Positions 1-64,000 of a stretch of 64,000 nt of DNA are shown here, one piece after another; position 1 is the first letter of the stretch, and each line of letters starts with the position of its first letter. Made by a program: the position numbers and the translations under genes. The stretch is from positions 1,547 through 65,546 of the forward strand of contig JAHJEX010000071.1 of assembly GCA_018825385.1 (NCBI GenBank), given 5' to 3'. The stretch comes from Patescibacteria group bacterium. Its GTDB lineage: Bacteria; Patescibacteriota; Patescibacteriia; UM-FILTER-42-10. The notes below the pieces were generated by a model. It was not told the DNA's origin. It made no database searches and worked only from the letters and a program-made list of their open reading frames with translations.

Positions 1-85
1 TGCCTCACTTAAAGAGCAAACAGGCCAAGGACTCACTGTATATTCAGCAGCAATTCTCTCCCAATTGTACTTTTTATATGACATT

Positions 86-672
86 CTAAGAGTATTTCTT
101 TATTAATAATTTTGCGGCATCTTTAAGAGTTTCTATGCGGTAGAATATGAACTTATTCTGTGTTGTGATGCCCCATTCTAAAATTATTTCTTTTTGCTTT
201 ATCCTTCTTTCTGCTTGTAATATTTTTTTTCTCTCGTCAGATGATAATAGTTTCTTTTTTCCAGATGAGCTGATAAGTTTTCCTTGCTCATAAAAATAGC
301 TGGCATCAACTTTTCCGTACCGCATCAAATCTACAATCGACCCGTTTGCCGATTCAATAACTGTCCGGTTTCTTTCGATTAAAACTGTACCACCCTTTTT
401 CCATTTCCAAGAAGGGTAAATTACAAACAATGCTTTCCCTTTGAGTTTTTTTGCAGTTCATTTATCTTCGCAGGAACCTGTCTTTTTGGCAGCCAATTAA
501 CATACAAATTTTTCCAGGGAGCGCCGACTACCTTCACAGTACGGATAGTCCAACCACAATAATCCCTAATATTATAATACTTATTCAAGTCTTTTGAGGA
601 TTTCACAAACTCCCACTCCGGGTGAGGAAGACCCGCTTTTTCTATTTTATTCAATCCTTGATAAATGTCCAT
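86..672 (-). pseudogene. Hypothetical ~196-aa protein split into ORFs 421..672 and 86..430 by a frameshift in an A7 run at about 424-430; weak resemblance to a minimal ATP-grasp/PPDK_N-like nucleotide-binding domain
   Basis: The two ORFs overlap by 10 nt in different frames. Removing one A from the A7 run joins ...KINELQKK-LKGKALFVIYPSWKWKKGGTVLIERNRTVIESANGSIVD. The N-terminal GLNKIEKAGLPHPEWEFV segment resembles the L..L...G.PVP.GF element of PEP/pyruvate-binding ATP-grasp domains. The resemblance is weak. Confidence 0.3.
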
Positions 673-674
673 AA

Positions 675-2165
675 CTATACTTTCTTAATTATTCCATTTC
701 CGGCATCTACTTCTATCATATCACCATCTTGAAAAACTTTAGTGGCATTTTTGTATGACACTATTGCCGGTACACCAAACTCCCTAGCAACCACAGCCGC
801 ATGGCATGTCAACCCCCCAACCTCAGTAACAAAAGCTGCCGCTCGTTTCATTGCCGGCAAATAATCAACTGTTGTAGCTTGAGCAATCATTATATCTCCA
901 TTCTTAACCTTGTCATTTTGTGTAGGATTCAAAATTATCTTTGCCTTACCCTTAACCATACCAATGTTTGCACACACTCCCTGATTTTCATCGTTACCTT
1001 GCAGATTCTCGGCAGTTTTTTCTAAATGTCTGAATATTCTACTGGCCTCATTCTTTGTAAAATTAATACGCTTAGTCATAGCTCGATTAAATCCCCAACC
1101 ACAAATATTGCCCTTATCTTTTAGCACCTGGATTGGGTCGATCGCTCCTTTTAGCGTTTCTATTATTTCATCTTCGAAGAGATTGCGTATTTGATTAATA
1201 GCTAAATATGTTCTCCTAGAAATCTCTTTGTAAATAGGTAATAAATGAAAACCAGCAAAAGATACTAAGTATTCTTCTTCATTTCTGGTATCTAATGCCA
1301 GGCCAAAATCAATAAATATTTGCAAATCTTTCTTTTGAATATGGTATTTGCCGACCAGTTCACTAACATCCCTATTCCTGATCTCTGAATAGTTTTTCAA
1401 AACATGATAACCTTGTTTAAGCTTGAGCAGATTTTGACTTAGCAAATCTCCTATTTGTTTTTGATAATATTCTGGACCCCAGGGAGTTCCATAAGTAAAA
1501 ACAGGCATCCAACCATACTGCTTAGCTAGTTTTTTGCTGGCTATATCTATAGATTGATTCTTTTCTTTTATCTTTATGACTTCACTCAAAACTGCCCGTT
1601 TTTCTTTTAGAGTAGTAGATATTTCTTCAGGCTTCGTCAGTTTGAATAATACATTATAGTATTCCTTTGAATTTCTCTGTATTTTCAGCTTCTTGACTAA
1701 AATATCTTCCATAATTGGTATCCAATAACCCTCAGCTGTCCAGCCGAACTGATCATAAATGGTCATTCTATGCATCCAATCACGATTTTTTTTATAGATC
1801 TTTATTAGCTGGATATTTGATATTTTTGATAAATCTTTTGGATTGATTTTTTGTATAGCTTGCTTAGCTTTCTTTTTTAATGGATAGAAAGTCTTTAATT
1901 TGCGCTCCAATCCTTTGTAATCTTTCTTATTGATTTTTTTGATGCAGGCATATAAATTATCAAAAAACTCCTGAGGGAAATACATATGCTGAGAATGGTC
2001 TTTGAAATTATGTAAAGCTAAACTACCTTTACTGACACCATAAAGTTTTTTAAAATATTTAGAAGAATCTTCACCGTGCCAAGTCTCACTATCAGATGGA
2101 GCTAGAGCCCATTGCCCCATCTTTCTCATTTTAATTTCTAAATAGTATTGGATTTCTTTTCTCAT
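675..2165 (-). CDS. PEP-utilising-enzyme mobile (phospho-His swivel) domain protein, paralog 1 of a tandem array; unknown ~400-aa N-domain
   Basis: The C-terminus GGLTCHAAVVAREFGVPAIV...DGDMIEVDAGNGIIKKV matches the PEP-enzyme phosphorylation-site signature G-G-x-T-x-H-[AST]-[ASV]-[IV]-V-[AS]-R. The N-domain shares the W-x-x-x-x-YG-x-P motif with neighbouring paralogs. The stop lies 3 nt from the next gene. Confidence 0.75.
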   Translation of the reverse strand: MRKEIQYYLEIKMRKMGQWALAPSDSETWHGEDSSKYFKKLYGVSKGSLALHNFKDHSQHMYFPQEFFDNLYACIKKINKKDYKGLERKLKTFYPLKKKAKQAIQKINPKDLSKISNIQLIKIYKKNRDWMHRMTIYDQFGWTAEGYWIPIMEDILVKKLKIQRNSKEYYNVLFKLTKPEEISTTLKEKRAVLSEVIKIKEKNQSIDIASKKLAKQYGWMPVFTYGTPWGPEYYQKQIGDLLSQNLLKLKQGYHVLKNYSEIRNRDVSELVGKYHIQKKDLQIFIDFGLALDTRNEEEYLVSFAGFHLLPIYKEISRRTYLAINQIRNLFEDEIIETLKGAIDPIQVLKDKGNICGWGFNRAMTKRINFTKNEASRIFRHLEKTAENLQGNDENQGVCANIGMVKGKAKIILNPTQNDKVKNGDIMIAQATTVDYLPAMKRAAAFVTEVGGLTCHAAVVAREFGVPAIVSYKNATKVFQDGDMIEVDAGNGIIKKV

Positions 2166-2167
2166 AT

Positions 2168-3703
2168 TTATAGCTTTGTCACTATTCCTTTATCAGCATC
2201 CACTTCCACCAGATCTCCATTTTGTAAATGCTTCGTTATACCTTCAATCCCAACTATACAGGGTGTATTCTTTTCACGGGATACAATAACCGCGTGATTA
2301 GTTAATCCTCCATATTCAGTAATAATGCCACTTGCCTTTCTTAAGACAGGAACAAAATATGCGCTTGGAGCTTGAGTAACAAGAATCTGACCCTTTTTAA
2401 TATTTTTGGCATCTTTGGGAGCAAAGGCAACTATCACACTTCCCTTGATTTTTCCTAAACAAGCTGCCTTTCCTTTAAAGCTTGTTTGTTTATGTTCAGA
2501 TTTGCCCTGCTCAACAATCCTAATTTGTTGCTTGACTTTCTGACCCACGCTTGTTTTAACTTCTCCATAATAGTAAGTATATGAACAAAACTGCAATCTT
2601 TGTTTGATCTTTGCTTTACTAATTTTTTTATTATTCCTTAGATGGTCAACAATTTCCTGGTCAAGTAGGAATTTAAACTCCTGATAAGTAATTCCTAGCC
2701 GATTAGCAATTTCCAAATAGAGTAGCTTCAATAGATGAGTAGTATAGCCCTGAAAAGCATTATCGATAATTCGAAGATATACTGCTCTTCTTATTCCCTT
2801 GATTAGTAAGCCCGTTTTGTAATCAGGTTTCAATTTCTTGATTGCGACTTTTGCTTTATTTATTGTCGCCTCGTTATAGTCGTCGCCCATACGCTTTGCC
2901 TGGATACGGAAAGGTTCATTTTGAATAACAAACTTTTGAATATCTTGCCAAAGGTCTTTTTTGCTAATTGACTCAGCGTTTACTACTTCAGTTAGATATC
3001 CATATTTTTTTTGATGTCGATCAATCAGCACTTCATATTTTGGATAGTCCTTAAGAATCTTAATTCCTTCTATTTTAGCTTCTTTCTTGAAGATAGTATC
3101 TTTCTTTAATAGCTGAATAATTTTCAAAAATGCGTTACGCTCTTTGAATATTGGCGTCTTCCTATGCGGAGTAATGAGCAACGAAGTAAGTGAGGATATT
3201 TTATCAACACTTTGATTTTTTATTTTCCTTTTTACATAAGACTCAATAATTGGACCGAGGTATCGTTCCAAATAGTAGTCATAATGATCCATGAAAGAAT
3301 TATATTCTAGATGAGATCTGGCCTCTAAAAAGAGAGACGCTAAGGAAAAATCTGAAATGCTCTTATAATCCTTTTTGATAATTCTTTTTATGGCCAATAA
3401 ATCTCTTTTTGTATTCTGTTCATATGGCTTAAGAGTCTCAAGAATAAAAGACGGCCTTTTGTGAAACAGACTAACCATTGTTTTCTCAAGTATGTCTTGG
3501 TCCTTCTGACATAAATAGGCATATACTGTACCCTTTTTGTAGAAACCAACAAATACCTGAGGGGCATATCCTATAGCTTTTTTCCATTCATTTTGATATC
3601 TTCTGGTGAAAAATGGTTGCTCATCAAAGAGTGGCCAATTGCCAGACCAAAACCAGATCCAATTTACTTTTCTCCATTCTTCACCTGATAATTTCTGAGT
3701 CAT
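2168..3703 (-). CDS. PEP-utilising-enzyme mobile-domain protein, paralog 2
   Basis: C-terminus GGLTNHAVIVSREKNTPCIVG...NGDLVEVDADKGIV. The N-domain is paralogous to neighbours. Gene spacing is tight. Confidence 0.75.
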   Translation of the reverse strand: MTQKLSGEEWRKVNWIWFWSGNWPLFDEQPFFTRRYQNEWKKAIGYAPQVFVGFYKKGTVYAYLCQKDQDILEKTMVSLFHKRPSFILETLKPYEQNTKRDLLAIKRIIKKDYKSISDFSLASLFLEARSHLEYNSFMDHYDYYLERYLGPIIESYVKRKIKNQSVDKISSLTSLLITPHRKTPIFKERNAFLKIIQLLKKDTIFKKEAKIEGIKILKDYPKYEVLIDRHQKKYGYLTEVVNAESISKKDLWQDIQKFVIQNEPFRIQAKRMGDDYNEATINKAKVAIKKLKPDYKTGLLIKGIRRAVYLRIIDNAFQGYTTHLLKLLYLEIANRLGITYQEFKFLLDQEIVDHLRNNKKISKAKIKQRLQFCSYTYYYGEVKTSVGQKVKQQIRIVEQGKSEHKQTSFKGKAACLGKIKGSVIVAFAPKDAKNIKKGQILVTQAPSAYFVPVLRKASGIITEYGGLTNHAVIVSREKNTPCIVGIEGITKHLQNGDLVEVDADKGIVTKL

Positions 3704-3705
3704 AA

Positions 3706-5154
3706 CTATACTTTCTTAATTATTCCATTTCCGGCATCTACTTCTATCATATCACCATCTTTTAGTAGTTTAGTGGCTATTTTTGTCCCAATAACGCATG
3801 GCACCTCGAGTTCTCTTGATACAATAGCAGCGTGACAGGTAATCCCTCCTGAATCTGTAATAATAGCTCCAGCCTTTTGCATAGCAGAAATAATTTGGGG
3901 ATTAGTAGAAGTTGATACTAAAATATCACCTTTTTTCATTTTCTTCATTTCTTCTGCCTCATCCACCCTCCTCACAATTCCTCTAACCTTCCCTGGAAAA
4001 GCGGTATTGCCCTCAATCATTTTGAGGTTTGGATTAACATATAGAGATTTTTTTATTTCCTGAGATAGTTTTATTACACTTTTTCCTGATAATACCCTGT
4101 ATTTAGTGCCTTTAAAAAAAACAACCGATTCTTTGATTCTTTCATTCATTAAATCCGGATCAATATTTTCTTTCAGTAGCGCATCCTTCATTTCATTTGG
4201 AGCAATCATAAAAGCCTGAATTTTAGATAAATGATTTCTTTTTGCTACTTCCCGAACAAAATCTTCCATCATTAAATGGGCCTTTTGATTCAAAAACTTT
4301 CGTTCGAACTTCCAGAAACCCAAAGTCCTTAAGGCATTAATTATCCTATTCTCCTTGGCGTTTAATTTGAGTTCCTGCTCTATTTTTCTTTGGTTATTCC
4401 TCAATATACCTGCTGATTTCATTTTTTCTTTAATCAGCTCACCAACTTTAATCTTTTGCTTCGGTAAAGGATTTAAACGATTTTCAATATCTGCTTTTTG
4501 CCAGGCCGGACCATTATAACCATAGCCGACCCAGGCATATTGCTTCAAATGATCCGCAATTTTTCTGTCAGTCAAATCCTTGTTTAGTTGCTTGCCCCGC
4601 AAATCAAGTAATGCCAACTCTTCCCTGAATGCCACTGTTTCCCTTGGTGAAGAAGATAAAACCCGGAAGTACTCACCGAGTTTTTCGTTGTTCTTGCCAA
4701 GTTTCTGTTTAATTATTTGCTCGACTCTATTGCTCAATAACGACTCTTCCATTTCCGCCACCGTCGCCATTGTACTATAAGTCATTAAACTAATAAATTT
4801 GTTCAGCCAGTCCTGCCAACGATTATACAACTCTCCACCACACAATGAAGATAAATCACCTGACAGTTTTTCAGCTGCCTTGAGCATAATTGGTATTTCT
4901 TTTATGTTGGTCGCTTCAATTTTTTTTAGCAGCGCCTCATCTTTTTCTAAACGATTTAGAATTTTTTTTCCAGGAGTGACTAGCCCCCCTTGTGTTGTTA
5001 TGTAACTATACTCATGTTCTTTGTACCAACAACCAATCACATTATTTTTTACTCCAACTTTTTTAGCAGCATACTGCGCACACCACCAATATAACGCGGT
5101 TGGATATAAATAAGCGTTCTTATCATGAGCTAATTCTAGCCACTTGTAGGCCAT
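3706..5154 (-). CDS. PEP-utilising-enzyme mobile-domain protein, paralog 3
   Basis: C-terminus GGITCHAAIVSRELEVPCVIG...DGDMIEVDAGNGIIKKV. The last 61 nt (3701..3761) are identical to 670..730 of paralog 1. The AWVGYGYNGPAW motif is in the N-domain. Confidence 0.75.
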   Translation of the reverse strand: MAYKWLELAHDKNAYLYPTALYWWCAQYAAKKVGVKNNVIGCWYKEHEYSYITTQGGLVTPGKKILNRLEKDEALLKKIEATNIKEIPIMLKAAEKLSGDLSSLCGGELYNRWQDWLNKFISLMTYSTMATVAEMEESLLSNRVEQIIKQKLGKNNEKLGEYFRVLSSSPRETVAFREELALLDLRGKQLNKDLTDRKIADHLKQYAWVGYGYNGPAWQKADIENRLNPLPKQKIKVGELIKEKMKSAGILRNNQRKIEQELKLNAKENRIINALRTLGFWKFERKFLNQKAHLMMEDFVREVAKRNHLSKIQAFMIAPNEMKDALLKENIDPDLMNERIKESVVFFKGTKYRVLSGKSVIKLSQEIKKSLYVNPNLKMIEGNTAFPGKVRGIVRRVDEAEEMKKMKKGDILVSTSTNPQIISAMQKAGAIITDSGGITCHAAIVSRELEVPCVIGTKIATKLLKDGDMIEVDAGNGIIKKV

Positions 5155-5155
5155 T

Positions 5156-6649
5156 TCAGATTTTTTTAATTATTCCTTCTAACATATCCATCTCCACTTT
5201 TTCTCCGTCTTTGAAAAAACGAGAAGCAAATTTAGTGCCAACTATGCAAGGGACTCCTAATTCCCTTGAAACAACAGCCGCATGGCAAGTCATACCACCA
5301 ATATCTGAAATAATTGCCTTAGCCTTTTTCATAACAGGCACAATATCAGGCGTAGTTGCAATTGAAACTAAAATTTCCTCTTGATTGAATTTAACCATTT
5401 CCTCCGGACCATTCACAATTTTTACTACTCCCCTTATTTTATCCCTCTTGTCAGCACATGCCACTTGTCCAGACAATTCTCTGCCATCATTACTAATTTC
5501 TTCTTTCTCGACATTATTTTCGACCCATTGTTTTGCTTCACTATTATATAAGAAGTTCTCCCCCTCTTCAGAGTCAAATAAAACACAATATTTCCATCTT
5601 CTGTTGAGAATATTTATATTCGGAAACTCGCCTGCATCCATGAAATGGTTCATTTCCCGCATTGTCATCATCCCGGCCTGTTTCATAGTTATTCCTTCTT
5701 TTGTGAGAAATGGTTTCATCAACTTATGAATAACATAGTTTGACAAAAACATCATAGGAGTACGAATAATTTTCACATAACTAATATTCTCTGCAACCCT
5801 AATAATTCTCATCTCACTATCTGATAGTTTCAGATGTTTTATAATGCCATCTCTTTGTTCCTTCTTCACCTGCGACTGCTTTTTCATTATTTGAATTTGT
5901 TCTAAAGGAGGAATATCGGAAGACAGCATAGTTATTAGAGAATCATAAGCTCCTGTAAGGCTATATTCAGGACCTGTATACCCATAAGTAACCCAAGCCC
6001 ATTTTGCAACATGTCGTTCAACTTTCCTTACTATTTTAAGGGGCAAATTATTCATTTCCAGTTCGTTACTATAAATTTCTTGAGCTATCTTTGCCAGATC
6101 TTCATGAACTTTTTGATCATATGTCTCTACATCAATAAATCCTAGAATAGAAAGATATTCATTTATTTGTCGTTTGTCTTCTATTTTAGATTTAATAAGT
6201 TTTTTTAAATCCTGGCTTGATCTCGCAGAACCTAATTCAATTATTGCCCCGGTGATACCATAAACACACAGTTCAAAATAAAGATTAAAGAAGACCTTTA
6301 TCACTTTTTTCCTCTTCAAATCATCTATTTTATGTTCCTCTAGATTTTTAAGGGTCTTTTTTGCAATATCATATATTTTCCCAACATATTTTTCTGAATT
6401 TTTTACTATACTCCGATCAAAACCCGGCTCGGTAATTAGTCTATTGTATACAAATTCACCCCAGTCATGCCATTCTTTCTTCAGAACCATAGCTCTAACT
6501 ATGCCTTCTGAAAATTCATATGCAATTCTTGGGATTCCTTTACCCACAAAAATCGCCAATTCTTTGGAGATAATTGCACGAACAATTGGGTTGAGACTCA
6601 AAATATCAACCCCGGGTTCCGAATTGAAGATAAAGTATCTTTTACTCAT
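5156..6649 (-). CDS. PEP-utilising-enzyme mobile-domain protein, paralog 4
   Basis: C-terminus GGMTCHAAVVSRELGVPCIVG...DGEKVEMDMLEGII. The N-domain has AKWAWVTYGYTGPEY. Confidence 0.75.
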   Translation of the reverse strand: MSKRYFIFNSEPGVDILSLNPIVRAIISKELAIFVGKGIPRIAYEFSEGIVRAMVLKKEWHDWGEFVYNRLITEPGFDRSIVKNSEKYVGKIYDIAKKTLKNLEEHKIDDLKRKKVIKVFFNLYFELCVYGITGAIIELGSARSSQDLKKLIKSKIEDKRQINEYLSILGFIDVETYDQKVHEDLAKIAQEIYSNELEMNNLPLKIVRKVERHVAKWAWVTYGYTGPEYSLTGAYDSLITMLSSDIPPLEQIQIMKKQSQVKKEQRDGIIKHLKLSDSEMRIIRVAENISYVKIIRTPMMFLSNYVIHKLMKPFLTKEGITMKQAGMMTMREMNHFMDAGEFPNINILNRRWKYCVLFDSEEGENFLYNSEAKQWVENNVEKEEISNDGRELSGQVACADKRDKIRGVVKIVNGPEEMVKFNQEEILVSIATTPDIVPVMKKAKAIISDIGGMTCHAAVVSRELGVPCIVGTKFASRFFKDGEKVEMDMLEGIIKKI

Positions 6650-8113
6650 AACTTTTTTATAAATCCTTTGTTGGCATCAACTTCTGCTAAATCACCATCT
6701 TTAAAAATTCGTGTAGCAATTTTTGTACCGATCAAGCAAGGTTTTTTTAGCTCTCGTGCAATAATAGCAGCGTGAGAAGTAATACCTTCTAAATCAGTCA
6801 CAATTGCAGCCGCCTGTTTCATGGCCGGTACGATCCCCGGGTTAGTCATATGAGAGATGAGAATATTACCCAGATGTATTTTACCAATTTCAGGAACAGT
6901 GTTAATAATTTTTACTCTTCCTCTTACCCTGCCACCATACGCCGCCTGGCCTTTAATAATTTCTGAAGATTCTTTTTGTAATTATTTGCTGATAGATTTT
7001 CAATTTCTTTCGGATTTTCTTTGCCTGTTTCCCAACATAAATGCTAGTTTCCTTACCTTGAGCAAAATGGATGCTATACTTTTGACGTTCGTTCGTTATG
7101 TTGGAATAATTTTTTCCCTCAAGTGCTTTTTTGAAATCTTCTGGTGCTAAAAAGCGTACTTGCTCTAAAGTTAAACCGGTTCTTCTACCAATCTCCCTAA
7201 ATATTCCTTCCATACAATAGTAACCATAAAACTGTGAATCCTTGCTGTAGAGCCGAATAAAAATTGAGTCCTGGACAATCTTGAAAATCTTTTTATGAGT
7301 GCGACCAATGTTATACTCTTTAAATAGCTTCTGTTGCTTTTTTACTATACCATGTAATTCATTACGCAGTTCATTTACTGTTTTAACTGCTCCTTTTCTT
7401 CGCATAACTTTGATTTCTTTTTTAAAATAGTCCAGAGATAATTTACTTCCTTGCAAACCATATTCAAGCCATTCATACTTTTTAGCATGCTTTGCAAGTG
7501 CTTTTTCTCTATTTATCTGATCATTTATCAAAGCTACTCTTGCTAGATCAAATTTCTCCCGAGTCCAATTACTTCTCCTTAGTGGCGTAATTAGGATTTG
7601 AAATGCTTCTTGAGGACTTGCAGTCAAATTCCTACTATGCCTCTGTTTAGATAAATAGTTATGTAGGTAATTCGTAACTAAATTGTCCGGTGTCTCGAGA
7701 AGCCACATAGGACCACGCGGTACATGCACATTTGCTTGTCCTATTTGAAATTTATCTACCCATGCTATCAATTGCTTATCTGATAGTTTTTCTGGATCTA
7801 GTTTCTTTACCTTATTATCAAAAACAAATAAATTATCAGCGTTTTGTTTATTAAGTTTATGAAGATCATCCCATGATTTCTGATCAGAAAAAAGTAGATC
7901 GAAATTGTGTTTATTAGTTCTTTCAAAATCATCTTTTGGAACAAATAAATTACAGGCAGAATTGATATATTCTGCCCAAGTATTTTCAACCCCAACCATT
8001 TTCCACAGTTTTGGCAATTTCGTAAGTCCCTCCCAAGTGATCACAACAAAAAGATAATTGGCATAATCTTCCTTTTCTAGCAAATACCATACTTTGTTAC
8101 AAGGAATTTTCAT
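6646..8113 (-). pseudogene. PEP-utilising-enzyme mobile-domain protein, paralog 5, split by a frameshift in an A5 run near 6940-6950 (ORFs 6953..8113 and 6646..6849)
   Basis: 6953..8113 encodes the paralog-type N-domain (EWLEYGLQGSKL). The frame of 6646..6849 extends upstream as ...EIIKGQAAYGGRVRGRVKIINTVPEIGKIHLGNILISHMTNPGIVPAMKQAAAIVTDLEGITSHAAIIARE, aligning with the G.A.PG.V.G.V+.I region of the other paralogs. Removing one A from acaaaaag restores a single reading frame. Confidence 0.65.
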
Positions 8114-8119
8114 ACATAC

Positions 8120-9010
8120 TTATTTCACAATCCTAATATCCCCTTTTCTTGTATCAAGCTCTACAACATCTCCGTCCTTCAAAACTTTCGTAGCAATTTT
8201 AGCGCTGATGATGCACGGCTTTTTCATTTCTCTGGCTACGATTGCGGCATGGGAAGTAAGTCCACCAGCATCTGTTACAAATGCTGCTGCTTTCTTCATA
8301 GCAGGAAGCAATGACGGAGTTGTAGCGACTGAGACCAGAATATCTCCCTTTTGTATTTTACTTATTTCAGAAGATTCGTTTACAATCCTCACTTTCCCCT
8401 TGGCATAACCGGTAGCAGCAACCATTCCGTGAATAACTAAAACTTGTTTAATTTTTTGCTTCACCTTTCTTGCATTCTTATTAACATATTCTTTGGCTTT
8501 TTTGCCTGTTAGAATTTCTTGCCTATCTTCACTTATTGCTATCCACACGCAATATCTTTCTCTTTCTCCCAACTTTTTTATATTGATTGCTTTTGATTTC
8601 TTCAGCCAATCAACTAATTCTGTTTTTGAACAATAGTACAATAGCTTTCTAGGAACGATTACTCGCTTTGACATCTCTGTCAATACCCTTTGCCATTGAG
8701 AACATACTCCAAATAGAGTTTCCATTCTCAAACCTTTCAAATATGTAAATAGCTGGGCAACATGGAACAGATATTTTTCTTGGTTGTTTAGATCAAGCTT
8801 TTTGAATAATAAATTCTGTTTGCCTATTAACGTACTAGAATAACCGATCATCTCAGCCAATTCCTCTTTTGCCATTTTTCTATTCTTGAGTAGCTCCTTT
8901 GCAGAAAGCACTAATTCTTCTTTCGTCATTCTGGGACCGAGTTGGCCAAAACTAACCCAGTTCCATCTGCGATAATAGTTGATGATATGTTTTAGTTTTC
9001 TTTCTGACAT
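8120..9010 (-). CDS. PEP-utilising-enzyme mobile-domain protein, paralog 6, short form (296 aa, lacks the first ~200 aa of the family N-domain)
   Basis: C-terminus GGLTSHAAIVAREMKKPCIIS...DGDVVELDTRKGDI. It begins at the family's W-x-W-x-x-G motif (RWNWVSFGQLGP). Confidence 0.7.
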   Translation of the reverse strand: MSERKLKHIINYYRRWNWVSFGQLGPRMTKEELVLSAKELLKNRKMAKEELAEMIGYSSTLIGKQNLLFKKLDLNNQEKYLFHVAQLFTYLKGLRMETLFGVCSQWQRVLTEMSKRVIVPRKLLYYCSKTELVDWLKKSKAINIKKLGERERYCVWIAISEDRQEILTGKKAKEYVNKNARKVKQKIKQVLVIHGMVAATGYAKGKVRIVNESSEISKIQKGDILVSVATTPSLLPAMKKAAAFVTDAGGLTSHAAIVAREMKKPCIISAKIATKVLKDGDVVELDTRKGDIRIVK

Positions 9011-9131
9011 TTTGCCAATTCAATAAACAAAAACAGCCTTTATTGCTGTTTCTATTATACCATTCCTAACCGATTTTAAAAGCTAAGGCAGCATTTCTGA
9101 GATTTTTATTTTATACTATATCAGATTTTGA

Positions 9132-10913
9132 CTACTCAGCAGTAAGATCATTTATTGTCGCCGGTGGAAAAGTATCAGATATCCTTATCAGCCGAACCCA
9201 GCGGGCAGTTAAATCACCTGGACCATCATTAACTAAACGAAAATCCATATCACTATCAAATTGGTTGGCAAAGTTAGCATCATGGATTGTGAAAGTATAA
9301 GTCTTAACCCGGTCATCATTACTATTGCTAATTGTTGTTGTAGATGCTAAAGCTCCGCCATTATCATAATACTCTAAATGCCAATCGGTTTGAGAATTAT
9401 CTATCATTTCCACTTTAATTTGAACCGTATCGGTTGGTATAAAACTATCATCTAAGGCAAAATAAATATAATTATTACCGGTAGCTATATCTGTACGACG
9501 AGCAGTGTAATGAGTGTATGAACCTGCCCCAGCATCAAAGTAGTAGAGCAGACTTGGCACAGTCACGCCACCCGTGATATCGCGTTGCAGTAGCCAGCGT
9601 TCAAAATTCCTTACCTGATCCACCCCATAGGAACTGATAGGAGACTCAAAGAGAAGGGTCCAAGCATCCGGAGAATTGTATACGTCTTTGCCAAAAGAGA
9701 GACGGGCATATTCACTCAAGCCAGGGTTGATTTCTTCACCCGCCTCTGAAGTCCATAACCATCTCATTCGTGCTTGTAAGGCCCGCATGACAGACATCCG
9801 ATACCGATATGGGTCGCTATGTTTACTACCATAACGCCATTCCCAAGCTTCACCGTACTCTTCATTTTCCTCGCCCCAATACCGTCCATCAAAATTCGGA
9901 CTGTCCTCATCTATAATAATATAACCATCATCATCAACCGTACTACCCCAGGATGTTTGCTCTATATGCCAAAAATAAAATTCAATACCGCCGTTTCTAT
10001 TACCAAAACCCTTGCTCCAAGCATAATATAGTAAATTGGTGCTCGCTCCCTCAAAATCCGTACGACCTTGAAACCAACTCGGACCCATCCCCACCCAAGC
10101 TACCTTATACTCTACTCCGGCGAAAGCCTCGGTATAGGCATCCATGCGTGCGCTTAGCCAATCATACATCACCGTAGGTGTCAGTCCCCAGTCAGCTTCG
10201 ATAGTATTGAGATACGGCTGAGTCATCCATAATTCCTCTCCTCGACTTTCGCTGATGCCATGCAAATAAATCGACTCTAATCGTGGGTCATCAGCATACG
10301 CCTCGCCCAAGGCTCTGACCATATTGTTAAAATCACCTCCAATTTCTGGTTGCCATTGTGGGATAACAGTAATGTTGAACGTGCCGCCTACAGTTGGCAA
10401 ATTCTCCGGATCAAGATCATAATATGTAAAAATCCAATCTGGTACCTCTCGAGATACAGAAATGCCGTTGTCAGGATTATATCCGCCGGTTGTAATGCTC
10501 TGGAGATGCAGACTGCCAGTCTTCCCCTGTGCCGCAAGGTTCGCGAGCCTGCTCTCCAGGGATGACCAATCGTACACACCCCTTTCGGGTTCAAAATCAT
10601 TCCAACCCAACCACATACTTCCTGAGACGGAATTGTCGCAATTACCACATACGTATCCAGAAAAGTCTTCAGCTTCAACAGTATCAGGTAACGAATAATC
10701 TTCTCCTTCAACAAATGGTACTGTACTGCTGCCAAGCACAACCGTGTGACTTTCGGCTTTCTGTTGACTGATTTCAACGTTATTTTTTTTTGTTAAACTA
10801 TTGTTTGAGTTGATAAACAAAAAAGCCACTGCAAAAACTAAAAGCGCAGCTAAACAGAAAAATAATGCCAAGCTTCTGGAGTGTCGATTTTTTAATGTCT
10901 GTATTTGAACCAT
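9132..10913 (-). CDS. Secreted/membrane-anchored protein, possibly a glycoside-hydrolase-like TIM-barrel with a C-terminal beta domain
   Basis: It has an N-terminal hydrophobic segment LALFFCLAALLVFAVAFLFI. The segment GWNDFEPERGVYDWSSLESRL is reminiscent of GH5/GH42-type barrels. The gene looks noticeably more GC-rich than the flanking array by eye. Confidence 0.35.
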   Translation of the reverse strand: MVQIQTLKNRHSRSLALFFCLAALLVFAVAFLFINSNNSLTKKNNVEISQQKAESHTVVLGSSTVPFVEGEDYSLPDTVEAEDFSGYVCGNCDNSVSGSMWLGWNDFEPERGVYDWSSLESRLANLAAQGKTGSLHLQSITTGGYNPDNGISVSREVPDWIFTYYDLDPENLPTVGGTFNITVIPQWQPEIGGDFNNMVRALGEAYADDPRLESIYLHGISESRGEELWMTQPYLNTIEADWGLTPTVMYDWLSARMDAYTEAFAGVEYKVAWVGMGPSWFQGRTDFEGASTNLLYYAWSKGFGNRNGGIEFYFWHIEQTSWGSTVDDDGYIIIDEDSPNFDGRYWGEENEEYGEAWEWRYGSKHSDPYRYRMSVMRALQARMRWLWTSEAGEEINPGLSEYARLSFGKDVYNSPDAWTLLFESPISSYGVDQVRNFERWLLQRDITGGVTVPSLLYYFDAGAGSYTHYTARRTDIATGNNYIYFALDDSFIPTDTVQIKVEMIDNSQTDWHLEYYDNGGALASTTTISNSNDDRVKTYTFTIHDANFANQFDSDMDFRLVNDGPGDLTARWVRLIRISDTFPPATINDLTAE

Positions 10914-10945
10914 ATACTGCTATTTCACTGTCTATGACAGTTTGT

Positions 10946-12607
10946 TTAGTTAGGCGGAAAAAATTTGCCTACAGCTATATTTATGCCTGATTGCATTTCA
11001 TTCGGAAACGCCACCACTTCATACAACGGATATTCACCCATCCCTTTCCATATTTTAATTACCGCCCGATCGCCTGATTGGACTGCCGTAACAATCTCGT
11101 CCACTCCATTATAATCAAAATCACCAGTCGCTAAGCTTACACCTCCACGAAATTCAGGATGATATGCATAAAATCCATTGTGATACAGAGTCATAGAACC
11201 GTCCGGCAAACGACGAAATATTCTAACATGCGGTCCGCCCACAGCTACCGGCGCTGTAATAATTTCATCACGGCCGTTTCCCAATAAGTCTCCGACCGCT
11301 ATGTTAACTCCCCCTCTAAAGGTAGCCGGATATGCCATGAATCCCAATATATGAGGCCAAATTTTGTTTCCTTCATAATGAAAAATACGAACATGTGGCC
11401 CACCGGTTAAAATACCAGGTGCTGTGATTATATCAGCATGTCCGTCTGCATCTAAATCTCCACTTGCTATATTCCAACTTCCTCTCAGCCATTCATTATA
11501 TGCAAAAAAGTTTTCAATTGTAGGAACATAGGCTCCATCTCGTTTACCAAATATCCTAATATTTGGTCCCCCGTTTGATGCTGGAGAAACAATTATTTCT
11601 TTATTACCCTTCTTATCTACATCACCTATCGCTACTTTTACACCACTACGAAATCCCTCTTGGTATACTGAAATTTCATTCAGTAAATCACCTTTCCAAT
11701 TAAATATTCTCACCTTTGGTTCATAGCCAGGTCCCGGTCCAACCACGATTTCGTCGATTCCATCGGAATCAAGATCACCCGCCGCAACATTAACTCCACC
11801 TCGAAATGATTCAGAATAAGCAAAAAATTGAGAAAGCAAAGTTCCGGTTTTTGTCAGAATCCTAATTTGAGGTCCGCCACCCTGATTTGGTGCTGCAACT
11901 AAATAACTTTCTTGAATTTGAAGTTCTTCTCCGCCAACCGGAGGTTGAGGTGCTACTTCTGGCGGTGTCTCTTCTGTTGGCGGTATTTCTTCCAACGGTG
12001 ATGTGGGTGAGCTGACTATATTGCATTCTTCCGTTTCATTAGGACGATCTTCTTCTTTACCACAATTGTTCAAATCACTACATTCTCTTGTTTCTGTGCT
12101 GTCAACACATTCTGACCACGCTGAACATGTCCAAGATACAACACAGTCTGTAGTATGTGAAGCGATATTAGAAAGCGCTGACCATTGTCCTTCATTATCT
12201 ACAGTTTTTATCGCAAAATAGTAGGTAGTATTTGGGGCCAATCCCATAACTACAAAAGTTTCTTCAGTTCCGGCAAGTGAAGGAGCGGGAGGATCTGCAA
12301 TCTGCGAAGCAGTTGTCCAACCTGAATCATCTATCACCTGAGTACTGTAACGAATATCATATTCAGAAGCCGTACCAGAAAAATCATCATCCCCTGGCGC
12401 TGTCCAGGTAAGTATTACAGAATTTGTTGAAGTGGCACCGAAACCTGCCTGTACTTCATTCAGATGTATCTGATTTCCATAAGGATATAAAAAACTATAA
12501 GCTAAACCAATAAACGCAGTCAATGCAGCAATAACAGCAATTTCAATATTGATTCTCACAAGTAGTTTTGCATTGTTTTTAATTATTGCGACTGATCTCA
12601 CTTGCAT
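10946..12607 (-). CDS. Membrane-anchored FG-GAP-repeat beta-propeller protein with a fibronectin type III-like domain
   Basis: It has an N-terminal TM segment. An FN3-like segment reads TWTAPGDDDFSGTASEYDIRYS. There are about seven repeats of FxxxxxxFRGGVNxAxGDLDxDGxDEIVxxPGxxGGPxVRIF, the FG-GAP pattern. Confidence 0.6.
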   Translation of the reverse strand: MQVRSVAIIKNNAKLLVRINIEIAVIAALTAFIGLAYSFLYPYGNQIHLNEVQAGFGATSTNSVILTWTAPGDDDFSGTASEYDIRYSTQVIDDSGWTTASQIADPPAPSLAGTEETFVVMGLAPNTTYYFAIKTVDNEGQWSALSNIASHTTDCVVSWTCSAWSECVDSTETRECSDLNNCGKEEDRPNETEECNIVSSPTSPLEEIPPTEETPPEVAPQPPVGGEELQIQESYLVAAPNQGGGPQIRILTKTGTLLSQFFAYSESFRGGVNVAAGDLDSDGIDEIVVGPGPGYEPKVRIFNWKGDLLNEISVYQEGFRSGVKVAIGDVDKKGNKEIIVSPASNGGPNIRIFGKRDGAYVPTIENFFAYNEWLRGSWNIASGDLDADGHADIITAPGILTGGPHVRIFHYEGNKIWPHILGFMAYPATFRGGVNIAVGDLLGNGRDEIITAPVAVGGPHVRIFRRLPDGSMTLYHNGFYAYHPEFRGGVSLATGDFDYNGVDEIVTAVQSGDRAVIKIWKGMGEYPLYEVVAFPNEMQSGINIAVGKFFPPN

Positions 12608-12927
12608 TTAGTTAGTGTTCAAATCCATGGATATTTTATTGATTAAAAAAGTAATCAAGCACACTGAGTTTATAACACCTCAATAAAAAATCGCTGAACA
12701 AACAGCGACTGAAAAAAGAAAAATAACGATTATATGCGCTATTCTATTTTTTTGTTTTGATGCAACAATACCATTACGCATAATACTATAGAATTCATAT
12801 TTCTATGTTTATTGTAACAAAAGTAATCACTTTTGTCAATTTTTAGATTAAATAATTTCAACAATATCTATAACTTTCCCGTACACTTAAGTTCTTTTTC
12901 CCAATTGAGAAATTTGTTCCAGAGACC

Positions 12928-13525
12928 CTAGAGACTGTTACTTTCATATGCCTTCTCCAGTTCCATAGCCATTGAACTAAAAAAACCAATTTTATAGAAA
13001 TATTGGTCGCGGGTTTTTTTATCAAATATTGAACGTAATCTAATTTTATTTTCTTTCATCCAAGCCGAATATTTTCCACCAGTATCATCGAGGATCGCTA
13101 CTATGCTAGAAATTTTCAATTCCCCTTTAGAATTCTTTATGAATACTTGTTTACTTGAACCAGTAGCAATTACATCGTCAACCAGTACAGCACGAGCTCC
13201 TTTTTCTATATATTCCTTCTACCAGAGCATCAGTAGAATAACCTTTAGACTTTTTTCTAATATAAACCCATGGGAGATTCAATTCCATGGCAGTAGTAGC
13301 AGCTAAACTGATCCCGCCCGTTTCGCTACCAGCTATCACTTCAATTTTCGGCTTAATTTTTTTGATTATTCGAGCAAATTCCTGCGCAATTGTTTTTAGC
13401 ACTACTGGATAAGACAAAGCAGCTTTAGGATCCCAATAGATTGGAACAATTCTTCCGGCCTTAATTTTAACGCCTGTAGTATAAAAACGTTCTTGAGCCA
13501 ATACTTCAATCGCTTTATTATTCAT
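12928..13525 (-). pseudogene. Orotate-PRTase-like phosphoribosyltransferase, split by a frameshift in an A5 run near 13178-13185 (ORFs 13178..13525 and 12928..13119)
   Basis: The N-part ends ...ALVEGIYRK. The alternative frame continues GARAVLVDDVIATGSSKQVF...SSIVAILDDTGGKY, the PRPP-binding loop. The last 5 codons come from the 32-nt comM-fragment repeat. Confidence 0.6.
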
Positions 13526-14997
13526 ATCTTTTTTATTACCCCTTTTTCCGCATCTACAAATACTTTGTCACCATCTTTGAAAATTCTTGTCGCAATTTTT
13601 GTTCCTACAATGCAAGGAACTTTTAGTTCTCTAGAAACAATTGCCGCATGTGAAAGCAAGCCTCCTTCATCAGTAACGATTGCGCCCGCCCGTTCCATAG
13701 CAGGAACATAAGTAGGGTTAGTAGAATTGGCTACTAGGATATCCCCTCGTTCTACTTTGCGAACATCATGGACAGTAAAGACAAGCCTGGCTTTCCCTCG
13801 AGCTTGCCCGGGACTTGCTGGTTGACCGATTAACTCTTTTGTTTTTACCAATTCTTGTTCCCTTTTGCGATGTTTCGTTGTGTACTGCTTAAGCTTTACT
13901 CCCGAATATACTTTCCGCTGACCATTTTCTAGAATTAATGCATGATCCGAATGACGAAGTTTTGCCTCCCTTTTCATGTTAGCAGACAATTTTCCTTTTT
14001 TTAGCGCACTAATAATTTCATCTGCTCCTAGTGAATAGAAATGCCTACATGGTATCCCAAGTCTGTGCGATATCTCCTGCCAAAGCCCCCACAAATTATG
14101 TACTACATAGCCATAAGTTTCATCAACATAGTTCGACAATGAACACCAGCGCTTTATATGATATATCTGTAATCTGGTTTCTTCGTCAAGTTCAATCTTT
14201 TTTATTGATTCTTCAGTTAACTTATCATTTCTATCCTGTATTCTAAAATCATCGATTAAAGCTTTGAATTTCTTTGGCGATAATGATAAATATTCCCTCA
14301 ATCTACTTTTTAAATTCTCAACAGTATATGCCACCCCTCGAAAATAGTAGAACCCCAGATAAGCATATTCAGAAAGATGGTTTTCCAGTTTTATTATTAC
14401 CTTTTCGTCATTCATTATGATTTTATTCTTACGGATAGACTCAGCTATTTTCACTAAGCTCCGTTTTTCTGTCCGCATTTCTGAAGGTCTATCAGCTTCA
14501 AAAAATATTCCTATATATTTATTCTGTTCATATAAATCCGGTATTTTAGCCGCTATTTTAGTTGTAACAATGTCCGGTAAAAACTGGTTCAGGTAAATAT
14601 AATCGTATGCAAAACACCATATTTTTTTGGAATGTTCATACCATTCAGCAAATACCCTGATCAATTCTAGATTACTCGACTTTGCAAAGTCAAACGATCC
14701 ATAGTAGTCTGCAAAACGACGATAATCTGTAATTCTTTGTTTATATTCTCGTTCATAGTCAAAAAGATTTGAATCCTTGCCAGTTAATGCTTTTTCCATA
14801 ACCGAACGATACAGTTTGAAATCCTCCCTTCCATACCATCGGGCGTTATCAAACTGCCGATAATTTCTAATATTCTTTTTTACCCGATGTGCCTTCGCCC
14901 ATAGACCTTCTTTATAAAGAGAAATAATCGAATCAATAACCAAAAAAGGATGCGCTTTTCCTCTTCGTGCAATTTCAATCCATTTAGTATTTGTCAT
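13522..14997 (-). CDS. PEP-utilising-enzyme mobile-domain protein, paralog 7
   Basis: C-terminus GGLLSHAAIVSRELKVPCIVG...DGDKVFVDAEKGVIKKI, with a paralogous N-domain. Confidence 0.75.
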   Translation of the reverse strand: MTNTKWIEIARRGKAHPFLVIDSIISLYKEGLWAKAHRVKKNIRNYRQFDNARWYGREDFKLYRSVMEKALTGKDSNLFDYEREYKQRITDYRRFADYYGSFDFAKSSNLELIRVFAEWYEHSKKIWCFAYDYIYLNQFLPDIVTTKIAAKIPDLYEQNKYIGIFFEADRPSEMRTEKRSLVKIAESIRKNKIIMNDEKVIIKLENHLSEYAYLGFYYFRGVAYTVENLKSRLREYLSLSPKKFKALIDDFRIQDRNDKLTEESIKKIELDEETRLQIYHIKRWCSLSNYVDETYGYVVHNLWGLWQEISHRLGIPCRHFYSLGADEIISALKKGKLSANMKREAKLRHSDHALILENGQRKVYSGVKLKQYTTKHRKREQELVKTKELIGQPASPGQARGKARLVFTVHDVRKVERGDILVANSTNPTYVPAMERAGAIVTDEGGLLSHAAIVSRELKVPCIVGTKIATRIFKDGDKVFVDAEKGVIKKI

Positions 14998-14999
14998 AT

Positions 15000-16562
15000 T
15001 TAAACCTTCTTAATAGTTCCTTTTTCAGCATCTACGATTACCCTATCACCGTCTTTCAAAAACAAATCACAATTACGAACCCCCACCACACATGGAATTT
15101 TCATCTCTCGTGCTACAATCGAGGTATGACAAGTCAGACCGCCCGCTCCCCCTACTAATGCAGATGCCTTTTTCATAGCCGGAACCAGATTTGGGTTGGT
15201 ATTGTGCGCCACCATAATATCCCCCTTTTTCATTTTCTTCATTTCATCAGGAATATTTATTACTTTAACTATACCTTCAACTTTTCCGGGATAGGCGCAT
15301 GTACCAATAAGTTTGTTTACATTGTTTTTAGGTTTTTGTAGTTTAATTGATTTCATGAACTGTTCAGCTTGCTTCCCTGTTATGACTTTGTTGATATATC
15401 TAGCGCTCCCCGTTCTTTTGTAATAGTCTACAGCCTTTTTTAGCCTTTCATTTAAAACATTAGCATCAACCTCGCCCTTTTTCAGTGATTCTATTATTTC
15501 GCTGGGTTTCATTGCCTGAACCTGATTTACTGAAAGTCCGAATCTTTTACCAAATTCTCTGAATATTATTTCATAATAATACATTGCATTATATAGCCCG
15601 TTTTTTCTATAACTTTTAATAAATACCATCTCTTGAGCCATTTTGAGAATATTTTTTTCATGCTCCGTAAAGCCAATTTGCCCTATAAGCTTTTTTTGCT
15701 CTTTCAACAAGTCTTGGCGATCTTTTTTCTTTTGCTCCAATACTGTTTGTGGATTACTCTGTTCGCGCAAAAACGCCTGCCAACGTGATATATAATCCTC
15801 TAGAGGATACGCCGGCCCTTTGTATTGATAGGTAAGCGGGCTATAGCGCTGATAATGACTGACAACCTTTTTGTAAATCTCTTTATCCAGATTCGCTAAA
15901 TTATTTTTCAGACCCTGAAGGCTGGACTGTATAAAAGTCTCTTTGAGTTTCCTTTTTTTACTTATATCCGATGCGATTCTTAGGAAACTTTCTTCCTCTT
16001 TTTCCAGTAAACTTTTTTTATTCGGTGATGTTAAGATCGAGAATACTTTTGATGCACTTTCTTGTATTTTGTTGCTTTCCAGCTTTTTAGCAATCAATCT
16101 TAGAATTGCTTTAGTTGTCAGTTGATCACCGGCATCAACATGCCAGCTTACAGCAGTGGCATGCCCATGACTAATCATGTGAATTTTCCATAATTCTTTC
16201 ATCAGTTTAGCGATCTGTATATCAGTCATATTCCCTAAATCCAGCTTTTCAACATTTCTCATTACTTTAAAGAATTCAGTTGTGGCAATTTCTATCCTTT
16301 TTAGGATTTTTAATGCCCATTTTGGATTTTTAATTGCCTTGTCCGAAAGAAATTTGCATTCCGCATCAAACTCCTTCTTAACGTAGATCATTTGAGAAAA
16401 ATCACCATTAAAATATGTAAGAAATTCTTTCTCAAAACTTCCAGATCCCTGTTTTGGATACACGGTATAAAAAGCAATGCTTGGAATCTCCATCATGAAC
16501 ATTGTATTTTGGGGAATATCCTCAACTGCTATGTATGTTTTTTTCGTTCTACCCTTCGTCAT
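15000..16562 (-). CDS. PEP-utilising-enzyme mobile-domain protein, paralog 8
   Basis: C-terminus GGLTCHTSIVAREMKIPCVVG...DGDRVIVDAEKGTIKKV. The N-domain has PLTYQYKGPAYP. Confidence 0.75.
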   Translation of the reverse strand: MTKGRTKKTYIAVEDIPQNTMFMMEIPSIAFYTVYPKQGSGSFEKEFLTYFNGDFSQMIYVKKEFDAECKFLSDKAIKNPKWALKILKRIEIATTEFFKVMRNVEKLDLGNMTDIQIAKLMKELWKIHMISHGHATAVSWHVDAGDQLTTKAILRLIAKKLESNKIQESASKVFSILTSPNKKSLLEKEEESFLRIASDISKKRKLKETFIQSSLQGLKNNLANLDKEIYKKVVSHYQRYSPLTYQYKGPAYPLEDYISRWQAFLREQSNPQTVLEQKKKDRQDLLKEQKKLIGQIGFTEHEKNILKMAQEMVFIKSYRKNGLYNAMYYYEIIFREFGKRFGLSVNQVQAMKPSEIIESLKKGEVDANVLNERLKKAVDYYKRTGSARYINKVITGKQAEQFMKSIKLQKPKNNVNKLIGTCAYPGKVEGIVKVINIPDEMKKMKKGDIMVAHNTNPNLVPAMKKASALVGGAGGLTCHTSIVAREMKIPCVVGVRNCDLFLKDGDRVIVDAEKGTIKKV

Positions 16563-16564
16563 AT

Positions 16565-17131
16565 TTACATCTTATCAATTTTTATTACAGAATTATTATC
16601 CAGGTAATAATTTCGAAATGAGGAGTACTTCCAGTCTTCGGACCTTTTAACCAATCCGGCACGCACAGGATTATTGTGTATGTAATCAAGCTTCTCTTCA
16701 AGATCTTTTTGGTTACGCACAACATGTTCCCAAAATTTCCCTTGGATTACTTTGCCAGAACTTACATTTGCTTTATTGTAGCTATTTGCGAATACTCCAT
16801 CTATATGATGCATTATATCAGAAACTGTTCTTTTCATAGGAGGAATTATCAGTAAGTGAATATGGTCAGGCATGATAACAAAACCTACCAGCTTAAATGC
16901 AAATTTGTTCCGACAATAACTGATAGTTTTAATGTAAAGCGCTTTAAACCTATCCGATTCGAATATTTTTCTTTTTTTATATGGATTCACTGTTATAAAG
17001 TAGCAGTGGTTTTCTAAATAAATTCTTTTCCTCATTTTTTTTATTAGTCGGACCAAACAAGATTTGGTCCTACGTCTTAAAACTAATTCTTTCTCTATTC
17101 GCTTTGCGAGCCTGCCTGCATATAGCCCCAT
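16565..17131 (-). mobile_element. IS200/IS605-family Y1 HuH transposase (TnpA) or REP-associated tyrosine transposase (RAYT)-like gene embedded in the operon
   Basis: The HuH motif reads VMPDHIHLLIIPP, with a Tyr-containing C-terminal region (SFRNYY). The stop lies 3 nt from the downstream paralog start. A 9-bp-stem hairpin sits 64-88 nt upstream of the ATG. Confidence 0.65.
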
Positions 17132-17194
17132 TTCAACTAAACAGGTAAATATCGTTTGATCTTGTATTTAAATAAGCTGGTTTTCTATTCACGT

Positions 17195-17219
17195 AGCTGA
17201 CAAATCTTGTTTGTCAGCT
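17195..17219 (-). repeat. Hairpin agctgacaa-N7-ttgtcagct upstream of tnpA; candidate IS200-type left-end subterminal hairpin
   Basis: This is a near-perfect inverted repeat read directly from the sequence. Its orientation is wrong for a terminator of the upstream minus-strand gene. Confidence 0.35.
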
Positions 17220-17346
17220 CGTTTTACTGCTATGTATGTTTTATTCATATTTTTTATTTTAACGGTGCTTGTAGTGAGTTGGGTTCTTTATGAAGTATAT
17301 GTTCTTCCCACAAAAACTAAAATAAATTATTGCTACTCTATTGCTA

Positions 17347-18036
17347 TTAAAGAATATCGCTTTTCAATGATTTCTTCCACGCCATAAACATGTTCCAATT
17401 CTTTTTGTTTTTGTGCCAGCCGGTGGGATCAGCAAGGTAGGCTTTTTGGATTGCTATCGCTTCTGGAGGCATCTTTTTCGCCCTACACACGCATTCAAGC
17501 CATTCATGCCGATTATAAAGGGTGTCAAAAGTAATTCCAATTTTCTTTAATTGCTTTTTGAATTTCTGATTTTTCATGTGCCAGGGATCATTGATAACCA
17601 TCACATGTTTTATTTTTATCCCATCTTTTGCACAATCTTTAATAGCTTTTAACACTGTACCACCCAAAGCAATTACATCATCAATCAGCACGCCAACAGC
17701 ACCTGATTGATAATCACCTTCCACCCATTTTCTGCGTAAAGTGGATTTTTTTTCTTTATTCAAGTAGGCAAAAGGTATTCTGGTTTTTAAACTTGTCGCC
17801 AGAGCAATAGGAATGCCGGCCATTGGAATTCCTACAATCAGATCTACCTTACCACTCTGGTTGTATTTTCTAATTATCTTGCCCAATTCCCCGGAAATTA
17901 TTTCAACTACTTTAGGGTGAGAGTAAAGGCATCTGCTATCGTTGTAAAATGGCACAATGGCACCGGTAGTCGTTTGATTAAAAGGACCAACATAGATTTT
18001 CATTTTAGCCACTTCTCTTAAAACCTGCTTATTCAT
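17347..18036 (-). CDS. Type I phosphoribosyltransferase (orotate-PRTase-like) with a C-terminal W-x-K-N-x3-W extension
   Basis: The PRPP loop reads VGVLIDDVIALGGTV. The C-tail has DPTGWHKNKKNWNMF. Confidence 0.6.
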   Translation of the reverse strand: MNKQVLREVAKMKIYVGPFNQTTTGAIVPFYNDSRCLYSHPKVVEIISGELGKIIRKYNQSGKVDLIVGIPMAGIPIALATSLKTRIPFAYLNKEKKSTLRRKWVEGDYQSGAVGVLIDDVIALGGTVLKAIKDCAKDGIKIKHVMVINDPWHMKNQKFKKQLKKIGITFDTLYNRHEWLECVCRAKKMPPEAIAIQKAYLADPTGWHKNKKNWNMFMAWKKSLKSDIL

Positions 18037-18038
18037 AA

Positions 18039-18791
18039 TTAAATTTTATCAAAACTCTTATCAAAAATTAAATTCTTTTCCTTTATTGCTATCTTTTTAA
18101 AATTTTTCCAATTTGCCGGATTTTTCTGCCATGCAAATGGATCATCAATTTGTTTGATAATTAGTTCGCTTAGTTCTTTGCTGATGAAATTACTTTCTGC
18201 AGCATATTTCATTAATTCTGGCCAGGTCGTAAGAGCAACAAATTTGTATTTTTTATTTTCTCTCAGCCACTGTTGTGGTTTGCGATATTTTGATCCGTAA
18301 AACGCATCTAAAATAACCACCACTCCCTTCACTTTCAATCCTACGCCCTCTAGTACTTTTACAATTTCCTTTTTATCTCCACCTCTTGATATTGCATCGT
18401 CCACAATTACTACCGTTTGGTTATTTTTGTAAACTCCTTCAATAACGCTATTAGTAGTGTACCCCTTTGGTTCTTTTCTTAGATATAGGAAATCTTTTTT
18501 TAGTTGATTGGCAACAGATACTCCATAAGGTATACCGGCTGCTTCCCTGCTGGCAATTAGATCAGGATTAAGCTTCCTGACTTCCTTCGCCATCTCCTTG
18601 GCAATAACTTGTAAAACTTCATTTTTAGAAAATGCTTTGCGATTATCTGGATATAATGGGAAATAGCCGATTCGAGGACTCTTTAGCCGACAAGCCAAAA
18701 AATACTCCTTAAATAGCAATGAGTTTGCAGCTTTTTTATTCATATTTTTATCATAATAGTTTTGGAATCTCGGCAACGATGTCTGATGCAC
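18039..18791 (-). CDS. Orotate-PRTase-like phosphoribosyltransferase with a W-x-K-N-x3-W tail
   Basis: Motifs LYLRKEPKGYTTNSVIEGVY and VVIVDDAISRGG match the PyrE type. The tail has DPFAWQKNPANWKNF. Confidence 0.65.
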   Translation of the reverse strand: MHQTSLPRFQNYYDKNMNKKAANSLLFKEYFLACRLKSPRIGYFPLYPDNRKAFSKNEVLQVIAKEMAKEVRKLNPDLIASREAAGIPYGVSVANQLKKDFLYLRKEPKGYTTNSVIEGVYKNNQTVVIVDDAISRGGDKKEIVKVLEGVGLKVKGVVVILDAFYGSKYRKPQQWLRENKKYKFVALTTWPELMKYAAESNFISKELSELIIKQIDDPFAWQKNPANWKNFKKIAIKEKNLIFDKSFDKI

Positions 18792-19542
18792 TATAATTGT
18801 ATGATACTTTTTTTAGTAGCTTGTCTGCCGCTGCTCCATTCAAGTACGGCCCTGCACAAGCCGACAAAAACAGATCATTTGTGCAAGCAAGGGCCGCAAT
18901 TAAACCGGCTAAAACATCGCCTGTTCCTCCTTTGGTCATGCCCTGATTTCCGGTTATGTTAAATTTTACTAGCTTGGGAGTGGGAGAAGCAATAATATCT
19001 TTCTTCCCTTTCAATACTATTATACACCCAAATCGCTTTGCCATCTTCCGTACATTCAGCTCAGTAGCTTTGAGACCAAAGAGTATTTCAAATTCCTTGT
19101 GGTGAGGGGTAATTATGTGATTTTTATTCAGTAAACTCATATCCACTATTTTTAAAGCATCCGCATCCAATACAAACTTTTTTTGGGGAAATTTTTTAAG
19201 AAGGGCATTTAGCAATTTTCTTTCCTTAGCAGAAGTGCCTAATCCCGGGCCAGCCAATACAACATCTGATTTAATAATATATTCTGGAATATCAATTCTT
19301 GAAATAGTAATAAATTCGAACAGTTTAGGCTTTAGTTTTTTTATTACTCCATAGTTTTCCGAATCGGAAAAAATATATACAAGGTCAACTATCTTTGACG
19401 CGATAGTTGCGGCCAGCAATAATGCTCCGTGGTATTTCTTCGACCCACCTATAATAAAAAGTGAACCATTATCTCCCTTATGCGAACCGGATTTAGGTTT
19501 ATTCAATTTAGTTATTTCGTTTTTACTGACAATATTTTTCAT
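18751..19542 (-). CDS. nnrD: ADP-dependent (S)-NAD(P)H-hydrate dehydratase (YjeF C-terminal domain)
   Basis: The motifs HKGDNGSLFIIGGSKKYHGALLLAA and GGTGDVLAGLIAALA are read from the translation. Confidence 0.65.
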   Translation of the reverse strand: MKNIVSKNEITKLNKPKSGSHKGDNGSLFIIGGSKKYHGALLLAATIASKIVDLVYIFSDSENYGVIKKLKPKLFEFITISRIDIPEYIIKSDVVLAGPGLGTSAKERKLLNALLKKFPQKKFVLDADALKIVDMSLLNKNHIITPHHKEFEILFGLKATELNVRKMAKRFGCIIVLKGKKDIIASPTPKLVKFNITGNQGMTKGGTGDVLAGLIAALACTNDLFLSACAGPYLNGAAADKLLKKVSYNYSASDIVAEIPKLL

Positions 19543-20174
19543 ATCAACTTTTTCAGGTCTTTGATATTGTTGAAAACATGAATATGGTTTGTAATATTTT
19601 CAGGGAAGATTCCTTTTTCCAACATGGCATTATAAATGCTTTCCCAAAAACTGCTGATATAAACCTCCGGCGGAATTAAGCCTTGCTTTTGACTGGATTT
19701 TACATAACCAATTGCGCCGATCATTTCATCTAATGTACCGGTACCACCTTCATACACCACGACATGCGGTGCGGAAACAATCATCATTTTGCGGGTGAAA
19801 TAGTTGCGTACAATTGCCTTCGGGCCATAGGGTATGATTTTGTGATATTCACATGCTATCCCTAACACCATATCCGGTTCTGCCTCGGCAGCCGCAATCA
19901 TGGAACCGTAGTTTTCACCCCCGTTTATAATTACTCCTCCTTTTTTTACTACATATCTTGTAAACTCCGCAACGTCTTGGTAAACCTTATCCTCTGGAGC
20001 AAATGACGCTCCACCACAAATGCTTATCACCAATCCATTGTGGACAATTTCTGCTTCAGCAGGTTTTTTTGTATTTCTAACTACACATTCTCCTTTAGAA
20101 TTTTTTACTTTGCTCTCTTGAATTACGTTTCCAGGAAGTAGCATATTGTTTTCGGGTAGTAAGGATGACGTCAT
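19539..20174 (-). CDS. LOG-family (TIGR00730, cytokinin riboside 5-monophosphate phosphoribohydrolase-like) protein
   Basis: Motifs ISICGGAS, INGGENYGSMIAAAEA and VVYEGGTGTLDEMIGAIGY match the LOG PGGxGTxxE motif. Confidence 0.65.
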   Translation of the reverse strand: MTSSLLPENNMLLPGNVIQESKVKNSKGECVVRNTKKPAEAEIVHNGLVISICGGASFAPEDKVYQDVAEFTRYVVKKGGVIINGGENYGSMIAAAEAEPDMVLGIACEYHKIIPYGPKAIVRNYFTRKMMIVSAPHVVVYEGGTGTLDEMIGAIGYVKSSQKQGLIPPEVYISSFWESIYNAMLEKGIFPENITNHIHVFNNIKDLKKLI

Positions 20175-20179
20175 CCTTA

Positions 20180-21133
20180 CTACTCCCTTGTATTAATATC
20201 TGTTAATTCATCTGTAATCAAATCTGAAAGTGAAATCACTTTCAATTGACTAAATTTTTTTTCAGGCGGTAAGGCAATGGAATCAGTTACTACAATCTCT
20301 TCGAGACCGGATTTTTTGAGCCTTTGGATTGCCGGTTCGGATAAAACTGCATGGGTAGCTGCAAAATACATTTTATTTGTACCAAGCTTTTTGAGCAATC
20401 TGACGTTTTCCACTAAAGTTCCGGCTGTGTTTATTTCATCATCAATCATCACAACATTCTTTTTTGCGATATTTGCATTTTTCCCTGATACTGTTTTTCC
20501 CGCCTTTGGTGGGACCCCGCCGTAGGCGGTGGTAAGACTGCTCACTTTATCATGCTTGATTCTAATTTTTTTCATAACTAATAATGGAAGTCCCATGTAT
20601 GATGCAAATTTTCTTGAGCGAGCAATACTCCCTTCATCCGGAGCTACTACAATATCTATATCCTTTTTACGGAAATAGTCCGCAAACAATGAAAACGTAG
20701 ATATTTCTTTAACGGGAATTTTGTAAAATCTCTTTATTGCGGGGCTATGAAGATCAATAACAACAAGTTTATCGATTTTATTCGCTTGTAACAATCTCGC
20801 AATCACCTGAGCCGATACGGCATCCCCCTTTTTAGATTCCCTTTCTTGCCTGCGGTAAGGGTAAAACGACAAAACTACTGTTATTTTTTTCGGCTTTAAC
20901 CGCTTTACTGCATCCAGAATTAAAAACAGCTCTAATACATGTTCGTCTGACGGTATAGAGCCTGATTGCAATATTATGACTTCTTTTCCCTTCACATTCT
21001 CCTGCACATTCACATATTTTTCGCCATCACTGAATTTCTTGATTATAATATTTCCCAGTTCAGTATTCATCTGCTTGGCAATTTTTTTTGCCAGAGGGAT
21101 ATTTGAAGATCCGCTAAGTATAATTTTTTTCAT
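20180..21133 (-). CDS. prs: Ribose-phosphate pyrophosphokinase (PRPP synthetase)
   Basis: VVIDLHSPAIKRFYKIPVKEIS matches the DLHA..IQGFF.IPVD region. VVMIDDEINTAGTL is the PRPP-binding loop. The length is 317 aa. Confidence 0.8.
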   Translation of the reverse strand: MKKIILSGSSNIPLAKKIAKQMNTELGNIIIKKFSDGEKYVNVQENVKGKEVIILQSGSIPSDEHVLELFLILDAVKRLKPKKITVVLSFYPYRRQERESKKGDAVSAQVIARLLQANKIDKLVVIDLHSPAIKRFYKIPVKEISTFSLFADYFRKKDIDIVVAPDEGSIARSRKFASYMGLPLLVMKKIRIKHDKVSSLTTAYGGVPPKAGKTVSGKNANIAKKNVVMIDDEINTAGTLVENVRLLKKLGTNKMYFAATHAVLSEPAIQRLKKSGLEEIVVTDSIALPPEKKFSQLKVISLSDLITDELTDINTRE

Positions 21134-21804
21134 TTGCTTGACCCGTTAAAACCTTCTGATCTGGCTATTGCCACAAATTCATCCCATTTTTTTTGATCTT
21201 TTTGCCATATTTTCAGGTTCTTCCAGATATCGTACATATAATTTGCCAGTTTTTTCGAAATATATCCGTTACTAACCATATATTTTACAAGATCATTATG
21301 CCTGACAAAAGAGTGAATAGTTATTTTATTCTTTTCATAAAAAGGAAGATGCCCAACTCCCGCATCATATAGAACCAGAACGTGGTTTACAACCAGACCT
21401 TTTTTTTGGAGCTTTTTTATAAAGCGCTCTTTCGTTTTACCGGTGCCAATTCCGTCATCTACCACCAATACATTTTCTCCTTTTCTGTACAGTCCTTCCA
21501 GCAAAGTTACTATTGAACCGTCTTTTCTTTTCTTTTGTCTAAGATAAATAAATGGTTTGTGGGAAGCAAGAGATACAGCCATAGCTAGCGGGGTTCCTGA
21601 GACCATAGTTCCAGCTACCAAATCAATGTTCTTCCCTTTCATAAACTTCGCAATCTCTTCTGATACAGCCTGCATTTTGTCTGGATGAGAGTAAAGTTTC
21701 TTGCTGGTGATGTAAATAGGAGAAGGTTCGCCAAGTGATCCATAAAACTTTCCAAAAACAAAAAAGCCAAAGTCACTTAATAATTTTGCAATCCGCTTGT
21801 TCAT
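21130..21804 (-). CDS. Orotate-PRTase-like phosphoribosyltransferase with a W-x-K-N-x3-W tail
   Basis: The core reads SIVTLLEGLYRKGENVLVVDDGIGTGKT. The tail has KIWQKDQKKWDEF. Confidence 0.65.
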   Translation of the reverse strand: MNKRIAKLLSDFGFFVFGKFYGSLGEPSPIYITSKKLYSHPDKMQAVSEEIAKFMKGKNIDLVAGTMVSGTPLAMAVSLASHKPFIYLRQKKRKDGSIVTLLEGLYRKGENVLVVDDGIGTGKTKERFIKKLQKKGLVVNHVLVLYDAGVGHLPFYEKNKITIHSFVRHNDLVKYMVSNGYISKKLANYMYDIWKNLKIWQKDQKKWDEFVAIARSEGFNGSSK

Positions 21805-21893
21805 AAATTAATTTGGTCAATAAACGTACTATACTATTGTAGTATATATTATTAAAAGAATAAAGGAGGAAGAATAGTAAATATTTGCGAGAA

Positions 21894-21972
21894 ATCCCGC
21901 ATATGCGGGATGACGAAGCAATCCCGTTTCAACTCAAAACCTGTTCCGAATAAGGAGCGGGATTGCTTCGTC
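21894..21972 (-). promoter_or_regulatory. Structured leader with mutually exclusive hairpins upstream of PRTase gene 21130..21804; candidate attenuator, riboswitch-like element or terminator of 22026..22772
   Basis: A perfect palindrome atcccgcatatgcgggat lies at 21894-21911. It is directly followed by a 15-bp-stem hairpin, gacgaagcaatcccg (21912-21926) paired with cgggattgcttcgtc (21958-21972). The gggat/atccc segments allow alternative pairings. Confidence 0.3.
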
Positions 21973-22025
21973 ACTCCTATTTTAAAATAGTAGCTCCTCG
22001 CAATGGTTACTGCTATTTATCCATT

Positions 22026-22772
22026 TCACAACTCCCTGTTCCTCCTCATTTCATCCACAGCCTCAATGACTTCTTGAGGAATAGGATAGTTTAGTTTCTT
22101 TAATACTTCAAAATAAGTATCCCATTTTGATGCATTTTTGCTCCAGGTTTCAGGATGTTTGGCATAATCAATAAAGTAAGGAAAAATTTCTTCATCAATT
22201 ATTCCTCGTTTATACAAACCTTCAATCAGCTCCTCCCAGGCGAACAAACAATAAATAGGCATGCCGCTGTTTTCTAATTTTTTCCGATCCTCATTTTCCT
22301 GAAAAAATTTAGCCATCGTTTTGAAAATCATTGCCAATGCAACTGTTTCTACTCCATCATGCTTCATATTCTCTATGAACAACTTCTTAGACCCTCCTTT
22401 TGCCATGAGGTCATCTACTAAAATAGCCTTATCACCAGGATTTGCGCCACCAGAAATAAATCTATCATCACCAGTTCCACGCATTTTTTTTCGAATATAA
22501 TTGAAAGGGACCCGTGTCTTATGTGACAGTATTGCGGCTAATGGCATGCCGGCTGTTTCTGCTCCCATTATTATATCAATTCCCTTCCAATCAATTAAAT
22601 TTTTTAATGTATCAGCCAATAAATCCATCAAGTCTGGGTTTGAAAAAGCTCGACGGTTGTCTAGCTGTATAGGAACAGGCCCCACTGTGACTTTGACCGG
22701 ATGTTTTACCACTATATTTGGAGACTTAGCATACAAATCAAATATTTTTTCTTTAGTTTTTTGATCAATCAT
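22026..22772 (-). CDS. Orotate-PRTase-like phosphoribosyltransferase with a W-x-K-N-x3-W tail
   Basis: The core reads PGDKAILVDDLMAKGGSKK. The tail has HPETWSKNASKWDTYF. Confidence 0.6.
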   Translation of the reverse strand: MIDQKTKEKIFDLYAKSPNIVVKHPVKVTVGPVPIQLDNRRAFSNPDLMDLLADTLKNLIDWKGIDIIMGAETAGMPLAAILSHKTRVPFNYIRKKMRGTGDDRFISGGANPGDKAILVDDLMAKGGSKKLFIENMKHDGVETVALAMIFKTMAKFFQENEDRKKLENSGMPIYCLFAWEELIEGLYKRGIIDEEIFPYFIDYAKHPETWSKNASKWDTYFEVLKKLNYPIPQEVIEAVDEMRRNREL

Positions 22773-22913
22773 TTTAGTTGATTCTTAAAAAATGGATAAG
22801 GAAATCGTGAAAAGGCTTCCAGAATCTGTTTTTTGTATTTAATGGTGGTCATATTTTAAGCTTATTTTAGCATAAAATTAGCTAACCCTGCTAGAAGCTA
22901 TTCTCTGTCAGGG

Positions 22914-22942
22914 TTGACAAAATGGGCAATCAGGTATATAAT
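22914..22942 (+). promoter_or_regulatory. Consensus sigma-70-type promoter (TTGACA-17 nt-TATAAT) driving the high-GC cassette gene
   Basis: TTGACA is at 22914-22919 and TATAAT at 22937-22942. A GGAGG Shine-Dalgarno sequence lies at about 23099-23103, 9 nt before the ATG at 23113. Confidence 0.5.
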
Positions 22943-23106
22943 GAGCTGTTAAAATAGAATACTGGAGAGAGTAGTAGGCATTCTGTTGCAAGTGATATAT
23001 CATCGTTTTCAATAGAGTGCCTATTTGAATGGCACGTTGACATATAGACCACTTCCGGCTTTGATTTCTATGAAGCTGGCTTAGGAGTTTTCTCTCAATT
23101 GGAGGT

Positions 23107-23679
23107 TTGCGAATGACGAAGCGTTTGTTTATTCAGGGCGACGGTAATCTCGGTATGGAGCAGGCAGCTACTGCTCAAAGAATCGGCCAGCTCCTAGCTG
23201 CAAAAGGCTGGGAAGCCAACGTGGGGAGTCACGGAGATCTGGTGCCGATCATGATGGAATCCGGCATCCCATGCCACGCACACGTTGCAAAAATGAGGGA
23301 GGATGTTGATTACGGCTGTCTTGCAAGCGTGACCGGCTGTAATCAGCTCGCGAGCGAACTGATTCCCTCATTGCCGACAACCAACGAGGACACCGAGAAG
23401 ATGCTGGCCTGGGGAATTCGCCTTGGCCTGTGGATGTCAACGTCCGACGCCTTCCTGTTCATCGGAGGTGCCGAAGGAACGCTGGCGCATCTCGTGCCCG
23501 TACTGGCATGGAACCGCAAGGCTCTAGCCAAGGAAGGTCGAGCCAAGAAGATCGTCGTGATCGGCTGGACGCGGGAACGAATCCAGGCACTGCAGATGCT
23601 CGGCATCTGCTCACCGTCCGATACTTGGCTCTCGTTTCACTCGAACGAGGAAAGTGTTGTTGAGTTCCTCACTTCGTAA
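23107..23679 (+). CDS. LOG/SLOG-family Rossmann-fold protein encoded in a ~56% GC foreign cassette (probable true start ATG at 23113)
   Basis: SDAFLFIGGAEGTLAHLVPVLAWNR aligns with the LOG PGGFGTLEEL..TW motif. The composition is strikingly GC-rich against the AT-rich flanks, and the region is filled with overlapping spurious ORFs on both strands as expected for high GC. Confidence 0.5.
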   Translation: MRMTKRLFIQGDGNLGMEQAATAQRIGQLLAAKGWEANVGSHGDLVPIMMESGIPCHAHVAKMREDVDYGCLASVTGCNQLASELIPSLPTTNEDTEKMLAWGIRLGLWMSTSDAFLFIGGAEGTLAHLVPVLAWNRKALAKEGRAKKIVVIGWTRERIQALQMLGICSPSDTWLSFHSNEESVVEFLTS

Positions 23680-23717
23680 ATACATGATCTTTCGCGGAAA
23701 TTACTCCGCACCCCCTT

Positions 23718-23772
23718 ACGCATCAAACTGTCTTCGGACGGGGCGATGCGTAAGGGTATTTATTTTGTCAAA
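23718..23772 (+). terminator. Rho-independent terminator of the high-GC cassette
   Basis: A 12-bp stem, cccttacgcatc paired with gatgcgtaaggg, is followed by a T-rich tail gtatttattttg. Confidence 0.5.
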
Positions 23773-24803
23773 ACTCTCCTACACCAATCAGCTGTTGCAT
23801 TTTTTTTACTTGTCACTAGTGCTAGTCCTGTTTCTCTTATTCTACTTTCCCACTGAGGCCACTTTTCATAATATGAGCCAGACTTACCATCAGTTCGTGA
23901 GACCATATACACGCCCATCCACATTACAATCCTTTTTACAATTCCTTTAACATGGTACTCTGAGACGCTATGTGATTTCATTGTATTTATGTATGATTTC
24001 ACAAATCTTCTAACAAAGTTACGGCAATCTTTGGTGATCTTCTCTTTTCCTTCTAATGATTTGATAACCCATTGTGCTAAAAAGACGCCATTATCAAGAG
24101 CAGGATCATGATGCATAGTGAAGTCAAAATCTATTGCAGTAAAATCAGTTTGACTGATAAAAATATTTCTGTGCACTGGATCTCCCCAAACAAGAGCTTT
24201 TTTCGTTTTTTTGGTTTGGTTTACAAATTTGTTAATCACACTTCTGTCTACATATTTTTTTACTCCAAATACCAACCAATTCGTCCATAATTTATAGATT
24301 CTTTTCTGCCAAGCTGAATTATCAAACATTGGTGGTGTATTATATGTCTTGCCGTGCAAATTTCCAAAAAAAACGCCAAATTTGTTTGCGAGTTGGTGAT
24401 ATACTTTATCTTTTTCAAATTCTTCAATCAGCATCTTTCTATTTCCTTGAACATCCAGCATTACCGAAATACAATTTTTGTAATCAACATACAAAACATG
24501 GGGTACAATTTTTTTCCCCAACAAAGATTCCAGAAATTTTATTTTTTCGCTCTCGACAACTGTTCTTATTGGCTCAACTTTGATCTCTTTGTTTCTCTTA
24601 ATATGCCCACGGGACTGTTTTAAGTATAGGATTTTTTTACCCTGACTGGTTTGACAATCTGCCCTATAAATAAAACTAGCGTTAGAGTACTTTGTTACTT
24701 CCTTGACGCTTGTAACTTTTTTTAGTTCAAATGGGAACTCTTTTGCAGAATCTTTCAGGAAACGCAGTATATTCTTTTCGTTTAGAATAAGTCTTTTTTT
24801 CAT
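23760..24803 (-). CDS. Protein-kinase-like-fold phosphotransferase (aminoglycoside/choline/MTR kinase APH family-like)
   Basis: WGDPVHRNIFIS matches the HGD.H.GN catalytic loop. AIDFDFTMHHDPALDNGVFLA matches the IDxE...GDP.YDLA motif. Confidence 0.45.
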   Translation of the reverse strand: MKKRLILNEKNILRFLKDSAKEFPFELKKVTSVKEVTKYSNASFIYRADCQTSQGKKILYLKQSRGHIKRNKEIKVEPIRTVVESEKIKFLESLLGKKIVPHVLYVDYKNCISVMLDVQGNRKMLIEEFEKDKVYHQLANKFGVFFGNLHGKTYNTPPMFDNSAWQKRIYKLWTNWLVFGVKKYVDRSVINKFVNQTKKTKKALVWGDPVHRNIFISQTDFTAIDFDFTMHHDPALDNGVFLAQWVIKSLEGKEKITKDCRNFVRRFVKSYINTMKSHSVSEYHVKGIVKRIVMWMGVYMVSRTDGKSGSYYEKWPQWESRIRETGLALVTSKKNATADWCRRVLTK

Positions 24804-24885
24804 ATTACATTTATTTTAACTTTTAAAGAGCCTGCTGTAAACCCAAAGAAAAAAGGCCTCTCATCCATAAATGGACAGAGGCCAC

Positions 24886-25803
24886 TCATTCAGCAAGTGC
24901 TGCCAAGAAGATTTCATACTCTTCTCTAGTGAGACCGACTGTTCCCATCTCAACCCCCTCTGGCTTGAAGGAGCCGTGGTCGTCAGATCCACCGGTTACA
25001 ATAAAACCGCAGTCTGTAGCGATATTCAGGAGCTCATGGACCGTCGCATCATCATGCAAGGGATAATGGACTTCAATTCCATCCATCCCGAGATCTCTCC
25101 ACTCGTAGAGCTCCGCTTTTGACGGCATCGTCCTGGGACGTTTTTTAGCCGCCAAATGCGCTGCGACCGATTTTCCACCGGCCTGTCGAATCAACTCTAT
25201 AGATCGTGATAAGAGTATGGTCTTTTTGGGCGGGAGGGTGTTTGCATTGACCACCCGGTCATACGCTTTTCGGAAGGCGCGATAGCTCATCTGAAGCGGG
25301 TCAGGCAGACAACCAGCATTAACAAGCGTCATCTTCAAAGCAGCCTGAGTTACAAGGAGCTGAGTCAGATCAATCTCAGCAAGTCTCTCCCGTGGCACTC
25401 CGGCCGCCAAAGCAAAAACATCTTCAGGATCAATGTGGAGATCATGAACCCGGGCAATGTTTTTGCAGGCTTCTCGTATCCGATTAAGTCGAATACAAGA
25501 TATCCCCGCAAGCGCCTCACTTAACTCACGGCTGTCTGCATCGATGTTATAACCCAGTAGATGAATTTCATGTTCTCCAGCTTGGGACGAAATCTCTACT
25601 CCGGAATGGAAGATGAGGCCATGCTTTTTGGCAGTTGCTTCCGACTCCGCCACTCCTGCCATAGTATCGTGACTAAGAATTGTCAGAGCGCCGATCCCCC
25701 TATGCTTAGCCAGTAGGCAAATTTCCTCCGGACTACGAGAGGAATCATTGCCGGGGTAGTTCCGGTGAATATGCAGATCAGCAAAAATCTTTCGTTTCGA
25801 CAT
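24886..25803 (-). CDS. PHP-domain metal-dependent phosphoesterase
   Basis: The N-terminus reads FADLHIHRNYPGNDSSRSPEEICLLAKHRGIGALTILSHD. The C-terminal region reads GGSDDHG. GC is noticeably higher than the local average by eye. Confidence 0.6.
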   Translation of the reverse strand: MSKRKIFADLHIHRNYPGNDSSRSPEEICLLAKHRGIGALTILSHDTMAGVAESEATAKKHGLIFHSGVEISSQAGEHEIHLLGYNIDADSRELSEALAGISCIRLNRIREACKNIARVHDLHIDPEDVFALAAGVPRERLAEIDLTQLLVTQAALKMTLVNAGCLPDPLQMSYRAFRKAYDRVVNANTLPPKKTILLSRSIELIRQAGGKSVAAHLAAKKRPRTMPSKAELYEWRDLGMDGIEVHYPLHDDATVHELLNIATDCGFIVTGGSDDHGSFKPEGVEMGTVGLTREEYEIFLAALAE

Positions 25804-26083
25804 TACGATCCTCCTCTCGCAAACAGGGAAAAGTCAAAGGGCGAATGTCTCTTATGAGACACTGCACAATAGCAATCAATTGCTAGTTTGTCAATATCAT
25901 AACAGACCCTTTAATAAAAAAATCGGGATTATTAGCCCGCCTTTTATAATGATATCTGTAAATCTGAACTGTAACATAGGTGGCGAGTTTACTCGCCTAG
26001 ATATTTTGCCTTAGTCTATTGCATCAGGAAAACAACCTGTTCTCTCTAATAATCAGGAGAGCAAGCTCTCCACCTACTGGTTT

Positions 26084-27418
26084 TTATTTTCCTTGTTCAG
26101 GAATTGACAGTCTTACACCTTCATCTTTCACTTCCTGCCATGCATATTTTCCACTGGCCAAATCGCCATAAACCATACCCTGTACTTCAGCATGCCCTTT
26201 TTCTGCCAAAATGTTTTCAAGCTGTACTCCGAAACGAGCAGATTCTGCATCATCCAGACCCATCTTTTCTTTGAAAACGTGTTGAAGGAAGACGCTTAAA
26301 TAAGAGGCCGTAAATCCGTTTCTCTGGAAATCCGCCATTGTTTCCGGCTTATATTTATCTTGTAAAATCTCCTTTGCCAGTGTGCTGACTCTTTGATTAT
26401 TTTTAAGCTCCACCAATAGATCACCTTTTTCCGCTGCAACTCTCAAGGCCGCAATGGCTTTGTACTTGTCTTTCTGATGTACCGCCTCGACAAATATCTC
26501 TATAACTGGCCTTAGTCCTTCATTACTGACCTGTTCCAAGTTTGTTTCCTCTTTATGGATTCTGTCTCTGTCTTCTTCTGAACCTAAGAACTCTTCGATT
26601 AGTTTTGTTCTTTGTACTTCTGGATCTTTGGCAGGCACAGGCATAGGAACAGATTTAGTCAAAACTGGCTCCTCCTGATTCGGCTCTTCAAACATCACGT
26701 GATCAGTAGGAGTAACATTTAATGGAGTGGGAAAATTTGCATAATCGTATATTCTTATCACCTCTTTTAGAATTTCTTTTTCCTTTGGATCAAGGCCGGC
26801 AACTTTCTTACTGTGACTCATATAGTTAATCTCATCAAGTGGATTTTTCAATCCCGGCCGGTCAAAGAAACTGATAAAGTCTCTGATCCAGTTTTCTACG
26901 AGGGGATCTCTTTTATTGCCTCTCTCTGTTTCCAGCTGGTTATTACCTATCCTTTCTTTATTGTTCTGAATTCCTTTTAGCAATTTTGCCCTATCATCTC
27001 CCAATAAATCAAATGGAAATTTATGAAATACAAAATAAGTGTTCAAAACTTTTCTGACATCAATTTTCCATTCAATCGCCCTGACCAGGGAACTCTCTAG
27101 CAGGGCCTGCACCTGATCAGAAGTTCTGACCGGTATAGTAATAATTTCTCCGTAGAGCAGTAAGTCCTGATATTTTTTGTGGAGATCGGGAAAATCAGTT
27201 TCCAGCTCCCCGACAATCGGCGTGAGAGTATTTATAATTTCCACAGAGTCGCCCATCTCACAGAAGAATTCAGGATCCAGAAACGTAACAAAAAGCCGAT
27301 CAAATGTTTCCACCCGCCTTATGTCCCTTACATCAAGCTTCCGAATTTCCTCTAAACTCATCGGAAATATCCGGAGCTTCAGTATATCTTCTCTTTCTGG
27401 AATATTCGATAAATCCAT
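26084..27418 (-). CDS. Hypothetical cytoplasmic protein (444 aa), last gene of the giant-protein operon
   Basis: The ORF is co-oriented and 17 nt downstream of the VirB6-like gene. No motif was recognised. Confidence 0.4.
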   Translation of the reverse strand: MDLSNIPEREDILKLRIFPMSLEEIRKLDVRDIRRVETFDRLFVTFLDPEFFCEMGDSVEIINTLTPIVGELETDFPDLHKKYQDLLLYGEIITIPVRTSDQVQALLESSLVRAIEWKIDVRKVLNTYFVFHKFPFDLLGDDRAKLLKGIQNNKERIGNNQLETERGNKRDPLVENWIRDFISFFDRPGLKNPLDEINYMSHSKKVAGLDPKEKEILKEVIRIYDYANFPTPLNVTPTDHVMFEEPNQEEPVLTKSVPMPVPAKDPEVQRTKLIEEFLGSEEDRDRIHKEETNLEQVSNEGLRPVIEIFVEAVHQKDKYKAIAALRVAAEKGDLLVELKNNQRVSTLAKEILQDKYKPETMADFQRNGFTASYLSVFLQHVFKEKMGLDDAESARFGVQLENILAEKGHAEVQGMVYGDLASGKYAWQEVKDEGVRLSIPEQGK

Positions 27419-27435
27419 TGCAAAATATTAATTTA

Positions 27436-30400
27436 TTAGCTCTGTTCCCCTTTGCCCTTTTCTTCATCTACTGCTCTATCCGTTTTGCCTCCTCTTTCCT
27501 TATTTTCTCCTTTTTCCGCTGAAGCTCCGGTGCCAGACGGACTGCCGGCACTGCCTTTGGGTCTGTTTTCGGCTTTCATTGCCTTTAGTATCTTGCCCAT
27601 AATATGCAGTAATCGCTGTTGTGAAATAGGATCTTGTATTTGCCCTTCGCCCGCATTTTTCATACCACTCTTAAGATCTCCTAAAGTTTTTTCTAAACTA
27701 TCTCTTTTTCCGGGATCACTTATTTTCACAATAGAATCGCTCAATTTATTGACTACTCCACCAAAACTCTTCGTAAGATCGCTTAGGGATTCGACAGTAG
27801 CCATAGCACCGCGTTCTAACTCTCCCGAAATCTTGCCCAAAGCTTCTTCCATACCAGCCAGGTCCATTCCTACTGTGATATCAGAAATATTCTCTCCTAT
27901 CGCCTCCTCAATTGAACCCATATCAATATCCAGTCCTTTAACTGCTGCTACTTTAGCGTTTTTTTCTTCCACAACTTTATCTTGCGTCAGGGTATCAACT
28001 TGTTTACCGTCCTTCAGTTTCTGCCATACCGGTTTTTTATCGGCGCCGACACCTTTGCTCTTTCTATAGGTATGCCCGCCCATTTCAAATTCCTCTCCCG
28101 CTTCAATTTTCTTTGAAACATCAGAATCCATTTCTGTGGCCACCTTCTTGACATCCGGCACTTCAGCTTCCTTAACTTTCTTTTTAAGATTAATTGGTTC
28201 CCGTTTTTCTTTATTTGCTTTCTCATTTTCGTTATCCTGCGCAAGGCCCTCCCAGCCCTCGTCAATAGGAATGGCTCTGCCAACATCCTTTCTTTCACCT
28301 CTATGCGCCATATTCCAGACTGCTCGCATAATATTAGGGTTTTGATCATATAGTTTTTTCCAGTTTTCCAGTTTCTCCGGAGAAGTCGGCATACCATCAG
28401 CATCAAAAAATGCGTTCTCTTCCCCTATGCCGTTAATCGTCCCGGAAAGAATCTGAGGCACTCTGGTTTGGAGATGGTGGATTTCCGCTACCATCTGAGG
28501 GGTTAGTATTTCTGACAGCATTCTTTTCTGATATCCTGTCATATTTTCAGGATCAAGGTCATAGTTCCATTTCCCATCTTCATCTTTCACCTGGGATACG
28601 AAATTATGAGGCGCCATGTTTTGAATCAGTCCTCTAGTACCCTGCTTTCGCGCTTCACCTTTCACCTCTTCTATCTTTTGATCATCGCTCATCATATAAT
28701 ATTTACCGGTCTCAGGATTCAAGTTAGTTGTAACCTGCTCCCAATGACCAACTTTTCTGGCCCCCTGACTGAGGGCAAAAAGGGTGCTCAGCCGCGCCTG
28801 ATCAATGTCCGATGCGTCAGCGGCACTGTCTCTGGCCGTGTCTTCCACATGTGTTCTGTTTTGTGCCGCAATTGTCCTGGCTTGTTTACGGCCGGATTTT
28901 GTTTCCAGATCCAAATTATTTTCCTTGGCAATATCGTTCAAGTTTAGTTTCAGTCCTTTTCTCGCAGCGATAGCATTAGGATCAAATTTTTCTCTGTCTA
29001 ATCCCATATAGTGCATTGCAAATATTTTCTGTGTTTCTTCATTCATAACCCTTGATTGCTCAAAGCCAGTCATAACCACATTACCTTCCTCATCTTTTTT
29101 GTCCTCAAAACCCCACTCCTTGGCATCTTGTTCAGTCTTCACATAATGATCCATGAAATGGGTAAAAACATCATCCATATTGCCTTTTCCAGTGGCCATT
29201 TCCAAAATAGCCATCCGAGTATCCTCACCCTGCGTACCGCCCTGTTTCCAGCCTCGATCGGCAAATTCCATCATCTTTTCTTTGGCATCTGTAGACGAAC
29301 CCATTGCCTGATTAATATCAGATATACGCTGGTTAATGACTTTACGGCGCGCTTCTTCTGCTCTTGGAAATGCCGCTCCCTTTCTCTCTTCAGTTTTAGC
29401 AAATAAACCGTACCCTTTAAATGTGTTCTTCAGTCTGTCGCCCATGCCCGGCACCCATTCCTGCATAATCTTTTCCATCGCCTCTTCACCTTTACCTGCT
29501 GTTTTTGTATCCTCTATTTCTTTCAGCTTTCTTCCTCTTTCGCCCATACCCTTCCAGAAAGCCGGAGATACAATCGGGACTTTCTCCTGAATTTTTCGGC
29601 CAATTGCCCCGCGCGGTCTTTGGGTAACTCTCCAACCCACTGAAAAAGGTTTAGTAAATGCGCCAACACCCATTGATTTCAGCTTGCCGGGAAAACTACC
29701 AAGAGTTGAACCGCCCATTACACCCAACTGTTGGGTTAACATAATGCCGGTAATAAGTAAGGCAATCGTAATGATGTAGTTGAACATATTCTGAGTTGTC
29801 ATGATTGCTGTCGCACCCTTAGGTAGATCTGCCGATTTGCCATCGGTTTCTATAGCGCCAATAGTACCTCCCAGATCTCCACCGCCGCCGCCTTCCAGTT
29901 CAGAAAGATTAATAGGCATCCCGGCACTGGTAGAAATAATAGAAAGTGATAGCCATAGAAAAAATGCCAAGATTGGGCCGGAAATTAAATTTTTTCCCAA
30001 TGACTGCCACCACTGAGAAGCGTAACGCGATGTATTGGGCAATACAGAGGCAATAAATGCGACCGGGGAAAGAATGACCAGAATCCAAAGCATCAAAATT
30101 CTTGCAACAATAATTATCAACATAGCAATTATTACGGCAATTGCTACTACCAACATAGCATTTGCTAAAAAAATCGCTGCAAGCACAGAAAAGAATCCCT
30201 TAAGTCCATCCGTGTCCTGAGCAAAACTAGTCATTTGTGCCAAATTCAAACCTACTGTCAATACTATTGGAGCAGAATCTTTGAATGCGCCAACAAAAGT
30301 CAACATTATTACTTGCGCAGCGTCTATAAACATGCCGGTAATGGTTTTGCTGAAATTGATCAGCACTGCCATAATAATCATTTTAACCAGCAGACTGCGG

Positions 30401-30771
30401 GCATGATAAGACTGAATTTTCAAGATAGTGCCAAAGGCAATCACCATTAATGCAATAATAAACATCATATTGGAAAGATCTCTAACAATTGTCCAACCGA
30501 TGTGCACTGCTGGTGGTGCTTCTAAATTTACAAAATTATTGAAGCTAAATACGCCGACTAACTGTTCGATCAATATACCCAACAATGTTCCAAGCAACTT
30601 CAAAATCATACTGCCAATATCTCCTATCACTCCAATAAGTGCCTTGGAAAAACCCAAATCTGCTGCTTTTGTTACTCCCGGAAAAATCATTCCCACAAAA
30701 ACAACTACCCCCAACACACCAAGTAGGGGCAGAAATTTTTTCCTAAATCGTGATAAGTTCTTCCTAAACAT
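27436..30771 (-). CDS. Large integral membrane protein, TrbL/VirB6-like topology (signal peptide, ~6 TM helices, Gly-rich loop, ~750-aa charged hydrophilic tail)
   Basis: Signal peptide MFRKNLSRFRKKFLPLLGVLGVVVFVGMIFPGVTKA. Multiple long hydrophobic helices span residues 40-330. The tail is rich in K/E/D. Only the architecture is similar to VirB6/TrbL; no sequence motif supports it. Confidence 0.4.
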   Translation of the reverse strand: MFRKNLSRFRKKFLPLLGVLGVVVFVGMIFPGVTKAADLGFSKALIGVIGDIGSMILKLLGTLLGILIEQLVGVFSFNNFVNLEAPPAVHIGWTIVRDLSNMMFIIALMVIAFGTILKIQSYHARSLLVKMIIMAVLINFSKTITGMFIDAAQVIMLTFVGAFKDSAPIVLTVGLNLAQMTSFAQDTDGLKGFFSVLAAIFLANAMLVVAIAVIIAMLIIIVARILMLWILVILSPVAFIASVLPNTSRYASQWWQSLGKNLISGPILAFFLWLSLSIISTSAGMPINLSELEGGGGGDLGGTIGAIETDGKSADLPKGATAIMTTQNMFNYIITIALLITGIMLTQQLGVMGGSTLGSFPGKLKSMGVGAFTKPFSVGWRVTQRPRGAIGRKIQEKVPIVSPAFWKGMGERGRKLKEIEDTKTAGKGEEAMEKIMQEWVPGMGDRLKNTFKGYGLFAKTEERKGAAFPRAEEARRKVINQRISDINQAMGSSTDAKEKMMEFADRGWKQGGTQGEDTRMAILEMATGKGNMDDVFTHFMDHYVKTEQDAKEWGFEDKKDEEGNVVMTGFEQSRVMNEETQKIFAMHYMGLDREKFDPNAIAARKGLKLNLNDIAKENNLDLETKSGRKQARTIAAQNRTHVEDTARDSAADASDIDQARLSTLFALSQGARKVGHWEQVTTNLNPETGKYYMMSDDQKIEEVKGEARKQGTRGLIQNMAPHNFVSQVKDEDGKWNYDLDPENMTGYQKRMLSEILTPQMVAEIHHLQTRVPQILSGTINGIGEENAFFDADGMPTSPEKLENWKKLYDQNPNIMRAVWNMAHRGERKDVGRAIPIDEGWEGLAQDNENEKANKEKREPINLKKKVKEAEVPDVKKVATEMDSDVSKKIEAGEEFEMGGHTYRKSKGVGADKKPVWQKLKDGKQVDTLTQDKVVEEKNAKVAAVKGLDIDMGSIEEAIGENISDITVGMDLAGMEEALGKISGELERGAMATVESLSDLTKSFGGVVNKLSDSIVKISDPGKRDSLEKTLGDLKSGMKNAGEGQIQDPISQQRLLHIMGKILKAMKAENRPKGSAGSPSGTGASAEKGENKERGGKTDRAVDEEKGKGEQS

Positions 30772-30790
30772 ATTTCGGCTGTATATGAGT

Positions 30791-33700
30791 TTAGCTTGGA
30801 TAGACAGTAATTACTCCGTCAAACCCCTGATAGTCACGAACACCGATACTGCAATCTCGACTACCTGAATCGGTTTCCGGTTGGTCGTTACAGAATCCCC
30901 AGTTGTCGATCAACATTATTTCTATATTATAGTTTAGTATCCCCCCCGGAGCATCATAGGTGTGAGACATTAAGTGTGGCTGGCTTGGGTCAGATTTTGG
31001 CGCACCATTCCACATAATATGACTTGTGGAAGTATCGCCCCAATCCACAACTATATGCTTTAATGCTTCCTGTTCCGGATCAACAAAGCTATTGAAAGTT
31101 AAGGTAACTGATCCTCCACCAAATAATTCCACATCACCGGTTGCACCATTTACAAGTACATTATCAATCGTAGGCAGAATCCCGCATAGGTCAGTTTCTC
31201 CTGGTAATCCCGGCCAAGTCGGGCGTGGTCCCAAGCCTGCATTACAACTGTCCCCAGGGAGAGCACAATCTGTGTCATTAACACATGCTGCACCGGAAAT
31301 ATCACATTCCATATTGCAAAGTGGCATTGTCACGAAAGCATCATTCCAATTTTGCGCCCATACAGCTGTATTGGTTATATCCTGATAACTACCCGTACCA
31401 TCATCCCAGCGCCAAGCACCATAAATATAACCGAAAATTCTTTGCAATCTTTCTATCGCCCAGTCATCTCCGGTAGGATCAGTTGGTCCATCTCCTCTTC
31501 CTCTTACCTCCGATCCAACGCATGAACCGCCATTAATATCTATACAATCCTGATCAATTTCACACGCAACCGTTTGGGCATCACTGCAGAACCCAACACC
31601 CACGCATACACCGCGATCATCTGCCGTACCGCCGCAATCAGCGTCAGTTGAACATGGATACTGGACGCTACGATGCGCTGTATCATAATCACCGCCAAAA
31701 CAAACTTTTGGTACACAGTCACCATCACAACTATATGGCCTGCCTGATCTTTGATTGTTGAAAGCAGGTAGCGGATAATTATCAAAATTATCAACATACA
31801 GCGGATTTAAAAGTTGCTGATCCCCCATACTGTCCCAAGTTTGTCCGGGATCATCTCCCTGCCCCGCTACGATCGCACCGAATGGCGCAGAGTCCGAACT
31901 ATAAGTGTATAAAAGTTCGGGAATTACATAAGAGCTGGTATTAGCGGTCCGCTGAGCCCATGCCTTATCATCAGTTGGGCTTACAACTTTTGCGATTTCT
32001 TTGCACGAATCACGCAAATATATGTATCCCATTACCCACATTCCTCCGAAATTCGTGCTACCGTCGCTCATATGGACAAAATAGCTTTCTATCGTCTTAT
32101 CAACGGAGTCAAAATTAACTTTTACTTCAAAACAGTTCAGGTCTTGGCAATTGATTGACTCACCTGGATCTTTGTTCCAGCCACCCTGATCGCCTAAAAT
32201 ATGCCAGCCATTTTCGGCATTGGCCACCCAGGTATAGGCATTACTGGGCCAGTCACCATGCGACGATCTTTGCTGGACCCATTCGATCCGGTCAATTTCC
32301 CACTCGTGGTAGTTTACATCTTCACCAATTGCCGCGACTGTCCGGTTGATTCCGTTGCCACCGGTGCAGCTGACCCATCCGTAAAACCCGGCCGCCGCCC
32401 CTCCCGGAAGCATCTGCCGTCCGCCGCAGGATGCGACAGACCTTAACTGCGGTATATTTTCCAGAGACCCACAAGCATAGTCGCCACTACAACCTTGATT
32501 AATATAATTCCAAGGGATATCGCATTCCGCATTCAGCCAGTTAGTCTGTACCGGACGGCGATAACCATAAGCTTGTTCCACTAAACCTGTTCTCACATTG
32601 TTTTCACCGCAAAAATCCTGCGTATCTATATTGCCGGGGAGAGTGCGCGTCGTATCGTCAAAATTGCCACTTGCCTCCACACACATATATAGAGGCCTAC
32701 GGCCTTTGTAGCCGGCCGGCTCCACCGTGCCGAACACGCTGGATTCACCAGAAATTACATCAACCGGCCACCAAGTGATACACTTATTAGCATTGGTTGG
32801 ATCCGTTTCAATACAATACCCTTGCCAGCCGTTGAATTCTACCAGGTCACTATTGGTATATTGGCACTTTTCAGAGTCTTCACGCGGATAGGCGCGACAA
32901 GAACGCACTATATAGGCTTCATCGCCGTCTGTAGTAGAAAGGTTTGCCGCCGGCACTATTGTAAAACCAGCTGCTCCTGCCGGTCGCCAGGTGAAAATCA
33001 TTTGAGCATCACCCAAATTTTGGTAATATTCAACCATTATCGGATGCCAGCCAGCATCAAGGCCGAATAGGGTTACAGAATTGTTATTATCTCCATCATT
33101 CCAATCATCCAGAACAGGATTTGCCAGATCATCAATATAAAAACGTAATCCATCATTTGTATTGAATTGGAAACCATAGTTGCCGGCAGTTTCTAATAAG
33201 ATTTGCCCGGTCCAGCGTACCGCCACTTGCTCATCCGTTCCGGCTTGGTCATTGAGATGATTAGCCATCGCCGGAACAGAGTAGTCTAAGTTGTTACTAA
33301 CATATGTTCCTAAGTAACTACCAAAAACCCGTTCAAGTTCCGTAGTTAAACTGCTCTGCGGAATCAGATAGCTGTTTGGAATAGCTGTAATTCGGTTCCA
33401 GTCTGGATGGGCCATTCCTTCAACTACTGATGTAGCTGAGTTGTTTGTCCAAGCAATTGGCGATATTTCTCCGTCTCCATTAGCGTCCCATGCATACTCA
33501 ACGCAGAATGGGTTAGGTATTCCTCCTCCGCAATCAGAAGGATCCCATTGTCCGGTAACCCAGCCAAGTTGTAAGCCACCATATGCACCTTCTGCATTAT
33601 TAAACTCTATTTTTATTGGATGCCAACCTGCTGTGAAGTACTCGGAATACATAAATCCTAAAGTTGGAATATTACCCCAGGCGCTGACTATTTCTGCACC

Positions 33701-36700
33701 GGGTGATAAATCATCTACCCAGATTCTTACTCCATCATTTACATTGAAGAAAAGAGTATAAATTCCTGACGAGGGGAAATTTATACCACCTTCCCATCTT
33801 GCAGAACTTCCTTCAATTATGAGATCATTATTATTTGGTACAAAAGCCTGCATTTCTCCAGGAATAGTAACGAATCTATCCGCATTACCACAAAGACAGC
33901 AAATACTATCTGGTATACTACAATCTATTGCTGCTGGAGATTCGTCATAACATGCCACGCACGGCTCATACCAGTTAATCATTGGTACCTCGTATGGATT
34001 TGCAGCGCACGGCACCGATAGATTGGTATCTGTAAAACACTCCTCATTAAGACCGGGAACGCTGGTAACTGTAGGTTGGTACACATGTGTAAAATAATCA
34101 CCTCGAATACCGGGCGAATCAAAAGCCTTCACCGCCAGCGCCGGTTTCATGGAAACATTATCTAATGCGAATGAAATATTTCCGCCCATATTTCTGATTA
34201 GTAAAAAGGTCTGCGCATTTTCGTCCGGTAGGCCGGTAACTTCGACCGGTTCTAGCACCTGCTGTGTCCACCCCGTAGAACCGTTAAAATAACCCAGAAG
34301 ATTTTCACCAACAATATTTACACCATCAAACTGGGCCAGTGAAACAGCTATTTCTTCACTGCCTTCCTGAGGAAGGTATTCAAATCGAAAATCAAAGCTG
34401 GCAATATATTCAGTATTATTTAGAATATTTGATCCCAGATCTACCTTTACACCTAATCCAACAAACGAACAACTACCACCCCCGGTACATTCTGAACCTG
34501 CTAAGATACAAGTTGTTCCTTCATTATCAGATGCATCGTCACAAACTCCCAGCGCCCCAGCTTTATAAAGAAGATAGTTGTTCTCATCTAGTGCGGCATT
34601 GCCCAACGTCTCTTCACCTTCTACTACTATAATTTCACTATCAAGTGCAGGGAAAATTGGCGACCAGGACGGATCCTCATTTACATCTTTGCAGTTAGCA
34701 GTATCTGTTAATTCTTCATTTGGTATGCAATGAGCATCAACAATACAGGAATCACCTTTGTTCTCTTGCTCGTCATCACATACCATAAAGCCTTCTATTG
34801 CATCTGATTCAAAATCTCCAAATTGCACCAAATCTTTGGTTATTGCACCGCCCATTCCTACTTCAAACATTTCTGAATATGGATACAAGCCTTCTATAAT
34901 ATGACATTCTTCACCAAGAGGCCCCGCACAATCCGTAAGCTCCGTCGCTACTGTGCAGGAAACAGAATGATCGTCCTTACATCCATATTGAAGTCCGGCA
35001 CTGACAAATCCGGAAAGGTTTTGGAAATCGTCAAATGGATACGCTCCCGTATCACCGGTTACATTTGCTGGGGGAGTGGTTACCGTACCAGCACATAGAC
35101 CCCCCGGTCCAAGCTCATCACACAGACCTATTTCAAAACATACATCTTCTTTCGTCTTTCCATCACCATCCAAATCTAATTCATCATCAACTTCAAATGA
35201 TGTTTTACAATAAAGCCATTCATCACATACCCTGTCTCTTCTTACTTTAAGAACAGTGTTGGAATCATTATAAGGACTACTATTCGCTGTATATAGTGGA
35301 TTACATGAACCACCGAGACATTCAGCTCCCGTAGCAGTACAAGGATCTCCTGGGTTTGTGCCACCAGAACATGTGCCATATCTGCCCAGCACCGGCGGTC
35401 CGAATTCAGGATTCTCTATACAAATGCCCGTTGGCGGACTGCAATCAACATCAGTTTCACACTCTTGACCATAAAAAGTTACGTCACTAGGATCCAGATT
35501 ACAGTATTTTTTCAGGCCATCCGGACTGAGGTCGGCCGAATAATTAATTGACTGTGACGTATCGTTAAATAATTTACATCCTTTTTCTTCGTTGACTACG
35601 CCATTGCAACTGGTTGCATCAACCGTTCTGTCTATATAGTAATAGGTTTCACATCCGGGTAATCCTCCTACACTTTCTGCGCAATTCTCATCAAATAGCA
35701 CTCCGTTTTCATATGGACAGTTTGGTTGACAGCCAACCGGATCCACTGGATCACGATATGCTTCACATCCGTCAAATTCTGCTTCACAAACACCCACCCA
35801 TGGTATGCATCGGCTGCCATTCGTGCATTCAACTGGATTATCAGGGTTGCAGACAGTTCCTGCTGGCAATGCCGGGCTTCCTCCTTCACAAACAAAAGCA
35901 GGAATAGCAGGATTAGGCGGAGTGTCAGTCTTGTCGCAAAGTTCTTCTGTTCCGACAATATACCAGTCAAGAACATATGATCCTAATAGCTGCTTATACT
36001 CGCATAAACGACCGGCTGGATCTTTGAAAAATGTTTTTCCGGTACTGCCCGAGAATCCAAACTCTTCACATCCGACCTCTGAGTGTGCACACCATATATC
36101 AGAATACTGATCGGCATTATCTTTTAGATACACCGTATCATATCCGGTTATGTTGTTACGCTCATCAAATACAGGCTCACCCAATTCCGCACAGCCTTTA
36201 TCGCTAGATGAACAACGCACTTCCTCTTTATTAATAAACCTGACTGTCTCGTCTGGTGGAATGGTAATGAAGCTCTGAGTCTGTAGCGGATCACCATAGT
36301 CTTCTGAGAAAGGACTAGAAGTATTCATTGTATCTATGAGCGCTTCACATCCTGCTACATTTTCTTCACATAATTTGGAAAATGATTTTAGGTAATGGAT
36401 ATTTCCGTCACTATCTGAATACGCTTCACAATTTTCAGATCCATAGCATGTTCTAAATGAATCGCGCACTAGATACTGGCTATTTGTTGTTTCTACCAGT
36501 TCAATGTTATCAAGATATATCTGATTTCCAACACTTAAAATTTGTAGACTGCTTGGTAGTCCGGTCCAACCTGCCGGATCAGATATATCTATAGTTACCG
36601 GACCAAGTCTAAACTCTTGCCATTCCGGCACAAGAGTAACTGTAGGTGGAAGTGTTAAAACGGTCTGATCGGCAAACCAAGTATTGCCATTTGCACCCGC

Positions 36701-39700
36701 TACTGTATCAAATCTGACAGTTATCGTTTCTGAAGCTGCGGGAGTCATTCCCCAGAATCTTAATTCATATGTTTTGCCGTCTTCTACTGTCACTGTTTTA
36801 TCAATATCAGTATTAACATTAGAAGCCAATGAGTGCCCACCCGCTATTACTGAATTAGTGCTTACTGTTGCTGGTGTCCAACCCTGAGTAGTACCGTCTT
36901 CAAAATCATCAAAAAATATTTGTCGATAGTTGTAGCCAGAATTTCCCAGATATTCCCTACAGCCCATAAATTCTTGCGGACAAGCTCTACTTTCACTTGG
37001 AATACCATAATAAATGTCTTCATCTATACTGTTTCTTTCAGGGTGACAATCATCTGAAACAGTGATGGTTTGTGATTTATATCTATAAAATACATTTAAG
37101 CTTGCATCAAAGAATTGTGTGCAATCAGGGTTGGTTCCATATTCATTTGTTCCTGCAGGACCACAGTCAATTACAGTATTCGATCCATCTTCACAATCTA
37201 AAGGAAGTGTTGGACCCACTTCTAAATGAGTACAAGGTGCATATGGTAGGCCTATATCACTCTGTTTCAGTCTAAATGCTCTCAACTGATAACCGGCTAC
37301 GGCATCCCCTTCCCAAGCATAGTAAGGAGCAGTATTTATTTCACCTGGAAGAACACATTGTTTTAGATATGTATAATATTCTTTACCTTCGCCACCATCT
37401 GCTACTTCATCTAGATTTGTGTATTCTTCACACCCGACATATGCCGCAGAACATTGTAGACCGGTATTTGGAATGAAAGATATGCTAGGAAAGCAGTATC
37501 CAGTACCGCAATCCAGGCTCGTTAAACATGCTTCTCCCTCATTCCCACCGCCATGACAATAATTGCCAGAACGCTCTATGTGATTTGGATTAGGAACAAT
37601 GGTAGTTAATGGTACTTCCTCAAATGCCTTGCACCCTACATCCTGGCTTGGACACTGATCAGAAGGTGTAATCTGTGCCGGTATTTGATCTCCGCCAGCA
37701 AGCGGGTCATACCACTGACAACCTACATCATCCGGATCACATGTATCTCTTTCTCCGGTTAGATATATCCTGTTTACAGTTCCATAATCAGCATATTGGC
37801 CGGCGCTACTTGATTCTTCTAACATGACCGCGTCATACAACATGTCACAGACACTATCTGCATAAAAACGGACATCAAGCGTTTGTTCAGAAGCAACTAT
37901 CGTGTCAGGAAGGTTTACAGTGACCTCATACCTTTGCCATTGATCACTTACGTTATCAATAGCTGTTGAAGAAGATTCTATGAACCCAGTATTTCCAACA
38001 TCTACCTGACCATCATTGTTGCAAGCAGTTGGATCAAGAGACATGGCATAAACTGAAAATGTAAATGATCTTCCCCTGATAGGAGATCCCGTATTAAATG
38101 AAGACATTATTCCTTCACTGAGTGGTGCGCCAGGAAGCATGCTAAGTGCTGTTATGCCAGAGAAAGGTATAACGCCTGGGGTATCTGGGGTAACGGCTTC
38201 TATAGAAGTACCCCCTATCGGCACCCATGCATCAAATGTGTTAGAAACCAGATTGTCCGGATCGCCTGTGTAGTATTCAAAGCTAGCATTGTTGATTAAA
38301 TTTGTGCCGTGGGTTGTTCTTATGTATTCATTACATCCGGCTACATCAGCAGTACAGGTTTCGGCACCGGCAGTAAGATGTGACATCCAATCTCTATAAT
38401 CCGGCCCAGGAGTATAAACAAGCCCCCATGGATCAAAGAGTCCATCTGACCACATGCTATAATCATCATTATTTACATCATCCCAATAACATTCCCACCT
38501 GTCATCAACCTCATTGTATTCTTTACAATACCATTGGCAGCCGACATTATCAGCGGAACATCCGTTGAAGTCGAGCGTGTCCCTTAGATAGGAATCCGGT
38601 TGTCCTTGACTGTCAATATAAGTTGTACATGTATTGTAATAGTCAGGACACGAATCTCCTCCGAAGCGCCAGATAGGATCCTCTTTTGTGCAGTAACCGT
38701 ATTGCTGACAGTTACCCGCCTCGTCTTCTGATAAACATGATTGATCGTCAACGCAGGAAGTGTTGCGTTGAATTTGACGTACTTTCGGAGTTTCACTTTT
38801 TCCATCGGCATCAAGATATTCATCAAAGAGGAAAGTCTCGCCATAACCACTATTTACACACTGGCTTGCCGGTGCTTTCAAAACCCAGTCCGGATCTATC
38901 AACTGATAGTATTGTGAAGATTCATCATCAAATTCCCTTATCAGATCATTAAGACTTCTAGCCCCGCCACCATATTCTCTGATATATGAAGCAGCCAGTT
39001 CCCAACTGACAGGTACCACTCTATGCCTTCTAAGAAGAACCAGGCTGCGGTAAGGATACCCTTCTGTATAATTCAACTGGGAACCACCATCTCCATAGCC
39101 AAACGGCTTGTTTCCGTTTATATATCCCCGGTCAATCGCCTCTTCTAAACGGAGTTGCTGTTCCACTGCTGTACGGAAACTGGCATCAATAACACAGTTC
39201 TCCGGCTCTGCAAAACTTGTAGGACATGAAGAAAGGGTATTTAAAATATCCACTGATCCACCCGCACTAAGGTTGGGCTGATTGAACGAAGCAAATTTTG
39301 CTTCCGCTGCAGCAATGCTCGAGGTTCTTCCAAATTGTCCCCCGTATTGCGAAGAAGTACTGTCTGCCGCCGGATTCAAACCTTTAACAAGAATGAATTC
39401 CATGTACTTTTTAACCAGTGTATTGGTAAACACGCCAACCATGTCAGCTATAATACTGCCTGTATTTGTTTCTTCTGCCGTAGTTGTTTGGGATAAAGCA
39501 AAATTTTGGGTTGCCTCAATTGTAGCCGCGGGCGTCTTTGTTCGACCGGTAATTGCACTCACTAAATCCTTAAAGCCTTTTTCTTGTGATGCAGCTTCTG
39601 CTGTTTCAGCTTCAAATTTTTTTTCTACTGCCCCTTTATAAACTGTTAAATATTGGCCTACGTTAGTTTGCTCATCGCCCCACATATTAGGAAATTCTTT

Positions 39701-40315
39701 TAGGATTGTCCTAGATAGCTGGGCGGGATCAATTCCTTTTATAGAAAGTCCTCCATCAAATGTTACCTGAGAAAAGATTCCATCATTGAATCTATCCAGA
39801 ATTGAAGTTACAGTACATTTTGCTTGGCGAGGCTCTTCCAGTCCTAAATCTAAAGCTATTCCATACTGGATATTGACTTTGATAGCCGGGTCAATATCGC
39901 ACAAACTCCACCCCCATCCATCGGTTGTGAGAGTATCTAAAAAATCACCAACTGCTGCATTACCGGCATCTCTCACTGACTCCTTAAAATCTTCGGTATT
40001 GAACAAAGGTTCTTGCCCTGCGCCTCCGCTGGCAATTTTTACCGCCGCGTCATAAGCAATTTGTTGAGTAAAGACTCTCAAAGCATTCTTGTAAGCAATA
40101 TCCCCCGAAGTCTTTACTACCGACGTTACAGCCTCTGACAACGCACGAGGGATGTCTTGAATTGTGGTAGAAAAAGTAATATCACCAAAACCAAACAAAG
40201 CATTCGCTGGTTTTGGCATGAAGGTGACAATTTGTACAAAAGCAACAACTAAAACAAAAACACCAATTACTGTTCTTTTAATGTGGTGTTTTGATTTTTT
40301 TTGAGGGCCTTGCAT
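30791..40315 (-). CDS. Giant (3174 aa) signal-anchored, Cys-rich surface protein with two PA14 domains (adhesin-like)
   Basis: N-terminal anchor KRTVIGVFVLVVAFVQIVTF. PA14-like segments: LFFNVNDGVRIWVDDLS...WHPIKIEFNNAEGAYGGLQLGW (about 33500-33800) and FQFNTNDGLRFYIDDLA...WHPIMVEYYQNLGDAQMIFTW (about 32950-33250). There are hundreds of Cys residues in CxxC/CxxxC contexts. Confidence 0.7.
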   Translation of the reverse strand: MQGPQKKSKHHIKRTVIGVFVLVVAFVQIVTFMPKPANALFGFGDITFSTTIQDIPRALSEAVTSVVKTSGDIAYKNALRVFTQQIAYDAAVKIASGGAGQEPLFNTEDFKESVRDAGNAAVGDFLDTLTTDGWGWSLCDIDPAIKVNIQYGIALDLGLEEPRQAKCTVTSILDRFNDGIFSQVTFDGGLSIKGIDPAQLSRTILKEFPNMWGDEQTNVGQYLTVYKGAVEKKFEAETAEAASQEKGFKDLVSAITGRTKTPAATIEATQNFALSQTTTAEETNTGSIIADMVGVFTNTLVKKYMEFILVKGLNPAADSTSSQYGGQFGRTSSIAAAEAKFASFNQPNLSAGGSVDILNTLSSCPTSFAEPENCVIDASFRTAVEQQLRLEEAIDRGYINGNKPFGYGDGGSQLNYTEGYPYRSLVLLRRHRVVPVSWELAASYIREYGGGARSLNDLIREFDDESSQYYQLIDPDWVLKAPASQCVNSGYGETFLFDEYLDADGKSETPKVRQIQRNTSCVDDQSCLSEDEAGNCQQYGYCTKEDPIWRFGGDSCPDYYNTCTTYIDSQGQPDSYLRDTLDFNGCSADNVGCQWYCKEYNEVDDRWECYWDDVNNDDYSMWSDGLFDPWGLVYTPGPDYRDWMSHLTAGAETCTADVAGCNEYIRTTHGTNLINNASFEYYTGDPDNLVSNTFDAWVPIGGTSIEAVTPDTPGVIPFSGITALSMLPGAPLSEGIMSSFNTGSPIRGRSFTFSVYAMSLDPTACNNDGQVDVGNTGFIESSSTAIDNVSDQWQRYEVTVNLPDTIVASEQTLDVRFYADSVCDMLYDAVMLEESSSAGQYADYGTVNRIYLTGERDTCDPDDVGCQWYDPLAGGDQIPAQITPSDQCPSQDVGCKAFEEVPLTTIVPNPNHIERSGNYCHGGGNEGEACLTSLDCGTGYCFPSISFIPNTGLQCSAAYVGCEEYTNLDEVADGGEGKEYYTYLKQCVLPGEINTAPYYAWEGDAVAGYQLRAFRLKQSDIGLPYAPCTHLEVGPTLPLDCEDGSNTVIDCGPAGTNEYGTNPDCTQFFDASLNVFYRYKSQTITVSDDCHPERNSIDEDIYYGIPSESRACPQEFMGCREYLGNSGYNYRQIFFDDFEDGTTQGWTPATVSTNSVIAGGHSLASNVNTDIDKTVTVEDGKTYELRFWGMTPAASETITVRFDTVAGANGNTWFADQTVLTLPPTVTLVPEWQEFRLGPVTIDISDPAGWTGLPSSLQILSVGNQIYLDNIELVETTNSQYLVRDSFRTCYGSENCEAYSDSDGNIHYLKSFSKLCEENVAGCEALIDTMNTSSPFSEDYGDPLQTQSFITIPPDETVRFINKEEVRCSSSDKGCAELGEPVFDERNNITGYDTVYLKDNADQYSDIWCAHSEVGCEEFGFSGSTGKTFFKDPAGRLCEYKQLLGSYVLDWYIVGTEELCDKTDTPPNPAIPAFVCEGGSPALPAGTVCNPDNPVECTNGSRCIPWVGVCEAEFDGCEAYRDPVDPVGCQPNCPYENGVLFDENCAESVGGLPGCETYYYIDRTVDATSCNGVVNEEKGCKLFNDTSQSINYSADLSPDGLKKYCNLDPSDVTFYGQECETDVDCSPPTGICIENPEFGPPVLGRYGTCSGGTNPGDPCTATGAECLGGSCNPLYTANSSPYNDSNTVLKVRRDRVCDEWLYCKTSFEVDDELDLDGDGKTKEDVCFEIGLCDELGPGGLCAGTVTTPPANVTGDTGAYPFDDFQNLSGFVSAGLQYGCKDDHSVSCTVATELTDCAGPLGEECHIIEGLYPYSEMFEVGMGGAITKDLVQFGDFESDAIEGFMVCDDEQENKGDSCIVDAHCIPNEELTDTANCKDVNEDPSWSPIFPALDSEIIVVEGEETLGNAALDENNYLLYKAGALGVCDDASDNEGTTCILAGSECTGGGSCSFVGLGVKVDLGSNILNNTEYIASFDFRFEYLPQEGSEEIAVSLAQFDGVNIVGENLLGYFNGSTGWTQQVLEPVEVTGLPDENAQTFLLIRNMGGNISFALDNVSMKPALAVKAFDSPGIRGDYFTHVYQPTVTSVPGLNEECFTDTNLSVPCAANPYEVPMINWYEPCVACYDESPAAIDCSIPDSICCLCGNADRFVTIPGEMQAFVPNNNDLIIEGSSARWEGGINFPSSGIYTLFFNVNDGVRIWVDDLSPGAEIVSAWGNIPTLGFMYSEYFTAGWHPIKIEFNNAEGAYGGLQLGWVTGQWDPSDCGGGIPNPFCVEYAWDANGDGEISPIAWTNNSATSVVEGMAHPDWNRITAIPNSYLIPQSSLTTELERVFGSYLGTYVSNNLDYSVPAMANHLNDQAGTDEQVAVRWTGQILLETAGNYGFQFNTNDGLRFYIDDLANPVLDDWNDGDNNNSVTLFGLDAGWHPIMVEYYQNLGDAQMIFTWRPAGAAGFTIVPAANLSTTDGDEAYIVRSCRAYPREDSEKCQYTNSDLVEFNGWQGYCIETDPTNANKCITWWPVDVISGESSVFGTVEPAGYKGRRPLYMCVEASGNFDDTTRTLPGNIDTQDFCGENNVRTGLVEQAYGYRRPVQTNWLNAECDIPWNYINQGCSGDYACGSLENIPQLRSVASCGGRQMLPGGAAAGFYGWVSCTGGNGINRTVAAIGEDVNYHEWEIDRIEWVQQRSSHGDWPSNAYTWVANAENGWHILGDQGGWNKDPGESINCQDLNCFEVKVNFDSVDKTIESYFVHMSDGSTNFGGMWVMGYIYLRDSCKEIAKVVSPTDDKAWAQRTANTSSYVIPELLYTYSSDSAPFGAIVAGQGDDPGQTWDSMGDQQLLNPLYVDNFDNYPLPAFNNQRSGRPYSCDGDCVPKVCFGGDYDTAHRSVQYPCSTDADCGGTADDRGVCVGVGFCSDAQTVACEIDQDCIDINGGSCVGSEVRGRGDGPTDPTGDDWAIERLQRIFGYIYGAWRWDDGTGSYQDITNTAVWAQNWNDAFVTMPLCNMECDISGAACVNDTDCALPGDSCNAGLGPRPTWPGLPGETDLCGILPTIDNVLVNGATGDVELFGGGSVTLTFNSFVDPEQEALKHIVVDWGDTSTSHIMWNGAPKSDPSQPHLMSHTYDAPGGILNYNIEIMLIDNWGFCNDQPETDSGSRDCSIGVRDYQGFDGVITVYPS

Positions 40316-40350
40316 ATTGCCTTAAACGAAATAATTAAACACTAAAATGC

Positions 40351-41181
40351 TTAGTATAATTCTTCTTGTAAAGCCTGGTAATACAGAAGCTCCAACGTTT
40401 CATCATCTACCTGGCTTAGATCAGCCTCGCTAACTCCACTGCCAATTAGCAGTTGCCTGATTTGTGCCGCATCAAGTTGTTGCAGAGCATCAAGCGTAAT
40501 TTCCTGACCTGCTGAATCCGCCGGTGCAAGACTATCTGTCTGATTTGTAAGTTCTTGAGGGTCAATGCCTGTTTCCACCACTGTATCTTCATACACTGTC
40601 CTAAGCGTCTCATCATCCATAGCGTCAACAATATTTGCCGGCGCTCCCAATTGTTTCAAAGTATCTCTTAGCTCTCCTGCAGAAAGTTCATTCGTAGTAG
40701 TGGTAGTGACAACAGTATTTGTTAAATCTGACGCAGGTTCAGTTGCTACCGTTGTAATTACACAAACCTCGCCCTTTGGACAATTGGGGTCGTTTCCGCT
40801 GTCCAGCTCGTCTTTATCTGAAATATTGTCGCTGTCTGAGTCAGCTACATACGGACTGGTTCCATATATGTAAAGTTCATCATAGTCATTAAGCCCGTCC
40901 TGATCTGTATCCTTCTCTTTGAGAAAAACCAGCTGGTCATATTCCGAATCACTATTTGTCAGTGCATTTTGTGTATCTTCTCCATCGGAACCGACAAGAG
41001 GAGAACCTATTGTACCGGAAATTTGGAATACTCCCAGTACTATTGCGCTGAAACCAACAAACAGAAGTGCTCCAAAAATGATATTCTGCCTTTTTTGGGA
41101 GTCTAATTGTGATTTTTTGTTTTGATTTTTTTGGGGTGAGACTACATCCATAACCCTTCTATAGAGTGTAAAATAGCTCAA
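40351..41181 (-). CDS. Membrane-anchored protein with thrombospondin-type-3-like Ca-binding Asp repeats
   Basis: TM segment IIFGALLFVGFSAIVLGVF. Repeats DTDQDGLNDYDE and DSDSDNISDKDELDSGNDPNCP. Confidence 0.45.
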   Translation of the reverse strand: MSYFTLYRRVMDVVSPQKNQNKKSQLDSQKRQNIIFGALLFVGFSAIVLGVFQISGTIGSPLVGSDGEDTQNALTNSDSEYDQLVFLKEKDTDQDGLNDYDELYIYGTSPYVADSDSDNISDKDELDSGNDPNCPKGEVCVITTVATEPASDLTNTVVTTTTTNELSAGELRDTLKQLGAPANIVDAMDDETLRTVYEDTVVETGIDPQELTNQTDSLAPADSAGQEITLDALQQLDAAQIRQLLIGSGVSEADLSQVDDETLELLYYQALQEELY

Positions 41182-41264
41182 AAATAATCGTCCCCATTAT
41201 ATCATAATTACCCCAAAGTGTCAAACTGATAGTGCTTTCAATTGCCGATTTTTGTCTTGCTGTG

Positions 41265-42140
41265 CTACTTTTCAAGAATTTTCTTATTATTTAGAGTAAA
41301 AGTCAACTTTTTCCAGCTATTTACGGCAATGTCTTGCGGTCTGAATTCGGGTTTAATACCGCTTTCTACTAATATTTTCTTTATTTTCTGAGTTTCAACA
41401 TGCAAACTGTTCGCAAGATTGTTATGAATCTGTTTACGCTTTGCAGAAAACCCCGCCTTTACTACTTGAAAAAACTGTTTCTCACTAAAATCATAGCCAT
41501 CCGCCTTATTTCTCTCTTTAATTTGCTTGCCTGTTCTAATATTACCTATTTTGACTATAGCACTATCAACTTTTGGCTCAGGCCAAAAGCATGTCCTTGA
41601 AACCCCATGGATAATTTGGGGTTTTCCGTAAAATTGGACTGACACTGCTAAGAGACTAAGTTTCCCTACACTGGCCACCACTCTTTCTGCCACCTCTTTC
41701 TGCATCAGTAATGTCATTGCACAAGGTTTAGGTTCTTGCTCAAGAAACTTTCTAAGTATAAACGAAGTTATATTGTACGGGAGATTCGCAACTATTTTAT
41801 ATTCCTGGCCGCTTACTAGTTTGCTAATATCTAATTTAAGAATGTCCTGATGAATTATTTCGATCAAAGGGAAGGCAGTCCCCAGTTTATTTAACTCGGG
41901 CATAAATCTTTTCTCTAATTCTACTGCCCATACTTTTTTTGCTTTTTCTGCAAGTCTTTTTGTCAGCGGGCCAAAGCCAGCTCCAATCTCAAGCACATTA
42001 TCACTTTTTTTCAGTTGCGCTGCATTAATGATTATGTCCAATGGTTCTTCTTCAATTAAAAAATTCTGCCCGCTTTTGCGTTGAGGGTGGATCCCATATT
42101 TTTTTGTAAGATATTTTGTTTCGTCCTGAAGATTATTCAA
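41265..42140 (-). CDS. rsmA: 16S rRNA (adenine1518/1519-N6)-dimethyltransferase
   Basis: SGQNFLIEEEPLDIIINAAQL...VLEIGAGFGPLTKRLAE is read from the translation. The length is 291 aa. Confidence 0.8.
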   Translation of the reverse strand: MNNLQDETKYLTKKYGIHPQRKSGQNFLIEEEPLDIIINAAQLKKSDNVLEIGAGFGPLTKRLAEKAKKVWAVELEKRFMPELNKLGTAFPLIEIIHQDILKLDISKLVSGQEYKIVANLPYNITSFILRKFLEQEPKPCAMTLLMQKEVAERVVASVGKLSLLAVSVQFYGKPQIIHGVSRTCFWPEPKVDSAIVKIGNIRTGKQIKERNKADGYDFSEKQFFQVVKAGFSAKRKQIHNNLANSLHVETQKIKKILVESGIKPEFRPQDIAVNSWKKLTFTLNNKKILEK

Positions 42141-42155
42141 AATATGATTTCATTT

Positions 42156-43322
42156 TTATAATAAAACATATAAAAGGGTCATGCTACCGCCAATAATAAA
42201 TGCGATTGCGAATCCCCAAGAAGCTGGAAAGATGAACAATAAAATCAAAATTATAAAAGCGGCGAGCAGCTTACCGATTACCAATGCTAATTCAAAATTA
42301 ACAATAGATTTCATAACATTGTGCTTCTGAGCTCTATCATACGTCATAGCCATTAACGGAACAGCGATCGTTTTCTTGGTTATTCGGGAAAGTGAATCAA
42401 TTAAAAATATATGCCAACCAGCCGTTGCAATTAATCGGATGAGCCAGATAAAAGTTGAGCTGATCGAACCGAACCTCACGATGCCTCTTTTGCTTCTCTT
42501 ATCCGTGAGTTTACCGATGTAAAGAGTAGCAAATGTCGTAGTAAATGTTGCCAATGCAACAACCATTCCTACGGAAAAGAAATTTGTCACCACAACATAT
42601 ATGAACACCGGCCATACTACCATCACGATCAATTCTTCCCCAAACCCAATATAAGCGAACAATTTTCTTCTGTTCTTTTTGCTAAACAACCTTTGATAAG
42701 CATCTTGATAAGAAAAGTCCAGCATTTTGAATTTCTCCTTTGTTGTCAGCAGTGGAATGCTTGAAGCAAGAATTAGAACAGCAGCAATAATGAAAAGAAC
42801 GTTAAAATTCCAAATAGCTAAAATTGCTCCGCCAACAAGCGGACCAACTATATATACCAGCGAGTCAATTGCATCCATTTCTCCAATCTCTTTTCCACGC
42901 TCTTTGCCACTAGAAAATTTTGCAAAATCCGCATGATATCCTGTCCAATAGAGAGATTTATTGATGGCAAAGAATAAAGGGGCAATTACTAAAAAAACTG
43001 CGCTTGTCCCTATTGCATATAAAGCTAAATAGTATCCCACCAGAAAGATGGTGCTTAATGTCATGCTGTGCTCATAGCCAAATTTATTGGCATACTTGGC
43101 ACCTAATGGAAGAATAATGAAATAGACTATATATACTTCAATATAAAAAAGTAAAATTACCTTGAGTGAATAACCCAGAGTGTAAATGTATATCGGTTCG
43201 AATAATGAAACAGACGCAACTGCAAAATCCATTATTGCTCTAGACCAATACAACTCTTTTATTTGACGGGTAATATGGTGCGGGAAAAAACTGGGTACGG
43301 GAAGATGAAAATATTTAGCCAT
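42156..43322 (-). CDS. MFS-type transporter (12 TM)
   Basis: It is hydrophobic throughout. The MFS motif-A-like loop reads GKLTDKRSKRGIVRFG. Confidence 0.55.
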   Translation of the reverse strand: MAKYFHLPVPSFFPHHITRQIKELYWSRAIMDFAVASVSLFEPIYIYTLGYSLKVILLFYIEVYIVYFIILPLGAKYANKFGYEHSMTLSTIFLVGYYLALYAIGTSAVFLVIAPLFFAINKSLYWTGYHADFAKFSSGKERGKEIGEMDAIDSLVYIVGPLVGGAILAIWNFNVLFIIAAVLILASSIPLLTTKEKFKMLDFSYQDAYQRLFSKKNRRKLFAYIGFGEELIVMVVWPVFIYVVVTNFFSVGMVVALATFTTTFATLYIGKLTDKRSKRGIVRFGSISSTFIWLIRLIATAGWHIFLIDSLSRITKKTIAVPLMAMTYDRAQKHNVMKSIVNFELALVIGKLLAAFIILILLFIFPASWGFAIAFIIGGSMTLLYVLL

Positions 43323-43328
43323 TTTTGT

Positions 43329-43940
43329 TTAAAAAGTTATGCTGCCTCTCCTCAGAAGCACTATTTTTTTAGATGATGCCTTGACAATGGTTGAAGGTTT
43401 CACTTTTGGCAATTTGCCAATGTTGACTACTAGAGCAACTTTTTTTTCTAGGTTGGAAATTTGTTTTTGGATTGCTTTTACAGAATAACATTCTTTTTCC
43501 ATTGAGTCATTAGCACTAGTGCTAATAATCGGACCGCCTAGTCCTTTTGCAATTTCACGCGCAATAGAGTTTCCGGAAACTCGCATTGCTATAGTTTGTT
43601 TACCAGCTGTCAATAATGCCGGAATTCCTTTTTTCTTTTTTAGGACAAGTGTAAGTGCTCCCGGCCAATACTTTTTGGCCAGCATTGAAGAAACGGGATC
43701 AAATAATGCAAACTTTTTTGCCTGCTCTATATTTCCGACTATTACTGGCAGTGGAAAATTTGCTGTTCTTTTTTTGATTTGGTAAATTTTTTTGATAGTT
43801 TTTTTATTTCTTGCGTCACCTCCAATTGCGTATGCAGTTTCTGTGGGATAAATAATAACCCCCCCTGCTTCAAGGAGGGTAACAATCTTCTGTACAGTTT
43901 GCTTAGAAAGTTTTTTGTTCGAAACAAAAATTTGCTCCAT
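43329..43940 (-). CDS. tsaC: L-threonylcarbamoyladenylate synthase (YrdC/Sua5 family)
   Basis: YPTETAYAIGGDARNKKTIKKIYQIKKR...PLPVIV and ISTSANDS are read from the translation. Confidence 0.75.
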   Translation of the reverse strand: MEQIFVSNKKLSKQTVQKIVTLLEAGGVIIYPTETAYAIGGDARNKKTIKKIYQIKKRTANFPLPVIVGNIEQAKKFALFDPVSSMLAKKYWPGALTLVLKKKKGIPALLTAGKQTIAMRVSGNSIAREIAKGLGGPIISTSANDSMEKECYSVKAIQKQISNLEKKVALVVNIGKLPKVKPSTIVKASSKKIVLLRRGSITF

Positions 43941-43946
43941 GAATAT

Positions 43947-45110
43947 CTACAATACATTAATAAACAATGAAACTAGCGCTGCAACAGGAAAGGCCAAGTT
44001 TATACCGCCAAAAGCGATTATAGCTAACATAAAACAAAGCATAACAACACGACCTAAGTTTATAGACATCTCTCGCATGACCGTATATTCGTCAACATAA
44101 TGACCCGAATCGGCCGCTTTCTCATACATTAGGGCATCAAAAGGAGTACGCATTACGACAGTAGCAAAGTTATGATAAGTTGAGGCAATGAAAATTTGAA
44201 AGCCTGTTGTAACAAATGTCTTAAAAATCCAGCCGGCGGCATAGAGTATTGATCCGGTTCGCATTAATTTCTTTTTTTTCACTTTGTCCGTGTATTTGCC
44301 CATTATCAAACGAATAACAATCGTCACAACCACAACAATAGAAGAAATTAAACCAATAGTTAAATAATTTCCTTCTAGGATTTGCCAGATAAATATCGGC
44401 CACAAAACTACCCCCACTGCATTTTCTGCTCCATCCGCCCCATATGCAAGTATGTTCCTTCTGTTTTTTTTGTGAAAAAGTTTTTTGAAAGTTTCCCAAT
44501 AGCCAAAGCTGTATTTTTCATACACTGCTCTAATCAAGAAAAATGGAATTACTGACATAATAATCAAGATTATTACGATAACAAATAAGGTCTGAAAATC
44601 AAATCTATCTAGAATAAAACCACCGGCAAAAGGAACGGCAATACTGACTAAAGAAGCAATAGACGCTAAGAAGCCAATTTGTTTTCCTCTGTTCCTTTTA
44701 TCTGTGAACTCTGCAAAGTCAGTATGATAAGGGACCCAATAAAACATTCGATACATTGTCAAGAAGAATATAGATGCAATCGCAAATAGAAGAACATCGG
44801 ATTCAAAAAGGTACAAGGAAACATAATACAGCGTCAGAAAAGGAACGCTAAGTATTAGTGTTCTTTTTAGATTTATCTTGGACATTACTTTTGCTCCAAT
44901 CGGGCATGTGAAAAAATATATTATGTGTCCAACCATAAAATAGTAAATAACGTAGTTGATGTTTTGATCAAAACTGAGGTAAAGAAAAACGGGCAAAAAA
45001 AGCCCGAGCATTCCGTTCGCTATTTGCAGAATCACCCGATTCATATATAGCGACACAACCCCCGAAGAAAGTTCACTCTTCAGATAGAATTTTGAAAAGA
45101 AACCTTTCAT
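43947..45110 (-). CDS. MFS-type transporter, paralog of 42156..43322
   Basis: It shares GYW/FKKLFHKKNRRN and TDKVKKKKLMRTG loops with the other transporter. Confidence 0.55.
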   Translation of the reverse strand: MKGFFSKFYLKSELSSGVVSLYMNRVILQIANGMLGLFLPVFLYLSFDQNINYVIYYFMVGHIIYFFTCPIGAKVMSKINLKRTLILSVPFLTLYYVSLYLFESDVLLFAIASIFFLTMYRMFYWVPYHTDFAEFTDKRNRGKQIGFLASIASLVSIAVPFAGGFILDRFDFQTLFVIVIILIIMSVIPFFLIRAVYEKYSFGYWETFKKLFHKKNRRNILAYGADGAENAVGVVLWPIFIWQILEGNYLTIGLISSIVVVVTIVIRLIMGKYTDKVKKKKLMRTGSILYAAGWIFKTFVTTGFQIFIASTYHNFATVVMRTPFDALMYEKAADSGHYVDEYTVMREMSINLGRVVMLCFMLAIIAFGGINLAFPVAALVSLFINVL

Positions 45111-48100
45111 CTATTTTACTACAATATTTAGCAACTTGCCTGGAACAAATATTTTATTTATAACCTGTTTATCAGAAATCAGTTTCTTAATTTTTTCATT
45201 CCTTTCAATGTATTGTAGCACATCTTCTTCGGTTACGTCAGTTGGCATCATGCTTTTATCTTTCAGTTTTCCATTAATTTGAATCACAAACTCAATTTCT
45301 TCATCCTTTGCTAAATTTGAATCAAAGTGCGGCCAGGGTGATAAATGAATAGATTCTTTGTGACCTAGCTTTTTCCATAATTCTTCTGCCAAGTGAGGAG
45401 CAAAAGGAGACAAAAGCAACAGGAATTTTTCAAATGCTTCTTGCCCAACTTCTTTCTGATTGTTCATTTCATTAATCATAATCATCAGTGCCGACACAGC
45501 TGTGTTGAAATGGAATTCATTTATATCCTCTGTAACTTTCTTAATTGTTTTATGAACCAAGTTCCGATCAAATTCTGCACTCTTTTTTACTTTTTCAAAA
45601 AGTAAATTTGCTTTATCCAAAAATCTGCGTACTCCCAAAATACCTTTTGTGTCCCAAGGAATCGCTTCGGCAAAGGGTCCCATGAACATCTCATACATGC
45701 GCATCGTGTCTGCACCGTATTCTTTTATTACATCATCAGGGTTAACCACATTGCCAAGAGACTTTGACATTTTCTTGCCGTCCTCTGCCAGAACCATACC
45801 GTGGGAAATTCTTTTCTGGTAGGGTTCCGGTTGAGGCACCATTTTTAAATCATAAAGCGCCTTGTACCAGAAACGTGAATATAAAAGATGCAGAGTTGTA
45901 TGTTCCATCCCGCCGTTATACAGATCAACCGGCATCCAATATTTCAGTGCTTTTTTAGAAGCAAATTCTTTTGCATTATGTGGATCGCAGTAGCGCATAA
46001 AATACCAGCTGGAACCCGCCCAGTTTGGCATCGTATCTGTTTCTCTCTTTGCATCACCCTTACATTTTGGACACTTAACATTTACCCAGTCTTTTATTCC
46101 AGCCAGAGGTGATTCCCCAGTATCAGTCGGTTCATAGTTTTTCACTTTAGGCAGTTCTACTGGAAGATCCTTTTCCGGGACAGGGACAATACCAACTGGC
46201 ATCTGACTACCTTCTACTATTTCTTCAAATATTTCAGGGAAGGTAAATGCACCGCCATTAAGTATTGTAAAATGACTTCTGCCCTTTAGCATTCTAAAAT
46301 CTGCTTTTAGTACTTTTTTGTAGTGTTTAGGAACTGATTCTGGAATGTAGTGGTCATTGTCTGAATGAAAATAAACAATTTTTTCAGTATTATTATGGAT
46401 TTGATCATAAGGTATATCCGGCTGGTTAAATTTATGTTGATATTCTGTTGGATCATTGGGATGTTTTTTTGCATAAGCTTTCCAATCAATGTCACGACAT
46501 GTTGGTGCAACCAGAATCAGTTTTCCGATCTTCTTTTTTAGTTTGGAAATAAATTGCATTGCAGCTACCCCACCAAGGGAGTGTCCAATTATTACTGAAT
46601 TCTCGTTCAGTTTATCCTTATATTGTTCCAAGAAACTTAACCACGTATCCAGATTAGGTTCCATAGGATCTGGCATATCAGGAGCAACCACTTCATGACC
46701 CAGTTTTTCTAATTCGTCCGCTAGCCAACCATACCAAAGATTTCTACCATAATTACCTGTTCCATGGATAATTAAAACTGTTTTCTTTTCTCTCTCTTTG
46801 CAATTTTCGCAATGAATCAGAGGAATTGGCTCTCCCCAATAATGCTGGCGAGAAAAGATCCAGTCGCGAAGTTTGTAATTGACCTCCGCTTTACCATATC
46901 CTTCTTTTTCTATCCATGTAGTTATCCTTTTTATTCCTTCTTTTGAATTTAACCCATCAAATTGTCCGGAGTTAATTATCTTTCCTTCTCCAGTATAAAA
47001 TTCCTTCTTAATATCACCACCAGAAATCACTTCCTGAATAGGAAGATTAAATTTTTTGGCAAACTCATAATCACGCTCATCGTGAGCAGGCACCGCCATA
47101 ATTGCACCCGTACCATAAGAGATTAAAACATAGTCCGCCACCCAAACAGGCATCTCTTTACCGCTCGCTGGATTGATCGCTTTAATTCCTTTCAATTCAA
47201 CACCGGTTTTTTTCTTTGCTAAATCAGTCCTTTCTAAATCGCTTTTATTTTGTGATGCTTTGACATATTTTTCTACTTCCTTTGAATTGCCAATTTCTGA
47301 CAATAGTTTTTCTACCAATTCATGCTCCGGTGACAATACCATATAGGTCGCACCGAAAAGAGTATCCGGTCTTGTAGTAAATACATTTATTCGATACTTC
47401 AAATCCTTCAATCTAAATTGAACCTTTGCTCCGTCAGATTTTCCAATCCAATTAATCTGTTGGGTTTTAATTTTCTTCAGATAATCTACAGTATCTAAAT
47501 CATCAATTAGGCGCTGGGCATATTGAGTAATTTTGAATATCCATTGTTTAAGATTTTTTTTACCAGTTTCTGTGCCACAGCGTTCACATTTTCCTGCAAC
47601 CACCTCCTCATTGGCCAGCCCGATTTTACAGGAAGGGCACCAGTTGATTGGCATTTCTTTTTGATACAGTAACCCGGCTTTATAAAGTTGTAAAAAAATC
47701 CACTGTGTCCATTTATAATATTCCGGATCGGTTGTTACCACTTCTCTTGACCAGTCAAACGAAAGGCCCAGAGATTTTAGTTGCAAACGAAAACGCTCAA
47801 CATTTTTCTTTGTGATGTCGGCAGGATTTTTTTTGACTTTAATCGCATAATTTTCCGCCGGCAAACCAAAGGCATCAAATCCCATTGGGAATAAAACATT
47901 ATTTCCCTCCATTCGTTTCTTACGCGCAACAATATCCAATGCCGTATAGCTGCGTGGATGACCGACGTGCAATCCATCCGCCGAAGGATATGGAAATTCG
48001 ATCAGGCAATAAAACTTTTTTTTACTGGAATCGTCTTTGGTGGCATAAAGCTTTTGCTTTTCCCATTGTTCCTGCCATTTTTTTTCTATTGATTGATGAT

Positions 48101-48122
48101 CGTACTTCTGAGTTTCAGACAT
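45111..48122 (-). CDS. leuS: Leucyl-tRNA synthetase with a ~190-aa alpha/beta-hydrolase (YdeN/RBBP9-like serine hydrolase) domain inserted at about 46203..46784
   Basis: HIGH is present as HVGHPRSY and KMSKS as KMSKSLGN. The CP1 editing domain shows [12 protein letters not shown] and [19 protein letters not shown]. The insert between [20 protein letters not shown] and [18 protein letters not shown] contains VLIIHGTG...LWYGW, the nucleophile elbow [16 protein letters not shown] (Asp) and GRSHF (His). Confidence 0.85.
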   Translation of the reverse strand: [1003 protein letters not shown]

Positions 48123-48481
48123 ATGAAATAAATTCCTTTCAGAACATTGATTAAAACCCCTATTTATGGTTATTTTAGCACTTTTTGAAGACTTTTGAAA
48201 TCGGTTTTTCCTGAAAAAATGGGGATAAAATGAATTTTTTACTAATTATTTTTGCCAACCTTAGCGAAAATATTACCATATATTCAGAAAATAATTTGAC
48301 AAATAGAAGTGGTCGTGATAGCTTACTCAGTATCCTAAATCATCGTGTATTAACAATATGGTTTAGAGATAAAACTATGCAATACTAAAAAACCAACAGC
48401 TATTTTCTAACCGTTAGAACATGGCTTTTAATTTGGGAGAGAACTATTAGTATCCAAATCAAAAAAACGCTTAGTCATATA

Positions 48482-49771
48482 TTGGTAATCTTCTTGAAAG
48501 GATTAATCTATCTCAAGAGAATACTTTTCTTTTTAGGGAAATACATTTTAGCCATACCCATACAAAAAGTAGGAAATTTTGTTTTCTATTTTTTAATTGT
48601 CAGAATGTATAAAGTATATCTCAATATTAAATCTCAGCTTGGATCAATTTACCGTCCCGCAAAAGGAAAATTTCTATATTCGCTTACTACTCGGTATGTT
48701 GTCCATGCAATAATTATTCTTCTTACAATTATTGTTACTACCAGCAATCTAAACGCTAAAGAGCTAAACACTGAAGTTGGACAGAATAATATTCTTGCTA
48801 CTCTTATTCAGCCTCAAAGTGAAGAACTGTATATGGAAACTTCCGAATCTACGACTGAGGGCAATTCAGTATTTACAGAATCGACAGGAAGCGTAGTAAG
48901 TGCACAAACTATTGGCAATGACAAGATTGCATTTGAAGAAAGTGCTTCTATTACCGCTGAGGGGGCAATTGTAAAACCTAACTTAATTGCCACTACTATT
49001 GGTGACCGTGTGCGCGAGTCTGTTATTTATCATGATGTACAACCCGGAGAAACTGTAAGTGAAATTGCATCATTGTACAAAATATCTACTAACACTATCC
49101 TTTGGGAAAATGAACTTGGTGCCAGAGACTTTATTAAGCCAGGGCAACAACTCACAATTCTACCAACCTCCGGCATTTCATATCAGATAAAGTCTGGTGA
49201 TACGCTAGAGAAAATTGCTGATAAATATGGAGTAACGGTAGATGACATAGTCGAATACAATCAACTAGCTTCTGCTGAGGCTATTTCAAAGGACCAAATT
49301 ATCCTCCTGGATGGAGGGGAACCGCCCGCACCACCCGCACCTGCAATACAGCCAAGTTCTCGTTTTGCCTCTGTTTCTGATTTCTTTGTTCCATCTAGTG
49401 CCACACCAACATATGGAACAAAACTGCAGTGGCCAACACCCAGCCATCGTATTAACCAGTACTACGGCTGGCGACACACAGGAATTGATATCGATGGCAC
49501 AACTGCATCACCAAACTACGCTGCCGATACCGGTCGTGTTATCTATTCTGGTTGGTCAGGTGGATATGGATTAATGGTGAAGGTTGATCATGGAAATGGA
49601 ATGCAGACACTTTATGGACATTTTAGCAAAATATTTGTTAATGTTGGTGATACCGTTAGTAGGGGCCAAACGTTGGGAATGATGGGTTGTACAGGTTGGT
49701 GTACTGGAAACCATCTACATTTTGAAGTGATTGTTGGCGGAAGAAAGCAAAACCCACTAAGTTATTTATAA
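48482..49771 (+). CDS. Membrane-anchored LysM-LysM-M23 metallopeptidase (cell-wall endopeptidase)
   Basis: Two LysM repeats read YHDVQPGETVSEIASLYKIS and YQIKSGDTLEKIADKYGVTV. The M23 core reads HTGIDIDG...YGHFSKIFVNVGDTVSRGQTLGMMGCTGWCTGNHLHFEV. Confidence 0.75.
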   Translation: MVIFLKGLIYLKRILFFLGKYILAIPIQKVGNFVFYFLIVRMYKVYLNIKSQLGSIYRPAKGKFLYSLTTRYVVHAIIILLTIIVTTSNLNAKELNTEVGQNNILATLIQPQSEELYMETSESTTEGNSVFTESTGSVVSAQTIGNDKIAFEESASITAEGAIVKPNLIATTIGDRVRESVIYHDVQPGETVSEIASLYKISTNTILWENELGARDFIKPGQQLTILPTSGISYQIKSGDTLEKIADKYGVTVDDIVEYNQLASAEAISKDQIILLDGGEPPAPPAPAIQPSSRFASVSDFFVPSSATPTYGTKLQWPTPSHRINQYYGWRHTGIDIDGTTASPNYAADTGRVIYSGWSGGYGLMVKVDHGNGMQTLYGHFSKIFVNVGDTVSRGQTLGMMGCTGWCTGNHLHFEVIVGGRKQNPLSYL

Positions 49772-49779
49772 ATACAAAA

Positions 49780-49818
49780 GCGCCCCCACACTTATAGTAA
49801 GCGTGGGGGCGCTTTTTT
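49780..49818 (+). terminator. Rho-independent terminator; GC-rich REP-like hairpin gcgcccccacac-ttatagtaa-gcgtgggggcgc followed by T6
   Basis: A perfect 12-bp GC-rich stem plus T-run lies immediately after the stop of the M23 gene. A near-identical element occurs at 61107-61140. Confidence 0.75.
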
Positions 49819-49846
49819 GATTAGGAAATGATATAATAAATCCACT

Positions 49847-50506
49847 ATGGGAAACTTATATACTGTCGCAACACCAATTGGCAATTTAGAAGATATTACC
49901 TTTAGAGCAATCAACATTCTTAAGGAAGTTAACCTTATTGCTTGTGAGGATACAAGGCATACTTTGAAATTGCTAAACCATTATGATATTAGTAAGCCGT
50001 TAATCAGCTACCACCAGCACAGTAAAGTATCTAAAATTGATCATTTGATTGAGGAATTAAAAGCCGGAAAAGATATTGCCATAGTTACTGACGCGGGCAC
50101 ACCTGGCATTTCCGATCCTGGGCAAGTTCTGATCAGCAAAGCTGTGGAAAAAGGAATAAGGGTAATACCAATCCCCGGGCCTTCTGCTGTGATTGCAGCG
50201 CTTTCTGCCGCCGGAGTGCCTACTGATGCATTTATATTTCTAGGATTCCTTCCGCTGAAAAAAGGCAGAAAGAGAATAATTGAATCCTTTAAGGATGAAA
50301 AAAGAACAATTGTTTTGTATGAATCCCCTCATCGAATAGAAAAACTGCTTGGAGAATTAAAAGATGTATTGGAAGATAGAAAAATTGTGGTAGCTCGTGA
50401 ACTGACTAAAATGTTTGAAGAGATAATCAGAGGCACTGTGTCAGAAGTTCAAGAAAGATTAAAAATAATAAAAGGAGAGTTTGTGGTAATAGTCAGTGCA
50501 AAATAA
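49847..50506 (+). CDS. rsmI: 16S rRNA (cytidine1402-2'-O)-methyltransferase
   Basis: LYTVATPIGNLEDITFRAINILKEVNLIACEDTRHTLKLL...ISYHQHS is read from the translation. Confidence 0.8.
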   Translation: MGNLYTVATPIGNLEDITFRAINILKEVNLIACEDTRHTLKLLNHYDISKPLISYHQHSKVSKIDHLIEELKAGKDIAIVTDAGTPGISDPGQVLISKAVEKGIRVIPIPGPSAVIAALSAAGVPTDAFIFLGFLPLKKGRKRIIESFKDEKRTIVLYESPHRIEKLLGELKDVLEDRKIVVARELTKMFEEIIRGTVSEVQERLKIIKGEFVVIVSAK

Positions 50507-50610
50507 AAATGTCATTCTGAATGTCTCGACCGTGCTAGACACGGGCTCATTTCAGAATCTCTGGGGATGCTGAAACAAGTTCAGCATGACCGATGGATAG
50601 ACCATAAGAG

Positions 50611-50650
50611 TATCAAAAAAGAGCCGGGATCTACTTCAGCTCTTTTTTTG
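50611..50650. terminator. Bidirectional terminator hairpin (A-run, aagagc-N14-gctctt, T-run) between convergent genes
   Basis: A-run 50615-50620, stem 50619-50624/50639-50644 and T-run 50642-50648. Additional small hairpins at 50513-50560 (attctgaa paired with ttcagaat). Confidence 0.5.
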
Positions 50651-50657
50651 CTTCTGA

Positions 50658-51578
50658 CTATTCAGTGAATTGGAAGCTTGCGCGCACCTTCTCTTCTGTT
50701 GAGTCAATCTCCTGATCACCAAGGAATTCAAGACCAAGATACTGTTCAGCTACAGGAACTACATCAGCAACAGTTTCAGATCCACAACTTGGGCCGTCAC
50801 AATACTGATAAATAAAACGATTACCATTAATACCACCCAGAGAAATTACACTATCAGCTGAATTATCAAACCATGTAGGATATTCAGAACGAATTCTAGT
50901 CGAAAGAGTGCTTTGCCCTGTTTCGTCCGTCCAGTAGACATTCTCATTCGTGCTCATTTCAATAATATCCCAATCAGGCGGATAATTTAATGTGTATCCA
51001 TACACATTATTTGTATATGTCTGCCAATCATCAGTTCCAGAAGAATCAATTACTACGGTATTAGTATTAACGGTTGATTCTTCTTCTACTTTCAAACACC
51101 GACCGTCAATACATTGTGCCTCATATTGTGCATATGATTCATCATAATAACATGGGCTAAATGAAACTGGACATTTTGGAGATGCATTACAATTTGATTC
51201 AAATTCGTCAAGATAAGATTCAAACGATTCATTATTTACACTAATCCATCTATCATCACTGCGTGTAGTACAATTGGGTAATTTAGTACAACACGGGAAG
51301 TACTTATTTGTCTCAGTAAATGCAAGCGTACAGTCATCATCAACTAAGCACGAGGTTGAGACTGAAGTAAGATTACTGTCCTTAATACTGCTGGTGTTAA
51401 CATTTACTTCTTCATTAGTGTTCTGATTCACGATTTTTGAATTACTATTTATAGCACTAGTAGTCTCACTAGAATCATTTTGAGCAACAATATACCATAT
51501 ACCCCCTCCAGTAATTGCCAATATTAGAACAATAATAACTGCAGCTACTACAGGAGTCAGTCCTTTTTGATTGAGCAT
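50658..51578 (-). CDS. Secreted/TM-anchored Cys-rich protein with a W-x-x-Y-T-N domain; paralog family member 1
   Basis: TM LTPVVAAVIIVLILAITGGGIWYIV. Cys-rich middle. DDWQTYTNNVYGYTLNYPPDW. Confidence 0.4.
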   Translation of the reverse strand: MLNQKGLTPVVAAVIIVLILAITGGGIWYIVAQNDSSETTSAINSNSKIVNQNTNEEVNVNTSSIKDSNLTSVSTSCLVDDDCTLAFTETNKYFPCCTKLPNCTTRSDDRWISVNNESFESYLDEFESNCNASPKCPVSFSPCYYDESYAQYEAQCIDGRCLKVEEESTVNTNTVVIDSSGTDDWQTYTNNVYGYTLNYPPDWDIIEMSTNENVYWTDETGQSTLSTRIRSEYPTWFDNSADSVISLGGINGNRFIYQYCDGPSCGSETVADVVPVAEQYLGLEFLGDQEIDSTEEKVRASFQFTE

Positions 51579-51596
51579 AGTTTTGGGTTTTTATAC

Positions 51597-52376
51597 TTAG
51601 TTTGTGAATTGGAAGGTTTCCAGTAATTCAGAACCATAATTAAGCTGCTCTGTATTGTTGTCAGGCAGAACAACACGATATTGTACACCATTGTTTTCCA
51701 GATAAACCGAGGTCCACTGTCCATATGGACCATCAAAAACATTCTTCGTGCCTTGAACTCCATTAACATTAATTTCCTCTGAAGAAATCAAACTCACTTC
51801 AGGTGAGTCTAAAACTGAAGTAGAATCGTCACTCTGGTATGTCACAACCACTGCATATATATCGTCTGGATATCCTTCCGAAGCAAGTGGCATAAAATCC
51901 ATATAATCAGCACGATTCCAAAAGCTGGTTTGCCATCCATTTTCGTCTTCAGCACCAGTAGTAGAATCCGTCCTTACGATCAAAGCGTTGGAAGGGTATT
52001 GGATAGACCAGCCTTGTGTCTGATTGGTATAGGTTTCCCAGTTATCGGCCGTAGAAGTATTAGTATCTACCTCTACGGTGGTGTTAGTATTTGCTTCACT
52101 ATTTACGTTTTGATTTAATTCCACGTTAGTATTAGTGATAACTTCCGTAAAAGTTACCCCCTCCACTGAACACTGCCTCGGGTAACTTTCCATAGCAGGA
52201 TTTCCGGCTGCAATACAATCTTCAAATGAATCAATTACTGTAGTAGCATTGGTGTTTGTAGCAGTATCATCTGAATTAACAAAGAAAAACCACCAAACAC
52301 CTAAAAAAACAACCGCAGCTGCTACAAATGATAATACTGCAATTATAATATGGGTAAACCCTTTTTGGTTAATCAT
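51597..52376 (-). CDS. Secreted/TM-anchored protein with a W-x-x-Y-T-N domain; paralog family member 2
   Basis: TM FTHIIIAVLSFVAAAVVFLGVWWFFFV. DNWETYTNQTQGWSIQYPSN. Confidence 0.4.
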   Translation of the reverse strand: MINQKGFTHIIIAVLSFVAAAVVFLGVWWFFFVNSDDTATNTNATTVIDSFEDCIAAGNPAMESYPRQCSVEGVTFTEVITNTNVELNQNVNSEANTNTTVEVDTNTSTADNWETYTNQTQGWSIQYPSNALIVRTDSTTGAEDENGWQTSFWNRADYMDFMPLASEGYPDDIYAVVVTYQSDDSTSVLDSPEVSLISSEEINVNGVQGTKNVFDGPYGQWTSVYLENNGVQYRVVLPDNNTEQLNYGSELLETFQFTN

Positions 52377-52386
52377 TTTTTGCTAA

Positions 52387-53544
52387 TTAATTGTTGATTA
52401 GTTGAAATGAATTATAAAATGTTTCAAATTCGGCATTACGTCCCGCACCGTCATTAATAGCATAAAGCGTATCACTGTCTTCTAGGAAGATTTGTATGTG
52501 TTGCCAGCCGATTATTGTTTCAGTAGTGACCGTTACCTTTGTTGCTTGTTTCCCTCCAACTGTAATTCTTTCCCTTATTTCCTTACGATCAGAAAACTGA
52601 TCACCCATTTTTGCAATCAAAGCATCTTCACCGGTTGAATTGGCACTATAGAGTAAAACAGACCACAAACTGTCACTAATTATTTCTGGCGCAGAAAAAG
52701 TAATAGTTTCTAAAGCAAGATCTGAACCAGATATATCAGCCCGTGCTTCCCATCCACTGGGGTATTGCAATGCAAAATTAGTGTGCGTATATGACTGCCA
52801 ATCATTCTCATCTGATTTGCTTACTAATTTGAATGCTACTATGATATCTTCAAAAATTGGGTAATTAGTATCATCAGAAGCGTTCAGGTCATAGATCCTT
52901 CCATCAAACTCCACTACATAATGGACTCTATTTAAACCAATGGCTGTGCTAAAAACCAGTTTTCTTCCTTTTTGTTGTGAAATTGTAATTTCCTCATCAG
53001 ATATTGGTATGCCGTCTGATAACTGATAGTCTACATTCGTAGATGAAGGCGGATCAATATAGGATATCTGCAAATTATTTACATATGTAGCGACTGTTTG
53101 CTCCGATATTCTGATATTGATAAGTGGCAAGGAAGAGTTTTCAGAAGACCCTATCCATATATCTTCATCATTACTGTCATCATGTATAGAAAAATTAGAG
53201 GGATAGAGAAAAGTAAATCTTTTGTTTTCATCTGTATATTCCTGCCAATTATCTGGAACAGTAGAACTATTAATATTAGCATTGGCTTTGACCTTCGCGC
53301 ATTCACAGCTACATGCACCATTTATTAGTTTATAACTACTGACTGTCCCTGTTTCACAAACCGCTTCTTCCTGACATTTACCAATGCATTCTGTTATTAT
53401 ATTCTTTGAAGGATCCAGATTCTCTTCCACATAATTATTGAAATACCACAAAACACCAAAAGCCAAACCGGTAACTATGGCAACCATGATAAATGCAATA
53501 GAAACTGCGAGAAAAATGTGAATGTAGTTTGTTTGACCCTTCAT
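52387..53544 (-). CDS. Secreted/TM-anchored protein with two W-x-x-Y-T-(D/H) domains; paralog family member 3
   Basis: TM IHIFLAVSIAFIMVAIVTGLAFGVLWYF. DNWQEYTDENKRFTFLYPSNF and NDWQSYTHTNFALQYPSGW. Confidence 0.4.
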   Translation of the reverse strand: MKGQTNYIHIFLAVSIAFIMVAIVTGLAFGVLWYFNNYVEENLDPSKNIITECIGKCQEEAVCETGTVSSYKLINGACSCECAKVKANANINSSTVPDNWQEYTDENKRFTFLYPSNFSIHDDSNDEDIWIGSSENSSLPLINIRISEQTVATYVNNLQISYIDPPSSTNVDYQLSDGIPISDEEITISQQKGRKLVFSTAIGLNRVHYVVEFDGRIYDLNASDDTNYPIFEDIIVAFKLVSKSDENDWQSYTHTNFALQYPSGWEARADISGSDLALETITFSAPEIISDSLWSVLLYSANSTGEDALIAKMGDQFSDRKEIRERITVGGKQATKVTVTTETIIGWQHIQIFLEDSDTLYAINDGAGRNAEFETFYNSFQLINN

Positions 53545-53593
53545 GTTGTGATGGTAAATATACTCCTTCAGTATATACCATTTATTCTATTTC

Positions 53594-55114
53594 TTACAGC
53601 TTCATTCTGTACTGCAGAGCTTCGGCAATATGTTGAGTTTGAATTTTTTCTTCCTGCTCTATGTCAGCGATAGTTCTGGCCACTTTCAAAACTCTAAAAT
53701 ATGCGCGTGCTGATAGTGGAAATTTTTCTACAGCTTGCTTTAGAAGAGCTTGGGCCTCTTTGTTTGCATGGCAATAGCGAATTATCTCTTTTTGAGTCAT
53801 TTCAGAATTTTCCAGTAATCCACTTTCCTGTAAACGGTTCCTTTGGATGGATCGTGCTTTTCTGGTTTTTTCTCTAATTTCAATTGTCTCCTGGAGTGAG
53901 CTAGGTTTTTTTACAAGTTCAGAAAATTCTACTCTGGCCACTTCCACTTGCAAATCCATTCTGTCTAATAACGGTCCGGATATTCTTTTTTGATAATTTA
54001 TAATTTGGTTTGGAGAACATCGACACTCTTGTTTGGGATCAGAAATAAAACCGCATGGGCAAGGATTAGCAGCAGTGATTAACATAAACTTTGCCGGAAA
54101 TTGTATTGTTCCAGAGACCCTAGAGACTGTTACTTTCCCATCCTCCAAAGGTTGGCGAAGGCTTTCCAAAACAATTCTTGGAAATTCCGGAAGCTCATCC
54201 AGAAAAAGTACTCCTCTGTGAGATAAGGAAATTTCTCCCGGCTTTGGGGATATGCCACCGCCAATCAGAGCAGCGGCAGATGCGCTGTGATGTGGACTAC
54301 GAAAAGGTCGCTTAGTAATTAAAGATCCACCTTCAGCAAGCATTTTAACTACACTGTAAATTCTTGTTACTTCCAACATTTCTGAACTCTCCAAGGCCGG
54401 AAGAATTGAAATTATACTTCTGGCTAGCATAGTTTTTCCAGTACCTGGAGGACCGGTCATAAAGAGGTTATGCCCTCCTGCTGCGGCAATAGTAAGAGCC
54501 CGCTTTGCAAACTCTTGGCCTCTCACATGAGAAAAGGTGTCGTCTATATTCCCGTCTTCTTTTTGCTTGGCAATATAGTATGGCGTTGGCATAACTACCC
54601 GTTTCTTTTTGAGGTGATTTACTAGCTGAATAAGTGATGAAATGGGAAAAACATTCACTCCAGAAATAACACGCGCCTCTTCTATATTTTCTGCAGGGAG
54701 AAATATGTTTTTGATATTGTTTTGTTTAGCCATCATGACAACTGATAAAACACCGCTAATCCTGCGAACATTTCCATCTAATGCCAACTCTCCGATAAAT
54801 ACTGACTTTTCACAGGGAAGATCTAAATCTACACCCCTTGTCGCCAGAAGTATTCCTAAAGCTATTGGCAAATCAAAAGATGACCCTTCTTTTTTTAGAT
54901 CAGCAGGTGCCAAATTCACAGTTACTCTTGTTTTGGGAAAGGGAAAGCCGCTGTTAATAATGGCCGATCGAACCCTTATTTTTGCTTCCTGAACAGCTGC
55001 ATCCGGTAATCCTACAACAATCAAATTGGGAAGCCCAGAAGCAACGTCCACCTCTATTTCAATGATTTGGCTCTCTATGCCGATTAAGGCAGCAGAATAT
55101 AATTTTGATGGCAT
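53594..55114 (-). CDS. comM: YifB/ComM-family Mg-chelatase-like AAA+ ATPase
   Basis: YSAALIGIESQIIEIEVDVASGLPNLIVVGLPDAAVQEAKIRV is read from the N-terminus. Walker A reads GPPGTGKT. Confidence 0.75.
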   Translation of the reverse strand: MPSKLYSAALIGIESQIIEIEVDVASGLPNLIVVGLPDAAVQEAKIRVRSAIINSGFPFPKTRVTVNLAPADLKKEGSSFDLPIALGILLATRGVDLDLPCEKSVFIGELALDGNVRRISGVLSVVMMAKQNNIKNIFLPAENIEEARVISGVNVFPISSLIQLVNHLKKKRVVMPTPYYIAKQKEDGNIDDTFSHVRGQEFAKRALTIAAAGGHNLFMTGPPGTGKTMLARSIISILPALESSEMLEVTRIYSVVKMLAEGGSLITKRPFRSPHHSASAAALIGGGISPKPGEISLSHRGVLFLDELPEFPRIVLESLRQPLEDGKVTVSRVSGTIQFPAKFMLITAANPCPCGFISDPKQECRCSPNQIINYQKRISGPLLDRMDLQVEVARVEFSELVKKPSSLQETIEIREKTRKARSIQRNRLQESGLLENSEMTQKEIIRYCHANKEAQALLKQAVEKFPLSARAYFRVLKVARTIADIEQEEKIQTQHIAEALQYRMKL

Positions 55115-55137
55115 TTTAAATTTAATAAATAAAAACA

Positions 55138-55168
55138 GGCGCTAAGAACGCCCATTTGTTCGCATTTA
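55138..55168 (-). terminator. Weak hairpin plus T-run after pckA
   Basis: The minus-strand sequence reads gggcgttcttagcgcc followed by tgttttta. The stem is only 4-5 bp. Confidence 0.25.
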
Positions 55169-55208
55169 TTACCTGTATAGTATCACTCCGTGGACCATCC
55201 AGTCAAGC

Positions 55209-56807
55209 TTATATTGGTCCAGCTGATCGGATCTCATCTGGAGCTTCTTTAAATTTTTCAAAATTATCCTTAAATAGCTTTGCCAATTCTCTCGCCTTTT
55301 TTTCATAACTACTTTTATCTTCCCAGGTATTAATTGGATTCAGAATTTCTGAAGGAACTGACGGACATGTTTTAGGCATATCCAGATTGAATAAAGGATG
55401 TTTTTGATATTCAATCTTTTCTAACTCCCCCTCTAAGGCAGCGGTCACCATTGCTCTAGTAAGTTTTATTGAAATTCTTTCACCAGTTCCATAAGGGCCG
55501 CCAGACCAGCCAGTATTGATTAAAAAAACATTCGCGCCATACTTAGAGATATATTTCCTTAACAGGCTAGCATAGATCATTGGTTTCGAAGGCATGAATG
55601 GTTCGCCAAAAAAAGCAGAGAAAGTTGCCTGCGGCTCTTTGATTCCTCTTTCTGTTCCGGCCAGCTTGCTGGTATAACCGGACATAAAATGATACATAGC
55701 CTGCTCATGATTTAGTTTTGAAACAGGAGGAAGAACACCAAAGGCATCTGCAGTAAGAAAGATAATGGTTTTTGGATGTCCACCCATACCAGACAGTTCT
55801 GCATTGGGTATAAAATCAACTGGATACGCAACTCTGGTATTTTCAGTCATGGAAGAATCTGCAAAATCATATTCTTTAGTTTTGGGATCCATTACAACAT
55901 TTTCCACAACTGCACCAGTTTTAATGGCATCATATATTTGCGGTTCGTTTTCTCTAGTTAGATTAATACACTTAGCATAACAACCTCCTTCAAAATTAAA
56001 TATACCTTCCGGAGACCAGCCGTGTTCATCGTCTCCAATTAATTTGCGGTTAGGATCAGCAGATAAAGTAGTTTTTCCCGTACCAGAAAGTCCAAAGAAA
56101 AGAGCAGTGGCACCGTCTTTGCCGATATTTGCCGAGCAATGCATCGGAAGAATATCTTTCTGGGGTAGAAGATAGTTCATTACTGTAAACAAAGATTTTT
56201 TTATTTCACCGGTGTATCGAGAAGTTCCAATTAATACAATTTTTTCTTTAAAATTGATTAAAATAAACGCTTTAGAATTAACACCATGTTCTTTAGGATC
56301 AGCTTCACAATTCGGTGCAACCAAAACTGTAAATCCAGGGTTGTGTGACGACAATTCTTCTGATGTGGGCCTTCGCAAAAGTTGTCCAATAGCAAGATTG
56401 TGATAAGCAAATTCATTTACTACCTTTACCGGTAGTGAATGCCTAGGATCTGCTCCGATAAATCCGTCAAAAATAAATAACTCCTTAGCTTTTGAAAGAT
56501 GACTAATCATATGATTATAGAGTCTTTTGTAATTCTCAAAAGAAATAGGTATATTTGTTTTTCCCCAGTTTATTTTGTCATGCACCAAAGGATCATCTAC
56601 GATAAAGCGGTCATCTGGAGAGCGACCGGTATATTTACCGGTTTTTACTGTGAGTGCCCCGGTTTTATTTAGTTCTCCCTCTTCCCGCTCGAGAGACTTT
56701 TTTAATGATTTATCAACACTAATATTTTTATGAAGTTTTCCCTTAAACTTAATTCCTAGTTGTTTTAGTCGAGTAGGCATATTATTTTTCTTTATCCTGA
56801 CAGGCAA
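55209..56807 (-). CDS. pckA: Phosphoenolpyruvate carboxykinase (ATP)
   Basis: GLSGTGKTTLSADPNRKLIGDDEHGWS is read from the translation. The length is 532 aa. Confidence 0.8.
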   Translation of the reverse strand: MPVRIKKNNMPTRLKQLGIKFKGKLHKNISVDKSLKKSLEREEGELNKTGALTVKTGKYTGRSPDDRFIVDDPLVHDKINWGKTNIPISFENYKRLYNHMISHLSKAKELFIFDGFIGADPRHSLPVKVVNEFAYHNLAIGQLLRRPTSEELSSHNPGFTVLVAPNCEADPKEHGVNSKAFILINFKEKIVLIGTSRYTGEIKKSLFTVMNYLLPQKDILPMHCSANIGKDGATALFFGLSGTGKTTLSADPNRKLIGDDEHGWSPEGIFNFEGGCYAKCINLTRENEPQIYDAIKTGAVVENVVMDPKTKEYDFADSSMTENTRVAYPVDFIPNAELSGMGGHPKTIIFLTADAFGVLPPVSKLNHEQAMYHFMSGYTSKLAGTERGIKEPQATFSAFFGEPFMPSKPMIYASLLRKYISKYGANVFLINTGWSGGPYGTGERISIKLTRAMVTAALEGELEKIEYQKHPLFNLDMPKTCPSVPSEILNPINTWEDKSSYEKKARELAKLFKDNFEKFKEAPDEIRSAGPI

Positions 56808-58080
56808 GATAGATATTGTTAAATACGTCCTTCAATTTTTTTTGTGCTAAAGATGAATAGGCAATTCTTAAATAATTATTAACAGCAATTATCCCAGTAT
56901 CATATGATTCCAATAGATGTTTTCTTATTTCCTCAGCATCCAGTTTTCCCGATAAAGCCAGGCACATGAAATAGCCAGAATTATAAGGCAGTGGTTTAAA
57001 ATATTTTTCATACTGGGGATTGTCAGAGATAACTTTTTTTATTTCTTCATACCTGGATCTTAATATTTTTTTTCTTTCTGTTTTTTCCTCTTCGTATTTT
57101 TCTTTATCAAAAGCTTGCAGAATTAAGGACTGCGATAAATGTGATACATTAGAAATAGTTGCCCGTACTGCACCTGCTGCTTTATCTTCTAAAGCATTAT
57201 AAAGTTCTGGACTGCCATTTTTGCAGCCAAAGGTTACAAACCCGACTCTTAAACCCCAAGCATAATCCTCTTTAGTGATACCGTCTATTTTCACAGCCAA
57301 TATGTTTTCGCTTAGCTTATAGAATTTCGAGAAGATCGATTCTTCTGACACCCCCGGCTCATATACTAATCCAAAATAGGCATCATCACTTATCACTATT
57401 ACATTTTGCTTTTTTGAATACTCTGATACTGCATTTACAATTGCCTTGGTTTCTTCATTAGTAGGAGTATAGCCAGAGGGATTGTTTGGGAAATTCAAAA
57501 GGATAACTTTTTTAGGCCCACCTGCATTTAATTTTTCTCTAAGTCCTTTGATATTAAACTTACCGTCTTTAAAAAGAGGGAAAGTTATAATCTTTGAGCC
57601 GAAGGTAATATTAAAGGTTAAGTTATAATTTCCCCAATAAGGTTCCGGCATGATAATTTCTGTGTTTGCATCCATAAATAGGTAGCCAACTACATTCAGT
57701 CCATGAGTTAAAGCGCTAGTTACCACTGGCATGCTTATATTAGACTGCTCGATCGTTGGATTTTTTGAAACAATCTTTTTTTGCCAAGACTCTCTTAGCT
57801 TTTTACTGCCAAAGCTGGAAGCATATGGAAAAACTAATTCATCATCAATCGAAATTTCTCCTGACATACAGTCTAAACACATGATAGAACCGTTATCATT
57901 GCAAGCCATACCAATAGTGGCATTCAGCTCCTTCCCTTTCGCTTCTGCAGTTTGGCCTAAGATTCCTGCGTGGGGGAAGAAAATTTCTCTGCCCCTTTCC
58001 GACAGTAGATTGAATATAACTGCACTAGAATGCTGGATTGCTTCATTAAGCTTTGTTGCTTGTGGATTTAATTCTGGCAT
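56782..58080 (-). CDS. PLP-dependent aminotransferase, class I/II
   Basis: LNFPNNPSGYTPT matches the NPxNPTG motif. The length is 432 aa. Confidence 0.6.
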   Translation of the reverse strand: MPELNPQATKLNEAIQHSSAVIFNLLSERGREIFFPHAGILGQTAEAKGKELNATIGMACNDNGSIMCLDCMSGEISIDDELVFPYASSFGSKKLRESWQKKIVSKNPTIEQSNISMPVVTSALTHGLNVVGYLFMDANTEIIMPEPYWGNYNLTFNITFGSKIITFPLFKDGKFNIKGLREKLNAGGPKKVILLNFPNNPSGYTPTNEETKAIVNAVSEYSKKQNVIVISDDAYFGLVYEPGVSEESIFSKFYKLSENILAVKIDGITKEDYAWGLRVGFVTFGCKNGSPELYNALEDKAAGAVRATISNVSHLSQSLILQAFDKEKYEEEKTERKKILRSRYEEIKKVISDNPQYEKYFKPLPYNSGYFMCLALSGKLDAEEIRKHLLESYDTGIIAVNNYLRIAYSSLAQKKLKDVFNNIYLACQDKEK

Positions 58081-58088
58081 AATACATA

Positions 58089-58373
58089 TTATGTTACTAA
58101 TAACGCTTTTTGATCGTCATTCGTGCCTAAACGATTGATTTTTTCTTTTCCGCATTTTTGACAATAATGGATAAGTTTATCTTCTCCATTTTTTTTTGTT
58201 AATCCTATCGGTTTCATTAGACCCCCACATTTTGACTGGCGATCACCAGGGTTTTCATCTACATGCACAGAATATAAACAATATGGACAGTGATTAGTAT
58301 AACCATTACCAGTTACTTTTTTTCGACAATTAGCACACACAAAATCTTCTTTATTTCTAGTGAACTTTTTCAT
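58089..58373 (-). CDS. RNHCP-domain zinc-ribbon protein
   Basis: GYTNHCPYCLYSVHVD carries the RNHCP signature, with CxxC pairs at both ends. Confidence 0.5.
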   Translation of the reverse strand: MKKFTRNKEDFVCANCRKKVTGNGYTNHCPYCLYSVHVDENPGDRQSKCGGLMKPIGLTKKNGEDKLIHYCQKCGKEKINRLGTNDDQKALLVT

Positions 58374-58833
58374 AATTTTTTTTCCTTAAACTGGAAGTTT
58401 TGAAAATCAACATTATCGCTCCTACAATAATTAGACAATCTGCTAAATTGAAAACGGGAAGAAAGCGCAGATTCACAAAATCGATAATAGCCCCATGATA
58501 AATCCGGTCAAGAAAATTACTAAAAGATCCAACTGCAATTAAAGAAAGACTTATAACTAAATTCATGTTTCTTTTTTTGAATGCCCCAAACAAGAAAAAT
58601 GCAACGGCGCTAATTATTGCAACAGTCACAATATAGGTCAACGGCTGATATAATGGAATGCTAAAGATAATTCCCTCATTCATATAGAGTTCCAGTCGAA
58701 AAACGCTTAAAAAGTTCAATGGCCCTTCTTCGGATAATGCATGGAATGCCCACCATTTGGTAATTCTATCAATGATAAACAAAAAAAAGAATCCAATACT
58801 AACAACAATAAATTGTCTGGACTCTTTTTCCAT
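58357..58833 (-). CDS. lspA: Lipoprotein signal peptidase (signal peptidase II)
   Basis: FLPVFNLADCLIIVGAIML matches the FNxAD motif. It has 4 TM helices. Confidence 0.7.
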   Translation of the reverse strand: MEKESRQFIVVSIGFFFLFIIDRITKWWAFHALSEEGPLNFLSVFRLELYMNEGIIFSIPLYQPLTYIVTVAIISAVAFFLFGAFKKRNMNLVISLSLIAVGSFSNFLDRIYHGAIIDFVNLRFLPVFNLADCLIIVGAIMLIFKTSSLRKKNYEKVH

Positions 58834-58844
58834 TTTAAATTTTT

Positions 58845-59204
58845 CTAAACGAATTTATTGCATTCCATACATAACACTGCGGCTGGAAATGCCTCTAGTC
58901 GAGCAACATCTATTTCATTAGCACACTTATCACATTTACCATATGTACCATTTTTTATTCTTTCCAGTGCTATATCAACCTTCCCTAATGTTTTTTCTAG
59001 GTTCTTTTCCAAAGAAAGGTTATCTTGAAAATCAGCAACCTCTGTTGCATTTTCTTCATCCTTGTCTCCATAATTCGGAAAACGCGTATTATAGTCATCT
59101 TCTTTTTTGACACTCTCATCTGCAAAGCTGGAAAGCTCCCCACGTAACTTAGCTTGCTGTTTGAGGAGTTCTTCTTCCATCTTCTTTATAAATTCTTTAT
59201 CCAT
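58845..59204 (-). CDS. DksA/TraR-family C4 zinc-finger protein
   Basis: CDKCANEIDVARLEAFPAAVLCMECNKF carries C4. An acidic coiled-coil lies in the N-half. Confidence 0.6.
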   Translation of the reverse strand: MDKEFIKKMEEELLKQQAKLRGELSSFADESVKKEDDYNTRFPNYGDKDEENATEVADFQDNLSLEKNLEKTLGKVDIALERIKNGTYGKCDKCANEIDVARLEAFPAAVLCMECNKFV

Positions 59205-59261
59205 GTTTTTTTACGTTACAACTTATATGCCCCTACATTATACAGAATTTTAGAAAAAGAA

Positions 59262-59285
59262 AAAGGGCGCAACTAGCGCCTAAAC
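59262..59285 (-). terminator. Hairpin (ggcgc-aacta-gcgcc) followed by a T-run on the minus strand, ~400 nt downstream of the guanylate-kinase-like gene
   Basis: The minus-strand sequence reads ggcgctagttgcgccc followed by tttttcttttt. It may terminate an unannotated transcript in the 486-bp gap. Confidence 0.35.
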
Positions 59286-59690
59286 ATAGTTATTATAGCA
59301 CTGTCACGCCCAAGGCCCTTGCCCAACTTTCGTTCGTCATAAAGACAATTGAGAGATTGGTGATGCAAAGACTCTAAGCATTTTCTTTCCTATGAGGGTT
59401 TTAGGGAGAAAATGACAATTCTCTACCATTTTTGTGGTTGATCATATTTTTATATATGTCTACCTCTTTTATTTTTGTTTTGTACCCTCGTCAAAATAGT
59501 AAAGAACGTTATCCCTACAAGCGCTTATGTTATAGGGAGGAATTCCTTGCTATTTTGCTCAAGAAAGATGTTTTTTCAATATGCGCTTGTACACGTGAAT
59601 TCATTTCACTTACGAACAGTATATCATAATTTTTCCATCATGTCAACAATATTGCCTAATTGCAAAGTGATTTGGCTAATATTAGCCAAA

Positions 59691-61043
59691 TCATATACAA
59701 TTCTTAGCAAGGGAAGTATTTTTGGATAGTATATTTAGGTATAAGTCGCTATTCTCTACATCAATTTCGGCATTTGCGATTATATATTGATATGGGTCGT
59801 TTCCTGAACATCGAGAATATGTGTCTTTCACAAGTCTTTGATTAGAATCACTGTTTGATAATAGTGCTAAACGGACAATCTGAGTTGAGGAGGACACAAT
59901 TATATAATCACCCATAATTGAATAAGCCAGAGTTGAGTCCTCTTTATTCGATAATTCATATATCTTTTCTCCTTTGTATTCAATGACTGTCGGTTCAACA
60001 TTTTCCGGTTTCGGTACAAGCTCATAAACGATCGTGCCATCAGGCAAAGTTAAAGGCACTTGTGAAGGAAATTTCTTCGCCCAAATTTGTGCCACCATTT
60101 GCTTAAAAGATTCCCATTGATCACTTTTTGGCTGATTCAATTCTATTATCACACCCGGTGACAAGTCATCTTTTGGATAAAAGAATAAAGTTTGTTGATA
60201 TGTGGGTGCCTGAATGTCTGAAGAGTTCTGCTCTGTAAAAAAATCAAACGTTACAGGTCCTACAACGTACGCAAGCTGTACATCTTTTGGCACAAATTTT
60301 AATAATCCCTCAAATGACCGTTCTTTGCTTTTTATTTCGTAAGTTACTGAAATATTTTTATAAGAATCTTTGATGATATCTTTAATGTTAGGATGAAAAA
60401 AAACAAACGCCATAAAATATCCTGCTAATATGATCACAACCAGAACACCAAAAATAATTTTAACTCCAACCCTATTTCCTGATGTTTTCTTTATTATGTC
60501 CCTTACCTCTCTAACAGTCTGCTCCAGTTTGCCTTCATGATTTATAACTTTATAGTCATAAATTTTTTCGTACTTTAACCACTCTTTTGTGTATTTCATT
60601 CTTTCCTCAACATAATTGGATTCCACTTTGCTTCTTCTTTTTATTCGGTTCTTTAGAGTCTTAAGATCCGGTGGAGCAATATATATTGATTTCACATCTG
60701 ACAGTTTTTTCTTTATTATCTGTACTCCTTTATACTCTATCTTCCAAATTCCGATTTTCTTGGATTTACCTACTCGCTCTAATTCTTTTTTTGTTGTTCC
60801 ATAAAAATTACCATTATAAGCTTTGGCGTATTCTATAAATTCACCCCTTTTAATCTTGGCTTTAAATTCTTTTTTACTAATAAAGTGATATGGATTACCT
60901 TCAGAATCACCTTTTCTCTTTTTTCTGGTGGTTGTTGTAATAACCCTTTCAATATCAAAATAGTTACGGAGTCCTTCGATTACTGAATCTTCCCCCGCTC
61001 CAGACGGACCGGAAATAATAAATATGTTTTCCCCTGCTTTCAT
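59691..61043 (-). CDS. Guanylate-kinase-like domain with a degenerate P-loop, fused to a TM helix and a ~230-aa extracytoplasmic domain
   Basis: The P-loop reads IISGPSGAGEDSV, with GAGEDS in place of GxGK[ST]S. The GMP-binding region TTTRKKRKGDSEGNPYHF...YGTT is conserved. TM segment VKIIFGVLVVIILAGYFMAFVFF. Confidence 0.6.
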   Translation of the reverse strand: MKAGENIFIISGPSGAGEDSVIEGLRNYFDIERVITTTTRKKRKGDSEGNPYHFISKKEFKAKIKRGEFIEYAKAYNGNFYGTTKKELERVGKSKKIGIWKIEYKGVQIIKKKLSDVKSIYIAPPDLKTLKNRIKRRSKVESNYVEERMKYTKEWLKYEKIYDYKVINHEGKLEQTVREVRDIIKKTSGNRVGVKIIFGVLVVIILAGYFMAFVFFHPNIKDIIKDSYKNISVTYEIKSKERSFEGLLKFVPKDVQLAYVVGPVTFDFFTEQNSSDIQAPTYQQTLFFYPKDDLSPGVIIELNQPKSDQWESFKQMVAQIWAKKFPSQVPLTLPDGTIVYELVPKPENVEPTVIEYKGEKIYELSNKEDSTLAYSIMGDYIIVSSSTQIVRLALLSNSDSNQRLVKDTYSRCSGNDPYQYIIANAEIDVENSDLYLNILSKNTSLAKNCI

Positions 61044-61099
61044 AAATTCCTTTGAATATGTCTTGACTATACTCTATCACAAAACGCTTTCCGAATAAA

Positions 61100-61140
61100 C
61101 CAAAACCGCCCCCACGCTTTATAATAAGTGTGGGGGCGGA
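61100..61140 (-). terminator. Rho-independent terminator of pnp; REP-like hairpin ccgcccccacgc-tttataataa-gtgtgggggcgg
   Basis: The reverse complement is near-identical to the terminator at 49780-49812. The A-run at 61100-61106 gives a T-run on the minus strand. Confidence 0.65.
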
Positions 61141-61157
61141 TATTAGAATCTCTGCAA

Positions 61158-63419
61158 TTAGTTATGACGTCTTCTTGGAGGCCTGTCTCCTCCTCGTCCA
61201 CTATTGCTGCGAAGTCCTCTATGGTCATCACGACTGCGTTCTTCAAAGCCAGCCGGGGCCTGCAATAGTGCCTTAATAGAAAGCTCCACTCTTCCACGCT
61301 CTTTATCAACGCCCATTACCTTTACCTTAGCTATATCACCAACTTTCAATTTGTCGCTTACGGTATTCACATGTTCATGGGCAAGTTGTGAAATATGGAC
61401 CATACCGTCTTTACCATGGGCAAGTTCTACGAGAGCACCAATTTCTTTACCACTGTTGCGATCAGCAACAATCTTGATTACCTTACCTTCATACACTTCT
61501 CCAACTTCCGGATCACTGGTTACGCCTTTAATCCAATCTAGAGCTTCGTCTAGTTTGGAATCCTTATCGGCAGTAACCATTACTAACCCATCATCCTCGA
61601 TATCAATCTGAACGCCTGTTTCATCAATTATTTCGTTGATTATTTTACCGCCAGGACCAATAAGGTCGCGGATTTTGTCAGGATCGATCTGGATTGGAAC
61701 AATTTTTGGAGCATACTCAGAAAGCTCACTGCGAGCAGCCGGAATTGTTTGTTCTATAACATCTAGTATCTTTCCACGTGCTATTTTTGCTTTTTCTAAA
61801 GCGCCTTTAACAACTTCCAGTGTTAATCCGTTATTTTTGATATCGACTTGCATGGCTGTTATTCCTTTGCGGGTTCCTGCTACCTTGAAATCCATCAGAC
61901 CAATATGATCTTCCAGTCCCTGAATATCCGTAAGTAGTTTGTAGTCGGACATATCTTCGTTGGCCATCAACCCGATTGAAATACCAGCCGCTGGGCTGCT
62001 AATTGGCACACCGGCATCCATCAACGCCAAAGAAGATCCACAGATCGAAGCCTGAGAGGTTGATCCGTTTGAGGATAACACCTCAGATACCACTCGAATT
62101 GTGTAGGGGAATTTTTCTTGATCCGGTAGTAGGGGTACAATTGCTTTTTCAGCCAATGCACCGTGTCCGATTTCTCTTCTATTAGCAGACATCATTCTCT
62201 TTACTTCTCCCACTGAAAATCCAGGGAAGTTGTAATGATGCATATAGCGTTTTTTACCGGAAATTTCCATGCCATCCAGTAGCTGTTCATCGCCCGGAGA
62301 TCCCAGTGTTACTACTGACAATACTTGAGTTTCACCACGATTAAACAATCCTGTTCCATGGGTTCTAGGAAGTATTCCCACTTCAGCTGAAAGTGAACGA
62401 ATATCATCAACACCTCTGCCATCCGGTCTGATACCTTCTTCCAGAATCTTTTTGCAGGCTATGTCGTCAATAATTCCTTCAACCATTTTCAAGCCTTTAA
62501 CTCTGCCTTCTTTAGTTACTTTGTTGTCCTCTTTCAGAGTTTCTTCCAGCTCATCCATGAGAGTTTGCATAGCTTTCTTTTGAGCGTCTTTTTCTTTTTC
62601 TGCAAAAACTTTACTACCATTCTCAGTAGTATATTTCTTTACAATTTCTTCTACATGCTCGGCCTCTTTCTTTTCTTCCTCGTTTGGCTCACCGTATTCC
62701 AGTAACATTTTTTCTTTACCAATCTTCTTTTGGACATCATTGATAAAGGTCATTAATCCTTCAATATGCTCATGACCAAAGTTAACTGCATCCTCTACTG
62801 TTTTTTCGTCAACTTCTTTACCTTCAAATTCGATCATTGCTACACGGTCTTCTATCCCTACTAGCAATAGTTCGAATGGACTTTTTTCCGCTACTTCATA
62901 AGTTGGGTTCAATACCCACTCACCATCAACTTGCACTACCTTTACACCAGCTATCGGCCCATTCCAAGGAATAGGTGAAATGCCTAGTGCGCATGATGCG
63001 GCAAGTAGCGAAACGAAATCAGGATCGTTTTCCTGATCAACTGAAAGCACAGTCAGTACCACTTGTACTTCGTGCTTCATACCTTCTGCAAAGAAAGGCC
63101 GAATTGAACGATCAATAAGACGTGCAGTTAATACCGCTTCGTCTGTCGGCCTGCCTTCACGTTTTATAAACCGAGATCCTTTGATTTTGCCGGCGGCATA
63201 CATCTTTTCTTCGTAATCTACGGTTAACGGGAAAAACCCCCGATCTTCATCATAGTCGGGATTAATTACCGCAGTAGCCAAAACAACAGTATCTCCATAC
63301 TGAATGGTACAGCTACCGTGTGCTTGACCGGCAAGTCTGCCGGTCTCTAGGGAGAGTTTTGTTCCCCCAATCTCTGTCTCAAACGTTTGCACGCCAGAAG
63401 AGCTTGTTTTTGGATTCAT
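61158..63419 (-). CDS. pnp: Polyribonucleotide nucleotidyltransferase (PNPase)
   Basis: Two RNase PH-like domains, then KH (LIGPGGKIINEI) and S1 (GKVIKIVADRNSGKEIGALVEL...) domains. The length is 753 aa. Confidence 0.85.
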   Translation of the reverse strand: MNPKTSSSGVQTFETEIGGTKLSLETGRLAGQAHGSCTIQYGDTVVLATAVINPDYDEDRGFFPLTVDYEEKMYAAGKIKGSRFIKREGRPTDEAVLTARLIDRSIRPFFAEGMKHEVQVVLTVLSVDQENDPDFVSLLAASCALGISPIPWNGPIAGVKVVQVDGEWVLNPTYEVAEKSPFELLLVGIEDRVAMIEFEGKEVDEKTVEDAVNFGHEHIEGLMTFINDVQKKIGKEKMLLEYGEPNEEEKKEAEHVEEIVKKYTTENGSKVFAEKEKDAQKKAMQTLMDELEETLKEDNKVTKEGRVKGLKMVEGIIDDIACKKILEEGIRPDGRGVDDIRSLSAEVGILPRTHGTGLFNRGETQVLSVVTLGSPGDEQLLDGMEISGKKRYMHHYNFPGFSVGEVKRMMSANRREIGHGALAEKAIVPLLPDQEKFPYTIRVVSEVLSSNGSTSQASICGSSLALMDAGVPISSPAAGISIGLMANEDMSDYKLLTDIQGLEDHIGLMDFKVAGTRKGITAMQVDIKNNGLTLEVVKGALEKAKIARGKILDVIEQTIPAARSELSEYAPKIVPIQIDPDKIRDLIGPGGKIINEIIDETGVQIDIEDDGLVMVTADKDSKLDEALDWIKGVTSDPEVGEVYEGKVIKIVADRNSGKEIGALVELAHGKDGMVHISQLAHEHVNTVSDKLKVGDIAKVKVMGVDKERGRVELSIKALLQAPAGFEERSRDDHRGLRSNSGRGGDRPPRRRHN

Positions 63420-63540
63420 AAATGTATCCTTATACTTTACCCCTAAAAGGGCTGTTTCTTCTGACTATCAGGCTTTAGACTGCAAAGGAGACAATCCCTT
63501 ATAGCCTAACTGTCTGACGTTCAAAAAAAACAATGATTAA

Positions 63541-64000
63541 TTAATTTTCAAAAAAGAACTCTGTTTTTATTTTTGTTAAGAATTCGTTTGTTCCTTGGAA
63601 GTGGAACAGCTTACCATCCTTTTTTATTAAAATCAAATTTGTTTGCGAGCCGTCCTTATTACTAGTTGCCACAATTTCTGTTCCTTTGACTCCATTAACA
63701 CTTATTTCTTTTTCTGACTGGACTAATATCGCTCCTTTGACAGCACTTTCCATATCTTCATCTAAAATACTCAGTTTATTGCTGTCAAAATACACTGTAT
63801 ATATAGAAGCGGAACTTTCTTCTTTGATCGCCTCTTTTTCAGAAAGATTCAAGGAAAAATTGTATTTCAGATTTTCAAATACACGATCACCATTGTCCTT
63901 TTCTTCGACTACCTGTGAAGTTTCTTCTTCCTCTTCTTGTTGTGCTGTTTGATTTTGACTGATAGATAAGTTTACTATTTCATCAGTTGCCTTGTTCCCC
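63541..64000 (-). CDS. Hypothetical protein, partial; the reading frame runs to the window edge, so the true start is likely beyond 64000
   Basis: The minus-strand frame stays open upstream of the annotated Met at 63852. Confidence 0.3.
   Translation of the reverse strand, partial: GNKATDEIVNLSISQNQTAQQEEEEETSQVVEEKDNGDRVFENLKYNFSLNLSEKEAIKEESSASIYTVYFDSNKLSILDEDMESAVKGAILVQSEKEISVNGVKGTEIVATSNKDGSQTNLILIKKDGKLFHFQGTNEFLTKIKTEFFFEN

Follow-up and report, generated by a model that had tools for sequence, protein, structure and literature searches.

A four-gene operon of a Patescibacteria group bacterium that probably encodes the surface-protein and membrane-channel half of a type IV secretion system

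Four co-oriented genes within the 64-kb stretch of DNA analysed here (the window) encode a small membrane protein with TSP3-type loops, a cysteine-rich giant of 3174 aa, an extended VirB6/TrbL protein and a helical partner. The favoured explanation is that this operon represents the surface-protein and membrane-channel half of a Patescibacteria type IV secretion system (T4SS), in which the giant would bind host glycans and cooperate with a VirB6 platform. The host-attachment or contact-dependent apparatus proposed in the initial annotation corresponds to the known T4SS of the ultra-small Patescibacteria (PMC12102498, PMC10633639). The giant is a sugar-binding-type protein from a very large family, which was overlooked by a 2025 survey of T4SS that reported no adhesins (PMC12102498).

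Organization of the locus

All four ORFs are read from the minus strand at 26084..41181, with the same coordinates as before, and their earlier description as closely packed is accurate: the intergenic gaps, from gene 1 to gene 4, are 35, 19 and 17 nt. The features of the locus are listed below.

41196..41224, minus strand: promoter-like site of sigma-70 type directly 5' of gene 1, TTGACA-17-TATAAT with extended TG (a consensus match only)
40351..41181, minus strand: gene 1, 276-aa ORF; small protein, predicted to cross the membrane once, that carries two Asp loops of the Ca-binding TSP3 type and helical repeats at the C-terminus
30791..40315, minus strand: gene 2, ORF for the cysteine-rich giant (3174 aa), with an N-terminal signal or anchor helix at aa 11-37
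38756..40198, minus strand: giant, conserved and nearly Cys-free N-terminal domain, aa 40-520 (family HMM)
36656..36919, minus strand: giant, CBM_4_9 module, aa 1133-1220 (Pfam, E 3.7e-8)
32957..33805, minus strand: giant, tandem PA14 domains, about aa 2171-2253 and 2355-2453 (Pfam and PDB matches)
30866..32968, minus strand: giant, conserved C-terminal region, aa ~2450-3150 (tblastn coverage over 51 distant loci)
27436..30771, minus strand: gene 3, whole ORF, polytopic protein of 1111 aa
29572..30771, minus strand: gene 3, polytopic VirB6/TrbL-like N-domain, aa 1-400, with a Gly-rich loop at aa ~286-327
27436..29571, minus strand: gene 3, charged and Cys-free tail of 690 aa, predicted from its composition to be cytoplasmic
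26084..27418, minus strand: gene 4, ORF for a soluble all-alpha protein of 444 aa, the constant downstream partner of this VirB6 family
26056..26071, minus strand: terminator-like GC hairpin, 13 nt past the gene 4 stop, with a weak T tail

The four genes behave as a unit, with short gaps, a single strong promoter-like site, a hairpin at the end and a clade-wide break in gene order after gene 4. Within 25500..42500, the site at 41196..41224 is alone in matching the promoter consensus at 12/12 positions. Beyond the hairpin there is a gap of 280 nt, then a separate promoter-like site (25866..25894) and the next gene. An IS200-like gene lies 9 kb from the operon.

The G+C content of the operon (0.41-0.46) is higher than that of much of the window (0.34-0.38), as might be expected if an integrated conjugative element were decaying here, with its transfer genes partly deleted. 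The lack of a T4SS ATPase half in the window (see below) and the nearby IS200-like gene would also suit such an origin. It is nevertheless very improbable. The four ORFs are intact, including an unbroken reading frame of 9.5 kb, many species hold the module in the same chromosomal neighbourhood, and Pfam scans of the main ORFs of the window (150 aa or longer) detect no relaxase, coupling protein (T4CP) or integrase families. Nor is the raised G+C specific to the operon, since genes at 10-12 kb (an fn3/FG-GAP protein) and 22-26 kb of the window show the same.

The TSP3-type membrane protein

The true start of gene 1 is likely to be the ATG at 41151, giving a product of 266 aa, rather than the TTG at 41181, because the -10 box ends only ~15 nt before the latter. 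The thrombospondin-type Asp repeats and membrane anchor initially ascribed to this protein are partly borne out: there is one hydrophobic segment (aa 31-59), and two Asp loops of the DxDxDGxxDxxE type, DTDQDGLNDYDE and DSDSDNISDKDE, are plain in the sequence and kept in the family HMM, but the match to Pfam TSP3_bac (PF18884) is weak, with E 0.01 and 16.1 bits against a cut-off of 25. TSP3 is likewise listed as a faint match for the orthologue at one related locus (L001). Directly upstream of the giant, 24 of 56 loci carry a member of the gene 1 family, as do three distant loci that were picked independently (E 1e-43 to 1e-58).

The cysteine-rich giant

The giant contains 126 cysteines (3.97%, compared to a median of 0.87% for the long ORFs of the window), which is fewer than the 'hundreds' first reported. 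They are arranged as short C-x6-C and C-x5-C motifs, and not in the EGF-like stretches that had been proposed; no EGF family is detected in the protein. The N-terminal helix could be either a cleaved signal or an anchor, and there is no hydrophobic segment at the C-terminus.

Two parts of the giant are conserved across the family and have no assignment. The N-terminal domain is matched by no Pfam family. It is found in 1058 representative proteins at E <= 1e-10, always at the N-terminus and mostly in proteins of 2500-3900 aa, and is present in 40 of the related loci retrieved. The C-terminal region, for which neither a Pfam nor a PDB assignment was found, is matched by its family HMM in 58 loci. 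Between them lies the CBM_4_9 module (PF02018; 34.3 bits, above the curated cut-off of 25.9), which is kept in all 17 other giants scanned (14/14 distant members and 3/3 others); a second CBM-like stretch (aa 672-807) is marginal (E 0.2). The family comprises at least 1207 clusters at 50% identity, and has a conserved cysteine framework, with many invariant cysteines, and a conserved CBM core.

The two PA14 domains recognized in the initial annotation are well supported. Pfam PA14 (PF07691) matches two stretches with E 1.8e-18 and 67.2 bits (cut-off 24), the copies are significant when searched as separate segments (E 4.5e-15 and 2.5e-10), and solved PA14 proteins match as well (6qdi, E 7e-11; RsgI3, 6qe7, E 2.5e-9). 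The surrounding region, aa ~2050-2450, is shared only with the clade of the window; 51 more distant loci lack it. Judged from these alignments, the PA14 pair is a clade-specific insertion, and among distant giants PA14, VWA and dockerin domains are variable extras. The domain composition, suggested earlier to be that of no described adhesin family, is not an orphan one: the giant belongs to a conserved family of very large size, in which only the PA14 pair is unusual.

The extended VirB6/TrbL protein and its helical partner

Gene 3 encodes an N-terminal signal-like helix and ~7 hydrophobic helices within aa 1-352 (by hydropathy, aa 11-352). This agrees with the architecture outlined earlier as to the signal, the Gly-rich loop and the charged tail, with ~7 helices in place of ~6 and a tail of 690 rather than 750 aa. 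An AlphaFold (AF2) model of the N-domain (pLDDT 71.5) consists of helices throughout, the long ones being at 41-75, 87-116, 121-163, 193-233, 248-284 and 326-358. The invariant motifs of the family include GW..RD..N, NFSK, QV.MLTFV, SP.A and GP..AFF.WL.

Taken alone, the N-domain of the window protein matches Pfam TrbL (PF04610) only at E 2.2 and 8.4 bits, under the curated cut-off of 25.9. This weak match runs colinearly along positions 6-182 of the 215 in the profile. Among 27 aligned homologues (34-77% identical to the N-domain), eight match TrbL at E <= 0.01, the best at 3.1e-7. PF04610 is precomputed on the homologues P0019, P0056 and P0095, and one homologue carries the name 'type IV secretion system protein'. 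The top five PDB matches of the model are all TrwI/VirB6 of R388 (probability 0.97-1.00), and as structural matches they are modest (E 4e-3, TM-score up to 0.48). The identification of gene 3 as an extended VirB6/TrbL is supported by these family and structural matches, and by the nearness of VirB4 in related loci. Both of the points on which the initial annotation could have failed, the VirB6/TrbL similarity and the PA14 assignment, were examined, and both stand.

The tail of gene 3 (15% K+R, 18% D+E, zero Cys) has no Pfam or PDB match and can be aligned with some homologues only; its class is present in 13 of 57 loci, and the VirB6 tails of close relatives fall into at least two unrelated classes. 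The product of gene 4 has no hydrophobic segment, in keeping with the cytoplasmic protein described previously. Its AF2 model (pLDDT 65.9) is a helical repeat without a significant PDB match. In 64 of 72 loci the ORF that follows VirB6 belongs to the gene 4 family, and the median distance between the two is 12 nt.

Gene order in related genomes

The usual order in 83 related Patescibacteria loci is TSP3 protein, giant, VirB6, 444-aa family, PrgI/VirB3, TrsD, VirB4 and pilin, and because of this order the operon is best regarded as one half of the known, MPF-FATA-like Patescibacteria T4SS. At one locus (L003), for example, the genes are giants, TrbL, proteins of 467, 99 and 445 aa, PrgI, a TraC-like protein, a VirB4-like ATPase, a 192-aa protein and T4SS_pilin. 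The search for virB4 and pilin genes suggested at the outset has a divided outcome: 42 of 57 related loci have a VirB4 ATPase gene no more than 10 kb away, accompanied by PrgI and TrsD, but the ATPase core is absent from the window, where family HMMs in six frames detect no VirB4, TrsD, PrgI or pilin (best E >= 0.24). In this genome, therefore, cooperation of the operon with a T4SS ATPase is presumptive.

The whole clade of the window, together with other lineages (15 of 57 loci in all), has the break that parts gene 4 from the ATPase half. This raises the possibility of a self-contained adhesin operon, in which the VirB6-like protein has been recruited to serve the giant as a dedicated membrane platform, exporter or anchor and works without VirB4, at least in this clade with its uncoupled halves. 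The absence of T4SS ATPase genes from the window fits this explanation, as does the retention by the module of its own strong promoter-like site, and the window-type tail is over-represented in split loci (8 of 13, versus 7 of 44 for other loci, in counts uncorrected for phylogeny). We consider it unlikely, given that in most lineages all four families form an unbroken, co-oriented run with PrgI, TrsD and VirB4. To our knowledge, VirB6 has no function outside T4SS. A dispersed arrangement of T4SS genes also has precedents, such as that in Rickettsia (PMC12102498).

Adjacency is weaker functional evidence than it seems, because the neighbouring housekeeping genes for LeuRS, Sua5 and KsgA are also syntenic with the giant. 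As these three, the TSP3 protein and the giant keep their synteny even in distant relatives, conservation of gene order is not specific to T4SS. The giant could then be a general polysaccharide-binding envelope protein, serving in nutrient capture, as an S-layer-like coat or in generic adhesion, that neighbours VirB6 merely through conserved gene order. CBM_4_9 and PA14 are generic glycan-binding modules, and CPR bacteria commonly have giant surface proteins whether or not they carry a T4SS (PMC8080830). Several observations make such a role improbable, however. The 19-nt gap between giant and VirB6 contains no notable promoter-like or terminator-like signal, 49 of 56 VirB6-anchored loci have a member of the giant family upstream, and where the locus was split, with the clade-wide break 3' of gene 4, the giant remained linked to VirB6 and the 444-aa gene.

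Proposed function

If the operon is half of a T4SS, as we favour, the analogy with TrwI/VirB6 of R388 suggests that the seven-helix N-domain of gene 3 would form oligomers in the cytoplasmic membrane, as the base of a translocation channel. Its charged tail, probably jointly with the helical 444-aa protein, would provide a cytoplasmic docking platform. The giant would be exported through its N-terminal signal, stiffened by dozens of disulfides, and would project from the cell, where CBM_4_9 and the clade-specific PA14 pair may bind polysaccharide of the host envelope. Such binding would keep the secretion apparatus in contact with the host. The product of gene 1, a putative calcium-binding membrane protein found together with the giant, probably has a part in anchoring or assembling the giant. 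The ATPase half (PrgI/VirB3, TrsD, VirB4 and pilins), which in most lineages follows directly 3', would in the clade of the window be separated and encoded elsewhere in the genome.

A further proposal is made tentatively, at slightly less than an even chance: that the giant family is the surface adhesin, or the equivalent of a stalk tip, so far missing from the Patescibacteria T4SS. Its conserved CBM scaffold, braced by disulfides, would dock on the extended VirB6 through the conserved N- or C-terminal domain, and swappable lectin cassettes (the PA14 pair in the window, VWA or dockerin elsewhere) would set the host range. The TSP3 protein, giant, extended VirB6 and helical partner would then make up a separable contact module, which could be encoded apart from the ATPase module.

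Comparison with known systems

The closest counterpart is the Patescibacteria T4SS as known from S. epibionticum (SEML1_0006-0019), which is essential for epibiotic growth and, like other Patescibacteria T4SS, has no relaxase (PMC10633639). The likeness extends to a chromosomal location, monoderm MPF-FATA ancestry and, in related loci, PrgI, TrsD, VirB4 and a VirB2-like pilin directly 3' of the module. SEML1_0011 and SEML1_0013 are VirB6-like proteins of about the length of gene 3 (998 and 1088 aa), also with helical-repeat tails (PMC10633639). In contrast, the ATPase half is not adjacent in the window, and the lectin-bearing giant and the TSP3 protein have no place in the Saccharibacteria cluster as described, that of S. 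epibionticum being without a 3000-aa giant. Both proteins are also unreported in the HMM-based survey of Quinonero-Coronel et al., which found VirB6 and VirB4 but 'no adhesins' (PMC12102498). With seven helices and a 690-aa hydrophilic C-terminal domain, gene 3 exactly fits the definition of an extended VirB6, i.e. at least five hydrophobic helices together with large hydrophilic domains (PMC12857230), but its tail differs from those of other extended VirB6 proteins in having no detectable similarity outside Patescibacteria.

TrwI/VirB6 of R388 (7o3v, 8rt9, 8rtd) and TrbL share with gene 3 a polytopic helical membrane domain. Identity to TrwI is only 12-16%, gene 3 is three times longer owing to its C-terminal tail, and its host is a monoderm with no known VirB5 partner. 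Among solved structures, the second PA14 domain of the giant is closest to those of RsgI3 (6qe7, 6qdi). RsgI3 has tandem PA14 domains that bind plant polysaccharide, and is a transmembrane anti-sigma-I factor of clostridia, whereas the giant stands in a secretion-system context.

By description, the giant resembles the surface proteins of several thousand residues with adhesion-type domains in the reduced genome of the CPR predator Vampirococcus lugosii, for which a link to T4SS is undescribed (PMC8080830). Compared to PrgB of pCF10, the giant is without sequence relationship, ~2.5 times larger, disulfide-rich and lectin-based (CBM_4_9, PA14), and neither a PrgB-related Pfam family nor a cell-wall sorting signal (LPXTG) is recognized in it. 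The proposed likeness to PrgB is one of role only, that of a large surface protein which accompanies a monoderm T4SS and mediates contact between cells (PMC12102498).

Organization of the operon

The four genes lie head to tail on the minus strand with intergenic gaps of 35, 19 and 17 nt, in agreement with the initial annotation, which had described them as co-oriented and closely packed. The region is laid out as follows:

41224..41196, minus strand, promoter-like site TTGACA-17-TATAAT with an extended TG, the sole perfect sigma-70-type match in the region
40351..41181, minus strand, gene 1, ORF of 276 aa
30791..40315, minus strand, gene 2 (the giant), ORF of 3174 aa
27436..30771, minus strand, gene 3, ORF of 1111 aa
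26084..27418, minus strand, gene 4, ORF of 444 aa
26071..26056, minus strand, GC hairpin just after the gene 4 stop

The promoter-like site, identified by its consensus match, sits just 5' of gene 1. Because the -10 box ends only ~15 nt ahead of the annotated TTG, the real start of gene 1 is more probably the ATG at 41151. The hairpin is followed by a 280-nt gap and a second promoter-like site, and then by the next gene. Housekeeping genes flank the operon on both sides: KsgA, two MFS transporters, Sua5 and LeuRS upstream, and genes for a PHP-domain protein, an APH-like kinase and several successive phosphoribosyltransferases downstream.

Genes flanking the operon

Sua5 has one of the two MFS transporter genes on either side of it, all within the LeuRS-KsgA interval (42156..45110, minus strand); the transporter genes are absent from the syntenic regions of three distant loci (L085-L087) and are therefore insertions in the lineage of the window. 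In the adjacent LeuRS (45111..48122, minus strand, 1003 aa), aa 449-623 form a domain of the alpha/beta-hydrolase type (Ser_hydrolase, E 3.6e-18; Abhydrolase_1, E 1.7e-11). It lies between the editing domain (aa 224-404) and the other synthetase and anticodon-binding matches, which are C-terminal to it. The syntenic LeuRS proteins of three distant relatives have 769-909 aa and no hydrolase family. A divergent gene 7 kb upstream of the operon (48482..49771, plus strand) encodes a LysM-LysM-Peptidase_M23 protein, found at the equivalent relative position in L085-L087. VirB1-like proteins with these same extra domains, LysM/M23, have been noted in a survey of type IV secretion systems (T4SS) (PMC12102498), and the protein could be a wall-opening partner, or merely conserved synteny. 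At 50658..53544 (minus strand) there are three successive membrane-anchored proteins of 306, 259 and 385 aa, in which an N-terminal helix is combined with a linker rich in Asn and Thr. A PsbP-like domain (E 1.8e-6) is present in the last at least, and two are without a Pfam match.

On the other side of the operon, a nucleotide-salvage-like cluster (17347..22772, minus strand) comprises four phosphoribosyltransferase-domain paralogues, PRPP synthetase, a LOG/lysine-decarboxylase-like protein and NAD(P)HX dehydratase. It also adjoins the module in two related loci, L004 and L088. An IS200/Y1-transposase-like gene (16565..17131, minus strand; PF01797, E 4e-12) separates this cluster from a set of seven paralogues (675..6649, 8120..9010 and 13522..16562, minus strand), of which six have 482-520 aa and the seventh 296 aa. 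They are recognisable only by a 72-aa C-terminal mobile domain of PEP-utilising enzymes, the N-terminal ~420 aa having no Pfam match; in the sister locus L001, a gene on the downstream side of the VirB6 module has the same PEP-utilizers match. A surface protein of 553 aa with fn3 and FG-GAP domains is encoded ~13 kb downstream of the operon (10946..12607, minus strand), and in L001 an N_methyl (type IV pilin-like) gene comes after its counterpart (18798..20965).

Gene 3 and the VirB6 family

The product of gene 3 combines a signal-like helix with some seven hydrophobic helices (within aa 1-352); a Gly-rich loop occupies aa ~286-327, and the 690-aa tail is 15% K+R and 18% D+E and contains no cysteine. 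It had been proposed to resemble VirB6/TrbL. Alone, it is colinear with the Pfam TrbL profile at a non-significant E of 2.2, and a family profile of its N-domain (aa 1-400) picked up no VirB6 in the PDB sequences. Its clear homologues number in the hundreds and all come from Patescibacteria; some carry a precomputed TrbL annotation, and one is named 'type IV secretion system protein'. In a 27-member N-domain alignment (A1), 8 proteins match TrbL, the best at E 3.1e-7. Among the PDB matches to an AlphaFold model of the N-domain based on A1 (pLDDT 71.5, pTM 0.60), the top five are all TrwI/VirB6 chains from the R388 secretion system (probability 0.97-1.00), and those ranked below these have low probability. 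The proposal thus holds through the matches of the family and the predicted fold: gene 3 is accepted as VirB6 at the family level, and for the window protein itself the assignment is transitive and structural.

All 120 homologues among the matches listed have lengths of 649 to 1891 aa (median 970), which makes a long hydrophilic tail characteristic of the family. The tail has no match in Pfam or PDB. A tblastn search of 72,556 plasmids with P0095, a TrbL-positive homologue, gave no match.

A T4SS locus in two modules

Relatives of the N-domain occur in at least 531 genomes, in a scan of one genome per species. Eighty loci were fetched, and 83 non-duplicate loci were surveyed with tblastn and iterated local HMMs. 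The order in L003, from Nomurabacteria, is giants, TrbL, 467 aa, 99 aa, 445 aa, PrgI, a TraC-like gene, a DUF87/TraG-type ATPase, 192 aa and T4SS_pilin, where the TraC-like gene is the 'TrsD' of the literature and the DUF87/TraG-type ATPase is VirB4. The giant is encoded directly upstream of VirB6 in most loci examined (giant-family ORF upstream in 49/56 loci; any ORF of at least 1400 aa in 46/56), and the 444-aa family is the ORF immediately after VirB6 in 64 of 72 loci, with a median gap of 12 nt. The gene 1 family was detected in 24/56, a lower bound, as the giant fills the 10-kb flank. VirB4 follows within 10 kb downstream, after the '445' (named by length in L003), PrgI and TrsD families, in 42 of 57 loci. 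The system is the chromosomal MPF-FATA-like T4SS described for Patescibacteria (PMC12102498).

In the window, in the near-identical ENA contig L004 and in all close relatives (L001, L005-L008 and L088), gene 4 is followed by housekeeping genes and not by the half of the locus that carries the ATPases. With HMMs for VirB4, TrsD, PrgI and '445', no frame of the 64-kb window gave a match (best E >= 0.24). A match of the '192' family of L003 to an ORF at 50661..51590 (E 2e-4) spans a transmembrane helix and an Asn-rich linker only, and was rejected. The T4SS locus can split into two modules, and the position of the break after gene 4 suggests that the four genes are one unit. A decayed conjugative element is an unlikely account of this arrangement, since the reading frames are intact, the position is conserved and there are no mobility genes.

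Between the window and L088, the VirB6 N-domains are 79% identical, the giants 62% and the 444-aa proteins 44%, and the tail is not alignable; with L001 and L005, identity is 70% for the N-domain and 30-34% for the tail. Divergence is thus quickest in the cytoplasmic parts (the tail and its 444-aa partner) and slower in the extracellular giant. The tail falls into at least two unrelated classes among the close relatives L088, L001 and L005. The window type is over-represented in loci without an adjacent VirB4: 8 of the 13 loci with this tail lack one, against 7 of the other 44, in a count that is not phylogeny-corrected.

The giant protein family

The giant begins with an N-terminal helix (signal or anchor) and contains 126 cysteines, or 3.97% against a median of 0.87% for the long ORFs of the window. 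The 'hundreds of cysteines' of the initial annotation was an overstatement, as was its mention of EGF-like stretches, no EGF family being detected; the cysteines occur in short repeated motifs, C-x4-[VMAKD]-G-C-x2-[YFL] and C-x5-C of the CxTDxDC type. Its remaining description was accurate, including the two PA14 domains, both of which were found by Pfam:

aa 1133-1220, minus-strand gene 2, CBM_4_9 domain (Pfam)
aa ~2171-2253 and 2355-2453, minus-strand gene 2, two PA14 domains (Pfam)

The second PA14 also matches solved PA14 proteins, the anti-sigma factor RsgI3 among them. An Ntox22 match (E 0.002, under the cut-off) in a Cys-rich stretch was treated as spurious, and the impression of a PKD-like domain in the last ~100 aa was dropped, with no support from Pfam or PDB.

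A word-index search with the N-terminal domain (aa 40-520) gave 2 matches only, and an exhaustive search was needed to reveal the family: 1207 representative clusters at E <= 1e-3 (1058 at E <= 1e-10), defined at 50% identity, the former being a lower bound. The match is always N-terminal, in proteins mostly of 2500-3900 aa. Fourteen distant members have dozens of invariant cysteines in common; CBM_4_9 is present in 14/14, VWA in 3, dockerin in 2 and PA14 in 1. The giant is thus no orphan and belongs to a large conserved family. A coverage map shows aa ~50-1800 and ~2450-3150 to be conserved in 51 distant loci, while aa ~2050-2450, containing the PA14 pair, is restricted to the clade of the window. 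The pair is therefore an inserted cassette within a conserved scaffold.

Three distant giants from the exhaustive search have the same neighbourhood as the window: ComM, an RsmI-like methylase, the LysM-M23 peptidase, LeuRS, Sua5, KsgA, the gene 1 family and the giant. Recent horizontal transfer was rejected because of this conserved chromosomal position. The position also means that gene order is conserved beyond the T4SS genes, so that adjacency is weaker as an argument for function. Two further alternatives are a stand-alone adhesin operon employing a co-opted VirB6, and a giant that is a generic glycan-binding coat protein.

The accessory genes and a possible mechanism

Gene 1 encodes a protein with a single hydrophobic segment; its ectodomain is acidic and carries two loops rich in Asp, DTDQDGLNDYDE and DSDSDNISDKDE. 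These had been described as thrombospondin-type calcium-binding repeats; the loops are evident and kept throughout the gene 1 family, while the match to Pfam TSP3_bac is weak (E 0.01). The gene 4 protein is without a hydrophobic segment. Searches of Pfam, NCBIfam and PDB sequences gave no match, and its all-helical AF2 model (pLDDT 65.9) matches generic helical-repeat proteins only (E >= 0.97), for which reason it is given no fold family.

Homology, composition and synteny suggest the following scheme. On the model of TrwI/VirB6, the N-domain of gene 3 would provide the base of the channel in the membrane. The tail would be cytoplasmic, because of the positive-inside rule and the odd number of helices after a cleaved signal, and together with the helical 444-aa protein may provide a docking platform for ATPases or substrates. 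The giant, exported, disulfide-braced and lectin-bearing, would extend to the envelope of the host and attach to polysaccharides there, with a general hold given by the conserved CBM and specificity by the variable cassette. Gene 1 may aid anchoring or assembly of the giant in a calcium-dependent manner.

Comparison with known systems

The Patescibacteria T4SS is required for epibiotic growth of S. epibionticum, the sole species tested (PMC10633639). It is without a relaxase (PMC10633639, PMC12102498), and the literature assigns it no function, cargo or way of engaging the host (PMC10633639, PMC11665869). The survey relied on profiles of T4SS families already known; it identified membrane and cytoplasmic components and, by its own statement, no adhesins (PMC12102498). 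It recovered 480 VirB6 versus 2474 VirB4; many VirB6 homologues escape standard profiles, as the window protein does, and this may explain the low VirB6 count. In general, CPR bacteria are already known to have giant surface proteins (PMC8080830). The literature that could be searched contains no description of the giant family, of the gene 1 and gene 4 partners or of the split arrangement. The giant family, cysteine-rich, CBM-bearing and with at least 1207 clusters at 50% identity, is a concrete candidate adhesin for this system, and its lineage-specific lectin insertions are a natural place to seek host specificity. What the findings chiefly offer is a candidate, open to testing, for the part that contacts the host in a secretion system that is essential yet functionally opaque.

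The Patescibacteria T4SS, its VirB6 homologues and extended VirB6 proteins have all been published (PMC12102498, PMC12857230), and the present findings extend this known system while its category is unchanged. The long hydrophilic tail of the gene 3 family agrees with the definition of extended VirB6 in a review (PMC12857230), and the family likewise agrees with the VirB6-like proteins of 998 and 1088 aa in the T4SS cluster of S. epibionticum.

Follow-up and report, generated by a model that had tools for sequence, protein, structure and literature searches.

A guanylate kinase (Gmk) that has no Walker A Lys raises the question of whether it can still be an enzyme. This Lys ranks as the single residue that P-loop NTPases and kinases cannot do without, and K-to-A or K-to-E mutants serve as the standard "dead" controls. 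The window analyzed here (64,000 nucleotides of the Patescibacteria contig JAHJEX010000071.1) encodes a Gmk-like protein with Glu at this position, which the original prediction took either for a degenerate GMP-binding sensor or scaffold or for the organism's Gmk in an unusual form, an outcome that it would have found surprising. The evidence favors exactly that outcome because the form with Glu or Gln in place of the Lys (from here on, E/Q-type) is a Gmk of ordinary size that sits in housekeeping clusters in much of Patescibacteria, and because a Lys-type ortholog of the same architecture fills the same syntenic slot. A housekeeping NMP kinase in which the Lys is replaced and a neighboring strand carries the reciprocal Asp-to-Lys change, in at least 117 species, amounts to an experiment run by nature, relevant to the way in which a catalytic center may be rewired by passing through a redundant intermediate state (K18/D19/K101) and to the extent to which Mg2+, a K+ ion, and a tethered Lys can substitute for one another. 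Further, because such proteins pass the TIGR03263 cutoff and carry the name "guanylate kinase," GDP synthesis is scored as present when the metabolism of Patescibacteria is reconstructed; this question of annotation bears on the current idea that these organisms subsist on RNA from their hosts and on NDPs made by PNPase.

A Gmk Domain with Two Acidic Residues in Its P-loop

The gmk coding sequence (positions 59691 to 61043, minus strand) specifies 450 amino acids and consists, as the original prediction described, of a Gmk domain with Glu and Asp replacing Lys and Ser, a transmembrane helix, and a C-terminal domain of about 230 amino acids. An RBS-like AAAGGA lies 4 nt 5' of the ATG, and the adjacent upstream gene, in the window and in relatives, is pnp. 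In the interval from the pnp stop (61158) to the start of gmk, we read from the sequence a terminator-like hairpin, CCGCCCCCAC-(14 nt)-GTGGGGGCGG, with a T-run (61097 to 61139, minus strand), which suggests that transcription does not simply continue from pnp into gmk; a consensus scan missed this hairpin because its loop is longer than 8 nt.

Pfam, TIGR03263, and the AF2 model place the Gmk domain, predicted to be cytoplasmic, at residues 6-186 (60486 to 61028, minus strand). Residues 7-186 matched the Guanylate_kin family (PF00625) at E = 2.3e-36 and 125.6 bits (cutoff 25.2), which is the only Pfam family over its cutoff in the 450-residue protein, and the TIGR03263 score was 160.9 bits (cutoff 160.45). 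Solved Gmks were matched by sequence comparison at E values down to 7e-31, and Foldseek superimposed the AF2 model on yeast Gmk (1GKY; TM-score 0.90, rmsd 1.5 Å) and on the human transition-state complex (9LO3; TM-score 0.82). In family sequence and in fold, the domain is a Gmk. The GMP-binding elements that had been noted earlier, TTTTRKKRK, Y52, E71, and Y81-G82, are all present; TTTTRKKR spans residues 36-43 (60915 to 60938, minus strand), and Thr-36, Arg-40, Arg-43, Tyr-52, Glu-71, Tyr-81, and Glu-103 correspond to human S37, R41, R44, Y53, E72, Y81, and D103. The residues that contact the ATP adenine or belong to the LID, R133, R137, R148, and N168 (human R133, R137, R148, and N171), are kept as well and are invariant in the alignment of database homologs; in the pairwise alignment, the three Arg residues bear the same numbers in the window protein and in human GMPK. 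These three lie in a LID segment (60600 to 60647, minus strand), after which come Y151 and W155, specific to the E/Q class.

The P-loop, GPSGAGEDS (residues 12-20; 60984 to 61010, minus strand), was aligned pairwise to human GMPK. Here, E18 (codon GAA, 60990-60992, minus strand) takes the place of the Walker A Lys (human K17), and D19 (codon GAT, 60987-60989, minus strand) takes that of the Mg2+-ligating Ser (human S18), the hydroxyl of which is absent and to which the D19 carboxylate could be the functional counterpart as a Mg2+ ligand. These alignments bear out the claim that acidic residues replace both the Lys and the Ser of GPSGAGEDSV, and the GAA and GAT codons are those predicted, but they occupy 60987-60992 and not, as had been given, about 60990-60995. 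At the end of strand β3, W100-K101-I102-E103 (60735 to 60746, minus strand; placed by alignment to human GMPK and by covariation), K101 (codon AAG, 60741-60743, minus strand) stands in place of human D101, and E103 aligns with the guanine-binding human D103. The window protein has no Lys or Arg between residues 4 and 25, which excludes a register shift inside the P-loop. The suggestion that the Lys might come from a shifted position thus fails for the P-loop itself but plausibly holds in three dimensions, where covariation and the human GMPK structures point to K101 as the residue that supplies it.

The Acidic P-loop Recurs throughout Patescibacteria

The original prediction had named a sequencing error at the Glu and Asp codons as a possible refutation; an error of sequencing or assembly, or a chimera of gmk with a downstream membrane-protein gene, is now barely conceivable; nothing speaks for it beyond the metagenome-like nature of the sequence. 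E/Q18-D19 is found in 15 of 16 database homologs, and the same residues recur in at least 117 species genomes and many independent assemblies, a conservation across genomes by which this explanation is already refuted. A copy 100% identical to the window protein lies on a JGI contig, and another relative (P0001) is 97% identical. In 10 protein clusters that come from independent assemblies (ENA, JGI, NCBI, and Logan) and have identities as low as 32%, the Gmk domain is likewise fused in frame to the transmembrane helix and C-terminal domain. Other P-loop proteins of the window keep GK(S/T) (GPPGTGKT in a ComM-like protein and GLSGTGKT in PEPCK), and the adk beside one E-type gmk has the canonical GAGKGT, which rules out a systematic artifact or recoding.

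When species-representative genomes were scanned, 117 of the 119 matches listed were real Gmks with Glu or Gln at position 18. E/Q-type Gmks therefore occur in at least 117 Patescibacteria species, almost all of them as standalone proteins of ~190 amino acids in housekeeping contexts such as S1 protein-gmk-tilS-ftsH, rluD-gmk-rplS, and secY-gmk-gmk-adk; Gln replaces Glu in ~16-19% of the E/Q-type sequences. Among these 117 listed species, the glycine frame GPSGxG is 100% conserved, Thr-36 is 97-100% conserved, and R40, R43, Y52, E71, R133, R137, R148, and N168 are each conserved in at least 114 of 117. The Lys-type ortholog mentioned above (P0010; P-loop GVGKDT) has the same transmembrane and ectodomain architecture as the window protein and shares with the window the gene order gmk-dksA/traR-like-lspA-RNHCP. 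Searching with tblastn revealed no second gmk within the 64-kb window, and among ~120 loci of 8-20 kb, two gmk copies were seen at only one (L028), where the paralogs lie in tandem and neither has the Lys. Other Gmk relatives are fused to NUDIX. Two E-type genes in a single MAG (L060 and L069) were considered as paralogs and rejected, as their shared context and 67% identity probably reflect a mixed bin. Likewise, an apparent S1-Gmk "fusion" (P0014) is likely a gene-calling or frameshift product, since split genes are numerous in its assembly and the gene for the S1 protein usually adjoins gmk on the upstream side. A side finding is a candidate RNA of ~350 nt at 59258-59611 (minus strand); for this RNA, a 21-mer match at a further locus (L127) fell inside a coding region and was rejected as due to chance.

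The Changes at Positions 18, 19, and 101 Are Nested

From 19,892 family representatives, we took the best 150 and counted the residues at the three focal positions, with the proviso that these counts ignore kinship. K/R101 occurred in 0 of 94 domains with K18 but without D19 and in 19 of 36 domains with both K18 and D19; in the 29 domains with E/Q18, D19 and K/R101 were each present in 27. The changes are nested: D19 is widespread, K/R101 occurs only within the D19 background, and E/Q18 occurs within the background of D19 and K101 (27/29 each). Among the matches listed in species-representative genomes, K101 accompanied E/Q18 in 115 of 115 E/Q-type Gmks. After the three focal sites had been masked, a neighbor-joining tree still intermixed K-, Q-, and E-types in one clade, with approximately nine switches between Lys and non-Lys; Lys, Glu, and Gln at position 18 swap repeatedly within the D19/K101 background. 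The E/Q-type Gmks have also gained residues of their own, W100, Y104, Y151, and W155, the last in the LID where Glu is usual, and these gains indicate remodeling and not decay. In a paralog from UBA2100, Glu again takes the place of the Lys (GPTASGEST), but position 101 is Asn, a combination that a compensation model leaves unexplained.

A Candidate Rewiring of the Catalytic Center and Its Alternatives

In human GMPK, S18 ligates Mg2+ directly, and D101 adjoins the P-loop, contacts Mg2+ via water, and binds K+ together with S37; R133 stacks on the adenine, R137 and R148 contact the γ-phosphate, and activity is undetectable in the K17A and S18A variants (PMC12297293). Against this background, our best reading, which we put at even odds, is that the window protein is its lineage's guanylate kinase, active, rewired, and membrane-tethered, in which, judging from the sequence comparisons, the Lys and the Mg2+-ligating carboxylate would have swapped places. 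In such an enzyme, the carboxylate that serves Mg2+ would have moved from β3 to the P-loop (D19), and the positive charge that contacts the β- and γ-phosphates would have moved from the P-loop to β3 (K101). As K101 stands where the human enzyme has its K+-binding Asp (the S37/D101 site), its tethered ammonium could replace the monovalent cation and so may also stand in for the K+ ion; K+ ions and Lys or Arg fingers are described as alternative activating moieties in P-loop NTPases (10.1101/439992). E/Q18 might help to ligate the metal or might position K101, the latter as a charge-reversed form of the contact between the Walker A Lys and the Walker B Asp; a Walker A Lys-Walker B interaction has been described in other P-loop kinases (PMC8517177). 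With charge and carboxylate thus relocated, the E/Q enzyme would still catalyze the reaction GMP + ATP ↔ GDP + ADP, and, with the Gmk domain on the inside, the fusion to a transmembrane helix and outside domain would hold GDP synthesis at the membrane; the outside domain may regulate the kinase or may act simply as an anchor. The wider claim, that E/Q-type Gmks in general are fully active without the Walker A Lys, by a change from K17/D101 to E18-D19/K101 with an ammonium replacing K+, and that they are the housekeeping Gmk of much of Patescibacteria, is one that we hold tentatively, as a little short of an even chance. If the claim is true, E/Q-type Gmks would be the first example from nature of a "with-no-lysine" P-loop phosphotransferase; in the literature on Patescibacteria/CPR Gmk and on non-canonical P-loops, we found no description of a Lys-less Gmk variant.

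The main rival is a conserved pseudoenzyme that would bind GMP, and probably ATP or ADP, but not transfer phosphate, acting as a sensor or regulator responsive to guanine nucleotides, which in the window's lineage would be coupled through the transmembrane helix to the outside domain, so that a single protein would serve as sensor or scaffold. We consider this unlikely, although it has to be taken seriously. All P-loop enzymes tested so far, human GMPK included, become inactive when the Walker A Lys is lost (PMC12297293), and this counts against an active kinase, as does the corresponding effect of S18A in the human protein. Further, cells would manage without the kinase activity, since phosphorolysis of RNA by PNPase gives GDP directly: some Patescibacteria have no Gmk, among them a cultivated Patescibacterium, the NDPs of which are proposed to come from PNPase, and Microgenomatia MAGs reported to lack it, so kinase activity is not obligatory and a repurposed protein is conceivable. 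The pnp gene adjoining gmk, the second Lys-less paralog without K101 in UBA2100, and the fusions to NUDIX or to a transmembrane helix and ectodomain, which suit a regulatory role no less than a catalytic one, all point the same way. Pseudoenzymes, however, normally lose several catalytic residues, whereas here the transition-state residues R43, R137, and R148 and the adenine-binding residues R133 and N168 are 97-100% kept in the 117 listed species, and the three changes are tightly coupled and not scattered. Lys, Glu, and Gln also alternate in otherwise unchanged proteins, even in orthologs from the same slot, and the genes sit among those for translation and NMP kinases such as adk, all of which counts against a pseudoenzyme.

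Less probable still, and in our view improbable, is an altered chemistry, in which the acidic pair E18-D19 would bind an additional or different metal and the protein would carry out a reaction other than Mg-ATP:GMP phosphotransfer, such as use of another phosphoryl donor, hydrolysis, or the reverse reaction (GDP + ADP → GMP + ATP), by which ATP would be harvested from PNPase-derived GDP. The two carboxylates would lie next to each other in the P-loop helix, at its first turn, and make a plausible metal site, the LID carries the class-specific Y151 and has W155 for the usual Glu, and the adjacency of pnp together with the NUDIX fusions points to nucleotide salvage; Gmk catalysis can run in both directions, and for human GMPK the equilibrium constant is ~2 (PMC12297293). 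The residues that recognize GMP and adenine are, however, unchanged, so the substrates are probably the same; the frequency of Gln at position 18 makes it doubtful that a second carboxylate is strictly required; and the reactions proposed are themselves conjectural.

Relation to Known P-loop Enzymes

Canonical Gmks (1GKY, 2AN9, and human 9LO3) share with the window protein the fold (TM-scores of 0.8-0.9), the domain length, the GMP-binding residues, the LID arginines, and the adenine contacts; databases name the protein "guanylate kinase," and the standalone relatives occupy housekeeping contexts. The E/Q class differs from them in the changes of Lys to Glu or Gln, of Ser/Thr to Asp, and of the β3 Asp/Glu/Val to Lys and in its specific aromatic residues (W100, Y104, Y151, and W155), and the window's lineage adds the transmembrane helix and a 234-residue outside domain at the C terminus.

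The GK domains of MAGUK proteins (DLG/PSD-95, CASK, and MPP) are likewise derived from Gmk, have a non-canonical ATP site, and belong to modular, membrane-associated proteins; they matched the window protein at E values of 1e-14 to 1e-6. DLG-type GK domains bind phosphopeptides in the former GMP site, and the MAGUK Ser-to-Pro change at the position of human S37 is linked to this switch. In human GMPK, S37P abolishes activity (PMC12297293). The window protein keeps the glycine-rich loop, Thr-36, and all nucleotide contacts, whereas DLG-type domains align to it only from residues 19-34 on, that is, without a P-loop; it is bacterial, its homologs are from Patescibacteria and not from metazoans as MAGUKs are, and it has no PDZ, SH3, or L27 domain, Guanylate_kin being alone over its Pfam cutoff. 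With GPSGxG fully conserved and the LID Arg and Asn residues kept in the 117 listed species, the suggestion that ATP binding is abolished as in MAGUK GK domains found no support.

Analogous in principle are enzymes in which an "invariant" residue has gone from its motif and an equivalent one is supplied by a neighboring element of the active site. In WNK protein kinases, the Lys has moved from strand β3 to the Gly-rich loop, and in type I versus type II thymidylate kinases, the catalytic Arg lies in the P-loop or in the LID; the WNK fold is different, thymidylate kinases move an Arg and not the Walker A Lys, and the relocation proposed here would be a further case. Known P-loop NTPases with a Lys or Arg finger receive it from a different domain or subunit and still have their Walker A Lys, whereas E/Q-type Gmks have no Walker A Lys and K101 lies in the same domain. 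PhnN (ribose 1,5-bisphosphokinase; TIGR02322), like the window protein a member of the Gmk superfamily, has an Asp after the Lys in its P-loop (GSGKDS), as do the domains with K18 and D19 counted above, and so keeps the Lys; the window protein scored 37.4 bits against the TIGR02322 cutoff of 156 and so falls outside the PhnN family.

The Transmembrane Helix and C-terminal Domain

To our knowledge, no Gmk with a C-terminal transmembrane helix followed by a 234-residue outside domain has been described. The window protein has one hydrophobic segment, VKIIFGVLVVIILAGYFMAFVFF (residues 194-216; 60396 to 60464, minus strand), with a Kyte-Doolittle peak of 2.85; AF2 predicts a helix at 192-216, and a transmembrane helix is present in all 10 full-length homologs. 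The helix and the 234 residues after it (residues 217-450; 59694 to 60395, minus strand) agree with the original prediction, and we infer the extracytoplasmic location that it gave for the latter. If the active-kinase reading is true, the enzyme of the window's lineage would also be a single-pass membrane protein with an ectodomain of a fold unseen before; the membrane-tethered form is a new domain architecture for an NMP kinase. Foldseek searches of PDB and BFVD with the C-terminal domain gave no match at E ≤ 0.001 (best TM-score <0.4), and tblastn found no free-standing homolog of this domain beside standalone gmk genes. DUF3352 (PF11832) reached 15.9 bits over ~50 residues, under its threshold of 26.8, with sub-threshold hits in 4 of 11 homologs (best E = 6e-4), so that kinship with this family is a lead at most. 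AF2 models the C-terminal domain as a stalk helix followed by an α/β domain (pLDDT 82, pTM 0.79), in which an LPDGT motif is conserved, as are Cys-412 and Cys-449, the only Cys residues of the protein.

Acidic residues replace the Walker A lysine and serine of a guanylate kinase domain

The ORF at 59691-61043 on the reverse strand encodes a 450-aa protein whose residues 7-186 matched Pfam Guanylate_kin in a profile search (E = 2.3e-36) and ~25 solved guanylate kinases (best E = 7e-31), and which scored just above the cutoff of the NCBIfam equivalog TIGR03263 (160.9 against 160.45 bits). The AlphaFold2 model (mean pLDDT 82) superimposed on yeast Gmk (1GKY) with a TM score of 0.90 and an rmsd of 1.5 Å and on the human transition-state complex (9LO3) with a TM score of 0.82. 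Together with hydropathy, these results bear out the original prediction of a Gmk domain with a GAGEDS P-loop, a transmembrane (TM) helix and ~230 aa beyond it. The P-loop reads GPSGAGEDSV; the E18 and D19 codons exist as predicted but lie at 60987-60992 (reverse strand), not at ~60990-60995. No basic residue occurs at aa 4-25, so the P-loop Lys is not supplied from a shifted position in the loop. A sequencing error behind the two codons, the other possibility raised, is excluded: Glu (or Gln) and Asp occupy the same sites in 15 of 16 database homologs, with kinase-domain identity down to ~40%; a JGI contig has a 100%-identical copy; and the further P-loop proteins of the window are canonical (GPPGTGKT and GLSGTGKT).

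The protein was aligned pairwise with a human GMPK sequence whose numbering fits all residues named in PMC12297293. E18, D19, S20, T36, R40, R43, Y52, E71, K101, E103 and N168 correspond to human K17, S18, T19, S37, R41, R44, Y53, E72, D101, D103 and N171, and R133, R137 and R148 have identical numbers in both proteins. In the human enzyme, K17 contacts the γ-phosphate and AlF4-, S18 is a direct Mg2+ ligand, and K17A and S18A are both inactive; D101, beside the P-loop, serves Mg2+ via water and shares a K+ site with S37; guanine is bound by D103 and adenine by R133 and N171; and R44, R137 and R148 ring the transferred phosphate (PMC12297293). The window protein is without K17 and S18 equivalents in their usual form and has a Lys precisely at the D101 position, and all other listed residues are kept.

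The variant is widespread in Patescibacteria

Among 1.84 billion representatives searched exhaustively with HMMER, 19,892 were Gmk-family proteins, the best 150 of which include 29 domains with Glu or Gln at position 18 (E/Q-type; K-type where Lys is kept). A GTDB scan of one genome per species with the back-translated motif GPSGxG[EQ]DS[VI]I gave at least 119 matches; 117 of the 119 listed (at least 117 overall) are genuine Gmks, almost all standalone proteins of 182-206 aa, and only one listed Gmk (locus L056) has the 450-aa architecture. By record titles, E/Q-type gmk genes occur in Moranbacteria, Magasanikbacteria, Falkowbacteria, Buchananbacteria, Paceibacterota and "Patescibacteria group". 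The standalone genes lie in two conserved housekeeping contexts, S1 protein-gmk-tilS-ftsH and rluD-like-gmk-rplS, each with both E and Q forms; in Patescibacteria UBA2100, gmk is placed between secY and adk. No second gmk was present within the 64-kb window, and a second copy in the source genome is unlikely because TIGR03263 is one of the bac120 single-copy markers. A literature search of partial coverage returned no description of the E/Q-type variant.

We note that ~40 MAG records titled "uncultured Bdellovibrionales", "Pseudobdellovibrionaceae" or "Gammaproteobacteria" also carry E/Q-type gmk (loci L006, L009, L011, L014, L015, L021 and others); these titles look like misassigned taxonomy of Patescibacteria bins because the gene order is that of the two contexts of named Moranbacteria and Magasanikbacteria/Falkowbacteria. 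MAG JADHVC01 (loci L060 and L069) has two E-type gmk genes, 67% identical and each downstream of an rluD-like gene, for which a bin mixing two populations is a likelier explanation than paralogy. Further, in three protein clusters (P0011-P0013; L005:10001-11005) a C-terminal NUDIX hydrolase domain is joined to the E-type Gmk domain, another nucleotide-salvage architecture on a Lys-less domain.

Positions 18, 19 and 101 change together

Among the best 150 domains, in raw counts that ignore kinship, the 29 with E/Q18 have D19 in 27 and K/R101 in 27; of 36 domains that combine K18 with D19, 19 have K/R101; and of 94 with K18 but not D19, none has K/R101, 56 having Asp/Glu at that position and 20 Val. 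Among E/Q-type Gmks from the species genomes listed (at least 117 in total; kinship again ignored), 115 of 115 carry K101, and R40, R43, Y52, E71, R133, R137, R148 and N168 are each kept in at least 114 of the 117 listed. In these counts the states are nested, from canonical through K18/D19/K101 to E or Q18/D19/K101. W100, Y104, Y151 and W155 are further gains of the E/Q class, the last replacing a Glu present in 81% of canonical sequences, and indicate that the ATP-phosphate/LID region was remodelled rather than decayed.

In a neighbour-joining tree with the three focal sites masked, K-, Q- and E-types are mixed within one clade; parsimony gives ~9 K/non-K switches, a count that is only indicative because the tree is rough. 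The homolog P0010 has the P-loop GVGKDT, yet shares the TM helix and C-terminal domain (27% identity in the latter), and the order gmk-dksA/traR-like-lspA-RNHCP-comM-like is common to P0010, the window and the homolog P0003. The switch between Lys and Glu took place in a single ortholog rather than in a spare paralog.

A proposed re-wired active site and its alternatives

The simplest reading of the E/Q-type Gmks, which could well be right and could equally be wrong, is a re-wired active site. The carboxylate serving Mg2+ would have shifted from β3 to the P-loop (D19), and the Lys placed on β3, its side chain ~2.5 Å longer than that of Asp, would reach the Mg2+/γ-phosphate/K+ region. A pair of lysines close to the phosphates would make the Walker A residue dispensable and let it drift to Glu or Gln. 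E/Q18 may in turn ligate metal or hold K101, as a charge-reversed form of the Walker A Lys-Walker B contact reported in other P-loop kinases (PMC8517177); for a tethered ammonium in place of the K+ ion, 10.1101/439992 gives a precedent among P-loop NTPases. The E/Q-type is a guanylate kinase variant new in catalytic-site wiring (clade-wide) and in architecture (the window lineage).

The main rival, a conserved pseudoenzyme with GMP and ATP binding but no turnover, is somewhat improbable. The nearly perfect conservation of the transition-state arginines and the coupling of the changes speak against it, although a cultivated Patescibacterium does without Gmk, PNPase being its proposed source of NDPs, so that Gmk is dispensable in these bacteria; pnp is also the upstream neighbour of the window gmk, and in a UBA2100 paralog (GPTASGEST) Glu takes the Lys position although K101 is absent. 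A changed reaction, with another donor, the reverse direction or two-metal chemistry, is unlikely, and an artefact is excluded. The MAGUK likeness originally drawn is confined to the non-canonical ATP site and fails on all other defining features: in GK domains of the DLG type the P-loop is absent and the GMP site remodelled, whereas both are intact here. The original observation was confirmed and its interpretation supported in part; the feature is genuine, unusual and conserved.

The UBA2100 genes are two tandem Gmk-like genes between secY and a canonical adk (GPSGAGKGT) at L028:5512-6698. The second is E-type (GPSGVGEDSV, K101), and the first (203 aa; GPTASGESTF) has Glu for the Walker A Lys, followed by Ser-Thr, and Asn at 101. 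The first gene is a second, independent Lys-less Gmk lineage, which compensation by K101 fails to explain.

The membrane helix and C-terminal domain

A single hydrophobic stretch (aa 194-216 by hydropathy), modelled as a helix by AlphaFold2, precedes 234 C-terminal aa. This fusion was found in 10 protein clusters and 1 of the 117 listed GTDB matches, and so represents a lineage-specific addition. The topology is probably N-in/C-out because the folded nucleotide-using domain is preceded by no signal peptide, the charges flanking the helix are mildly positive-inside, and the only two cysteines, C412 and C449, sit in the C-terminal domain and are kept in all homologs. The domain model is confident (pLDDT 82, pTM 0.79); it matched nothing in PDB or BFVD at E ≤ 0.001 (best TM <0.4), its Pfam DUF3352 similarity is sub-threshold and seen in 4 of 11 members, and no free-standing homolog lies beside standalone gmk genes. 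We speculate that it holds GDP synthesis at the membrane or lets an outside signal regulate the kinase.

A candidate structured RNA and other genes of the window

The gmk stop (59691) is separated from the dksA/traR-like start (59204) by 486 nt, part of which is filled by an unannotated candidate structured RNA of ~350 nt (within 59258-59650, reverse strand), indicated by promoter, terminator, conservation and fold. It is bracketed by a near-consensus promoter, TTGACA-17-TGATATACT (59646->59618), and a terminator, GGCGCTAGTTGCGCC plus a T-run (59280->59266), both on the reverse strand. Conservation of its DNA far exceeds that of the flanking proteins, and even locus L003 (Gmk 32% identical) shares long identical blocks; the fold has an MFE of -102.9 kcal/mol (z = -6.06 versus shuffles), with compensatory changes in 11 of 96 predicted pairs across four sequences. 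ORFs on its strand are ≤31 aa; the region gave no Rfam family at E ≤ 0.01, tRNA or tmRNA; and the sequence occurs only beside TM-type gmk. The candidate may represent an sRNA or else a long leader for the dksA-lspA operon. The pnp stop codon is immediately followed by a strong hairpin with a G+C-rich 10-bp stem, a 14-nt loop and a T-run (61097-61139, reverse strand), which the consensus terminator scan missed on account of its loop length.

Elsewhere on the reverse strand, a 385-aa protein (52387-53544) has a weak PsbP-like match (PsbP_2, E = 1.8e-6, 28.5 bits), its ortholog in locus L001 having no precomputed Pfam match. The 1003-aa leucyl-tRNA synthetase (45111-48122) carries an α/β-hydrolase (Ser_hydrolase/Abhydrolase) insert at aa 449-623, after the editing domain, a pairing also seen in the L001/L002 ortholog. 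At 27436-40315, a 3174-aa protein with PA14 and CBM_4_9 domains adjoins a 1111-aa protein with no Pfam match; both are probably surface proteins. Eight tandem paralogs (675-9010 and 13522-16562; 296-520 aa, 24-45% identical), whose N-terminal ~400 aa have no Pfam match and seven of which have a C-terminal PEP-utilizers mobile (phosphohistidine swivel) domain, form an array strikingly large for a small genome; it is followed by an IS200-like transposase gene (16565-17131).
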